Assembly (NCBI RefSeq): GCF_018977255.1
Contig: NW_024704768.1
Coordinates: 2,914,001-2,978,000, forward strand
Source: Callorhinchus milii
Lineage: Eukaryota
Direction: 5' to 3'
Length of the DNA stretch: 64,000 nt
In this document: piece by piece, positions 1-64,000 of the stretch
How the letters are laid out: each line of letters begins with the position of its first letter
Numbering within the stretch: the first letter of the stretch is position 1
Notes under the pieces: model-generated
What the model was told of the DNA's origin: nothing
The model's input: only the letters and a program-made list of their open reading frames with translations
Database searches by the model: none
Program-made: the position numbers and the translations under genes

Positions 1-52
1 GACCCGCTGAGCCGTTGCCCCCGATCCACACCAGCAGCCCGGTGTATCCCAG
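1..52 (+). CDS. TNS2: End of an upstream tensin-2 coding exon (PAEPLPPIHTSSPVYP)
   Basis: Open frame with a tensin-like HTSSP motif, ending at the donor ag|gtaaat (52/53). Its phase (2) does not match the strongest downstream acceptor (see findings). Confidence 0.6.
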
Positions 53-441
53 GTAAATCCTGCCTTTCCCAGCAACTACGTCGACGACGACAGCTGCAAC
101 AACGACAACAACGCCGCCGCCACCACCAACTTGCGCCCCCTCGTGCAAGGCAGCGTCCCATTAACAATCCTCGCTTTCGTTGGCGCGCCTCGTCGCGGCG
201 TCTGCGAGCCGTCCCGCCGAGCGCCTTTGCGGCTTTTCCGTGACGTGTAGTGACTGTGCGCTTGGCGGGCGAAGGGCGGCGGCCGATGGCGTGACATCGT
301 TTGGGAGTGAGTATGAGGATAATAATAGTATTATTATTAATCCTTGCATTTGATGTCTCCCTCTCCCTCAATCCCTCCGCCTCGCCCCCCCCCCAACGCC
401 CCCCACCAACCCCCCCCCCACCCCCTTCATCGTGTCCGCAG

Positions 442-3400
442 GTGCTGGTAGCAGAGAGTGGGTGTGGACCTCAAACCCCCGAGCCTTCGTGGACCTCCCC
501 AGCAGAAGGCAACATCCAGCTGCCCGCTCGGCCCAGGTTGCAATCGGGCGAGGTCCCCGGCAGATGCCCCGCGATCGAGGGCCCGACCGACGCGTCGCCA
601 GGGGGCCGCGAGCTGAACGGCCGGCAGGAGGGCGCGGGTCAGGCTGGTGCTGGGTTGGTGCTCGGCGCCCAGTGCGGCCTGAACCACGGCAACAGGGTGA
701 ACTTCTCCGCCGGTTCCCCGGGTCGGTGCAGCCCTGGCTTCGGCGAGCGTCCGATGGAGGCCTTCTCGGAGACGCTGGCGCGACACCGCTCGGGCAGCGC
801 CTCCATCTCCCCCTGCCCCGTGGCCTCGGGGAGCCAACCCCCCTCGCCCGACCTGTCGGCCTCCCAGGGCAGCCCGGACTCCCAGACGCCTCCCACGCCG
901 GCTTTCCCCGTGTCCTCGCCACACTACGCCTCCCGGGACGAGGCGTTCGTCTACCAGCAACAGCCGCCGCTGCCGGAAAAGCGCAGGATGTCGGCCAGTC
1001 ACACCCTGCCCAACGGGAGGTCTTTTTCCCCGACGCAGAAGGCCGAGGCCAACCCACATCATGTCACCTTCTCCCCCAGCACCTTGGACATCGCTGGGCT
1101 CTCGTCAACAGGTGAGCAACAACAACAACAACAGACCTGAGCTGGGGGGGGGTGGGGGGTGGTCAGGGGCCGAGGAGGGTGGAGGGCGGTAGAGGGGGTG
1201 GGGGGGGGGGGGAGAAGGGGAGGGACTGCGGGATGGAGTTCCAGAGGGTGGGGTACAGAGTGGCTGAAGGCCCGTTTGACACAGCAACTTGTCACGTTGT
1301 GGAGACGTCCCAAAGAATATGGCGTCGAGTGGATTGGAACGACACGGGGGGGGGGGGGGCAATGTTTCCGGCCATTTTGGGAGCCTTTCTTGGGCCAAAT
1401 AAGGGACATTCGGTAGCAAGAGACAGCCGGCGGACACCCAGCTCTCCGGTCTGACGTGAAAGGCGCCCACGTCAAAGTGTTTCCGTCTCTGCCGCCTCTT
1501 TCCACGCGAACCCCTTGTTTCTTTCCCGGGGCTTAAGCCCCGCCGTGTTTGAGTGGGTTTGAACCCTCCCGCGCGCGCGTGTGTGTGCGCGTGTGGTTTT
1601 TTTTTATTTCTTTCCAGTCGTTCCGTGGCGAAATCTTTTCGTGTCACCTGTACGCGTTTCCTTCGCCCCTTTCCTCTCTCAGATGAGCAGCTGGAGACCC
1701 AGTTGAGCGCCAAGTTCGTGCAGGACACCTCGAAGTTTTGGTACAAACCGAACATCTCCAGAGACCAAGGTGAGAGGCCTCGCCAACCGCAGGAATAACC
1801 CTCGCGTTTGACTCAGCGCCTTATCGCGTCTTCACCTACAAGGCCATTCACGGCCTCGCTCCCTCCTACCTCTCCAACCTACTATCCCCCTACCTACCCG
1901 CCCGTACCCTCCGTTCCTCCGGCTCCGGTCTGCTCCACGTCCCCCGCCCCAATTGCCCTACCATCGGTGGCCTTCAGCCTCTCAGCCCCGAGGCTCTGGA
2001 ACTCCATCCCCAGTGCCTTCGCCGCTTCCTCCCTCTCCTCCTTCAAGGCCGGTCTCAAAACCTTTCTCTTTGACCTTCAGCCTTCAGCTCCCCTCTCGAC
2101 TCTCTTCCCCCTCCTCGCTCCCTCCCTTCCCTCCCCTCACCCTGACCATTTCCCCCCTCCTCGCTCCCTCCCTTCCCTCCCCCCACCCTGACCATTTCCC
2201 CCCTGCTCGGGTCATGACCCAACTGTGCAGCGCCTTGGGACGTCCTCCTGACGTGAAAGGTGCTTTATAAATGGAATCTTGTTGTTGTTGTTGTTGTTCG
2301 AGACCTCTCGAGTGCGTGTGCAGAGTAAGGAAACTTGCCCGACATTTCGCCCCGACCCGACCCGACCCGAATCGAACCCCCGGGTCCTCTCGCTTGCGGA
2401 GGCGAGAGGGCTCTTCGCCACCGGGCCTCGGCTTTCACCGCCCTCCTCGGCCTCGAAAGACGTCGCTCCGCGGTTCGCCCCCGATTCGGACCCTTACGAA
2501 TTTGAATCCGGGTTCCTCAGCCCTCCTTTCCCCCCCCCCCACCCCCCCCCCACCCCACCCCTCCGCCCCACCCTCTCAAAGCAGCATCGCCATCGAGAGC
2601 TTTCAGCAGCGAGTATCTAGGTCAAACTTTGGAGGCTTTACAGCCGGGTGCCAAGGATTTACCCGGAGAGTCACTCAAATCCTGTCCAGCTGAAGTTTCT
2701 TGGATCGAACTGAATGTTCCCCTGGAGTTCCTGGAGGGATTGTGTCACTGCATTTGGGAACGTCTGGTTTTTTGGCTCAGTTCTCGCCTTCCCATCCCAT
2801 CCCATCCCATCCTATCCCATCCCATCCCGCACCCCCCCCCCTTCCACACACACACACGCACACGCACACGCCCCCGTGTTCCTGGCTTCTCTGCCTTCAG
2901 GCACAGCTAAAAAGCCGACCCGTTGACCTTCCTGTGACGCACCCGACCACTTGCTCACGTCAATCGAGGAGCCTCGTTTGGAACGACTTGGCCGGAGGAG
3001 TGTCCACGCAATCGCTGGGCCCTCAGGTCGTTGAAATATCCTCCCCAGTTCTGGACGGTTCTTGAGTTCGTTTCGTCTCGGTCTCCACCCGGGTTTTTTT
3101 TTTTTTCCCTTTTTCGGTCACTCGCTTCAAGGGGGTCGCGTTCGACCCGGCGCCTGGTCTCGCGCCCTCGGGACGTCTCAAAGCGCTTCGCGGGACGCGC
3201 TGTGAGAGCGTGGCGACGGTGCGCGTCGCGGGGCCGAACGCGGCAGCCAGTCGCGCACAGCAGCGTCCCCACACGCGCGCACACGCACGCGCACACGCAC
3301 GCGCGCGCACACAGCCGTGGTTTTGAGTGGCCATTCGTTTACTGCGCGATAAAGGCGCTGTCTCAAACGAACGCATTATTATTACGATTACCGCCGTCAT

Positions 3401-6400
3401 AACTATGACTAAAACGACGCCACTCACTCGCACCAATCCTCTGCACGTCAGAACACACCGCGGAGCGCATCGGGTCATCATTCTTCCACGGATTTCAGTC
3501 GTCCATCAGCGCGCGGTGCGCGCGCGGGTGCAGCGCGTGGAAAGGAAAAAAAGACTTTGTGGACATCCTGAAGAGCAATTGATTTTACTGTTTGTTTGAT
3601 TGCAATTAAGTGAGAGGGGTGGGGGTGGTTTATTTACTTTTCCAGCTATTTCGCTGCTAAAGAACCAGCTGCCAGGGTCATTTCTTATCCGAGACAGTAA
3701 CTCGTTCCAGGGAGCGTACGGTCTCGCCCTCAAAGTCTCCTCACCTCCCGCGAACCTCACCTCCCAGAGCGGCAAAGGTACGTACGTGTCTCAGATGGGT
3801 GCGGCGGCTGATTCTCTGTTAGAGCGCCTCTCTCGCCTCTCTCGCCTCGCGAGCGGGAGGGACCCCAGGGTTCGGGTCAGGGCGAAACGTTGGGCAAGTT
3901 TCCTTGGTCCACGCGCACACGCGCACACGGGCGCCTCTGTTTACCTCGAAGACGTCTCGAAGGCGCTCTATCAAATGCAAGGAGTATTATTATCATCATT
4001 ATTATTATTAATAAGGGATAGGAGGCAAAGGCGGGTAATTGGGGTTGAGGTACAGATCAGCCACGATCCTACAGCATGGCGGAACAGGCTCGAGGGGCTG
4101 AATGGCCTCCTCCTGTTTCTATGAATCTCTGGGCTTGTTTGGGAGGGGATGAGGATGGAGGGGCGGGGGTGGGGGGGGGGCGGGCGGGGCGGGGGGGGGG
4201 TGGGGAAGGGAGGGATGGAGAAGCTGTCTCTGCCCCTTGACTCTCTGCGTCGTGTCTCGCAGGTGACCCCAGCGAGCTGCTCGTCAGGCATTTCCTCATC
4301 GAGATGGGGCCCAAAGGCGTGAAGATCAAAGGTTGCCAGAACGAACCCTACTTCGGTAAGGGTTTAACCCCCCCCCGCGCCCCCCGCGCGCCGGGGGGTT
4401 GATTTCCGACCGTCGCCGCTCCCTGTGCGCCTGCAAACCCGCACCCCGTGGAGTCCTGTAGCGGTTAGAGCACTCGCCGCGCGGGGAGGGAGGAGGAGAG
4501 GAACCTGGGTTCGATTCCCAGACCTCCTACCCCCTACCCTCCCTGCTCCCAAACCGCCCCCCCACCGCGCCCCCCACAACCCCCCCCCCCTCGCCCCTAA
4601 CTCGGGTCCAAAATCCTTGGAGGTCCAACCCCCTGTGGGATTTCCTGCTGACGTAAAACCCGAACCTGTCCGCGAGCGCTTCTCTGTCCAAACACGCGGT
4701 GTTTCCGTGCGCCCTTTTTAGTTAACTCGTGGCTCTTATGGCACGCGGCAGGCGGATGGGCCGTCGAAGCTGGGACCGGGAGGAATTTTGACGCCCGCGG
4801 GGCGGTCGGTGCGCCGGGGCGGGGCGGGGCGGGACGGGGCGTTTCAGGAGGCATAAGTGCGGAGAATGACTCGTGTTGTGTGTGTGTGTGTGTTTTTTCT
4901 CCTCCTCTCTCTCGTGTGTCAGGAAGTTTGTCGGCCTTGGTGTACCAACACTCCATCACTCCCATCTCCTTGCCCCACAAGCTGAAAATTCCAGACCAAG
5001 GTAACGTGCGAGCGTTCGAGCCGTGGGAGATACCGTATTGCCCACCCCCCCCCCCCCCCCACCCCAAGACGCGCAGTCACTACGCTTTGCAGCCCCCCCC
5101 CCCCTGCTGGACGGTCAAGGATTTGGGCCCAAGCTGGGAAAGGTGGTGGTGGTGGTGGGGGGGGGCTGGGATCAGTGTGGGTTGCGGGGTGTGGTGGGGG
5201 GTGTAGGAGGGCGGCCGAAGGCCAGGTCGAAGAGGAGGGTCTTGAGACGGGTCTTGAAGGAGGCGAGGGAGGAGTGTGAGGCGGAGGGACTGTGGGATGG
5301 AGTCGAACCCAGGTCCTCTCGCTTGCGAGGCGAGGCTCGCTCACCGCCGAGCTACAGGGGTCCCACGTGTCGTATCCGACTGCCTGTTCCTTGGAGTGGG
5401 TGGGAACGGTGTATGGGAAAAGTTTCGTGTTGGATATAAATTGCGGTTCAAGTTTCACCCAACAAAAAATCTCTCCCACTCCCTCTTCGTTCCGCGCCAC
5501 TCAGTTTAACGAGAGTTGCGGTCATCTAATGGGACCGTGGATCCTCCTTTCACCAGGAGAACTCTCTCCAAACCATCTGCGGCTCCTTAGCGCTCGACAC
5601 ATTTCGTGCGACTGGGCCTCGAGACAAGGGTTTGGACGGAGTCCCATTGGCAGAGGCAATGGTGCTCCTTGTGTGTGGTGGTTGATAGTCCTCTTCCGCC
5701 CCCTAGTGTTTGCTCCCCACCGTTGCTCGGGCCTCGCTGGTTGACGCCTTGAGTTCAATCATCTCGCCTCAGTTAATTCCACACGCACCGATCATAATAA
5801 TAAGTAAGAATAATAAATAATCCTCGCATTTGACGCGGCGCCTTATCGAGACGTCTCAAAGCGCTTCCCAGGAAACACTGCAAAGTGCAGTGACTGTGTA
5901 TTTTGTGGGCAACATCGAAAGCCTTGTCGTTATTTAGCTTGTCACGGGTGATCGTGGGTTCGGCCCTCGCGAATTTCACATCCTTCACCGAGTATCTTAG
6001 GACTTCAGGGTTGCCGTTTGCCCTCAGCGTTGCCTCTCTCCCTTCTCCAGATCCGACCGATGAGGCCCACAAGTCCATTGCACCGGGCAACACAAGCACT
6101 GCCGTGGAGTTGCTCAAGCGGGGAGCAGGTGAGAGTTCCCGGTTTCCAAGCTAATGTCTCGTACCAACACCAACACCACCAACACCACCATCACCGCCAC
6201 CACCACCAACACCCCCATCACTGCCAACACCGCCACCATCACCACCATCACCACCAACACCACCAACACCACCACCACCACCAACACCAACACTACCANN
6301 NNNNNNNNNNNNNNNNNNNNNNNNNNNNNNNNNNNNNNNNNNNNNNNNNNNNNNNNNNNNNNNNNNNNNNNNNNNNNNNNNNNNNNNNNNNNNNNNNNNN

Positions 6401-8293
6401 NNNNNNNNNNNNNNNNNNNNNNNNNNNNNNNNNTCACCATCAACACCAACAACAACACCAACAACAACGCCCCTCACACAAGGTAGGGTCCCAGAGTGCT
6501 TGACAGTGGCTGAACGCGACTCCGAGCTGGGCAGGGGAGGGAGGAAGGGAGGGAGGGAGTGGGAGGAGGTGACCGTAAGCAAGGGTCGAAGAGGAAGGTC
6601 TTCTTCAACAATAGCCAATCCTACAGTGTGTGCAGTAGGGAAACATGCCCAAGGTTTCGCTTTCCTGCCCTGCCGGGGATCGAACCCAGGTTCCCCCTCG
6701 CTTTGCGAGGCGAGGGCTCTAACCCTGGGTCTGGTGAGCTTCGAGAGACGATTAAATACTTCGCCTTGTGTTTGTCGCCCGCCCGCGCTCTTGTTCTTTC
6801 AGCGTGTAACGTGCTGTACGTCAACTCGGTGGAGACGGAGTCTCTGACTGGGCCGCAAGCCATCGCCAAAGCCACCGTGCAGACCTTTGCCTCGATCCCT
6901 CTCTCCACGGCCATCGTGGTGCACTTCAAAGTCTCTCTCCAGGGCATCACCCTGACAGACAGTCAAAGAAAGTAAGTTGGCGTCTCGGAGCGCTTAACAA
7001 TGGCGGAGCTTGACGCCAAGCCAGGGGGAATGGGGGTTGGTGACCGTAAGCACGGTAAGCCCTCAATTTGTTCATCCCTCGCCCCCCCAGCCCCCCACTC
7101 CCCTCTCTCCCCATTTTCAGGTCACGCTTGAAGACCTTCCTCGAAGAGGGAGAGAGGGGAGGCGGCGAGGGGTGAAGGGATTGAGGGAGAGAGTCCCACG
7201 GTTTCGGGGCGTAGCGGCTGAAAGCACGGCTGCCGATGGTGGGGCGAAGAGTCTGGGGGTGGGGGAGAGGGGTGGGGGGACAAGAAAGAGGTGAATGCCT
7301 CTTCGCGTAGGAGTGAACCGGGCAGCGCAGCAAAAGTATGTTGAGATATCTTCTCTTCCACAGGATATTTTTCAGGCGTCACTACCCAGTGAGCACAGTC
7401 ACTTTCTGCAGTTTGGACCCACAGGACAGAAGGTAAGTCGCCAAGGCTGAGATATTCCCTCCTTCTCTTCCTCCCCCGGTCCCCCTCTCCCCCCACCACC
7501 ACCGCCCCCCAACCCCTCTCCCTCTTCCCCCTCTCTCCTCCCCCACTCCCTCCCTCCCTCCCACCCTCTCCTCCCCTTTCCCTCTCCAGCAAAATGCAAC
7601 GCGCTTTCCAGCGAATCACGTGAAGATCGTTGGGACAATTCCCCGTATCAAATGTAACGAATATTATTATTAGCGCAGAGCGAACGAGACCCCCAGGGAC
7701 ACGGGAGAATAAACCCCAGGGAGTCTGCGGACCGTTCCCTTTAGCCACCCATATAACCTGTGGTTTCTTTTCAGATGGACTAATCCAGATAGCACCACAT
7801 CCAAGTAAGTCCTTCTCTGAGACATTGGAATGATCCGTGGGGTGGGGGTTGGGGTGGGGGTTGGGGTGGGGGTTGGGGTGGGGGTTGGGGAAGGGAAGTA
7901 GCAGGGCATTGACCCAAACCACACTGCCGTGTGATTCAGGAGAAGCAAACAGCGGGGAAGAAGGGGGGGGGGAAGGGTTAAATCTTCATTGGTTCATTGG
8001 TCGCGCTCTCCGAGTCAGAAGGTTGTGGAGTGACTGTGTGTTTAGTGGGGGAAACACGGTGTCCCCACAAACAGCGGTGGATTGAGTGACGAATATTTTT
8101 TTGGGGGGGCGCGGGCGGGGGGGGGTGGGGGGGAGGAGTGGGTGAGGGATTATTACCCCCAGGAAAAGCGATCCATCCACTAATCGACTAACAACCGGGT
8201 TCCTGCCGGGAAAGCAGAGACGTGTGTGTGTGTGTGTGTGTGTGGAGTCAGGAAAATTGCCCAACATTGACCCCCCGGGAATCGAACCCCGGG

Positions 8294-8324
<31 letters not shown>

Positions 8325-8630
8325 CTCGCTCGCGAGTCGAGGGCACTAACCACCGAGCTACGGGGCCCCTCTCCCGATGACGACGACCGTAAATAGTTCT
8401 TGAACTGATTCCCTCTCTCCCACCCCGACCCCACCCCACTCCCCACCCCCACCCCCACCCCTCCCGCTCTTGTCTCTCCCTCTTCCAGAATGTTTGGCTT
8501 TGTCGCCAAGAAGCAAGGGAGCACACTGGACAACGTCTGCCACCTCTTTGCCGAACTGGACCCCGAGCAGCCCGCCTCGGCCATCGTCAACTTCATCACC
8601 AAGGTCATGCTGGGACCCCAAAAGAGATGA
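442..8630 (+). CDS. TNS2: Tensin-2 (TNS2/TENC1), 3' part: Pro/Ser-rich region, SH2 and PTB domains; 5' end lies outside the window
   Basis: GT-AG exons: 442-1111, 1683-1769, 3646-3777, 4263-4355, 4923-5000, 6051-6128, 6803-6971, 7364-7432, 7775-7804, 8489-8630 (TGA). Phases are mutually consistent. Peptides: [22 protein letters not shown]; [74 protein letters not shown] (SH2); [81 protein letters not shown] (PTB). Paralog assignment (TNS2 rather than TNS1/3) rests on these motifs and on linkage to TARBP2/NPFF. The 5' boundary of exon 442 is uncertain. Confidence 0.9.
1815..2297 (+). mobile_element. L2 LINE 3' fragment (ORF2 C-terminus plus tail)
   Basis: Encodes [29 protein letters not shown], typical of the L2 ORF2 end. 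Followed by the tail cagcgccttgggacgtcctcctgacgtgaaaggtgctttataaatggaatc(ttg)n. Confidence 0.8.
4014..4125 (+). mobile_element. CR1 LINE 3' tail
   Basis: gatcagccacgatc..ggctcgaggggctgaatggcctcctcctgtttctatg is the characteristic CR1-clade 3' end. Confidence 0.7.
6164..6470. repeat. (ACC/AAC/ATC)n trinucleotide repeat spanning an assembly gap
   Basis: Directly visible; N run 6299-6433. Confidence 0.9.
8010..8370 (-). mobile_element. tRNA-derived SINE copy (dominant family of the window)
   Basis: Reverse complement shows A box (tagctcggtggttag), B box (ggttcgattcc), ttgggcaattttcctgactcca(ca)n and the gggtaataatccct body. Confidence 0.75.
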
Positions 8631-10407
8631 GACCGCCCCCCCAAAAAAAGAAAAAAAAAAGAGGAGCCGTTATTGTTTCGAANNNNNNNNNNNNNNNNNN
8701 NNNNNNNNNNNNNNNNNNNNNNNNNNNNNNNNNNNNNNNNNNNNNNNNNNNNNNNNNNNNNNNNNNNNNNNNNNNNNNNNNNNNNNNNNNNNNNNNNNNN
8801 NNNNNNNNNNTTGAGGTCTATATTGCGTTGACGTCAGTGTTGGTATACGTTAGGAAACCCATTATGTCTTTGTCCAAAGGTCCACCAGATCCTTGGTCCT
8901 AACGTATAATAATAATAATAATAATCCTTTCATTTGACACAGCGCCTTTATCACGTCTTCGAGAGGTCTCGAAAGCGCTTCGCGGGACACCCTGTGAAGC
9001 GTAGCGACTGGGCATTCCGTGGGCCAAAACTTCTCTCTCGACTGACGCAGCCACGGAGGTTTCTCGCAGTGCAGATTGTTCGGAGGGAGACGGAGGGAAA
9101 GTTTGCAGTATTTATCCGGTACAATCCGGTGCGAGCCTGCGTTTAGAAAACGCGGGAGCCACGGCGGAGGATGGGGGAAGGCGGTGGGGGAGGGTGGGGG
9201 GGTGGGGGGGGGGGGTGACGTGTTGGGAGGCGATAAATATGACCGGGGCAAAGAAATCCAAGTGGTTTTTGAAGCGAAACAATGCAATACAATGCCAAAT
9301 TACGGCGGGAGGAGGTCCCAAGGCGTTGGACACTTACGTAGGTGATTGCACGATTGATAACAATAAGACTTACGCTGTAGTTATGTCGGTGCCTTTGGGT
9401 AAAGCAGTGGAATCGAAGCCGCCTATGCGCCCCCCACCCCTTTCTCTCTCTCTCTCTCTCTCTCTCCCGCTGTCATTTCTCTCCGAGCTTGAGACCGACC
9501 GACCGGCCTTTTGTTACGGCGCCTCTCGATCAGACCCGAGCGCAGCCTCGTGCCTCGGAGTGACTGTCCCTCGGCCCGTGCCTCGAACGCCAGCCCGATG
9601 TTTTCTGTCCCGCTTCACCTCCCGCCCGAAGCACGCACTTTCACGCGCAGACTTGCACTGAGAATGGATTTTTGCACGTTTTTTTAGCTTGACCGTCGCA
9701 ATCGGGGACGTGATGGAGAGTTTATAGGAGTAGTAATGATAATAATCCTTGCGTTTGATATAGCGCTTTTCGCGTCGGGATGTAATTAACGCACGAGTGA
9801 GGGGTAACACGCTTCCTCGTGGGTCGTTAATTATATAACCGAAGGCCCCTTTCTATCCCTCTACGCGCTCGCGTTTCCAAATGGTTTGTGTACGTGGCGT
9901 ATTATACAGAGCCCATTAAAATCCGAACCTACGGTAATACGCCCTACTATCTCTCTCTCTCTCTCTCTCCCTCTCTCTCTCTCTCTCCGTGTCGTTAAGG
10001 CTGTGAGGGCTAACGCAGTTAGAGGCTTTCCAACTCGCTTCTGTCGTAACTCGTGAATCTCCGCAGGAAAATTGCACTAAAAACAAATTAATTAATCGTG
10101 GAGAGAGCATCTGGTGACTTTTCAGTCCAGTCTTTCATCTCGAGACGTGTTTTGGGCAGTGAGTATTAAGCCAGTACCCCCCCCCCCCCCCCCCCCCCCA
10201 CCACCCCACTTGCTCGATTAATTAATACGTTGTCCGCATTAAATGACCAGTAAATCCCTCTTGCGCTAAAAGGGTTAATCAGATGTGCGGGTGACATTTT
10301 GAACAGTTGACTCTCTCTCTCTCTCTCACGGGCTGGGAGTGGGCGGAACGCAATCCAGCGACCGTCCTCGTGTTTGACACAGCGCCTTATCGCCAGGACG
10401 TCTCACG

Positions 10408-10733
10408 TGGAGTCCTGTCGCTCAGCGGTTAGAGCACTCGCTTTGCGAGCGAGAGCCGGGTTCAATTCCCGGCAGAGGGCGAAACCTTGGGCAAGTTTCC
10501 TTACTCCACACAGAGCCTAATAATAATCCCTCCAAAACCAAAAACAATAATAAATTGGTCATTTTCAATCCACGACTGTTTGCGGGACATTGCTGTGCGC
10601 AATCGGCCGCCGCGTTCGCCCACAAATATACAGTCGATTCACTTTACAGTGCGTTCTGTGAAGCGCTTTGGGACGTCCTCCCGACGTGAAAAAGCGCTAT
10701 GTCAAATGCGAGGATTATTATTATTATTATTAT
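10408..10733 (+). mobile_element. tRNA-derived SINE copy with internal deletion
   Basis: Head gctcagcggttagagcactcg..gggttcaattccc, body gctgtgcgcaatcggccgccgcg, tail aagcgctttgggacgtc..caaatgcgagga(tta)n. Confidence 0.8.
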
Positions 10734-11843
10734 AAAGCGCTGCCCGGGACACGCTGTAGAGGGGCTGCGTGTTTCGTGGGCGAAGCGCGGACAGCCAATC
10801 GCGCACAGCGGCGTCCAGCAAAAAAACAGTCGTGGGTTGAGCGGGATTCTGTGGTTGAAGGGATCGTTGCCCCCGAGGACGATTCTTCTACCCCCAGTCC
10901 GTTATTTACAGATCACCCGGACTGCAAATTTGCCCCAATTTAAGCTAAAAACATTCACGTTGATGGGCGTTGTCCGGAGAGAGAGAGAGAGAGAGAGAGA
11001 GAGCGACAGAGAGAGAGAGTTATCTCCCCGATAAGATCTGCCCAGTGCCGGAGCCCTCAACCCAAACCAGCGGAGCATAGCGCGTCCGCGTATATAATAT
11101 ATTCTACTCTGTGTAGGAATCTCACGAGAAGATTCTGTTCGCTGTGGGATCTCCGAATGGATTTGTGACTGAATGAAGCGAATGAGTTATTTTAATAGTT
11201 TCTGTTGCGCTTATTTTTTTTTAAGAAAAGTGCAGATCGGCCGCTGTGCGTTTCCTCGGTTCGGGATAAGTCTTATTTGCGGACACGTCTTTTTTTTATT
11301 ATTAATAATAATAGTAATAATATATATATAGCTCTGTACAGATACAAAGACGGGAGTTTATAGGTTCAACGCTGACGGATCGGTTGGAACTCTGCAGCTC
11401 GTGTCCTCTCCCGCATCAAGTTCCGGGAACACCCCCCACGCCCTCCCCGATCACCCCCCACCCCCTCCCCGATCACCCCCCATCCCCTCCCCTTCCTCCC
11501 CCATCATCCCCGCCCTTTGGAACTCCATCCCACAGCCCCTCCGCCTCGCCCCCCTCCCTCGCCTCCTTCAAGGCCCGTCTCAAGACCCTCCTCTTGGAGC
11601 ACGCCTTCGGTCACCCCCTTACCCCTACGCTCCCCGCCTTCCGCCCCCCTCCCACACCCCCACCCCCACCCACCCCCGAAAGCCGGTGTTTGGGCTGATT
11701 GTGTCTGCGCTGGTGTTTGGGTGATGTGTTATTGTGTCAGTGCTAAACGTGCGTTAACCTTCACATAACTATATTGAAATGTACAAACATTTGCGTTCAC
11801 AGATTATAATCAGACTCCAGAGCACATGGGGTGAGGAAGGCAG

Positions 11844-11844
<1 letters not shown>

Positions 11845-11883
<39 letters not shown>

Positions 11884-11935
11884 CGATCAATCGATTGATT
11901 GATTGATTGATCGATTGATTGATTGATTGATTGAT
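11845..11935. repeat. (GATT)n microsatellite
   Basis: Directly visible. Confidence 0.95.
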
Positions 11936-14512
11936 GGCGCCCGGCTTGTGAATGTTTGTGTTGCGCTCGTCCCCCATGACCGGGTCGGGGCAACGAAATA
12001 GCAGTGGTGGAGATTTAGCTTCTTTTGTAAGCCAGTTTCTAAGTAATAATAATAGTAATAATAATAATAAATACTCCTCGCATTTGATACAGCGTCTTAT
12101 CACGTCTTCGAGACGTCTCAAAGCGCTCCACGGGATACGAATTTTGACTGTATGTTTTCTGGGCGAAACGCGGCAGCCGATCGCGCACAGCAGCGTCCCC
12201 CGCAAACAGTCGCGGGTCCAAATAATTTGCTATTATTATTATTATTATTATTATTATTATCATTTTTTTCCGAAGGGATTGTCAGAGCGTCAGCGCTGTC
12301 GTGGAACGATCCCGTTCTACAGAAGTCAGGAAACGATGGCTTTGAATAGCTGCGAATGTATGAGCGTACGACAAGGAACCAAAACAAAGTACTTTACACG
12401 TGGGAAAGGATGGGGGGGAGTGGGGAGGGGGGGTTGGGAGAGAGAGAGAGGACACAGGGTTGCGGAGGGGGTGGGGGGAGACAATTACTTGGCTTCCCCG
12501 CCAGAAACACGGCTCTGATCGTGCAAAGCGACGGAAAGGATATATTCGAACAGCGTCGGACGTGCTGTATAATTACATATTTTAATCGAAAGTCTATAGT
12601 TTTATTAAATAGCTCGGACATATATTTTGCGTGATAATGGAGAATTTATGACAAAGCTTTAGTTTCCCCCCCCCACCCCCCCCCCACCCCTCACCCCCCC
12701 AAAAAAAATACATATAATATATTATTTGTACACTGTTATTTACTTGTGTGTGTATTATCGTGCCAATTGCTGGCTGACCGTGTGTATGTACCCGTTTGTC
12801 TGTATACCGTGTGTGTACGCGCCCGTTTCTCAAGTACACCGCGTCTCTGATGTAATGAATCGCTGGCGTTTTGCTCGTTGTCATTTCGAACGCGGCTCAG
12901 AAATCCCTCGAGCGTTCCCGTCGGCCGTCGGCGGAGGAATCGTGAGAGGGGCAAATGTCGGAATCGATTCCGGGCCTCGGCGGAGACCTCGGGGGATCTC
13001 GTTGCGTTTTTCACGCGGCGCCCCGTCGCGTCTTCGAGACCGTCTCGAAGCGCTTGGCAGGAGGCGCCCGTCAGGCGAATTGACCGTCACAAACGGCCGT
13101 GGGTTGAGTGACCGAACGAAACAACGTCCCGATGCAGTCTGCGTTTCACAGTCACCCGCGTGGGGGAAATGTTTTCGGATTTCGGAAAGACTCTACGCGC
13201 CCGCGCGCTCGCGCCCGCGCGCTCGCACCCACGCGCTCCAACCTGCCACGCGGTGACTGCTTGTCCTACTGTTTCTATGTGCGACGGGGGGTCTCCGCGA
13301 GTCGGGTCTGACCGACTCCCACGTGGCTTTCCGGCGCAGAAAAGATTTTGGGGACGTTTAAACCGCCGTCACCTTCTATTGCACAAGAAGGAATGCAAGC
13401 CGACCGGTTAACAAGGCGCACGAGTTATCAGCCGCGGAATTTAAAACCGGTCGGTCTAGTAACGACCCATTGGATCCGCGCAGTTAGCGATTTCCTCCTG
13501 AGATGCTGCGAAATACAAATTGGCCGATTCTCCTGAGAGAGGTGTTCAGTGGGAAGACCTTTCACTACATACCCCGTCCTCCTTCCTGAAAACACTCGGC
13601 TTCGGGACGGGTCTCAAATGCGCTCCGCGGAGAAGTGGCGTAGCGGCGGATTGCGCAGCCTGAGGGCGGAACGCCAGAGCCAAGAGCGCACGGCGGCGTT
13701 CCCCGCAAACAGTGGTGGATTGAAGTGACCGACGTGTCTTTTCTTAAGGAATTATTACTCCCGGAAAAGCGAACCGACAGTCGAACAACAACCTACTTCG
13801 CTGCTAAGTAAACAGAGGCGTGTGTGTGCGTGTGTGTGGAGTAAGGAAACTTGCCCAACTTGCCCAACTTGCCCAACTTGCCCAACTTGGCCTCGCCTCC
13901 TCCCTTTCCTCCTTCAAGGCCGGTCTCAAGACCTTTCTCTTCGACCGCGCCTTCGGCTCCCCTCCCGACTCTCTCCCCCCTCCTCGCCCCCTCCCTTCCC
14001 TCCCCTCACCCTGACCATTTCCCCCCCGCCACACCCCCCAATGCTCGGCTCCCGACCCAACCGTCCAGCGCCTCGGGACGTCCCCCCCCCCCCCGACGTG
14101 AAAGGCGCTCTGTGAATGGAATCTTGCCGTCGTCGTCGCTTTCGCCCCGACCCGGCCCGGCCCGGCCGGGAATCGAACCCCGGGGTCTCCCTGCCGGGGA
14201 GCGAAGGGGATTGGAAAACGAGCGCGAGGTGTCCTTGAGGAAGGGGTTGGAAAGGTGGGAGTGGATCCAATCTCAAAGCACTTTATTTCATAGTTCAAAA
14301 AAAGAACTCCTGGTATTTGACACAGTGCCCGGAGGGACCTCTTGTTGGGCCCCAGAAAAGGAACCATCAATTTTATTTGAAGGCTTTTGGGTTGAAAGCG
14401 AAGAGAAGAAAAATTCCCTTTTCTTTCCGGGTAATGCTCAGCGTTTAGTTGAAGGGACAGACGGCACTTTGGCACTTCTGCTCCCGCAGCGCTCCCCCCC
14501 CAACCAGGACCC

Positions 14513-15243
14513 CACACACACTCACTGACACACTCACTGACACACTGACACTCTCACTGACCCACTCACTGACACACTCACTGGCACACTCACTGACACA
14601 CTCACCACCCCTCACTGACACACTGACACACTCACTGACACACTCACTGACACACTCACCAACACACTCACTGACACACTCACCAACACACTCACTGACA
14701 CACTCACCAACACACTCACTGACACACTCACTGACACACTCACTGACACTCACTGACACACTCACCATCCCTCACTGGCACACTCACTGACACACTCACT
14801 GACACACTCACCACCCCTCACTGACACACTCACTGACACACTCACCATCCCTCACTGGCACACTCACTGACACACTCACTGACACTCACTGACACACTCA
14901 CCGACACTCACTGACACACTCACTGACACACTCACTGACACACTCACTGACACACTCACCATCCCTCACTGACACACTCACTGACACACTCACTGGCACA
15001 CTCACTGACACACTCACTGACACACTCACTGGCACACTCACTGACACACTCACTGACACACTCACCATCCCTCACTGACACACTCACTGACAGTGTCACT
15101 ATCTCTCACTGACACACTCACTATCACTCACTGACACACTCACTATCTCTCACTATCACTCACTGACACACTCACTATCTCTCACTGACACACTCACTGA
15201 CACACTCACTATCTCTCACTATCACTCACTGACACACTCACTC
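14513..15243. repeat. Minisatellite, about 12-bp unit CTCACTGACACA
   Basis: Tandem array with variants (ctcaccatcc, ctatct), lying immediately upstream of the promoter at 15255. Confidence 0.95.
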
Positions 15244-15254
15244 CAGACTCCTCC

Positions 15255-15550
15255 CCCATTGGCTGCAACGGTAACATTCACTGTATCCATTGCCCTGAGC
15301 TGATTGGCCACCTCCCGGGGGGGGCGGGGCGGAGCTCACGGGCTCGTCCAATAGCAGCCGAGCAGAGCGCCAGCTAACCCGCTGCAGCGGCGCCGATTGG
15401 TTGGTTCGGCGGGAGGGCGGGGCGTGACGTCACAAGGGGGAGGCGGACCGCGCGTTTCCATTGGTCAAGGGGCGGGGCGGCGGCCGCTGATTGGCTGAGC
15501 CCGAGTGTCGGTCAGTCCGAGCCTTAGGGTTCAACCTCAGCCGCCGCTCC
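15255..15550 (+). promoter_or_regulatory. CpG-rich promoter of the PLEKHA3-like gene
   Basis: Several CCAAT/ATTGG boxes, GGGGCGGGG GC boxes and a palindromic CRE TGACGTCA at 15425-15432. The first coding exon lies about 2.3 kb downstream, across assembly gaps. Confidence 0.7.
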
Positions 15551-15780
15551 TNNNNNNNNNNNNNNNNNNNNNNNNNNNNNNNNNNNNNNNNNNNNNNNNN
15601 NNNNNNNNNNNNNNNNNNNNNNNNNNNNNNNNNNNNNNNNNNNNNNNNNNNNNNNNNNNNNNNNNNNNNNNNNNNNNNNNNNNNNNNNNNNNNNNNNNNN
15701 NNNNNNNNNNNNNNNNNNNNNNNNNNNNNNNNNNNNNNNNNNNNNNNNNNNNNNNNNNNNNNNNNNNNNNNNNNNNNNNN

Positions 15781-17312
15781 AGACACAGAAGAGAACACAG
15801 AGAGACACAGAAGAGAGAGACACAGAGAAAAAGACACAGAGAGAGAGAAGAACACAGTGACACAGAGAGAGAGACACAGAGGAGAGAGACACAGAGAGAG
15901 ACACACAGTGACACANNNNNNNNNNNNNNNNNNNNNNNNNNNNNNNNNNNNNNNNNNNNNNNNNNNNNNNNNNNNNNNNNNNNNNNNNNNNNNNNNNNNN
16001 NNNNNNNNNNNNNNNNNNNNNNNNNNNNNNNNNNNNNNNNNNNNNNNNNNNNNNNNNNNNNNNNNNNNNNNNNNACACAGTGACACAGAGAGAGAGACAC
16101 AGAGAGAGAGAGACACACAGTGACACAGAGAGAGAGACACAGTGACACAGAGAGAGAGACACAGAGAGAGAGACACAGTGACACAGAGAGAGAGACACAG
16201 AGAGAGAGAGACACACAGTGACACAGAGAGAGAGACATAGAGAGAGACACAGTGACACAGANNNNNNNNNNNNNNNNNNNNNNNNNNNNNNNNNNNNNNN
16301 NNNNNNNNNNNNNNNNNNNNNNNNNNNNNNNNNNNNNNNNNNNNNNNNNNNNNNNNNNNNNNNNNNNNNNNNNNNNNNNNNNNNNNNNNNNNNNNNNNNN
16401 NNNNNNNNNNNNNNNNNNNNNNNNNNNNNNNNNNNNNNNNNNNNNNNNNNNNNNNNNNNNNNNNNNNNNNNNNNNNNNNNNNNNNNNNNNNNNNNNNNNN
16501 NNNNNNNNNNNNNNNNNNNNNNNNNNNNNNNNNNNNNNNNNNNNNNNNNNNNNNNNNNNNNNNNNNNNNNNNNNNNNNNNNNNNNNNNNNNNNNNNNNNN
16601 NNNNNNNNNNNNNNNNNNNNNNNNNNNNNNNNNNNNNNNNNNNNNNNNNNNNNNNNNNNNNNNNNNNNNNNNNNNNNNNNNGAGAGACACAGTGACACAG
16701 AGAGAGAGAGAGAGACACAGACACACAGTGACACAGAGAGAGAGAGAGAGACACAGACACACAGCGACACAGAGAGAGAGACACAGACACACAGTGACAC
16801 AGAGAGAGAGAGAGAGACACAGAGAGAGACACAGACACACAGTGACACAGAGAGAGACACAGACACAGAGAGACACAGACACACAGTGACACAGAGAGAG
16901 ACACAGACACACAGTGACAGAGAGAGAGAGACACAGAGAGACACAGACACAGAGAGACACAGACACACAGTGACAGAGAGAGAGAGAGAGACACAGACAC
17001 ACAGTGACACAGTGAGAGAGAGAGACACAGAGAGACACAGGGACACAGTGACACAGACACAGACACAGAGAGAAACACAGACGCACAGTGACACAAGAGA
17101 GAGAGAGAGAGACACAGAGAGGGACACAGTGACACAGACACACAGTGACACAGACACACAGAGAGACACACACAGAGAGACACAGACACACAGTGACACA
17201 AAGAGAGAGACACAGACACACAGTGACACAGAGAGAGACACAGACACACAGTGACACAGAGAGAGACACAGACACACAGTGACACAGAGAGAGACAGACC
17301 CACAGTGACACA
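15781..17312. repeat. Compound (GA)n/GACACA/CAGTGACA satellite interrupted by gaps
   Basis: Directly visible; source of the spurious 763-830 aa ORFs. Confidence 0.95.
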
Positions 17313-17806
17313 NNNNNNNNNNNNNNNNNNNNNNNNNNNNNNNNNNNNNNNNNNNNNNNNNNNNNNNNNNNNNNNNNNNNNNNNNNNNNNNNNNNNNNNN
17401 NNNNNNNNNNNNNNNNNNNNNNNNNNNNNNNNNNNNNNNNNNNNNNNNNNNNNNNNNNNNNNNNNNNNNNNNNNNNNNNNNNNNNNNNNNNNNNNNNNNN
17501 NNNNNNNNNNNNNNNNNNNNNNNNNNNNNNNNNNNNNNNNNNNNNNNNNNNNNNNNNNNNNNNNNNNNNNNNNNNNNNNNNNNNNNNNNNNNNNNNNNNN
17601 NNNNNNNNNNNNNNNNNNNNNNNNNNNNNNNNNNNNNNNNNNNNNNNNNNNNNNNNNNNNNNNNNNNNNNNNNNNNNNNNNNNNNNNNNNNNNNNNNNNN
17701 NNNNNNNNNNNNNNNNNNNNNNNNNNNNNNNNNNNNNNNNNNNNNNNNNNNNNNNNNNNNNNNNNNNNNNNNNNNNNNNNNNNNNNNNNNNNNNNNNNNN
17801 NNNNNN

Positions 17807-18454
17807 GAGTGCTGCACAAATGGACCAACTACTTGAGTGGTGAGAGTCAGTGGATTGAATCCCAACCCCTCTCCCGGGTTCCTCCTCCTCTTCTTCCTCA
17901 TAACGATCCTCGTCTCCGACCCGGCGCCCCATCGCGTCTTCCGGACGTCTCAAAGCGCTCCGCGGGACACGCTGTAAAGTGTAGTGACTGTGCGACGTTC
18001 CCCCGCCCCCACCCACCCCCGCAAACAGCGGTGAAATTGATCATTATTATTATTTTTTTTGGGTGGGGAAGGGATTATTACCCCCGGAAAAGCCATCCGC
18101 CGATCGACCGATCGACCTACTGACTGCTGGTAAACAGGCGTGTGCGCGTGTGCGCGCGGACGTGCGTGTGCGCGGACTCCAGAGAGGCGGACTCCGGTTT
18201 CCCCGGACGTTCCCGCCGCTGTTTTCTTTCGCACCAGGTCCGGCGACGGGATCCCAGCGACGCTTCGCCCCGGACGCGGGCGACATCCTCGTACCCGAGC
18301 AAACAGCACGACATGACTCTCCAGACTTTTCTTCCCGGCCGGAGGTTCCCGGCGAACGAGCGGCGCCTCCGGGTCTCCGGATCGCCCCCCGCGCCCCTCT
18401 CCGCGCCCCTCGCCCTCGGCGGCCGCGCTCTCTGCCCCGAAGCTTTGGAGCTCT

Positions 18455-18496
<42 letters not shown>

Positions 18497-21400
18497 AATC
18501 CCTCCGCCTCACCTCTTCCTTCCCTCTTCTTGACCTTCCTCTTCGACCGCGGTCACCTTCCTCCCCCTCCCCCCCCCCCACCCACCACCCCAACAACAAC
18601 AACAGCTCAGTGTCGGGCTCCGCCACTGTTAATCGCTCCCGGGCACTGCCCAGCGTAACGGGCACTATATATCTACATACATATACACATACACACACGC
18701 TCTGCTGTCGTTGTTGTCGTTGTTGTGGTGGTGGCATTTTAACCCGGGCTGTGCCCCCTTTCCCGTTGGCAGGTTGGCAGCCCCGGTACTTCGTGCTCCA
18801 CGGCACCATCTTCTCGTACTACGACTCGCAAGAGGACGTCGGCAAAGGGAGCAAAGGGAGCATCAAGATGGCCGTGTGCGAGATAAAAGGTGCGGGTGAC
18901 CCGGAAGGGGCGGACGAACTTGCGCGGGAGAGAGAGCGCGAGAGAGAGAGAGAGAGAGAGAGAGCGGCTGTTGGGAGTCCCCGCGGCTCGGAGGTCAGGT
19001 TCGATTCCCGGGTGGGGGGGCGGTGGGGTGGGGGGGGGGGGGGTCAGGACGGGGCGAAACTTTGGGCAATGCTGTGCGCAAATTGGCTGCCGCGTTCCGC
19101 CCACAAAATACACTTCACAGCGCACCCCATGAAGCGCTGTGCGACGCCTCGACGACGTGACATCGAATGCGAGGATTATTATTCATATTAATGTTATTAT
19201 TATTATTAATATTATCATCCCAAAGGCTTTTTCTTCAGATAATTCACGTGCCTTTGGCCATCTCCCTGCCGCCCTCCCTGCCCTGCCCCTCCCTGCCCCT
19301 GCCCTCCCTACCCTGCCCTCCCACCCCTGCCCTCCCTACCCCTGCCCTCCCTACCCCTGCCCTCCCACCCCTGCCCTCCCTACCCCTGCCCTCCCTACCC
19401 CTGCCCTCCCTACCCCTGCCCTCCCTGCCCTCCCGCCCTCCCTACCCCCCGCCCTCCCTACCCCTGCCCTCCCTGCCCCTGCCCTCCCTGCCCTGCCCTC
19501 CCTAGCCCCTGCCCTCCCTACCCCTGCCCTCCCTGCCCCTGCCCTCCCTGCCCCTGCCCTCCCTGCCCTGCCCTCCCTACCCCTGCCCTCCCTACCCCTG
19601 CCCTCCCTGCCCCTGCCCTCCCTGCCCCTGCCCTCCCTCCCCTGCCCTCCCTGCCCCTGCCCTCCCTACCACCTGTGGGAAGGTGGGAAAACCTTCCCAC
19701 ACGCCCCCTCTTGAAAGAGAAAGCCGGGATCTTCCTCGTCCTAAGAGGCGACGAAATTAATGACCGCTCGTCTCTGTGGGATGGGACGTTGCGAGGCATT
19801 GCGTGGCCGAGCGCTTGGACGAGTTGTCGCGCTCTGGAAAGCCTTGTGTTCCCGGATAATATTAATAATAACATTACTAATAGTCCTTGCCTTTGACCCG
19901 GCGCCTTATCGCGTCTCCGAGACGTCTCGAAGCGCTTCCGCAGGAGACCCTGTAAAGTGAATCGACCGTGTATTTCGTGGGCGAAACGCGGCAGACGTTC
20001 ACCCCCCCCAACCCCACCCCACTCCGCGCCACACACACTTCCTTGTCCCTTCCCGTGCCCTCCGCCCCGCCATCGGCGCCCGCGCTTTCAGCCGCTACGC
20101 CCCCCCCCCCAAACCTGTGGGACTCTCTCCCTCAATTCCCTGCGCCCCCCCCCCCCCCCTCCCTTCTCCCCATTTTCAGGTCGCTTTCTCTTCGACCTAC
20201 CGTGCCTACGGTCACCTCCCCGTCTCCCCCCCCCTGGCTCGGCAATCGCGCTCTGCCGCCGTTAAGCGCTCCGAGACGCCGCCCGGCATGAAGGGCGCTG
20301 CGTCAATGCAAGTTGTTGTTGTCGGACCCGCTATGGCTTAGCCTCTAAAGCGTTTGCGAAGCCTCTCTCTCTCTGTCGCGCTCTCTCTCGCTCTCGCTTT
20401 GTCCTGCGATACTAACCATTTGTGCTCCGACGTTAGTCCACATGGCGGACAACACCCGGATCGACCTGGTTATCCCGGGGGAGCAGTATTTCTACCTGAA
20501 GGCTGTCAACGCTGCGGAGAGGCAGAAGTGGTTGGTGGCGCTGGGCAGCGCCAAGGCCTGCCTGGCAGACGTCAGGACCAAAAAGGAGAGAGGTAATAAG
20601 TCCTCCCTGCTTTCATCTCCCGAAGTTGCCGGTCGCAAGCGTCGGCAGAGGCGGCTCGTTTTGCGCCGCAGTGAGCGCGCGGAGGTAGACGTTGCGGAGG
20701 TAACTAACGGTGTTACGGGGCAAATCCTCATTTTAGAATAGTAATAATAATAACAGTAATATTAATAGCCCTTGCATTTGACACACCTTATCACGTCTCG
20801 AAGCGCTTCGCCGGTTATACCGCAAAGCGAATTGACTGCAGTGTTTTGTGGGCGAAACGCGGCAACCAATTGCGCACAGCAGCGTTCCCCCCACAAACAG
20901 CCGTGGATCGAGGGACCCAATTATTATTATTGCTTATTTATTTTGAAGGGATTATTACCCCCAGAAAAAGCCAATCGACTAACAACCGGGTGCCTACTTA
21001 CTGCCGGGTAACCAGAGGCGCGCACGCGCGTGTGGCGTGTGTGTGCGTGTGCGTGTGCGTGCGTGTGTGTGGAGTAAGGAAACTTGCCCAACATTTCACC
21101 CTGACCCGGGAATCGAACCCAGGTCCTCTCGCTTGCGAGGCGAGAGGGCTCTAACCACCGAGCTACAGGTCCGTACTATGAGTACCATGAACATAGTAGG
21201 GCTGGAACCCACAAGCTTCTGACCCAGGAGGAAGGAGATACCAACAGAGTCAAAGCTAACGTCTCAGGTATCCCGACCTGCGACTGAAATATCACATCGT
21301 AATTTCTTTCCAGTGCAAATAGGATGGAGTATTGGGTGTAAATAGGACGGTTTTGGGACTGAATAGAGCTGAGCCGAACCATAATGGACGTGATCCCCAG

Positions 21401-24400
21401 TAAACTATAACTGGAGCACAGCAGCGTCCCCCCCGCACTCTCTCTCTCTCTCTCTCTCTGGAGGGACGACCCCCCCTCCCCCACCATCCCCCCACCGCTT
21501 ACCTAATTCCGGAGAGTATTAGGCGCAGGTTGGCAAGAGCCAAGCCTTGTGTGTGTGGGGGTGAGCCCAGAGTGTGCGTCGGGGGTAACTGCTGGAGTGT
21601 AACCAGTAAAGTCGCACTGATACCGTTGAGAACCAGTACTGTGCACCGATGCACCTTTTAATCAGCAAATGTGATTTAGTTGTACAGCACAGAAGGAAAA
21701 CCATTTGCCGATCGCCTTTCCAAGAGCTCTTTGTCCAGTTCCACTTCCTCTCCCTTTCTCCTGTAGCCCTTTTGTATTTTTCTTTCTTAAACGTCAGCCC
21801 TATTAATATTTGCGTTCGGACGGGACTTTGAACTCATGGCGTTGGCTGATACCTTGCGGTGCTGGGAGCGAATGAGATACAGTGCAGGTGCAGTCCTTTG
21901 GATGAGACGTTTTCCTTTTCTGTAGGGCCTTAAACGCCTGAGGGGTCCCTGTGGCTCAGCGGTTAGAGCCCTCTCGCCTCGCGAGCGAGAGGACCCGGGT
22001 TCGATTCCCGGGCAGGAGCGAAACATTGGGCAAGTTTCCTTACTCCACACACACACACACACACACGCGCGCCCACGCACACGCGCCCACGCACACGCGC
22101 ACGCACACGCCTCTGTTTATTTACCCAGCAAGTAAGTTGTTAGTCGATCGGCAGATCGCTTTTCCAGGGGGTAATAATCCCTTCAAAAAGATGAATAAAT
22201 AACGATAATGCGGTCACTCAATCCGCGACTTGTTTGCGGGGGACGCCGCTGGGCTCAACCGGCTGCCGCGTTTCGCCCACAAAATCCCGCGAAGCGCCTT
22301 TGAGACGTCTCGGAAGACGCGATGAGGCGCCGGATCAAACGCGAGGAGCATTACTGCTATCGCTATCGTTATATACATCGTCACAGCGCCTTTGGGACGT
22401 CCTCCCGACGTGAAAGGCGCTCTGTGAATGGAATCTTGTTGTTGTTGTTGTTGTATATCTTGACCTCTGTGTTCGTCCGTCATTCTGAAATCTGCAGATA
22501 TCAGCGAGAACGACGATTGCTTGAAATCCAAAATGTCTGAGCTGCGGCTGTATTGTGACTTGCTGATGCAGCAGGTACATAAGATCCAGGAGTCCGCACA
22601 CCCCATGGAGTGTGGTTCCACTCCCGACGTTGAGGTAGCGTAAACCTCATTGCTTCGGTGGCCACGCACCTTTGAGTTCAGCTCAGTGGTCAGAGCCCTC
22701 GCACCCCGCAAGCGAGGGAGGACCCGGGTTCGATTCCCGGGCGGGTCGGGTCGGGTCGGGTCAGGTCGGGGCGAAACGTTGGGCAAGTTTCCTTACTCCA
22801 CACGCCTCTTGTTTACTCAGCAGTGTGTAGGAACCCGGTTGTTAGTTGATCGGCGGATCGCTTCTCTGGGGGTAATAATACCGCCAACGCAAGGTTATTA
22901 AAAAAAAATAATAATTTGCTCACTCAATCCACGACTGTTTGTGGGACGCTGCTGTGCGCAATTGCCTTCCGCGCTTCCCCCGCAAAACACACAGCCACTA
23001 CACCATAAGACCATAAGACGTAGGAGCAGGAGGAGGCCATTCGGCCCCTCGAGCCTGTGCCCCGCCATTTAATAAGATCATGGCTGATCTTCTAACCTAT
23101 TTCCATTTACCCGCCCTCTCCCCATATCCCTTAATCCCTCTACCCTTCAGAAATCTATCAACCTCAGTCTGGAATATGTTCAAGGACTGACTGAGCATCC
23201 GCAGCCTTCTGGGGTAGAGAATTCCACAAATTCACTACCCTCTGAGTCAAGAAATGTTTCCTCAACTCAGTTCGAAAAGGCTGAGCCTTAATCTTGAGAC
23301 GACGACCCCCTCGTTTTAGATTCTCCAACCAAGAGAAACAGTCTCACGGCATCTACCCTCTCTCTATACGCCTTACAGTGTGTCCCGTGAAGCGCTTTGA
23401 GACGTCTCGAAGACGCGATGAGGCGCCGAATCAAACGCGAGGGTCATTAACCCTCCGAGCGGGTCATCTGTGCGCCGCGGGGGGAGAAGTTCGGGAGGAT
23501 TTTAACGGTGAACGTTTTCTCCGCGGAACGCAAACGCCGAGTTTCTTTTTTGGTTTAAAAAGATCCAAACTAAGCCGTAGGTCTTCGCTTGCAGAAAATG
23601 AACGAAGCGTCCTCGTTGCTTAAAGCCACGTGCAATACCTTCATAAACACCCTGGAGGACTGTATGAAGATAGCAAGTGTCAAGATCGCCCCAGAGCTTC
23701 TCACACCCCCGGAATCCACGGTTGTCCATGTTACCTCCACGCCGCTTCGCAGGGTTGGTGAATTTCCTATCACGTCTATCCTCCACCACCTATTATTGAG
23801 GCCTGTGGCTCAGTGGTTAGAGCGAGAGGGACCCGGGTTCGATTCCCGGGGGGTGGGACGGGCACGGTCAGGTCGGGTCAGGGCGAAACCTTGGGCAAGT
23901 TTCCTTACTCCACACGCACACGCGCACACACACACACACACACACGCGTGCCTCTGTTTACCCAGCAGTGTGCCCGGGAACCCGGTTGTTAGTCGATTGG
24001 TGGATCGCTTTCCAGGGGGTTAATAATCCCTTCAAAAAAAAATAATAATAATAATAATTTGGTCACTTCAATCCGCGGCTGTTTTCTGGGAGGACTCCGC
24101 TGTGCGCAGTTGGCCGCCGCCTTTCGCCCCACAAAATCCACAAGTCGCTACACTTCGCGGTGGGTCCTGCGAAGCGCTTTCTGAGACGTCTCGAAGGCGT
24201 GGTAAGGCGGCTGTGTCCATTGCGAGGATTATTATTATTAGCGTTATTATTACTATCGCATCGAGAGTTTGACCCGTGAGCCGCGAGATGTGTACGTTCT
24301 TCAGTTTTCTTCCTCGTTTTAACACTCCAGGTCCGACGTTCCGTGAGTCACACCGGTGTCGCGCCTGACAGGTACGTACCGGGTAAGACCAAGCGTTTTT

Positions 24401-25155
24401 TGTGGGGGGGGGCACGTTCGGTTGCTTTTCCCCACCCCCCCCCCAACTCCGTTGACCCCTCCCGTGGCAAATTGGGGTGGGGGGGCGGGGGTGGGGTGGG
24501 GGTGGGTTCCAGCTACGAATCGAACCCGCGGAGCTTTCCCAGAACAACTCAAGCGAAGTGAAGGGGCGTTTTACACGAGCGGCTGCGCCAAAGGCGACGA
24601 TTGTGCCGTTGGCTGATTGCAGGAACGCCGAACTGAACCAAGAGCAGAAGGGATCGGTCACGGTCATGAGAAACCTGGAGCAAATGGCCGCGCACAGGGC
24701 AACCCGGTGGCTAAGGCAGACGGAGGAAAACGAGAGGGCGGACGCTGTTCGTGAGACGGAGCCGGCGAGTAAGAAACGTGGCTCTGTTTCATCTCTTAAC
24801 CGAAGTCTGTGAACCATCCGATCGCGCTGATGTAACCCGGTATTGAAGCCGAGCGTGCGCAAGAGCTTGGGTCACCAAACCCCCGACCGTTGGCGCGATC
24901 GGCTGCCGCGTTTCGCCCACGAAAAGCCGGACGGAACCTTTCCCCGATTCGAAATGCCGTGGGGGAGTTTAATGTGTATTCCGCCAACGACCGATGCGGT
25001 CAATTCGCTTCACAGTCCCTCCCGTGAAGCGCTTTGAGACGTCGCGAAGACCCGATAAGGCTCTCGCGTCGAAAACGCAAGGGTTGGTGCTCCTTCTAAT
25101 CTGATTTTTATCATTTGCAGATCCAACGCAGAATGCCCAGAAGGTTAAAGACTAG
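17807..25155 (+). CDS. Pleckstrin homology domain family A member 3-like (FAPP1-type PI4P/ARF adaptor), no GLTP domain, about 276 aa; start codon lost in the gap
   Basis: Exons: <17807-17839 ([11 protein letters not shown]), 18773-18889 ([39 protein letters not shown]), 20437-20592 ([43 protein letters not shown]; TACTAAC branch point at 20410), 22498-22634 ([19 protein letters not shown]), 23595-23753 ([22 protein letters not shown]), 24331-24371 (VRRSVSHTG), and probably 24623-24768 and 25121-25155 (TAG). The last two exons are lower confidence. Candidate AATAAA signals at about 27524 and 27645. Confidence 0.88.
19262..19670. repeat. C-rich minisatellite, about 15-bp unit CCCTGCCCTCCCTAC
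   Basis: Directly visible; produces the [10 protein letters not shown] pseudo-ORFs. Confidence 0.95.
20745..21170 (-). mobile_element. Near full-length tRNA-derived SINE
   Basis: Reverse complement has head (tagctcggtggttagagccctctcgcctcgcaagcgagaggacctgggttcgattcc), body and tail. Confidence 0.85.
21435..21610 (-). mobile_element. Unclassified dispersed repeat, copy 1 of 3
   Basis: Reverse complement of ctccagcagttacccc..ttggctcttgccaacctgcgcctaatactctccggaattaggtaagc, shared with 47645-48006 and 54331-54483. Confidence 0.7.
21941..22352 (+). mobile_element. Full-length tRNA(Ala)-derived SINE with Deu-like body and L2-like tail
   Basis: A box tggctcagcggtt, anticodon arm ctcgc-ctcgcga-gcgag (CGC), B box ggttcgattcc, (CA)n, body, and tail hairpin gcgcctttgagacgtctc. 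Confidence 0.88.
23005..23365 (-). mobile_element. CR1 LINE 3' fragment inserted inside a SINE
   Basis: cataagaccataagacgtaggagcaggaggaggccattcggcccctcgagcctg is the reverse CR1 tail, followed by reverse ORF2 end ([10 protein letters not shown]-type). The SINE body stops at about 23004 and resumes at about 23370. Confidence 0.8.
23800..24250 (+). mobile_element. tRNA-derived SINE
   Basis: Head, (CA)n, body and tail all present. Confidence 0.85.
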
Positions 25156-25759
25156 ACTTTGTGGCCAGCGTCGACTGGGAATTGCGGAGGAAATTGCCCT
25201 CAACTCCCAGAGAGAAATTGGGTCAGGAGAAGCCAATCGAATGTGATTTTTTTTACACACACACACATATATATATATATACGTTGAGGAAGATGCTGAC
25301 GACACAAAGGCAACCCATTCTTTGCTGCCATCAGGAACATAACCAGAATTGGGTCCCTTTGCACAATCAAATTCCAGGGGGAAATTCAGGATGACAGAGA
25401 CGGGATGAGATCTCGGCAACTCGTTCATCTTGGAACCCGTACGAGGTCTCCACTGACCCGCTCGCGGTCAGTAACGAACCGCACCGGAGTTCCTTGTGTT
25501 TTACAAGACGCCCAATTTCTAACTGAATTTCCCTTTTCAGATATTACACTCCATTTTTGGGCGTCCACTTTACGTGGGGTGGGGGGGTGGTGGGGGGAAC
25601 GGTAGCCCGGGCTAATTGATTGTTTCTCTCCATCCTGATATAAAGAAAACTGCCATTTCTGCTAAACCCCTCTCTCCCGCCCCCCATCCCCCCACTCCCC
25701 CTCACACACACTCCCCAAAGAAATAAGCTTTCTCTTCTGCTAAGGAGAAAGTGGATTGT

Positions 25760-26128
25760 TTGGAGCGCTCGCCTCGCAAGCGAGAGGACCCGGGTTCGAT
25801 TCCCAGGCGGGTCAGGGCGAAACTTAAGGCAAATTTCCTCACTCCACACACACACACACACTCCATACACACGCACACGCCTGTGTTTACCAGCTGTAAG
25901 TAGGAACCCGGTTGTTAGTCGATCGACGGATCGCTTTTCCCGGGGCTAATAATCCCTCCAAAAATAATATAATAATTTAGTCGCTCAATCCACACGCGAT
26001 TGGCTGCTGCTTTTCGTCCCCAAAATATACAGTTAGTTTGTTTTACGATACATCCTGTGAAGCACTTTGAAACGTCTCCACAACGTGATAAGGCGCTGTA
26101 TCAAATGCAAGGATTATTATTATTATTA
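25760..26128 (+). mobile_element. tRNA-derived SINE in the likely 3'UTR of the PLEKHA3-like gene
   Basis: ctcgcctcgcaagcgagaggacccgggttcgattcc ... caaatgcaagga(tta)n. Confidence 0.85.
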
Positions 26129-27059
26129 AAAGTGCTACCGACCTGATTCGGAAAAGACTGCCCATTCCGAGAGTAAAGCCTCAAACTAACTCTGTGTTCA
26201 AAGCGAAATAGGACTAAACAGTAATACAAAGGAGTCTTATTAGGTGTCCATCTGGTATCATAACAGTTTGGTGAGCGCTTTACTTGATTATTTGAATCCC
26301 TTTACGTTGCGGTAGGGAAATGTTATCCATCTTGAAAGGGGGCAGGTGGAACACTTCCAAACACCTCGCGAGTAGAGTAAAGTTTGTGGCGCGTTGGAAA
26401 GGGATTCGTTCGTTTAACCATTTTGATGGTGTAGGGCTCAAATTCGAAAACACAAGTGCAAAACACTTCGTGAAAATGATCCTTGTCCAAACTGTGCAGC
26501 GTTCATAGAAAGTCACCCCAAAAATATACAATCAATTCACTTTACAGTATTATATATCCTGTGAAGCGCTTTTGAGACGTCTCGAAGATGTGATAAGGCG
26601 CTTCATCAATTGCAAGGATTATTATTATTATTATTATTAAACTGTTGCATCGACATATTTTGTGAGTTTAGTGGGAATACCGTATTTCCTTTTGAGTCTG
26701 AAAACACTCCCTCCACTCCTTGCGCTGTTTGTCCATGTTATGGGAGAGTCAAACGAGGAGTTGAGGCAAGAGTTGGCGACGTGCCTTATTTGTGGAAATA
26801 ACTTGAGCGCTTCAATCCCCGACTGTTTGCGGGGGAACGCTGCTGTGCGCAATTGGCTGCCGGGTTTCGCACACAAATATACAGTCACTTCACTTCACAG
26901 TATAGTCTGTGAAGCGCGTTGAGACGTCTCGATGTGATAAGGCGCTATATCAAATGCAATAGATATTATTATAATGTGTGTATATATATATATATTTGTA
27001 TCCCATTATGTCAAATGTGTTACGCTTCATTTTTGCCTGAAGTGCTTTTTTTTAATAGA

Positions 27060-27156
27060 AACGGAAGTCGCTGGAAACACTCAGCAGGTCAGGCAGCATC
27101 TATGGAGAGAGGAAAATTAGTTAATGTTTCAGGTGAATGACCTTTCATCAGAACTT
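27060..27156 (-). mobile_element. Short Penelope-associated-type repeat carrying a minimal hammerhead core
   Basis: Minus strand reads agttCTGATGAaaggtcattcacctGAAAcattaact..ctctccatagatgctgcctgacctgctgagtgtttccagc, a motif I recognise from cartilaginous-fish short repeats. Confidence 0.6.
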
Positions 27157-28299
27157 GTGTTTTTTAATGTTGGGGTTACGGTAATTTTTTAATTTGTTTC
27201 TCTGTCTTAACTGACCATTTCTTGGAATATTTTACTATATATATATATATGTATAAAAAAAGTTTCTATTTTCGCCTTTGGGCTTGAAAAGAAGAAAATG
27301 GAAAAGTTTCATTTAAAAAACTACAATGTTTTTAGAAAGTAAGGGAAAGAAAAGTAGTCAGAATAGCAATTTTTTTTTCCAATTTGGCTGTTCTGGTCTA
27401 TTACAATGTGAAGTAAAACAAATTATAATTACCGTGGCCTTTCTGCACTATGTCTATTTTATTCTTAAATGAGTCCCAATTTCCCCCAAGAAAATGTTTT
27501 GATATTTTTTCATCAGCAAGGAAAATAAATACATCGATTCGAAGAATATACCTCAGCTTTTCCTGTGTAAAAAAAAATGCTATTTTGTAAAACCTTCATA
27601 TATCCCCATTTACTTTTGTACGAGGGCTGTAAATGTCACAGATAAATAAAGAGTGGTTGTCGTTTGGTCAAAATCTTTTGCGCAGTTTGTAGTCGAAGTC
27701 CGATGAAAACAATGGTTTGTGATGTTTGGCTACGGAGAAGCCACTGTCATTTGGGTCTCGAACTAACTCATTAAAAGTTGAAACGCTCCATGACCACCAT
27801 CGACGGTCAGGCCTTCACCCTCTCCGCCCCCACCCTCTGGCACCCCGTCCCACAGTCCTTCCGCCTCGCTCCCTCCCTCACCTTCAAGGCCCGCCTCAAG
27901 ACCCTCCTCTTCGACCGCGCCTTTGGTCACCCTCCTACCCCCACCCCAGCCTTGCCCTGCCCTCCATTCCACCTGATCCCAACGCCCATGCCCCTCCCTC
28001 CCCTGGCTCGGGTCTACTGTCCAGCGCCTTGGGACGTACACTGGACGTATGGAGTCCTGTAGGTCAGTGGTTAGAGCCCTCTTGCCTCGCAAGCGAGAGG
28101 ACCCGGGTTCGATTCCCGGGCGGGTCAGAACACGCAGTCACTACACTTGACTTGACATGTCCCGCGGAGCGCTTTGAGACGTCTCGAAGACCGTGATAAG
28201 GCGCCGGGACAAATGCCAGGGATTATTATTGTTATCATCATCATCATCCTCCTCCTCATCCTCATCCCATCAATTGGAATGAACATGGACTTGGGTACC

Positions 28300-28825
28300 A
28301 GCGTGCGCAGTCGTCTACTGCGCAGCTGCGGCGGAGGAGCTTGGTGACGAAGCGGTTAATACGCCGAGTCGCGGAGGAGGAGGCGGGGAAACCGCCGAAT
28401 CGGGCGGTATTGGGCTGGTTGGGCGGCATTAAGAACCCGCCTCCACCCCCCCCAACCCAGTTGGGCTGGTTGGGGGAGGAGGGCGGGGCATCGGAGAAGC
28501 CGCCCTCTCCTGATTGGGCGGGCTGGTAGGTGATGGGCGGGGCATTGGAGAACCTCCCTCTCCTGATTGGGCGGGCTGGTAGGTGGTGGGCGGGGAATTG
28601 AAGAACCCCCTCTCCTGATTGGGCGGGCCGGTAGGTGGTGGGCGGGGTATTGGAGAACCCCCTCTCCTGATTGGGCAGACTGGTGAGTGGTGGGCGGGGT
28701 ATTGAAGAACCCCCCTCTCCTGATTGGAAGGGCTGGTAGGTGGGTGGGTGCGCGGGGGAGGCGGGACATTGTAGGACCCGCCCCCCGATTGGGCCGTTGG
28801 GCGCGTGGCTCCGCCGGAAGTGAAG
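28300..28825 (+). promoter_or_regulatory. TARBP2 promoter: NRF1-like TGCGCA motifs, tandem CCAAT+GC-box units, ETS site CCGGAAGT
   Basis: tgcgcag..ctgcgcag at about 28304-28325; ATTGG at 28513, 28566, 28618, 28670, 28723 and 28788; ccggaagtg at 28814-28822. CpG-rich, about 420 bp upstream of the ATG. Confidence 0.8.
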
Positions 28826-29242
28826 GGCTGTCCGTCCGGCCGTCCTGGCGAGCGGGAAGGCGGCAGAGAGAGCGAGAGGGGCGTCAGGGAGGGGGTGAAG
28901 GGGGGATTTTTTTTTGTTTGTTTGTTCTTTATTCCCCCCCCACCGCCACCCTCCAACCTCCCCAACCCTTTTCCCTCTCCTCTCCGGCCTTTTTCTTTCG
29001 GTCGCGTAAGGGTTCGGGAGGGAGACAGTGAGGGAAGGAGGGGGCGGGTGGTGGGGGGGAGGGTCGACCGACCGATCGACCGACCGACCGGCGCCGATGT
29101 CGGAGCCGGTTGTGAGGTGAGGGAGTCGTTTACCTCAGGAGGAGGAGGAGGAGGAGAGAAAGACCGGGCGCCCCCACCTCCTCTCTCTCTCTCCCTCCCT
29201 CCCTCTCTCCCCCCCCCCCGCCCGCTGGTAGGGGCGTCTGGG

Positions 29243-32200
29243 ATGACGGAGGATCGGGCCGCTGCTGCAGCCAAGAAGAACCCCAGCTGTCCCAGGTGAG
29301 ACCCCCGCCCCCCCCCCCTCCCCCTGAACCCTCCCCCTGAACCCCCCCCACCCTCCCCTGAACCCCCACCCTCCCCCTGAACCCCCCCCACCCTCCCCCT
29401 GAACCCCCCCCCTCCCCTGAACCCCCCCACCCTCTCCCTGAACCCCCACCCTCCCCCTGAACCCCCCCCCCCACCCTCCCCCTGAACCCCCCTCCCCCTG
29501 AACCCCCCCTCCCCCTGAACCCCACCCTCCCCTGAACACCCCCCCGACCAATCCATCCACCCCCCCCCCTGAACCCCCGACCACCCCCCCACAATACACC
29601 CACCCTCTGGCTCTCCTCCACCACCCCACACCCTTCCGAACCCCCTTTCTCGCATCCACCCATCCCACCTGAACCCCCTCCCCCCACCCCTTGCTTAACC
29701 ACTCCCACCACACCACTCCCTCCCCCCCACCCCGAAGCCCTTCCCCCACACTCCACCCCACCCCCACAATGCACCCACACTCTCGCTCTCCTCCACACCC
29801 CCCACCCCCCCTCAGGTGGGGATAGCGTTCCCGGAGAGCTTGACGGTGGCGGAGTCTGACCCCGAGCCGGGGGGAGGGGGGAAGTGACCGGAGCCCGATC
29901 AACAAGGAAGGTCTTTAGGTGGGACTTGAAGGTGGGGAGGGAGAGGGGGGGGCCGAGGCGGAGGGCATCGAGGGAGAGAGAGTTCCAGAGTTTCGGGGCG
30001 CAGTGGCTGAAGGCCGACGGAGGAGCAGAGGGGACGAGCGGAGGCAGCGGGCGGGGGAGTCGGGAGGTGGTGGGGGAGGGGGGGGGCGGGTAGGCGGGTC
30101 GGAGCGGTGGGGAGGCGCGAGGGCACGAAGGGGTTTGAGAGCGAGTGAGGGGATCTCGAAGTCGATCCGTTCGGTGATCGGGAGCCGGCGAAGGGCTGGC
30201 GTGAAGGGGTCTGGAACTCTCTCCCTCAATCCCAGCCTCCGCCTTGCCCCCCGCCACCCCCTCCCCCCCCCCCCACTTCCCCTATTTCAGATCACGACCG
30301 AAGACTTTCCTCGTCCACCGTGCTTACGGTCACCTCCCCCCCCCCCCCCCCCCACCGTCCCTGCCCGGCGTCGGGCTCTAGCGATGTCAAGAGCTCAGAG
30401 ACAACACCCCGCTTGAAGGGAGCTACGCAACTGCAAGTTGTCGCCTCTCTCTTTGTCCCCTCTTGACCAGAGGGGGACAGCTTGCCGGGGTTTCGGTACT
30501 AAAAGGAGAGCCAGCTGCCTGCTCGCCTCCGAGTGCCCTGGTTACGCGGTGGTTAATACGACTAGAGCACATAAATTTAAGTGTAAAACATACCCAAGTT
30601 GGTCTATTGAACAGAACTTAAATGCACCTTGGTGCACTGGGAAAGAGATGGCCGTACGAGACGTTAAACCGAGCTCCCCTTCTGTACACGTTCAGGTGGA
30701 TGTGAAAGATCCCGTGACACTCTTCGAAAAGAGAAGGGAAGGGAGCTTCTCTTTTCCTGGTGTCCTGGCCGATAGTGGCCTCCAAATAAAATTGGTCGCC
30801 GACTTTTATTGCTGTTTGTGGGACATTGCTGTGCACAAATTGTCACTCAGATTTTCTTCGGGAAAAGCCCGAAAAATGTTTTTGCTATTACGCGCCTCTG
30901 TGTGTGCACGTGGTTTTATGCGTACTCGTGTCTCTCTTTTTATATAATATTACAAAGAACATTATTCTTTACAATGTGAAAAAGAAGATCGGACACAGCT
31001 TATTCTCCATCAAATCCTGTAAGAAAATTGTATTCTTTCCAAATCAGTATTGAGCAAATGCTGGCCTCAAACCCTGGGAAGACACCCATTAGTTTACTGC
31101 AGGAGTATGGAACCAGGATTGGAAAGACACCGGTGTATGACTTGCTGAAAGCCGAGGGCCAAGCACACCAACCAAACTTCACTTTCCGAGTGACAGTCGG
31201 TGACATAAACTGCACAGGTCTGTTTGCATTTCAACTTTTTTCAGAGTACATCTTCAGTTTGGAATGAACTCTTAAAAATGCAGAAAGCGTATCAAGTTCT
31301 CTGCTTTGTTTCGCCCACAATATATACAGTCACTACACTTTACAGTATATCCTGTGAAGTGCTTTTGAGACGTCTCGACTACATGATGAGGCGTTATATC
31401 AAATGCAAGGATTATTATTATTCGTTCAATGCTTGTGTTCATTTTAGTTAGAAGTTGTATTTACTGTGTGTCATTCCAGTCAGTACAGCATTTATGTATG
31501 AAGAATATAGTCGTGAGGTCAGTGTGCAAAGTGAAGTGCAAAGTATGTCATTAAAAAGACCCCAAGTCAGATCACTACTCGTGGACGCCAGAGAATCGAG
31601 CATTGATTTCAGGGAGAAAATCTTCATTTTTTTGGATTGCATCCTTTCTGGGAGAAATAATTTACTTCTGGAGCGGTAATCCCTTTCAAAAGAAAAGTTC
31701 TCAGCACAGTCGTTCTATCAGTTATTGACTGAATCTCTGAAGTGTAGCTGATATATAGTCCAAAGTTTGTATTATTGCAGGTTTGCCGTCACAGCTCTGT
31801 TTTTACTTTACTTGTGACAAGTATTGCAACCTTTCTCTCCCCCCCCCCCCCCCACCCTGACCATTTTGTCAGATTTGCCAATTATATTTGTCAGATATAC
31901 AAAATGCCCACAAACTACAGTCACTACACCTTACAACATATGCCATGAAGCACTTTAAGCAGTCTTGAAGACCTGATAAGGCTTTATATCAAATGCAAGG
32001 ATTATTATTTATATATATTACTATTATCTCCCCATACTGTTAGGTCCTGACACACAGTAACATCACTGGCCAAGTTTGCATGCAAAATGCACTGTTAAAA
32101 CGTCCGTGTAAAATGATACAAAGGACGCAATTGATATCAAGCACGGGTTAGGAATGATTATTTTGGTAGCTGGGAGCGGACTGTTCACATCTTTCTCAAG

Positions 32201-35200
32201 GATTCGGTCAATCCCTCATCAGTAACCTTCAGAGTCGGGGTAAAATTGTGTGGCCTTAAAAACCTGGAGTCTTGTCTCCTGCTGAGGATATGTTCCAATC
32301 TTGCTTCGTCTTAGTGCCTGATTTGTTCTATTTCCGTTCTCTTGCCTCAGGTCAAGGACCAAGCAAAAAGGCAGCAAAGCATAAGGCTGCAGAAGCTGCC
32401 CTGAAATTATTAAAGGGAGGAAACATGTTGGAGCCTATGGGAGATGGAGTTAAGTATGTGAATAACTGCCTTGAAATATTTTCATTATATTTTGCACCGG
32501 GTAAAAAAAAAAGGTCTTAACACTCTTCATTTTTTGATTTATATTTAAAAAAATGCTTCTTTCCTTGTATTTAAGCGCTCGACGACGCTGTCCATCTTGA
32601 AGGGTGCTATATAAGTGCAAGTTGTTGTTGTTATTTGGAGGCATAACCATCAACAGGTTGGACCAGTGTCAGGAAGCTATTTGTGAACAAGAGGGAATCG
32701 GAATCTCACTGTGCAAGCCCTTTCTCCCGTCACAAGGAGCCATAATATCTTCAGACGGATTAAAATGAATCTTGCCAAGTCGCACGCCTTACAATATAAT
32801 TACTGTCACATCTGTACCCAGTGTTAAACATCCTGACCTTGCTCCTTTTTAATAACTTTTTTTTTGTCAGAAATTGTTGCTTCCTCTGCCCCGCCGTCGC
32901 ACCAACATTTTTCTCCATGTTTGACTCGACAGTTGAAATGCGATGCTCTTCGGAGTCGATAGGATTTTGGGAGACTTTCACCTGATGTGTTTTTGCTTGT
33001 TGGTGGAAAAATTAGGGTTGTTTCATCGCCGTTCAATGCGACAAGTGGAATGACTACTGTTGGAGCCAGAGTTAATCCAGACTTTTTTTCTGCAGTGCAT
33101 AGCAGCAAAAGATATAGGCAATTATGTCCTATAAATATCCTGTCTGCTAATCTTTTGACACATGGGTCTTAATTCCATACAGCAGATCAGCGGGACTGTA
33201 AAAGATTAGCGTGCCAAGATCATGCTACTGTTGACCATTCCTTTCCCAGTACACCAAGGTACTTTTAAGTTCTGTTCAATCGACCACGAAGCACGTTTCA
33301 GATTTAATGAAGGAGTCTTGATCTGGAAATTCTAATCCTTAATTTCTTTTCCAATTCTGCATTCCTCATGATCAAAAATTGTTTCTTTTCAGGATCTCTG
33401 CGACTGAATCCAAAAGCTCAAACTCTGCCCAGCAGGCCGAATGTAACCCTGTAGGAGCACTGCAGGTATTTAAGCGCTCTGAGATGCTATCCTACATGAA
33501 GTTGTTATTTATAGAGTCTGGCGAAGGTAAAACATTTTGATAAAAACTCTTTTATTCTCTTACCCCACTCCCCTCTCCCCGTGGCTCTGGGTGGGTAGGT
33601 GCACAACAGTGTGATGGAGATGGGAGATGGAGTTAAGTATGTGAATAACTATCTTTAAATATTTTCATTATATTTTGTACAGGAAAAAAAAAAGGTCTTA
33701 ACACTTAATTTTTTGATTTTAAAAAAAAAGCTTATTATGTGAAATGCTCGGGCACTATCAGGAGTGTTCCACTTAGTGTGTTCTCTTTCTCTCCAGGAGC
33801 TGGTCGTTCAGAAGGGATGGCGGCTGCCAGAGTATACAGTGACTCAGGAATCTGGTCCTGCCCATAGGAAGGAGTTCACCATGACTTGCAGAGTAGAAAG
33901 ATTCCTGGAGATAGGTACAGACAGACTTTCAGCCGTTCCCCAATTAATGCAATCTATGCGTATCTGTCACTGCTGTGCTGCTTTATAAATAGTGAACACA
34001 GTAGAACACACTTTAGACCAAGCCCTCTGTGAGGAGGCGTGCGTGCGTGAGGGGTGCACATAAATGCACATTTGTTGTTAGCCCGGCGGATTGGTTTTGT
34101 CCGGCCGTTTCCGTCTTTACTGCTTTACCTCTCGGCTACGCCTCTCTTCTGGTCAGTCTCCGTGATGCAGCGCGCAGAGTGACAGGAAGAGCCGGGGAGC
34201 AGGAGGTATTTGGGAAATAGAGAAATAGAAAACTGTAAGTGGGTTGTGGATTATTTGTTTATTGAAAGTAATGGAAAACCTTCAATGCCTTGCTTGTTTG
34301 CCCACAAAACACACAGTCACTACCCTTTGCAGTGTATTCTATGAGGCGCTTTGAGACGTCTCAAAGACATGAAAGGGAGCTATATCAAATGGGGTATCTG
34401 ATCGTGTGTGTTAGATTTTTACAATTTTTGGGTGTGAATGAATTACTACTTCATTTTTCCTGCCGGTTTGCCCATTGCAGGAAGCGGGACTTCAAAGAAG
34501 CTGGCAAAACGGAACGCTGCAGCGAAGATGTTGGCAAGGATCCACGATGTACCAGTGGATCACAGGGACGGGAACGAAGTCGAGCCCGAAGATGACCAGT
34601 TCTCCATCGTAAGTCGCCAAAAACCGAACGAAACTTGAGAAGAGCTGGACAGATTTGTTGAGAAGGTCGCCAGTGTTAATAATCATAGAATCATACAGCA
34701 CAAAAGGAGGCCATTCGACCTATCATCTCATGCGGCTCTTTGAAATAACTGTCCCCTACTCTCCCCATAGCCTTGCAAATTTGTCCTCCCCAAATATCTA
34801 GCCACTTTTCTCTTGAAAGTTGTTATCGAATCTGCTTCCATCACCCTGTCAGGCAGTGCATTCCAGATCCGAACAACAGCATTATTATAGTAATAATCCT
34901 TGCATTTGATATAGCACCTTATCACGTCTTCAAGATGCTTCCAAGCGTTTCACAGAATATACTGTATAAAGTGGATTGACTATATTTTGTGGGCGAAACG
35001 TGGCAGGCAATTGCGCACAGCAGTGTCCCACAAACTGTTTTTTCCCTGTTAAAATGTCAAAATGTCGTCTTCCCTCCAGTTGATAGGCAGCAAACTAGAC
35101 GGCCCAAGGGGCAAGAACACGTGTTGTACATGGGACTCGCTCCGAAACTCGGCCGGAGAAAGGATTCTGCATCTCAAGAGCCATCCGCTCAGTGTCATCA

Positions 35201-36104
35201 ACTCAAACTTCTGCCAAATGCTGAGGGACTTGGCTGAAGAGCAGCAGTTTGACATCAGTTATTTGGACATCGGTAAGCAAGCTGTTTTTCAAAAAAAAGA
35301 GAAATCTATTTTGAATGGGATTTGTTTGGCAGTTTTCCTTGTACTTGAGCAGCTAAATTCACTGTTTAAGCAAGTCCTCTGGGTGTTGCTTTCTGCTGCA
35401 GTAATGATGTCCAGACTGTCCACAAAGACCCAGCAGCTGAACCATGTGGAAGATTAGTGATAATTGTATTTAGAAGTACTTCATTGTATTCCGTACAAGT
35501 ATTTAACTGTATTTGGATGTCCAGAGGATCAGTGTGCGTGAGTGAGTGCCATCATTTTCATGGCAGATAACGATATGTGGGCTTTGCTTGGTGCTACATG
35601 TTCCGTAACGGGGATGGAGTGACGAGAGGTTTCTTCAGGCAATAGTAAACTGTTTGTGAGGAATTTTCTGGGGGTAATAATCCCTTCAAAAATAATAATA
35701 GTCATTTTGTCACTCAATCCACACCTGTTTTGGAACACTGTTGTGCGCAATTGGCTGCCTGCGTTTCACTGTCAATTCATTTTCCAATATTCTGTGAGGC
35801 GCTTTGAGACGTCTCAACGATGTGATAAGGCGCTGTATCAAATGCAAGGATGATGATTATTATTGTAAGTTTAGATGACGTGATTTATCTTGGCTCGTCC
35901 ATCGTCGCAGCAGTATTTTATCGGCTCATCTTATTTTATCTTTCAGAGGAGCTGAGCTTGAGTGGCCTGTATCAATGTTTAGTGGAGTTGTCAACTCAGC
36001 CGAGCACCGTCTGCCATGGCTCGGCCTCCACCAGAGACGCAGCTCACGCCAACGCAGCTCACAACGCACTCCAGTATCTCAAGATAATGGCTGGCGGAAA
36101 ATGA
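29243..36104 (+). CDS. TARBP2: RISC-loading complex subunit TARBP2 (TRBP), three dsRNA-binding domains
   Basis: Exons: 29243-29295 ([17 protein letters not shown]), 31048-31217 ([53 protein letters not shown]), 32351-32453 ([18 protein letters not shown]), [linker exon uncertain], 33393-33465 (ECNPVGALQ), 33797-33914 ([13 protein letters not shown]), 34481-34608 ([18 protein letters not shown]), 35080-35272 ([15 protein letters not shown]), 35947-36104 ([22 protein letters not shown]). 331 aa in frame without a linker exon. The [22 protein letters not shown] start matches TARBP2 rather than PRKRA. Confidence 0.96.
29320..29580. repeat. C-rich minisatellite CTCCCCCTGAACCCCC (G-quadruplex-prone on the minus strand)
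   Basis: Directly visible just after the first TARBP2 donor. Confidence 0.9.
30640..30845 (+). mobile_element. Old DeuSINE fragment (Deu domain)
   Basis: gagacgttaaaccgag..caggtggatgtgaaagatcccgtgacactcttcgaaaagag..tggtgtcctggcc..ttgctgtttgtgggacattgctgtgcacaaattg matches my recollection of the AmnSINE1/SacSINE1 Deu domain. Confidence 0.7.
33183..33258 (+). CDS. TARBP2: Possible TARBP2 linker exon between dsRBD1 and dsRBD2
   Basis: Open frame ([25 protein letters not shown]) ending at a phase-2 donor ag|gtactt that fits the next exon. The obvious acceptors are phase 1 or 0 and do not fit the phase-2 donor at 32453. Confidence 0.35.
34685..34880 (-). mobile_element. CR1 LINE 3' fragment
   Basis: Minus frame [34 protein letters not shown] plus the ttctatg tail. 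Confidence 0.8.
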
Positions 36105-37019
36105 TCCCAAAGGACAGAGCTACCAAGCATTCTTGACTGACCAGCACTGTTTATTCCAAAATGAACTGCGTTTTTAAACCAACAACTTGAATGAACTTCA
36201 CACAAGACTTACACTTGACGGAAAGTCAAGGTCTCTAGCTGCTCAGTATGCTTTGAAGGTGCCTTTTTAGTTATTTTGGGGGAAGGGGAGGGGGCGTGGG
36301 GCGGGGTAGTATGATGGTTTATTTAAGGATCCCTCCCGCTGCTAAACATAGCAAATGGACTGATGTATGTAAATGGTGGCTCGTTTCATTGCAAAGCGCC
36401 CGTGGTCCAAATCAGCCACGCAACAGCAAAAGGAATTTCACCCACATGTGGTTTTTAAAACTTGTTGGCTAACCCATATCTTTCGCTGGATGGCGAACTT
36501 GACATTGATCCTGAGATTCTTTCCCTGGAGAGAATTGAGCATTGTACTGTTTTGTTTTAAGCCCTATCTCCGAAGTGGGGAATGCTGCAGCGGAGATCAA
36601 GTGCTAATGGCACAAGCGGTAATTTTCCTTGATCCTCGGAAAACGTAAATCACAGAGTCTGAGCCATCGTTCTATGGTGTATGACTGCTTATCCAAGGGA
36701 ACACGGAGCTTCCTCTGTGTATTTGATGTGTAGGATTTCAACATGAGGGTTGCGAGTTGATGTGGCGCAAGTAGCGGTGGACTGGCTCGGGGTTGTGAGG
36801 TAAAATAGGAGTACTTGAGGGTACTGATTCTTGTCAGAAAACAACCGTGCGTTTAAAATCTTTGCCGGGGCTTAAATGGACCTTCCCAATTTCCCATATA
36901 GCCAGTCCTCCCCTGGGCACATGGGTGGGTGTTTGCCCCTCTTGGTAGAGCTAAGCGCAACTTCCCTTTGAGCAAAGTTCCTGGCCTGGTTGTTCAATCG
37001 ACAGTGAGGTACTGAGTGA

Positions 37020-37320
37020 ATATTCAACAACCACAACCAATGATGTTTGGTTCACACAGCGCCTTTCACGTCAGGGGGACGTCCAAATGCGCAGGACAGT
37101 CAGGGATCCGCACCCGAGCTGGTGGTTGGAATCAGGAAGGGTGGAGGTCGGGGAGGGGTAGGAGAGCGACCAAAGGCACAGTCAAAGGGGTAGGTCTTAA
37201 GACGGGTCTTGAAGAAGGGAAGGGGGCGAGGCGGAGGGGCTGGGATGGAGTTCCAGAGGGTAGGGGGCAGAGAGGCTGAGGCCCGCCTACTAATGGTGGG
37301 GTGGGCAAGGCGGGGGACAC
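37020..37320 (-). mobile_element. L2 LINE 3' fragment
   Basis: Minus frame [22 protein letters not shown] plus the tail gacgtgaaaggcgctg. Confidence 0.75.
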
Positions 37321-40300
37321 GAATCATCTCTTTTTAGTCTTCCCCCACTCCCCCTACAAAGCAAAGAATCCTAAGCCAGTTTAAAGGGAGCGCTTTGTTC
37401 GGTTGCAGAAAACAATTAAGTCGGTCGGTCGCTCAACCTGCCTCGCAACAGGGACGGGTGAGTAGGAAACTTTTTTTTTTAACAAAAAGCGGAAACGGAC
37501 GTGGGGATAGCTAATGAGGAGTGAGGATTTTTTTAAAATAAATTTCTGCCATGAATTGAACAACTTGGTATTTCAAGCAGGTTACCGATTGTATCAAATA
37601 ACAATAATGAGCCTTACAGGACCAGAACTGACTTGAGTTATCAGAATAGTCTTGTCTTTTACCCAATTCACTTAACAGTTTGACAGTGTATTTGTCTCCC
37701 ATAATTGCAAGTCTTGTTTTCAAATGCGCGCTTGATAAAAACCGCTCTATTTACAACTCTTGACTTAAAGAAAACCCATTGCTCTGCGTTTCCCGCCCCT
37801 TCCCATCATGGCTTTTTCTATACCTCTTACAGATAGCTTTCCAAAGAAGAATCGCTTCCTTTGGCCTGACCTCTCTCTGCCGTGAACTGCCACACACTAT
37901 GTTCTCCCAACAGTAAATCAAGTCTTAAGTGAGAGCCCAAAGTAGCAACAGATCGTCCCAAATCCTTGAATGAACCCGTGAACTTGCAGCACGCAGTTAA
38001 AATGGAGAGGTCAAAGGAAATATTTTATTTTAAATCAAAATGACTTCACAGTCTAGTTTGTAAGCATTGTTTTTAGTGTTGAATACTGTGTATATAATTT
38101 CTTGATTTTACCCTTTGAGTGCAGAAGTACGTCTGCGTTGTGCAGTATTTTTCAAGCCTTTTATTTATGACCCGATGAATTGGAGTGATAAATGGTACAA
38201 AGTATCCCCCACTGTGGGGAAAGTGCAGTTTTTTTTAAAAATAATAATAATGTAAATGATCAATTTCTTAAAGGTCTTCTGGAAATGTGCTTCAGTGCTT
38301 TGTTCTATAGAGTAGTGGTTCGTTTAGAGGCTGGCTGAAGGTAATAAATAGCATGAAATGGGCATCACGGCTATGTGTCTGCTCATTAGAAGGGAAAGCA
38401 GGAGGTGTGACTGATCTTTCTAATTTGCGAGTGTGTTTATTGCAGATGGCGATGACACAACAACATAAACCATTCCCCCAACATGGTGCACCAGCCCTCA
38501 AACTGGGCTGGCAGATCAGGGGAAAGCTAAATCTTTCCGCAGAAACAAACCACAAAAACTCGCGCTCCACTTTGTTTTGACGAGTTGCAGCACTGATAGT
38601 TTCAGATAGTTTCGCCTACGAAACGTACAGTCCGTTCACTTTACAGTATAGTCCGTGAAGCGCTTTGAGAAGTCTCGAAGACGTACCAAATGCAAGGTTT
38701 ATTGTTGTTATAGATCCTTCCAAACTGCTGTAAGAAATTCGTGCTGCAAATGAAGCTGGTACTTGCCGGCCAGGCGATTTGCTTGCAGAGGAAAAGGTGA
38801 AAGCGATTTCCTTGAATTAACTTGCAGGACGAATGTATTACTTGGGAGAGCGATCATTTTGCTTTCGGACAAAGTGTGTCACGCGCTGGGACCTTCCGAA
38901 TAAGTCGAGCAACATGTTTTTAGTAATTTGCGTAGATTTTTTTTTTTTCTTAGTCGCCAAAGGATTTCCGTTTGCAGCGCTCTTGTTTCTGCTCGGGAAG
39001 GGTGGAGCCTGGCATTTGATTAAATTTTCCTATTAAATTTGAGCATCGCGGTTTTAAAGTGGGGAGCGATCATTTTTAAGACTGTTCGTTTCCCTTTCTC
39101 CTTTGCGTACTCTCTCCACGGTTGTTCACTTGGCTGCTAATTGATAAAAGCGTGTCATGGTCGAGGTCCTCCATGCTTAAAATTCTAAAAGGTTGAATGT
39201 TTTATCAAGGTTTATCAAGGTATATTTGTAATGAAATATTGCAGAGCATTGCGAAGGCTGCAAACCTCCCTGACTTTTTTTCCCCTCATTGTTTGGGGGT
39301 TTGATTTGAAATTAAGTTTTTACGAAGGTGTATTTATATTAAAATGATCACGTGTAACATGCAGTTGTGAAGATCGGTCTGACGGGTACTCTCCTGGTTG
39401 AGTGTAAAGTGCCCTGAACACATTGTCCATTTGTATCTGTTTACTACAATAAAAATAAAATTGAGATTATTAAGGTGTGCAGTATTTTTCAGGGGCGGGG
39501 AATACTGTAAATCGTCAATTTTCAATAAGATGTGACAAAATTGAGTGCGTTTTGCATGGTTTCATTAATTAAACAGAAATAGAAAGAAAATAGGTTTTAT
39601 GAAACGGCTTAGTTGTGAACCAGTAAAGTCCCAAAAACTATCATGAGCTTAAAGGAACAGTTAATCGACCAGGACACTGGAAGAAACTTTTCGGTTTTTA
39701 AATTCATGGGATATTTTAATATGTATTTCACCCACAAATTATGCAGTGAATTCACTTTACGGTATATTCTGTGAAATGCTTCGAGACGTCTCAAAGACGT
39801 GCAAAGGTTATCAAATTAATCAATGGAATGGTTTAATTCTAGATCATCTGATATTGTACTTTTAGAGGTGATGGCAGCTGTTTTGTGTACTGTAATTTTT
39901 GCTTTCAATTAACTTTAAATCTGTTAAGCGTCTTATGCAGTCTCTTGTGTGCAAGGTAAATGGAATCTTTAATTGGCTCCATAAAGTTTTAATTCAGTTT
40001 GCTAGGAAGTTGTGAGTGCATTTAGGGGCTTCTTTAGACGATTGCCACAGCATTGATTCCTTTTTAAAGTTCCTCCGGGAGAGGTTGAAGGTAATAAATA
40101 GCGCAGTTAATGCATCTCTTTATTCTGTGAAAATGTAGGCTAAATAATCTGTCTGATTCCCAGGAGATCTTTAGACAAAGGTTTCCAATTTGAAAGAGTG
40201 AAATTTTGCTCATAACTTCTACCCAACAAGGATTTGATCTGCTCGCGGAGATTAGAAAACATAGTAACGTTTGGCTAACCCTTTACGGGGCTCAAAACAT

Positions 40301-41304
40301 GTTTTGCTGGGGAGAAAAAATTAAATAAAAATAATAATGATTTGTTCATTCACTCCACGACTGTTCGCGGGACACTGCTGTGCGCAATCGGTTGCGCAGT
40401 CAATCCACTTTACAGTATATCCTGTGAAGCGCTTTGAGACGTCTCGAAGATGTAATGAGGCGCTATATCAAATGCAAGAGTTATTATTGTATAACAGACT
40501 AGCGGAATAGTTACCAGCCAAGGCAACATTGAGTGATTGTTATAAATGAGTAATGAGGTGTGTTTTTGGAGTGAGTAAGATGGACGCAGTGGTGAATTAT
40601 TGAGCCAAATTTCTCCTTTGTCTGTTCGGAGACATAGCCTCACTCCGATTCCCAAACTTCAAGGATCTGAATTCAGAAAAAGGCTTTGCTCCCTCTGCTC
40701 GGGGTCGCTGTCGAAATTTTTTAACGATTGCTAAATTAAGGAGAGGCTTGTGTTTTCGCCCGCGAATCTTTCGCCGTCTTACCTTGCTGCTGGAAATGAC
40801 GTTAACTTTTCTTTATTGGTCCTGTCGCAGGTTGAGCCGCCGCAGGAAACCTTTGCCCATCAATAATCAGTCAGGCAGATTGTTTGCCTCGGCCTCAGAT
40901 TTATTAATGCAATAAATAGTGATTTAACAACCACTCCAGAATGAATAATTCAGTCCCGCTCCCGGCTAGGCTGTATCCTTGGACGAACAAGAATGACACT
41001 GCTATAAATTCTTACTTTTCTTATCTATCTTGCTTGGTTTGAAAGACTATTCTCGTTTTTCAGTCTCATCCTCAAACTCTTAGGGGGAAAAAAAAACGTA
41101 AGCTGCATTGCCCTCTGCGTTATCTTACCAAAAATAATCCTCGAAATCTGCGGAACACTACTTCAGTGGGCGAGTAGCAAACGTATGAGCCGATGGAAAC
41201 AGAAAATGTTTGTTTCAAGAACACATTGGAAAGATTTCTCTTAGGAAATAATATCTCGGGATACAGTATGTAGTTTGGCTTTGGCTTGCAGGGTTAATAA
41301 GAGT

Positions 41305-41865
41305 GATTTCATCCGCAGACATGGGGTCAACTTCCACATGTACGTGGATGACGCCCAACTCTACCTCCACTCTCGACTCCAGGACCACTGCTGTCCTGAC
41401 AGAATATCTGTCAGACATCAAGTCCTGGATGAGAGTTAACTTTCTTCAGTTGAACGTCAACAAGTCCGAGGCTCTCCTGATTGTTTCCCGTCAGCGCTTC
41501 CTCACCTCAGGCGCTGACAGCAAACCATCCATGGTTGCACACTCCACCTTGCTAAGCCGGTCCGGACCCTCGGGGTCTTGTTTGACCCTCAACTATCCTT
41601 TCTACCCCACATCTGCGCCATGACCCGCTCTGCTGCACCAGGCTCCGTGACCCTATCACCCCATCCCCGCCCGACTCCACTGGCTTCCCATCACACAGAG
41701 GATACAGTTCAAGATCCTGGTCCTCGCCTTCAAAGCCCTCCTTGGCCTTGTCCCCCCTAACTGTCCAACCTCCTAACCCTCTACCATTCTGTTCGCTCCC
41801 TCTGCTCAGTGGGCTCTGGTCTGCTTCACGTGACCCGCGTCGCTCGGCCCACTATTGGCAGTGGA
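41305..41865 (+). mobile_element. Decayed L2 reverse-transcriptase fragment
   Basis: RHGVNFHMYVDDAQLY (YxDD motif), then frameshifted LSDIKSWMRVNFLQLNVNKSEALLI, LGVLFDPQLSF and LHWLPI..RIQFKILVLAFKAL. Confidence 0.85.
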
Positions 41866-42896
41866 CGAACCCAAGTCTCTCACGAGACGAGTGCTGTATC
41901 CACTGAACTACAGGTACCCACGGAGTTCAGTATGGAAGTGACATCTTCTTAGACGACCAAGCCTTAACGGAAGCCATAACCACACAGAGAGGCAGGTAGG
42001 TGTGCTACTAGCTGAGCCAAGCTGAAACCGCAAGAGATGGGAGTCTTCGTACAAGTTGATGGCAAACTAAAGATTAAATTGTGAGTATTGATGCTGTCAT
42101 CAACGACTGTGTGTGTGTGTGTGTGTTTTAGTATTGAAGCTATTATTATTTTCAATAAGTCTCTTTGGAGAATCATTTGCTGGGAATGAGATAATTAATA
42201 ATAATAATAATAATCCTAGCATTTGATGTAGCCCCTTATCACGTAGTTGAGACATCTCAAAGTGCTACAAAGAATACACTGTAAAATGAATTAGCTGTGG
42301 GTGAAGCAGTCCCTTTTTCTAAAGGATTGTTATCCCCTGAGCCGAAGGGTTAGATCAGAAGGGGTGGAGGGCAAGAGTGGAAGGGGTAGGAGGTTGACCG
42401 AAGGCACGGTCGAAGAGGAGAGTCTTGAGAGGTCAGCCTAGACTACGAGCTGAAAGTCCCCATGTGGGGCTTGAACCCACAACCTCCTGAGGACTGAGCC
42501 CAGACCGACACCTCTTTCCGTTTACTGTAATAATAATAATAATAATCCTTGCATTTGATATAGCATCTCAAAGCGCTTATGGTGCTGCAATAAGGCCTCA
42601 GGAGTGAAACGGTTACGATACTGTTCTTACTTCCAGAGGAAATCGAGCGACAATTGCGTAAATTTTAAACTTTATTTTAATTCTTAGTGAAGACATACTG
42701 TAAATGTGACGAATGAATGAAACGGTTTCGTTGATTTTCTTTTCTCTCAAGAAGAAAGAAGAAAGAAAGAAAGACCTAAAATATTTTTCTTTTAATCGGG
42801 ACTTCTCGGAAACGCAGCCCCTGCCGGCTATCGGAAGGATGTCGGGCAAACTCGCCTTCGTCAAGTCGGGCAAACTCGCTGCCGCTTCCAGTTCCA

Positions 42897-44810
42897 TTAC
42901 TTTTTCTTCCCGAATCGCTGCGGAATGGCCATCTTCCAAAACTGCGGTGGAATTGTATCCTGGGTACGCGATTGCATCTGAACATTTGCCCCGTGGTCCG
43001 CAGGTATTCGGTTTTCACGGCCAAACCTAAGGGGAAGGGAAAAGGATATTCACTTAATAAATAATAATAATACTTGCATTTGTTACAGCGCCTTATCAAG
43101 TCGTCGAGACGTCTCAAAGCGCTTCACGGAATATACTGTAAAGTGTAGTGACGAGTATTTTGTGGGCGAAACGCGGCAGCCAATTGCGCACAGCAGCGTC
43201 CCACAAACAGTCGTGGATTGAGTGACTAAATTATGATTTTTTTTTTAAAAGGGATTGTTACCCCCGGAAAGTGATCCGCCATTCGACTAACAGCCGGCTT
43301 GCTACTGACTGCAAGGTAAACAGAGTCGTGTGTGTGTGTGTGTGTACGTGTGTGGAGTAAGGAAACTTGTGTAAGGTTCTGCCCCGACCGGGAATCGAAC
43401 CCGGGTCCTCTCGCTTGCGAGGCGAGTGCTCTAACCTGTACGCTGCAGGACTCCACATATAGCAGGTAACGAGACAAAAAAATAAATGGAGCTGTTAGAA
43501 GGAAGCCAAGGTCCAAAAATAAGAGACCATATAAATAATACGACTGTAACTTTCTCCCCAAAACAGTACAACAACAACAAATTATACTCGTATAGTGCCG
43601 TTCAGGTTGGAAAGACGTCCCAGGGCGCTGGACAGTCCGGGGTTTTTGGATCGGTTGGGGTCAGGAGGGGTGGAGGGCAGGAGGGGTGGGGGTGGGAGAT
43701 TGGCCGAAGGCACGGTCGAAGAGGAAAGTCTTTAGGAGAAGGAGGCAAGAGATGGGGGGGTGGTGAGGCGGAGGGATTGCGGGAGAGAGTTCCAGAGCGT
43801 GGGGGCAGAGATGCTGAATGCCCCAACCGTCAATGTTGGGGCGGGAAATGCGGGGGACCTGAAGCAGGCCGGTGTCTGTCGAGCGGGGGGAGCGGACAGG
43901 CTGATACGGGGGTTAGGAGGTCGGAGAGGTAGTGGGGGAGCAGAGCCGTAGAGGGCTTCGAAGGCGAAGTAGAACTGAAGCGACAGACGACGGGAACCTG
44001 GACCAGTTTGCTGAACGCGACTTACCTCTGCGGCTGAAACACAAAGGAGGGGCTCCTTCCAAATCGCTGTGGTGAGTGCATGACGGACCTCATCAGTGAG
44101 TCGAGTAGTCGATCATCTGCCAGCCCTCTCACATTTTGTTCCTCCCCGTCCTGTCGACAGGTGAGCGTCAGCATTCACGCAGCAAAGTTGCCACCTAACC
44201 TGTACCTTTGCTTCTTTAGTTTAAACGTAAGAGAGTTGCAGGTTGCGCAACGATAGTCCTCGCATTTGATACCGCCTCTTTGCGGCGCCTCAAAGCGCTT
44301 CGCGGAACCTACTGTGAAGTGGAGTGACTGTACGTTTTGCGGGAGAAAGGCGGCAGCCAATTGCGCGCAGCAGCGTCCCCACGAACACTCGTGGATTGAG
44401 TGACTAAATTATTTTTATTTTATTTTTGGAAGGGTTCATTAACCCCGGAAAAGCGATCGGCCAATCGACTAAACAACCAGGTTCCTACTTACCACTGGGT
44501 AACCAGAAGCGTGTGCGTGTGTGGAGTAAGGAAACTTGCCCAACATTTCGCCCTGACCTGACCCGACCGGGAATCGAACCCGGGTTCCTCTCGCTTGCGA
44601 GGCGAGAGCGCTCTAACCACCGAGCTACAGGGACTCCACCGTAAATGTAAACGAGAGCGATTCGGTGAAACTTACCACCGCGGACAGAAGTCTTTCCGCG
44701 ACGCTCTGGGGCAGGTAAAGTGCTTCTGCCGTCCCCTCCTTGGTGCCGGTTGCCCTCCTGGTGCAGCCAGCCGCTAGGAACAAGACAGCGAGGAGAGCCC
44801 GGGCGTACAT
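42897..44810 (-). CDS. NPFF: Pro-FMRFamide-related neuropeptide FF precursor (NPFF/NPAF), 129 aa, 3 exons
   Basis: Exons 44810-44676 ([29 protein letters not shown]; signal peptide), 44150-44026 ([42 protein letters not shown]) and 43026-42897 ([42 protein letters not shown]). All introns GT-AG and in phase. AATAAA on the minus strand at 42671-42676. Tail-to-tail with TARBP2, as in human. Confidence 0.95.
43058..43455 (-). mobile_element. Full-length tRNA-derived SINE in NPFF intron 2
   Basis: Complete head, body and tail on the minus strand; close to the apparent family consensus. Confidence 0.88.
43568..43960 (-). mobile_element. L2 LINE 3' fragment in NPFF intron 2
   Basis: Reverse of ctctgcccccacgctctggaactctctccc..aagactttcctcttcgaccgtgccttcgg..cagcgccctgggacgtc, with a (ttg)n tail. 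Confidence 0.75.
44250..44638 (-). mobile_element. Full-length tRNA-derived SINE in NPFF intron 1
   Basis: Head, body and tail on the minus strand. Confidence 0.85.
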
Positions 44811-44889
44811 GGGTGCAGACGAGCTGAGCTCAGAGCTGAGACACCGAGAAAAACCGCAGGAGTCTGTCTAACGCCGTTCTGGTACGGCC

Positions 44890-44902
44890 ACCTTTTAAAG
44901 CA
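44890..44902 (-). promoter_or_regulatory. TATA-like box of NPFF
   Basis: ctTTAAAAgg on the minus strand (44893-44899), about 85 nt upstream of the ATG. Confidence 0.45.
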
Positions 44903-46694
44903 TTCCCGCCCGAATGCTGCTGGGAAACGGTAAGCGATTTAGCAAAGACGTGTTTAATGCCCGAAAGCTCTTTTTTTTTTTTTTTTTTTGCTCTGCGTTT
45001 AGGGAAATGACATAAAAGCCAGCCCAAAGGATAGGAAGCGCTGGAAGCTGGCAGTCGTTAAGTGGTCCGAAAATTATTATTAGCGCTTTGGGATTGCTTT
45101 CTGGGAGTTTATTGATGCCTATTGTACTTCTGAGTCACACCTGTTTATTGTAATAATAATAATACTACTAAAAAAAGGATTTTTTTTTATCAGATAAATA
45201 AGTCCCCGGTTGCAAACACCCAGAGGCTCAGGAAATCAACTGTAATTAATCTGCTGCCACACATAGCCCCTTGTTGCGACAGAACAAAGTAAGTAAAAAT
45301 ATTCGCAAGAACTTTTAGCGTATGTCTTATTCACCTGTGAACGATTTACTGGAAAGCGCCTGCGGTAATGTAACGCAGATATTTCCTGCTCTGAAGGGAA
45401 GCAATTCAACCACTTGCATCTGTGCCAGCTCTAGCTGTTTTTTTTTCTTAATTGCTTGTTTTATTCATCCCGATTTATTAATCATTTGCAGTCTGCAAAA
45501 TGCTCCGTTCGTGGTTCGCTACCCCACCCCTCCCCACACACCCCACCCAACACACACACCCCTCTCCAACACACACACACACACACACACACACGCACTC
45601 ACTAGTCAGAGCCCAGTAAAAGCACATTTCACTAAAGGATGACTCAATTCACCAAAGGCCGAAAGAACACACATTAATCTTAAGTGCAACTGTCGTAATT
45701 AAATGCGTAATATTTGCCGAAACAATTCAATTCACCAGGGCAAGTTCTCTGAATCCATCAAATAACCATCGAAAAGTAAACCTAGATTTATAAACAGTTT
45801 AATTCTCGACTTCCAGAGCTCTTTGAGTGGACTTATGGAGTTGTATATTCGCTCGATCGCCATAGAGGTTTGGAAGAAGAGGCCCCGTTGGCCCATTTGA
45901 TCTCACACTTCGAATAAAATACACAGCTGTTGCTTTCCGGGGGCACACAAAAAAAATTTGGTCACTCAAACCACGACTGTACGTGGGACAATGCTCTCCG
46001 CAATTGGCTGCCGCATTGTGCCCACAAAATACAGAGTCAGTCGACTTTACAATATACTCTGTGATGTGCTTTGAGACGTCTGAACGATGTTATATCAAAA
46101 TGCGAGTATTATTGTTATAATCGGCGACGTTAAATGCATTCAAGGCTTGGATTAACAGTACTCGATTCTGTTTGGAGTGATGGTTTTATTCCCCCAGTAC
46201 TCACTCTTCCTAAAGGATTGATGAGTAACATAACATAATAAAGGATTGATAGTAATTAATAATTATTAATAGCAATACAACAACCACTTGCATTTATATA
46301 GCGCCTTTCGCGCAGGGTAATGTCCCTGAGCGCTTATAACAAAGTCACAACATCAAATACAAGGATTATGATCACTGTTATACAATTATTGTTATTGTTT
46401 AATTATAATTTTATTCATATTTTATTGTGATTATGTTATTATGATGATTATTGTATTCAAATTATATTATTCCATTGTTATTTTATTACATTGCTGATAT
46501 TATATCACTGTTCTATTATTTTATTGTTTTGTTATATCATTATATTGTTATTATTTTATTATATTATTGTATTGTTATTATTTTATTATATCATTGTATT
46601 GTTATTGTTTTATTATATTATATTATTATTATTATATTGCAGTACTGGGAGGGGTAGAAATCGAACCCATTCTCATTGCAGACACGACAGGTCA

Positions 46695-46885
46695 CTACTC
46701 CCAATCACTGCCTGTGGGGGCGCTGTAGGTTTGTGGGGGGGGAGTGGTTCAGGTGGAGACCATCCTGCCGCTGCTATGGTGCTCCTCTTTGGTTGGCGCC
46801 AGGGGGCGGGGCGGTTACCATAGCAACAGAAGACGCTAACAGAAGAGGAGGAAGTGTCCATCTGACTTGAGCTGACGGAGGGTGA
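46695..46885 (+). promoter_or_regulatory. CCDC65 promoter with RFX X-box and probable non-coding first exon
   Basis: CCAAT (46701), GC box (46803-46812), X-box GTTACCATAGCAAC (46814-46827), donor gg|gtgagc (46881/2), and acceptor at 48172 eleven nt before the ATG. Confidence 0.8.
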
Positions 46886-46909
46886 GCGACCTGGAGGGGT
46901 GGGGGGGGG

Positions 46910-47520
46910 GGAGAGGAGAGGGAGAGAAGAGGGATAGAGAGAGGGGAGGGATAGAGGGATAGAGAGAGGGGAGGGATAGAGGGATAGAGAGAGGGAGGGA
47001 TAGAGGGATAGAGAGAGTGGAGGGATAGAGAGAGGAGGAGGGATAGAGAGAGAGAGGAGGGATAGAGAGAGAGGAGGGATAGAGAGAGAAGAGGGATAGA
47101 GAGAGGGGAGGGATAGAGAGAGGGGAGGGATAGAGGGATAGAGAGAGAGGAGGGATAGAGGGATAGAGAGAGAGGAGGGATAGAGAGATAGAGAGAGGAG
47201 GGATAGAGAGGGGGGAGGGATGGAGGGAGAGGAGGGATAGAGAGAGAGGAGGGATAGAGAGAGAGGAGGGATAGAGAGAGAAGAGGGATAGAGAGAGAAG
47301 AGGGATAGAGAGAGGGATAGAGAGAGAAGAGGGGTAGAGGGATAGAGAGAGGGGAGGGCTAGAGAGAGGGATAGAAAGAGAAGAGGGATAGAGGGATAGA
47401 GAGAAGGGAGGGATAGAGAGAAGGGAGGGATAGAGAGAAGGGAGGGATAGAGAGAAGGAGGGATAGAGAGAAGGAGGGATAGAGAGAGTAGAGGGATAGA
47501 GGGAGTAGAGGGATAGAGAG
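46910..47520. repeat. Purine-rich GAGGGATAGA(GA)n satellite
   Basis: Directly visible. Confidence 0.95.
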
Positions 47521-47671
47521 ATCTTTTTGCCGAGGGAGGGGAATGGGTCGGGGGTGGGTGGGGGGGGGGTGAGCGGGTATGGGGGCTGGGGGGCGCGGCG
47601 TCAACTTGAAGCTGAACTGGAACAGCGGCATTATCAACGGCCAAACTGTGTGGGTTTAGCTGGTTAGACTC

Positions 47672-47960
47672 CGAAGCACACTCTGGGGTCGCAGATACCC
47701 CCAAAGCGCACTCTGGGGTCGCAGATACCCCCAAAGCACACTCTGGGGTCGCAGATACCCCCAAAGCACACTCTGGGGTCGCAGATACCCCAAAGCGCAC
47801 TCTGGGGTCGCAGGTACCCTCAAAGCACACTCTGGGGTCGCAGATACCCCCAAAGCGCACTCTGGGGTCGCAGATACCCTCAAAGCACACTCTGGGGTCG
47901 CAGATACCCCCAAAGCACACTCTGGGGTCGCAGATACCCCCAAAGCACACTCTGGGGTCC
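47672..47960. repeat. 29-30 bp minisatellite (AAAGCACACTCTGGGGTCGCAGATACCCCC), about 9.5 copies, inside a dispersed repeat
   Basis: Head-to-tail units with no spacers; the flanks match the repeat at 54331 and 21435. Confidence 0.95.
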
Positions 47961-48183
47961 CCACACCTTGGTTCTTGCCAACCTGCGCCCTAATAAATTC
48001 TGGATTTCACATTGTAATTCCCTTATTATTACTACTATTACTACTGCTGCTGCTACTCCCATTATTATTATTATTATTATTATTATTGTCATTACTCTTT
48101 GGAAGGGGTGGGTCACTGCAATGTCGGCGTTGCGTGGAAATCCTCTCTCTCTCTCTCTCCCCCTCTGTACAGAGTGAGCCACA

Positions 48184-51100
48184 ATGCCGAAGAAGGCGAA
48201 GGCACCGAAAATGTCGAAGCTGTCAAGGATGACTGAGGAGGAGAGGCTCCTGTACATGCAGGAGAAACAGCTGGAGGAGGATGAGCTGAAGAAGAGGAAA
48301 GAGGACATGTTGGCTCAATTCCTAAAGGTGCGTGTGCACTTTGCTTCAGGCGTCAATTTAGTAATAGTAATAATCATAGTAATAGTAATAATCCCGGCAT
48401 TTGACACAGCGCCTGATCACGTCTTCGAGACCTCTCAAAGCGCTTCGCAGAATACACTTTACAAAGTGTGGTGACTGCGTATTTTGCGGGCAAAACGCGG
48501 CAGCCAACTGCGCACAGCGGCGTCCCCCACACAAACAGTCGTGCGTTGAAGTGACCAATTTTATTATTATTTATTTTGAAGGAATTATTACCCCCGGAAA
48601 AGCGATCCGCCAATCGACTGACAACCGGGTTCCTCCTTACCGCTGGGAAACTTGCCCAAAGTTTCACCGTGACCCGCCCGGGAATCGAACCCGGGTCCTC
48701 TCGCTTGCAAGGCGAGCGCTCTAACCACTGAGCTGCAGGGCTCCACGTGTTTAGCGCCTTATCACATCTCAAAGCCCTTCACAGAATATACTATAAAGCG
48801 CATTAACCGTATATTTGTAGGCGAAACCCGGAGGCCAATTGCGCGCAGCGACGTCCCCGCAAATAGCCGTGATGCTACTTGTGACCAATTAATTATGATT
48901 TTAACTTTATTTCAATTTGAAGTTTGGGTTGAGAAGCAACAACAACAACAACAACTTGCCTTTACGTGGCACCCTTCACCCCAAACGGCAGCTCAGAGCG
49001 TTTTATTTACTCCCAACGCGAAAGGCACTTAACACGGATGTAAATTTGTCGTCGTCGTTGTAGCCTGGGCTGTGCTCTTCTCCTGCAGGACAAACTGTCC
49101 AAGGAGGAGCGCAACACTCACCTGAACATGTGGAAGCTGAACGAGAAGTGGCGTGCTGTGATGCGGAGATCGAAAGCCTCAGAACTGCAGAAAGACATCG
49201 CGATCTTGAGCCAGACCTTCGAAAGAGTCGCGGATCGGAAAAACAGCATCATCAGGGTACGAGGAATTGCCTTTTGTCTCGGGAGGAAAAACAGCGACTG
49301 AGCATTGATGGAGAAGTAGAAATATTTGTTTTAAAAAAATCTATTCTAAGAATAATCCGTGCTGATTAGTGAATTGACTGTGTATTTTGCGGGCGAAACG
49401 GGGCAGACGGTTGCTTATCGTTCCGGGGAACGCGGGTTGCTGACATTAATTATTATTATTATTATTATTGCTGTACCTTTGGGCCAGGCTTTGATAAAGG
49501 ATTTGGCGGAATCGGAGGAGCAGTACGCAGCACACCTTCGCAATCACGCACAGAACGTGGACAGGATGATAAACATGCAGTGGGAGAGGCTGCAGGTTTT
49601 AGATGACGAGTTCACATCAGAGGTGGACACCCTGAAGAAAGAGTTCGAATCCGAGGGGTGAGTGCCCCATTCTGCTTACCCAGCCGTCAGCAGGAAGCCG
49701 GTCGTTAGTCGATTGGCGGACCGCTTTTCCGGGGGGGTGGGGGCTGGGGGGGGGGGTTAATAATCCTTTCAAAATAAACAATAATAATTTGGTCACTCAA
49801 CCTCAACCAGACACACAGACACAAAGCAAGATAATACTACTACTACTAATAATAATAACCTTTGCATTTGATAGAGCGCCTGAGACGTCTGAAAGTGCTT
49901 CACAGACTGTATCGGGAAAGTGGATTGACCGTGCATTTGGTGGGCGCAACGCGGCAGCCCGTTGCGCACACAGCAGCGTCCCCGCAAAGAGTCGTTGATT
50001 AAGCGACCCACTTTTAATTTTTATTATTACCACCGGAAAGCGATCTCCGCCGATCGACTTAACAGCAGAGCCTAAACCGTTTCGGTGATTATTCTTGTTC
50101 CCCTCTCTGCGTCCCCGACAGGCACGAGTTTTCTGACCTACAAGAAACGGAGATGACCAACTTGGAGGATATCACGTACGCGATGGACCAGATGTTTGGC
50201 GAGATCGCAAACGAGGCGAGGCAAGAGTTCAACAGCACGAAAGACGACCTCAAAAACAGGGTAAGGCCGTGCGGTGACCGGACTGATTCAGGATAGACAG
50301 TCAGCTCACCACAAACAGGGTGATAGAAAATGTCCCTCACCAGACAATGTTCTGAGTAATGTCTGTAGTCTAAACGCAACCTTCAGTGTACAGGACAACC
50401 CAGTTATTACCTCTCCTCCTCCTCCACCATTGGCCTTCAGCCTCTCTGCCCCCACCCTCTGGAAATCCATCTCACAGTCCCTCCGCCTCACAACCCCCCC
50501 CCCCACCCCCACTTCAAGACCCTCCTCTTCGACTGCGCCTTCGGTCGCCCTCCTACCCCTTACCCTCCCCGCCCTCCACCCTCTCCTGATCCCAGACTGC
50601 CCAGCGCCTTGGGACGTCCTCCTGACGTGAAAGGCGCCACGTCAACGTCAGGTGGGTGTCGTTTATCGTGCTGGTGACCCACCCTAACACGGTACACCCG
50701 GCTACTTTTGGTGCTGGCCAGCTGGCTCACCGCCCTGTTGCCTTCCACCAACTGAGCCGAGCTGACATTGCCCGTCATCGCCAATGCAACCGCCCACCCG
50801 GCCCTCGTGTTGTGTTCAGAGCCTGGAGGAGAAGCACTCGCTGCGGGTACAGCTGGAGGGGGAGGTGGAGGACCTGTGGCAACAATTCCAATACGTCATG
50901 AAGTTGTACAACGAGGCGACCGAGGAACAGAAATCCGCTTTCGAGCTGCTGAAGGAGAGGGACGAGAAGAGCGCCAAAGAGATCGAGAGGCAGATGAAAA
51001 AGCTGCAGAGAATCCAGGTAAATCCCAACATCTTTCTCTCCCGCGTACTCGATTTAACCGTAAAAGTAGTGGCTTATAAGCGAGCGGGCCCGGGCTCGAT

Positions 51101-53241
51101 TCCCCGGGCGGGGCGAAACCCCAGCCTAGTTTCCTTTATGCGGCGGACGCCGCCGTGCGCGATCGGCTGCCGCGTTTCCCCCACGAATCGTCCAGTGGAT
51201 TCACTTTCAGCCTCGATCGAACAGAGTGGCGGAGCAGGCTCGAGGGGGCTCCTCCAGCTCCTGTAGCCCCGCGCGTTCTCAGAACGAATGTCTAAAGCTA
51301 ACCAGAGATGTCGCTCGCCCTCCTACCCCCCCCCCACCCCCCACACCGCCCCCTCACCCGCCCCGCCCTGCCCTCCACCCCCTCCCGATCCCAACCGCTG
51401 GGTAAACATCGTGCGTTGTTGCGGCTGCTTCGTAGGACACGATTACCCTGCTGCGGATCAAGTTGGCAGCCAACGCCCGGGAGTGCCAGGAAAAGAACAA
51501 GAAACTCCGAGAGGAGAAGGCCACCATTAAGCAACACTTCCAGACGCAGAAGAACCACATGAAGCAGCTGCAGACCAACGAGCGAGAGCGGCTCATGAAG
51601 CTAACACTGGAGAGCAACGCTGCCCTCAAAACACTGGGAAAAATCTGCAAACAGGTAACCGAGGGAGTCACCGAGCGCTCGATCCACCCCAGGTAGTCGG
51701 GCACTGGATAATAATTAATCATCAATCAGAAACGATTGATTAATACTAATTTAATAATAATGATGATGAATAACCATTGCGTTTGACACAGCGCCTTATC
51801 ACGTCGTTGAGACGTCTCAAAGCCTTTCGCAGGATACACCATAAAGTGGATCGATGGTACATTTGCGCAGCCAACTGTCCCACAGTCTTGGGAGTGAGTG
51901 AGGGGGGGGATTTGAAAGTGGGGCGGGAGGGGGGGGGGAAAGGCGGAGGGAATGAGAGAGAACCTAAAGACCTTCCTTTTGAAAGCGCTTAAGGTCACCC
52001 CCCCACCTCCCTCTCCCCCCTGGCTCGGTGTCAGACTCCCGTCAATGTCGAGCTCTCCGGGACTCTTATGCTGTGAAGAATGCAAGTTGTTGTTGTTGGA
52101 CGAGTTCTTAGGAATGTGTAAGGGCCCAAACGGTGTTTATTTGAAGCGGTGTAACCTTCCTTCGATGTGTTCCAAGGGGGAACATGTGCTGAAAGTGGCT
52201 GAGATGTGCAGGAAGCTGGAGACTGAAGAGGAGAAAATACTCCCGTTCTATGCTTCGTCTCTGACGTCAGAAGACCAGGACCGAGTTCGGAACATGATGC
52301 TGAGGAAGACGAAGGAACCATTTGCTATGGTACGTGTTGGTTAGGCTCTTCCTTACACTTGATCTTCTAAGACCTTACGGGGAGCCCTGTAGCTCAGTGG
52401 TTAGAGCCCTCGCCTCGCAAGCGAGAGGACCTGGCTTCAGTTCTTGGGCAGGGCAAAACTCTGGACAAGTTTCCTTACTCCCGCACAAGGAGTAAGGAAA
52501 CTGTTTACTTAGCAGTTTTTTTTTTAGATAATTGGGGTAGCTGAAAAATAAGACGTTTTGATCACCGTGTATATCGTGAGTTGGTGGCTTGAGGTCAAAG
52601 TTGGGCTGTTGGTTAATTCCCTTGGTTGAGCGTGTTCCCGGCTGGAACCACAGATGAAATGGGAGATAAAAAGGTGTTAGCTGTTTCTGGATTCACTGAA
52701 GAGGATGACTGGGGCTAGATCTCACGGGAGAGAGAATTTGTTCCAGATTTCTTTGGTGCGAGTTTGTCCCGCACCCAACCGCACGCGACCGTTCTGGATT
52801 CAACACAACGTGATCGTTCTAGATTTGACATGGTGTGGTTGTTCTGGATTTAGCATAGTGTGATTGCTCCAGGTTTGACAGTGTTTGTTCCAGGTATCAT
52901 TGGGTTTTTTTTATTCCCCCCCTCCTCTCTCTTTTAAGCTGGATCTGGACTACATGGGCCTCGAATGCTTCTGGAAGCGTTACAACAAGGTACAGCTGGA
53001 GCAGATGACTCTGAATCAGGAGAAGCGAGTGTTGCAGCAGGAGAACGTCCACCTCCGGCAGCTCCTGAAACAATACCTCGACGGCATCTCGGTTAACGAA
53101 GAGATCCTCTCGAACCTCAACTCCCTCATCGTCATCAACAACAAGACCATGAAGATGAACGTGCCTGTGATGGAGACCAGGGTCGCCAAACCCGTGTGTA
53201 ACATGATCGAGGCCGCACACATCTTCAATCACATCCCCTAG
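48184..53241 (+). CDS. CCDC65: Dynein regulatory complex subunit 2 (CCDC65/DRC2), 497 aa
   Basis: Exons 48184-48327 ([23 protein letters not shown]), 49089-49256 ([19 protein letters not shown]), 49488-49657 ([12 protein letters not shown]), 50122-50260, 50820-51017 ([18 protein letters not shown]), 51436-51654, 52177-52329 ([22 protein letters not shown]) and 52939-53241 ([22 protein letters not shown]). All in phase. AATAAA at 53455. Adjacent to FKBP11, as in human. Confidence 0.94.
48360..48746 (-). mobile_element. Full-length tRNA-derived SINE in a CCDC65 intron
   Basis: Head, body and tail on the minus strand. Confidence 0.85.
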
Positions 53242-53687
53242 CCTCCTCCGGTCAGCAGCCAACAGACCATCCGATAAGCACACATATCACCTCTATTCGC
53301 GCTGTTGTCTCGTCTTGTCGACGTGGGACGTCCCCGCGTGTTTTTAAACCACCTGAAAACTCTTGAGAGTAAACCACCAAGTTATCTGCCTGCGTGGCTG
53401 AGTGTCCGATGGACCGTGTAATCAATCAATCAGAAGGTCCAGAGGGGAATTATCAATAAATGCAAACTATTGTTACTTTGGATTTTTTTTTAAAACACAA
53501 GTTTTCCCGAACAGGACCGGACTGAATGGCAGTTTCAACTGTCGTTCGACTGAACCTTTCTTTTATTGAAAAACCCACCAAAGCAAACTAGGTCACGTTT
53601 ATGGGAGGGGGAGGGTTGGGGTGGGGTGGGGTGGGGGAGGGTTGGGGTGGGGTGGGGTGGGGGAGGTTTGGGGGGAAACACACACAT

Positions 53688-56600
53688 TTATTTCTTTTTT
53701 AATTTGCTCCTCTTCTCCTCTTTGAGTTTCTTTTTCGAGACTTTGGTGGCAGTGGCTTTTGTGTAGAGGTAGTAAGCGATCAGGCACAGGAGACCGGGGA
53801 TCAGCACAATGGAAGCCAAGGGCACAACTTCATTCAGCTTCTTTTTCCAGTACGTCTGCTTCAACAGAGACACCAGTTCAACCTCGAACACCAACGCAGC
53901 ATCTCCTGAAACGCACAGCAGTCATAATTTAAAGCCACCTTCGTGTCTTCCTCCTTAGTCAGGGGGTGGGGAGGTAAAGTGGGGGGTCTCCTCGGAGCTG
54001 AACTGGCTCCAAGGTGACCTGCCTGGCAAGGGGATGTGGGGATCGAGCCCCACTTCCCCTCTGTAACGGTCTCTAGTCCCCGGTTCCTGAGCCAGGAGGG
54101 GCCGCAATGTCCCAGGGCACTCACTGCTGATGGCAGCACAGTCCGGCCCGGCTCATCCATCGGCAGAACCTGGAAGGGCCGACCAGTCACTGGGGGCAGG
54201 GAATCCTTCCCCTCGGCTCCCGTTCACCCCACAGCCAAAGCCCTGACTACCTAACTAACGGGGCGGGTGGTCCGAGCTGGACCAGCAGCGGGAAAGCTTA
54301 GCCAGACAGCGCTCTCTCAATGGCCGAGCTACGTGTGGGTTTAGCTGGTTAGACTCCAGCAGTTACCCCAACGCAGCTTTGGCTCTTGCCAACCTGCGCC
54401 TAATACTCTCCGGAATTAGGTAAGCAGTGGCGGGAGGGACACGGGGGGGCGTCCCTCCGGGGGGAGAGAGAGAGAGAGAGTGCATTCCATTCCGACAATC
54501 TGTCTCTGGAGTTTCCATGTGTAGGTGGGATGCGGGGAATTCTCAGTTGGGTTTGGAGACTCTTAAGCAACGGTGATGGGTTTCCGCGGGTGTCAAGACA
54601 GCCGCCTGACCCTCTCCCCCCACCCCCCCCCCCCCCACCCACCCCAAAAAGAAATCATGGATCTCAGGCCAAAACCACCTCCTCCGCTGACAACAGAAGC
54701 AAACACTTGCCTGGGATAGACGGCGGAAGGCCTCGCTTGCCGTAGGCCAGGTGAGATGGAATCATTAATCTCCTCTTCTCCCTGCAAGTTAACAAAAGAC
54801 CGACCGTGAACTTCCCTCGGTTCTTTCCTCCCCTCGTCGGAGCCGACGTCAGCCGCGCACGCTTTACACGGCGCCGTTTTCTTTTTGGGCTGGAGAACGT
54901 CTCGAAGCTCCCCGCCGCCGTGAGAGTCACCCACAAAATACACAGTCGCCGCGCTTTACCGCCCGTCCTGGTGAAGCGCTTCGAGACGTCTCGAAGACCA
55001 CGCGACGAGGCGCCGGGTCAACTGTGAGGATTGCTATTAACTTACCCGGTGCACATGTCCAGAAGGCCTTGCTCCAAGCCTGCGAAGGGGAAATAAAGTC
55101 GGGTGAATACCTTTCGGAAACCGCTCCTACGGTCCAGACACGTGAGGAGCAGAGCTCGAAGGTTACAATACAATACGACATTTACGCAGCAACTTTCACG
55201 CTGTCTAATAATAAATAAGAAGCCTCGCATTTGACGCAGCGCCTCATCGGGTCTTCGAGACGTCTCAAAGCGCTTCACGGGAGACGCTCCATCGTGAGTT
55301 GTCTGTATTATTTTGTGGGCGAAACGCTCCGGTGTTCCTCTGCTTAAAAACTTTTTTTTTGTCCATCCCCTTTCTTGGAGGTCTTTTGACCCCCGCTCGA
55401 GCCGGCGGGCAGACAGAACCGTCTTCCTCGAGCGCCTTGGGACGTCCTCCCGACGTGAAAGGCGCAATTTTGTTGTGGCGTCGAACGTGCGTTCGGGCGA
55501 CTGAGAGCAAGTCATCTGTTCGTCTTGGGAACCAAGCAATAATAATAATAATAATAATAATAAGTATATAGTTTTTGGGGGACACAAAATGTCAAAGCGG
55601 CTGCCAGGATGGTGGAAGGTCTCCTTTTCGCCCGGCAAACTGTTATGTTCCTATGTTCAATCCTTTCTAACTGTGTTCCGTGGGCAGTGTTTCCGATAAT
55701 GTTTCATTCTGTGAGTGTTTCTTTTTATGTATTTTTTTACCTGGGATAACCTGCTTTCTCCCCAGTTGAACATCCAAGGGATCGCGCACCAAAGAGTTAT
55801 CAAACATGGTCCCATCATCCAGCCTCCCCTGAGACAGACAGACAGACAGACAGACGGTCAAGGAAAAATAATAATAATAATAATAATCCTGGTGCTTGAT
55901 ACAGCGCCTTATCACATCGTTGTGGCATCTCACAGCGCTCCACAGAACGTGGAATTGACTGTACATTTTGTGGGCGAAACGCGACAGCCAATTGCGCACA
56001 GCGACATCCCCACAAACAGTCGTGGATTGAGTGACCCGATGTTTTTTTTTTTTTTTTTTGGAGGGATTATTACCCCCCGGAATGCGATCCCCCCCCAATC
56101 GACTACCAACAGCCGCGTGGAGTATGGAAACTCGCCCCAATGCTTCGCCCTGACCCGGGAATCCAACCACGGGGAAGGGTTTCTACCTGCGTCACGACCC
56201 TCAGGCGGACCGACCGTGCGGAGCGGTGGGAGCGGACAGACTTGTAAGGGGAAAGTGTCTCATTTCAGGCATTTCCGCCTTTTCCACCTCTCCGTCGACT
56301 GACGTGGAGATTTAGCGAAGAGTGCGCACAGATGTGCTGCTCCCAGACTCCGCTCTGTGTGATCGATTGCTGGGGGTGGGGTGAAGGTGTGTGTGTGTGT
56401 GCGGCGGGTTGTGGGGAGGGGGAAATAACAATAATAATAATCCTCGCATTTGACACAGCGCCTGATCACATCGTCGAGACGTCTCAAAGCGCTTCACAGG
56501 ATACGCTGTACCGTGTAGTGACTGTGTATTTCGCGGGGCCACACGACCCATCCCTGAGCCCTATTTCCCTTTCCAGCGCTGCGTTGTCAGGCGGTCACTT

Positions 56601-57953
56601 TCCATTTTATGTCGACGGCAACGCCACCTATTTTGTCTTTTTAAAAAAAAAACATCGACTCCCTCCCGCCAACTGCCGGCCGCATCCGCCTACAGAATAC
56701 ACAGTCACTACACTTCGCAGCGAAATCCTTTTTCCAAGCGCTTTCGAGATGGTTCCAAGCCGAGGGGTGAGGATCATCGCTGTAAACAACACCAATAAAA
56801 ATAATAATACTAATAACAACATTATCGCGTCTTCGAGAACGTCTCACAGTCAAAAGGGTCGAAGCCAAAGAAAGTAACTGTTCCTCCCCATCGGGAAAAA
56901 AAAATAACCGGCAATAGTAGTCGGTTTTTTTTTTCGTGTCGCGGGAATTGCTGCAATTATTATCATATTATCGAGTCACAAACGTGTAGTGAGGCTATTT
57001 CCGGGACCCTCGCGAGTGCGAGCGGTTGCGGTGTTTGATCCCTTGAGGTTTCAAAGGGGATATATATCTGAAGATCTTTCTCAACCCATCGCAAGGAACT
57101 GCTGACGTGTTCCTCACTGCGTGTCCTTCGAGTCGGGCGCAGAACCACAGCTGTTAAGCACTATTTTTTTTGCAACCGAACAAAATTCTTCCCCGAATAC
57201 ACACACTCACTCTCACACTCCACTCACTCACTCACACACACTCACTCACTCTCACACAGATCTTGGACTTACAGTGTAGTGGATTTTCAGGTTGTCCCCC
57301 ATTGCAGAATACTCTGAACACTGACCAGGTTTCAGCTGTTTAGAAACACAGGAAAACCATAACGTTAATGATTTGCAGCTACAGACATAATGCACTCACA
57401 CACTCACACACTTACAGACACACTCACACACTTACAGACACACACACACACACACTCACACACTTACAGACACACTCACACACTTACAGACACACTCACA
57501 CACAGACACACACACACACACTTACAGACACACACTCTTATACTCACACACTCTTAGACACACACTCACACACACTGAAACACACACACATTACACACAC
57601 ACACACACACCCAAACACACACAGTGACACATACCCCTCTCACTCTCACACTCACACACACACACACACACACACTCAGACACTCACACTCAAGATACAC
57701 AGAGAAAGAGAGAGAGAGAGGGAGAGTCAGGACACAAACTGCATTCCATCAACCAGTGGGAAACTGCTCACAAAAGGGGTTTGAACATCTGGAAATGACT
57801 GTCCTTCCCTTCCTTCCTTCTTCCCTTCCTTCCTTCCTTCCTTACCAGCACTTCCACGTGTAGCTTTGCCTCTCTCTCCCCCTCTTGTTGGCTGTTACTT
57901 CCATCCCATGAGACCAGGAGCAGTGCAATGAGGAGCCTCTCAGCCCCAGACAT
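53688..57953 (-). CDS. FKBP11: Peptidyl-prolyl isomerase FKBP11 (ER type I membrane FKBP), 193 aa
   Basis: Exons 57953-57846 (signal peptide MSGAERLLIALLLVSW..LHVEVL), 57335-57273 (C..AMGDNLKIHYT), 55828-55741 (GRLDDGTMFDNSLVRDPLDVQLGRKQVIP), 55079-55046 (GLEQGLLDMCT), 54781-54711 (GEKRRLMIPSHLAYGKRGLPPSIP; GC donor) and 53905-53688 (GDAALVFEVEL..TM helix..KVSKKKLKEEKRSKLKKK*). Minus-strand AATAAA at 53562-53567. Confidence 0.95.
54331..54483 (+). mobile_element. Unclassified dispersed repeat, copy 3 of 3
   Basis: gtgtgggtttagctggttagactccagcagttacccc..ttggctcttgccaacctgcgcctaatactctccggaattaggtaagc..(ga)n. Confidence 0.7.
57395..57722. repeat. (CA)n-derived compound satellite in FKBP11 intron
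   Basis: Directly visible. Confidence 0.9.
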
Positions 57954-58954
57954 GGCCAAAAGGGGGGACCTCAGATGGACTTGTGGGACTGAAGGGCAGC
58001 AAAAGGGAACACACTTCTTTGTCTCCCAAACTCTGTTCCCAAGAAAGTCAGAGAAAAAGAGAGAAAAGCAAAGCTTCCTCACCCCCACACACCCTCCCAA
58101 AAAAAACCTGCCCCAAGTTTCTGTTGTCTCAATGCTGCCTCCTTGCCCCAGACAACTGTTATTGCACAAACTCACCCCCATTGCAACTCACGACGTCCCC
58201 TCCAAATAATAAGGATAAATGATGTTAATCATAAGTAAATCGACGGCGCTAATTCTGATAATAATCCCGGCCTTTGACATCGCGTCGTCGAGGCACTCCC
58301 AACGTGTGGTGAAAGTGCAAGTGGGGCTGTGCCCGCGTCGGGGGCCAAAAGCGGGAGCCGATTTGCCCCCAAACCGACGTGAAAGGCGCTGTGGACGTGT
58401 AACCGCGTCGTCGTTGTCGTCGTCGTCGTCGTCGTTGTTGTCGCCGCCGCCGCCGTCGCCGGCCACGAGTGAACCGGACCCGCGGCTCTCGACACAGCTC
58501 CGCGCGGGACCTCTTCGGGGTTTGGACTTAAGTCGTCGCTGCAAATCGGACGCTTGAGAGCAAAGAGAGGGGGTGGGGGTTGGGGGGGGGGGGGGGAGCG
58601 CGAAAAGGAGATGGAGCGACGCTGAGCTGAACCGTTTCTTCTTCTTTGCCGGGAGAGGAAATAGTCCGAGTCACGGACGGATAACCCCCAAAGGTTATCC
58701 TGGGATTACGGATTATGCTCAAAAGGAGAGGGCCACCCTCCACGGGGGGGGGGGGGGGGTTGAGGGGGGCGTGGGGGTGGGGGGGGGTATTCAGGACGTT
58801 CAAGTCTAATTTAAAATGGCCTTAAATGTATTTATTTTGGGGCTTTGTTTTTTCATTTTATTTTTTTATTTTGTTTTTATGGTTTATTGTTTAACAGCGC
58901 TCCACGAAACCGGAGCTGTTTATGTGCAATGTTTTTTGTTGGAACAAGAATTTC

Positions 58955-59220
58955 TCCCTCACCCCTCTTTTCCCCCCTCCCTCACCCCTCTATTCCCCCC
59001 TCCCTCAACCCTCTATTCCCCCCTCTCCCTCACCCCTCTATTCCCCCCTCCCTCACCCCTCTATCCCCCTCCCCCTCTATCCCCTCCCTCACCCCTCTAT
59101 TCCCCCCTCCCTCACCCCTCTAATCCCCCTCCCTCACCCCTCTATCCCCTCCCTCACCCCTCTATTCCTCCCTCACCCCTCTATCCCCCTCCCTCACGCC
59201 TCTATTCCCCCCTCTCCCTC
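58955..59220. repeat. About 23-bp minisatellite CCCTCACCCCTCTATTCCCCCCT
   Basis: Directly visible. Confidence 0.9.
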
Positions 59221-59289
59221 ATGACTGCATCATCCAGTTGAAGTTTCTTGCTGGTTCAAGACCTTCCTCTTTGACTGTGCCTTCGGTCA

Positions 59290-59675
59290 CCCTCCCGCCC
59301 CGTCTCCCTCGCCCTCCCGCCCCGTCTCCCTCGCCCTCCCGCCCCGTCTCCCTCGCCCTCCCGCCCCGTCTCCCTCGCCCTCCCGCCCCGTCTCCCTCGC
59401 CCTCCCGCCCCGTCTCCCTCGCCCTCCCGCCCCGTCTCCCTCGCCCTCCCGCCCCGTCTCCCTCGCCCTCCCGCCCCGTCTCCCTCGCCCTCCCGCCCCG
59501 TCTCCCTCGCCCTCCCGCCCCGTCTCCCTCGCCCTCCGCCCCGTCTCCCTCGCCCTCCCGCCCCGTCTCCCTCGCCCTCCCGCCCCGTCTCCCTCGCCCT
59601 CCCGCCCCGTCTCCCTCGCCCTCCCGCCCCGTCTCCCTCGCCCTCCCGCCCCGTCTCCCTCGCCCTCCCGCCCCT
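59290..59675. repeat. 22-bp minisatellite CCGCCCCGTCTCCCTCGCCCTC, about 17 near-identical copies, inside an L2 tail
   Basis: Follows the L2 motif ttcaagaccttcctctttgactgtgccttcggtcacc. Confidence 0.95.
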
Positions 59676-60398
59676 CCTGATTATAGCCCCCAGCTCGGGT
59701 GCAAACCTTTGACTCTCGTCCCGATGTGGAAGGCGATATATAAATGCCATTTATTATGATTATTATTATCATTATCATCGTCGTCGCAGGGACGCGACTG
59801 TGCGCAATGGGCTGCCGCGTTTCGCCCACATAACACACAGTCACTACGCTCCGCAGCGTATCCCGCGAAGCGCTTCGAGACGCCTCAAAGACGTGATAAG
59901 GCGCTGTGTCAAATGCAAGGATTGTGATTGTTATTAATATTATTATTATGATATTATTATAATTATTATTGTTGCTGCTACATTCTACCAACGTACAAAT
60001 AATTTTTCACGACTAGAGGGCGCTGCCACTCAATCAAATCATTCAGTGACGCTGGTGGTCAGGATTCCGGCAGTTTTATCGGTGCAATTGTAGCATCTTT
60101 CGCATCACAGCGAAATGATATAATAATAATAATAATAATCATAATTTGGACCCAGCGCCTCATCACCGTCTTCGGCCGCCTCGAAGCGTAGTGACCGTGT
60201 GATGTGCGGGCGAGACGCGGGTGGCAAATCGCGCACCGCAGCGTAGTGTCCCCCGCGAACAGCCGCGGATTGAAGTGACCCAAATGTATGTATTTATCTA
60301 TTTATCTATTTATCTATTGATCTATTTATTTATTTATTTCTCTGTTTATTCATTAAGTATCTTTCGCATCACAGCAATATCCGGAAGCATTTAATAAC

Positions 60399-60431
<33 letters not shown>

Positions 60432-60563
60432 CATAATAATAATAATAGTCCTCGTGTTTGATAACAGCGCCTCATCGCGTCTCCGAGACAGCTTTTCTGG
60501 GGTTAATAATCCCCTTCAAACAAAAGCTAAAAATAATTACGATAATTATTGCCCTCCTGAGCT

Positions 60564-60680
60564 CAACTGGGGTCCAACTGGGGTCCAACTGGGGTCCAAC
60601 TGGGGTCCAACTGGGGTCCAACTGGGGTCCCACTGGGGTCCCACTGGGGTCCAACTGGGGTCCAACCGGGGTCCAACCCC
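60564..60680. repeat. 11-bp minisatellite AACTGGGGTCC, about 10 copies
   Basis: Directly visible. Confidence 0.95.
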
Positions 60681-61654
60681 CTGACTGTCCAGCGTCTCGT
60701 CCCCACTTGAAAGGCGCTCCGCAAATATAATTTTGCATTTGTATTGCATTGCATCAAATGCAAAGATCATTGTTATTCATATTAACATTATTATTGTCAA
60801 TATCATTATGATTGTTATATTACTATTAGATTATCTTTCATTGTATTGTTACATTGTCATTATATTATTATTTGTATTTTACTATATTATTAGTATTATA
60901 TGACGATATAATTGTTATTATCAATATCATTATTATATTATTATTACACCATTATTAGTATTATTATTGTTATTTTTGGCAGACGCACTCATTTGGGGAA
61001 GGGTCCGGGGAGCTGACACCCCACGTCCCTCGAACGCCAACCTGTTCGCCTTTCAGGGCTGAGAACAGCGGCAGCGACCAACAGTCCTGGGGTTTTTGCC
61101 CCATCCGCCCCCTTCGCCCATCTCCCCCACCATCTCCCCCCCCCCAACCCCCCCATCCCTCCCCACCCCCACACCCCCCACTGGTAGCAATGAACCTAAA
61201 TCATTCGTCTCCAGATCCAAGCGAATTGACTTATTTATTTATTGTTGTCATTTACTTCGGGGGCGTTTTCATGGCAGGAGGGAACTTAACGAGCGATGCG
61301 GGAGCGAATTGATGGCTGTGTGTGTGTGTGTCCCCCCCCCTATTTTATAGCCCTCTGCCCAGTGCCCCCCCCCCCCCACCCCCCAATTTAAACTCTCCTT
61401 TGTAACTGGATCTCGAGCCAAACGCATCACACCAGCCCCAGAGGCTGCGATGGACCCAAACCGCCAGCAAGCGGCGACACACCACTGCGCAGGCGGCGAT
61501 CGACTCGACGCGATGGCTTCGAGAACGTCTCAAAGTGCTTCCCGGGATACGCTGCGAAGCGTAGTGACCGCCTACTTCGTGGGCGAAACCCGGCAGTGCG
61601 CAGCGAGTGATTGTTTTTTTGAGGGATTTTTTTACAGTGCAGATTTACTTTTTT

Positions 61655-61685
<31 letters not shown>

Positions 61686-63769
61686 TATATATAGATATAT
61701 AAAATATATAACTGCTCTGTAAGATGGTTAACTGTGACATAAGGTTTGTAGGTTTGCGCGTGTGAGATAGAGAGAGAGAGAGAGAGAGAGACGGATCAGC
61801 AGGCAATCCAATCGGGCGTGGGGGGGGTAATTATTTGCAAAGTATTTCGGTTCAAAAAAAATTCAAGTGAATAAAAGACAAGAGAAGGGGCAGAGAAATT
61901 CGCAGAGAGAGAAAAAACACCAAAGCTGATCCTCTCTCTCTGTCTCTGTCTCTTTCTCTCTCTCTCTCTCTCTCGCCCGCAAGAACGAGAAATATTTCGC
62001 ACTTCGTAAACAGCGATACATTTATATATATTTCAAAAACATAGACGTTTACGCGCGCTCACGCGCACACGCGGGCACACACGCGGGCACACACGCGCCC
62101 GCGCAGACCGAGAGCAACATCTTTAATGAGAGTGACGTTCGTCTCTTAGTGAGAACTGGTGAGGGGGAAATGTTCCTCGGGGGGCCGTTGGGGTAGTTGG
62201 GGGAGATGGGCTTCTATGGAGACAGTCGTGGAATCTCACCAATGCTCACAGGGAGTACGGCTGTCTATTATGGCCATCCCACAGCCCTTTGTGTTGCTCT
62301 TCCGTGACTAGAAATTGCTGTGTTTTCCCACTCTCTTCCCTTACATACCACTGTCAGTTGCTGTGCGTCTGAAAAGACATAATACCCCAATCCCCCTCAT
62401 GATTTAATGTGATTACCTCCCGGGTCAATAACACTTCGACTTGTTACTGTCGAGAGGTGAGACTGGGAACAATGCGAGGCGAGGGAGAAAGCTAGCGAGA
62501 TGAGTGATGACCGCCTCGAAATAGGCCTGACGGAGAGAGAGAGAGAGAGAGAGAAAAAGGCTGGTAACGCTCTCTCAGCTCTGTGCTCCCAGATGATGAT
62601 GATGATGAGGGGGGAATTGATGCGCCATTTCGACCCAGTGCCGTGTGGCGCCTTTGCCCATCGTGGGCGGGTGCGGTGGTGCGGTGGTGGGCGGGAAATC
62701 GTGGACGCGTTCTCTTTTTTTTTTGCCCATTCCTCCTGTCACTGTCATCCGTTCCTCCATCCGCAGAAGCCCAGCCAGATTAGCACAGAATGGGACTTAG
62801 CGGCATTAGTGGAAACCGAGAAAGCTTTCCGGTTTCCTTGGCCCCCGCTCATTAAAGGCTACTTTCATCCCTGTCCCCAGTCAAGCTGGGATAAAGTGCC
62901 CGCGGCCCATTGAAAACCAGTCGGGCACACTAAAGCGGTAATCCTCGCTTACTATCTTTGCGGCGATGGGAATTAAACAGATTTAGATCAATTATTTGGA
63001 ACCCAGTGAAAGTAAAGCTCACCCCCCACCACCCACACCACCCAACCCTCTCTCTCTCTCTCTCTCTCGCTCTCCCTCCTCCGGTGTTTCGACGACAATC
63101 TGCCTTAAAAAATAACAGTAATGGTCATTTGGTCGCTTCAGTCCACCGCTGCGCGTGGGACGTCGCTGCGCGCCAACGGCCGCCGGCGTTTCGCCCGCAG
63201 AGTGGCGGTCACCGCGCTTCGCCGTGCACCCTGCCGAGGGCTTCCAGACGTCTCAGTGGCACGCTAAGGGGCTACGTGTGAACGCGAGGATTATTAGAAT
63301 TACTGTTCGGATCAGCTCTCTGTTGGCGGAGTCTCAAAAATGATAGGCTGTTTTACTGCGTGAAACCTCGGGCGAGTTTCCTTACTCCACACCCGCGCGC
63401 CGCACACACCCGTTGACCCAGCAGCAGTAAGTGGGAACGCGCTCCGCAGTCGATTCGCGGGGGCACGAATTCCTTCAGAAACACCGATTCGTTCACTGGC
63501 TCCGCGACCGCTTGCGACGACACCGCTGTGCCCAATTGGCTGCCCGCAAAATACAGTCACTGCACTTTGCAGTACATTACGCGAAGCGCTTTTGAGAGAC
63601 GTTCTCGGAGGGTTTCACGGGGTACTCTGTAAAGAGCAGCGACGGTGTCGTTTGTGGGAGATAAGGCGTTGTACCCAACGCGAGGGTTTTCTTTTAAGAT
63701 GGTCACTTGCGTGCAGCGGCGCGGACAGGAACAGAGGCGGAACGGTCGGAAAGCGGGGCTTTAGGTAGA

Positions 63770-64000
63770 GAGTGTTTAATCAGGACCAGTTTTACAGTAT
63801 CGGCATTTGTCACCACTGATCAATGACTCAGAGCATTAAACATAAAATCTAGCAAACATAACCAGACCTACGCAAATTCACAGCACACAGACTGCAACTA
63901 GAAAAAAATCACACGCGGGCGGGCGGGCACTGGGCCGGGGGGGGAAGGGGGCGACGGGGTGGGTGGGGGTTGGTTAGGGGAAAAGGTGGGGTGGTGGTGG
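63770..64000 (-). other. Possible 3'UTR end of the next minus-strand gene (ARF3 would be expected from human synteny)
   Basis: Non-repetitive U/G-rich minus-strand sequence ending in ATTAAA (63775-63780). No coding sequence is visible, so the identity is inference only. Confidence 0.3.

What the first reader, a model, noticed from the sequence alone, without database searches (positions are those of the whole stretch)
42897..44810. Hidden NPFF precursor encoding three PQRF-amide peptides
Seen: three short minus-strand exons, only the first shown in the correct frame by the ORF track, splice into a 129-aa prepropeptide. It has three amidation sites: [25 protein letters not shown] and [23 protein letters not shown]. 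Established: human NPFF yields two PQRF-amide motifs (FLFQPQRFa, ..QFWSLAAPQRFa), the first position having decayed, whereas lamprey and fish precursors carry three RFamide-type motifs. Inference: this is the ancestral three-peptide state with an intact first PQRFa and an unusual WKMAI NPAF variant, giving candidate new ligands for NPFFR1/2.
Basis: partly seen in the sequence, partly recalled or inferred. Interest (0 to 1): 0.7.

Follow-up and report, generated by a model that had tools for sequence, protein, structure and literature searches.

The report
Elephant-shark neuropeptide FF keeps third peptide
This is the elephant shark's already annotated, spliced gene for the neuropeptide FF precursor; it is predicted to release three signalling peptides instead of the usual two, likely an ancient lamprey-type state that only a lungfish shared among the jawed animals checked.

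Summary
The three exons give a 129-aa protein identical to RefSeq XP_007910255.1, Callorhinchus milii 'NPFF like'. A 502-nt contig from a likely RNA run bridges both introns, and a second study bridges intron 2. Pfam NPFF, the peptide motifs and the neighbours (TARBP2, a Hox13 gene on the same contig) make it NPFF, not GnIH.

What is worth keeping is the first PQRF-G-R slot. Among 196 relatives examined, only this gene (2 models) and the lungfish protein have three sites. Lamprey and hagfish carry the motif in the same aligned slot. Sharks, rays, ray-finned fish and tetrapods have eroded it, so 'fish carry three' is wrong, but retention of an ancestral state is well supported. A 2019 paper says only lamprey and hagfish encode three; I found no paper noting this exception. 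Processing, amidation and receptor activity are inferred, not shown. The WKMAI variant is unique in the set but lies outside the conserved receptor-binding end. Modest comparative interest.

The parts
44811..44858 (-). 5' untranslated leader, as far as the contig reaches
   Evidence: contig 1 of X1 begins at 44858; no ATG between 44903 and 44810
44893..44899 (-). TATA-like TTTAAAA about 40 nt upstream of the contig's 5' end (candidate only)
   Evidence: pattern match; function not tested
44676..44810 (-). Coding exon 1 (45 codons): ATG, predicted signal peptide, start of the pro-region
44745..44810 (-). Predicted signal peptide, aa 1-22 (hydrophobic core about aa 5-14; cut after A-T-G inferred)
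   Evidence: hydropathy and alignment with shark precursors; no SignalP run
44151..44675 (-). Intron 1 (GT..AG, phase 0) with a tRNA-derived repeat, head at 44559-44634
44026..44150 (-). Coding exon 2: peptide 1 and most of peptide 2
   Evidence: Pfam NPFF E 2.1e-06; contigs of X1 and X2
44061..44087 (-). Predicted peptide 1 (slot 1), [14 protein letters not shown], aa 67-75, between R66 and G76-R77
   Evidence: release inferred
43023..44054 (-). Predicted peptide 2 (NPFF/NPSF type), aa 78-88, ending FQPQRF; the Arg codon is split by intron 2
43027..44025 (-). Intron 2 (GT..AG, phase 2) with a second tRNA-derived repeat, head at 43380-43451
42897..43026 (-). Coding exon 3: end of peptide 2, spacer, peptide 3, GKKK, stop
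   Evidence: Pfam NPFF E 1.4e-09; contigs of X1 and X2
42912..42965 (-). Predicted peptide 3 (NPAF type), aa 108-125, ending WKMAIPQRF
   Evidence: N-terminal cut at R107 inferred from position
42676..42896 (-). 3' untranslated region; contig cover ends at 42833; ATTAAA candidates at 42796 and 42681
   Evidence: the true 3' end is not shown
30980..36104 (+). Neighbour TARBP2, tail to tail with NPFF (synteny marker, not part of the gene)
   Evidence: exon at 35053-35454 matches TARBP2 chains, E 1.6e-14; other exons read
50766..53241 (+). Neighbour CCDC65/DRC2, the part tested (synteny marker)
   Evidence: 52879-53238 matches DRC2 chains, E 2.2e-23; Pfam PF14775

Best explanation
This is the spliced NPFF (PQRFamide) precursor gene of the elephant shark, whose 129-aa product is predicted to be secreted, cut at basic residues and amidated into three PQRF-amide peptides that would likely act on NPFF receptors, the first peptide being a likely survivor of the ancestral lamprey-type layout. 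Steps: (1) three exons are transcribed and spliced (shown in contigs); (2) the N-terminal signal peptide routes the protein to secretory granules (inferred); (3) prohormone convertases cut after R66, R77, R90, R107 and the terminal lysines, carboxypeptidase trims, and the amidating enzyme turns each F-G into F-amide (inferred from the standard pathway, recalled); (4) the shared PQRF-amide end docks in NPFFR2/NPFFR1 and lowers cAMP through Gi, while the different N-terminal parts tune receptor preference (inferred from human structures); (5) slot 1 was present in the ancestor of jawed vertebrates, stayed intact in chimaera and lungfish, and eroded separately in sharks and rays, ray-finned fish and tetrapods (inferred by hand parsimony from the alignment).
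For: Identity with RefSeq XP_007910255.1. Spliced contigs in 2 studies. Pfam NPFF on exons 2 and 3; all 120 listed relatives in each carry Pfam NPFF, and none is named NPVF/GnIH. One strong locus in the genome. TARBP2 and DRC2 beside it and a Hox13 gene 1.18 Mb away on the same contig; PMC4133751 places NPFF near HOXC and GnIH near HOXA, and the HOXA-type neighbourhood is on another contig, C2. Slot 1 aligns without gaps as R-x-x-x-[HN]-x-PQRFGR in chimaera, lungfish, lamprey and hagfish. 11 of 248 stored proteins have tandem slot 1 + slot 2 PQRFGR: 2 chimaera, 1 lungfish, 5 lamprey, 3 hagfish. Partial remnants elsewhere point to decay: six sharks keep P-x-K-F-G-R, Atlantic sturgeon keeps PQRYGR, gar SQRYGR. 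The three PQRFG stretches differ by 3-4 synonymous bases in 15, so they are not recent copies of each other. R66 has an Arg at P8, and R77 and R90 have an Arg at P4, fitting the recalled convertase rule. The lamprey precursor gives three PQRFamides (PMC4062910). The QRF-amide end is the receptor 'message' (PMC13107563).
Against: No peptide, tissue or receptor data exist here; 'RNA' for X1 and X2 is the tool's guess. R66 is a single basic site and is also present in 22 of 35 aligned precursors, most of which lack a slot-1 peptide, so its conservation does not prove cleavage. R107 has no basic residue at P4, P6 or P8, and this gene has Q where 26 of 35 have R at position 103, so the start of peptide 3 is uncertain. 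The signal core is short and followed by RR. No model-based ancestral estimate or tree was obtained. Coelacanth and other chimaeras were not among the named hits. Only the best 120 of 150 and 120 of 332 hits were listed. NPFFR1/2 genes were not looked for in this genome.
Confidence: 0.8

Rival explanations
1. It is an ordinary two-peptide NPFF precursor in practice: slot 1 is intact on paper only because the lineage evolves slowly, and it is not released as a free active peptide (it stays on the pro-region or is degraded).
For: Slot 1 was lost in every other jawed lineage sampled except lungfish, so it is dispensable. Its upstream cut is a single Arg. [quoted passage not shown]
Against: The rest of the precursor has drifted (42-62% identity to shark and ray precursors), yet all six residues PQRFGR stand. 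The cut at R77 is needed anyway to free peptide 2 and exposes F-G for amidation. R59 sits at P8 of R66.
Confidence: 0.14
2. The first PQRF motif was regained separately in chimaera and lungfish, by point changes from an eroded state or by copying from slot 2 or 3.
For: The motif is short, and eroded forms such as PQRYGR and P-x-KFGR are one or two residues away. No model-based test was run.
Against: Lamprey and hagfish have the intact motif in the same slot with matching flanks. The three codon stretches differ at synonymous sites. It needs an early loss plus two regains to the same six residues.
Confidence: 0.05
3. The gene is the GnIH/NPVF paralogue rather than NPFF, since lamprey GnIH peptides also end in PQRF.
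For: Lamprey GnIH peptides end in PQRFamide (PMC6200920). No intact LPXRF-G-R gene was found at the expected HOXA-side locus.
Against: None of the three peptides has Leu before PQRF. Every named relative is NPFF or unnamed. The neighbours are TARBP2 and DRC2, not C7orf31/CYCS, which lie on C2.
Confidence: 0.01

Closest known systems
RefSeq XP_007910255.1, pro-FMRFamide-related neuropeptide FF like, Callorhinchus milii
   Same: Identical, 129 of 129 residues.
   Different: Nothing in sequence. It is a predicted record; no paper on its peptides was found. A second model, UniProt A0A4W3IF28 (92 aa), starts at an ATG in intron 1 and lacks the signal peptide; the X1 contig supports the 129-aa form.
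Lamprey and hagfish PQRFamide (NPFF) precursors (BAE79779.1 cluster; BAL03638.1)
   Same: Three PQRF-G sites in the same order and aligned slots; 36% and 30% identity.
   Different: Jawless vertebrates; peptides identified biochemically according to PMC6241250. Peptide 3 reads WMRAM or WMRAF there, WKMAI here.
Lungfish NPFF (Protopterus annectens, XP_043939863.1)
   Same: The only other jawed-vertebrate protein of the 196 with three sites; slot 1 reads RSLLHVPQRFGR; 47% identity.
   Different: Keeps the usual SRGW start and a WNMAV core in peptide 3.
Mammalian, teleost and shark NPFF precursors (NPFF/NPSF and NPAF)
   Same: Slots 2 and 3 with invariant R77, PQRFGR and PQRFG in 35 of 35 aligned proteins.
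   Different: Slot 1 eroded: for example QRPGR in amniotes, QRYGR or QRETR in ray-finned fish, P-x-KFGR in sharks, K-T/A-GR in rays.
GnIH / NPVF (LPXRFamide) precursors
   Same: Paralogue from genome duplication; shares the PQRF end in some peptides (PMC4133751, PMC6200920).
   Different: Needs LPXRF in jawed vertebrates and lies near HOXA; neither holds here.

Membership tests
NPFF (PQRFamide) precursors | Match to the Pfam NPFF model above its cut-off | tested here: met
   Exon 2 28.3 bits, exon 3 38.5 bits, 92-aa model 82.5 bits; cut-off 27
NPFF (PQRFamide) precursors | An FQPQRF-type peptide followed by a W-containing NPAF-type peptide at the C-terminus, each with Gly plus basic residue | tested here: met
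NPFF (PQRFamide) precursors | N-terminal signal peptide | tested here: inconclusive
   Hydrophobic stretch with window means up to 3.07 aligned with relatives' N-termini; no dedicated predictor run
NPFF (PQRFamide) precursors | Location in the HOXC-side neighbourhood | tested here: met
   Hox13 on the same contig 1.18 Mb away; TARBP2 and DRC2 adjacent. That this cluster is HOXC, and that TARBP2 flanks NPFF in humans, is recalled; the HOXC link is from PMC4133751
NPFF (PQRFamide) precursors | Spliced transcript | tested here: met
   Contigs of X1 and X2, RNA guessed by the tool
NPFF (PQRFamide) precursors | Mature amidated peptides that activate NPFFR2/NPFFR1 | not testable with these tools
   Needs peptidomics and receptor assays
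NPFF (PQRFamide) precursors | Groups with NPFF rather than NPVF in a tree | not tested
   No NPVF sequence was retrieved and no tree was built; no NPVF-named protein appeared among the listed hits
Three-peptide lamprey-type PQRFa precursors | Intact PQRF-G-R in slot 1 directly before the NPFF-type peptide | tested here: met
   Same aligned columns as lamprey and hagfish
Three-peptide lamprey-type PQRFa precursors | Slot-1 peptide released in tissue | not testable with these tools
   Only the cleavage context was inspected
GnIH / NPVF (LPXRFamide) | LPLRF or LPQRF peptides in jawed vertebrates | tested here: not met
   Residues before PQRF are S, Q and I
GnIH / NPVF (LPXRFamide) | Location beside C7orf31 and CYCS near HOXA | tested here: not met
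   Those genes are on contig C2, the window is on C27; the NPVF neighbour order is recalled

The most novel reading that the evidence does not exclude
The slot-1 peptide is a real third NPFF-gene hormone inherited from the first vertebrates, kept among jawed animals only by chimaeras and lungfish and lost at least three times elsewhere. In the elephant shark, which shows no intact GnIH gene at its expected locus, the NPFF gene alone supplies the ligands of this receptor family, and the extra peptide stands in for GnIH at NPFFR1.
Probability: 0.1. Interest if true: 0.55.

Novelty: new member of a known kind. Interest (0 to 1): 0.27.

Why it matters
It corrects a statement in the field that only lamprey and hagfish NPFF precursors encode three peptides (PMC6691130): two distant jawed lineages keep the third, which dates its loss to several separate events after jaws evolved. 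It offers one untested natural PQRF-amide and one unusual NPAF variant as probes of NPFFR1/NPFFR2 selectivity. It does not open a new mechanism; the gene is annotated and the peptide class is well studied.

Tried and rejected
(1) The look-up of sequencing runs listed no holder on record as RNA; X3, X4 and X9 gave no exon contig. Neither is evidence on expression.
(2) Exon 1 alone has no Pfam match, and the precursor has no meaningful PDB match, best E 0.44.
(3) A weak family hit, L004 on C9 (E 6), is a single QPQRF followed by Cys with no Gly; treated as chance.
(4) L005 on C7 reads NLPFRFGS in a 24-residue open frame; 1 match against 1 control match, and C7 has no Hox13 hit; rejected as GnIH.
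(5) I scanned 600 kb of C6 (25.15-25.75 Mb) believing it was the HOXA side; its open frames read as titin, an RBM45-like gene and a PDE11A-like gene (names recalled), so it is the HOXD side and says nothing on GnIH.
(6) No tree or model-based ancestral state was obtained, so the ancestral reading rests on the alignment alone.
(7) The alignment figure in the supplement of PMC4077772 is a picture, only labels came through, and its Table S1 is not held; it lists no cartilaginous fish or lungfish.
(8) A search for NPFF with TARBP2 returned 11 unrelated genetics papers, listing only; a search for GnIH in sharks returned nothing useful in the 20 listed.
(9) The search of earlier findings returned nothing.
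(10) An internal cut at K118 giving a short peptide was considered and rejected: no basic residue at P4, P6 or P8, and Trp at P2.

Full report
Observation. The minus strand holds three coding exons, 44810-44676, 44150-44026 and 43026-42897, with GT..AG introns of phase 0 and 2. Together they give 390 nt, a 129-aa protein and a stop. PQRFG begins at residues 72, 85 and 122 and is followed by R, R and KKK; the middle motif is split by intron 2. In the unspliced region PQRFG occurs twice in six frames against 0 in 300 of 300 single-base shuffles, and RFG[RK] three times against a mean of 0.1.

Transcript. Of 12 runs listed, none is on record as RNA. Laying four of them, one 502-nt contig of X1 covers 44858-44675, 44149-44024 and 43024-42833 with no other letter or gap; these are the predicted junctions shifted over shared letters. 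X2, from another study, bridges exon 2 to exon 3 with 46 and 123 letters and one changed letter that I read as synonymous; X5 holds the stretch unspliced; X3, X4 and X9 show no exon contig. The tissue is not known.

Identity. Exon 3 found one protein, a 92-aa Callorhinchus milii model. Its cluster holds RefSeq XP_007910255.1, 'pro-FMRFamide-related neuropeptide FF like', 129 aa, identical to the spliced translation. So the gene is annotated, not hidden. The 92-aa model starts in intron 1 and lacks the signal peptide; the X1 contig supports the longer form. Exons 2 and 3 pass the Pfam NPFF cut-off, exon 1 has no match. The genome has one strong NPFF locus and one weak hit at E 6.

NPFF or GnIH. 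The residues before PQRF are S, Q and I, never L. All 120 listed hits in each protein search carry Pfam NPFF and none is named NPVF (150 and 332 hits in all). TARBP2 lies tail to tail downstream and DRC2/CCDC65 upstream. A Hox13 gene sits 1.18 Mb away on the same contig, C27. PMC4133751 (passages) places NPFF near HOXC and GnIH near HOXA. The contig with Hox13, C7orf31/SPMIP4 and cytochrome c together is C2, which I take as HOXA from the recalled human gene order. No tree was built.

The first slot. Of 196 stored relatives, 3 have three PQRF-G-basic sites (two models of this gene and Protopterus annectens), 190 have two and 3 have one. The profile search of cluster representatives gave 62 hits, among them a lamprey and a hagfish precursor. 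In a 35-sequence alignment the slot aligns without gaps in chimaera, lungfish, lamprey and hagfish. Of 248 stored proteins, 11 have slot 1 and slot 2 both intact: 2 chimaera, 1 lungfish, 5 lamprey, 3 hagfish. Elsewhere the slot is eroded in lineage-specific ways: all 10 aligned sharks and rays have K for R, the six sharks keeping K-F-G-R and the four rays losing F; Atlantic sturgeon has PQRYGR and gar SQRYGR; most teleosts and all sampled tetrapods have drifted further. R77 is invariant in 35 of 35 because it frees the NPFF-type peptide. The simplest reading is retention from the common ancestor with separate losses in sharks and rays, ray-finned fish and tetrapods. This is hand parsimony, not a model. 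The three PQRFG codon stretches differ by 4, 3 and 4 synonymous bases in 15, which argues against recent copying. Coelacanth and other chimaeras were not among the named hits.

PMC6691130 (passages) states that lamprey and brown hagfish precursors encode three peptides and other species only two. PMC4062910 (passages) says the lamprey precursor gives rise to three PQRFamides, and PMC6241250 (passages) says agnathan NPFF peptides were identified. The original papers by Osugi and colleagues (2006, 2011) were not read.

The third peptide. WKMAI occurs in 2 of 196 proteins, both this gene; WSMAV (83) and WSLAA (55) dominate. K118 is found in 1 of 35 aligned sequences. Lamprey and hagfish have a basic residue one place further on. 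The gene has also lost the usual G/D-W start after R107 and has Q at 103 where 26 of 35 have R, so the N-terminus of this peptide is uncertain. These changes lie in what PMC13107563 (part 1 of 3 read) calls the 'address' part; the C-terminal QRF-amide 'message' that docks in the receptor is unchanged.

Mechanism. Shown: gene structure, splicing, identity, motif layout. Inferred: secretion through the signal peptide (hydropathy only); cleavage after R66 (Arg at P8), R77 and R90 (Arg at P4), R107 (no even-position basic residue; conserved in 30 of 35) and the terminal lysines; amidation at each Gly; Gi-coupled signalling through NPFF receptors. The convertase rule and the amidation pathway are recalled. 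Against over-reading R66: it is present in 22 of 35 aligned precursors, most without a slot-1 peptide. Receptor genes were not sought in this genome.

A side question: is GnIH present? [quoted passage not shown] In 200 kb of C2 around C7orf31 and cytochrome c (28 N) there are five scattered RFG[RK] and no LPXRF-G. Genome-wide exact patterns gave 4 matches against 13 control matches for the LPQRFG type and 25 against 50 for the LPLRFG type, none on C2 between 48.0 and 49.3 Mb. Of those 29 matches 24 were translated and none had a second RFG in its open frame. This agrees with loss but does not prove it: the tool warns that absence of a match is weak, variant motifs would be missed, and C7orf31 exons appear twice there. 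Against a link with slot 1: the skate, also reported without GnIH, has lost slot 1, and lungfish GnIH was not tested.

Novelty. Searches (listings and abstracts) and exact motif and accession terms (0 papers) found no paper describing the elephant-shark or lungfish three-peptide precursor. The library lacks most subscription journals, where much of this field publishes, and figures are not searchable. Other papers seen as passages only: PMC4077772 (supplement labels), PMC6200920, PMC4255600, PMC5670112, PMC5207463.

Verdict. A real, annotated NPFF gene. The three-peptide layout is known from jawless fish and is here likely retained in a jawed vertebrate, which is a small but clean correction to the comparative picture. 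Interest 0.27.

Noticed in passing
window 43380-43451 and 44559-44634 (-): ARAGORN calls two tRNA-Ala(CGC) genes inside the NPFF introns. Their continuation into a shared repeat body and the very high contig depth there suggest heads of a tRNA-derived SINE, not tRNA genes.
   Followed up: partly
window 43018-43037 (-): The end of intron 2 read in frame into exon 3 spells LPLRFGR, a GnIH-like motif. It comes from the polypyrimidine tract and is spliced out in X1 and X2; it could mislead motif searches.
   Followed up: partly
G000:C2:49030001-49230000 (L006-L025): No intact GnIH/NPVF-type motif beside C7orf31 and cytochrome c, in line with a 2014 report of no GnIH in this species. C7orf31 exons occur twice about 14 kb apart, a duplication or an assembly artefact.
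   Followed up: partly
L004 (G000:C9:3677823-3677930): A lone stretch ending YQPQRFCR resembles the NPFF-type peptide but lacks the amidation Gly; E 6, likely chance, possibly a decayed paralogue.
   Followed up: partly
L005 (G000:C7:14831523): NYSNLPFRFGS in a 24-residue open frame looks GnIH-like but matches the chance rate and has no Hox13 on its contig.
   Followed up: yes
proteins P0003-P0007, P0013, P0017, P0123, P0008: Eroded slot 1 still ends in Gly-Arg in sharks (K-F-G-R) and in sturgeon and gar (R-Y-G-R), so KF-amide or RY-amide peptides could be released there.
   Followed up: no
protein P0004 (Pristiophorus): Slot 2 reads PQRRFGR, one extra Arg exactly at the intron-2 junction, likely a splice-model error in that record.
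   Followed up: no
window 295-4124, 18124-24023, 55667-56182: Other genes in the window: an SH2-domain gene (tensin-like, name recalled), a PH-domain gene (PLEKHA3/8-like, name recalled) and an FKBP-type isomerase (FKBP11-like, name recalled).
   Followed up: partly
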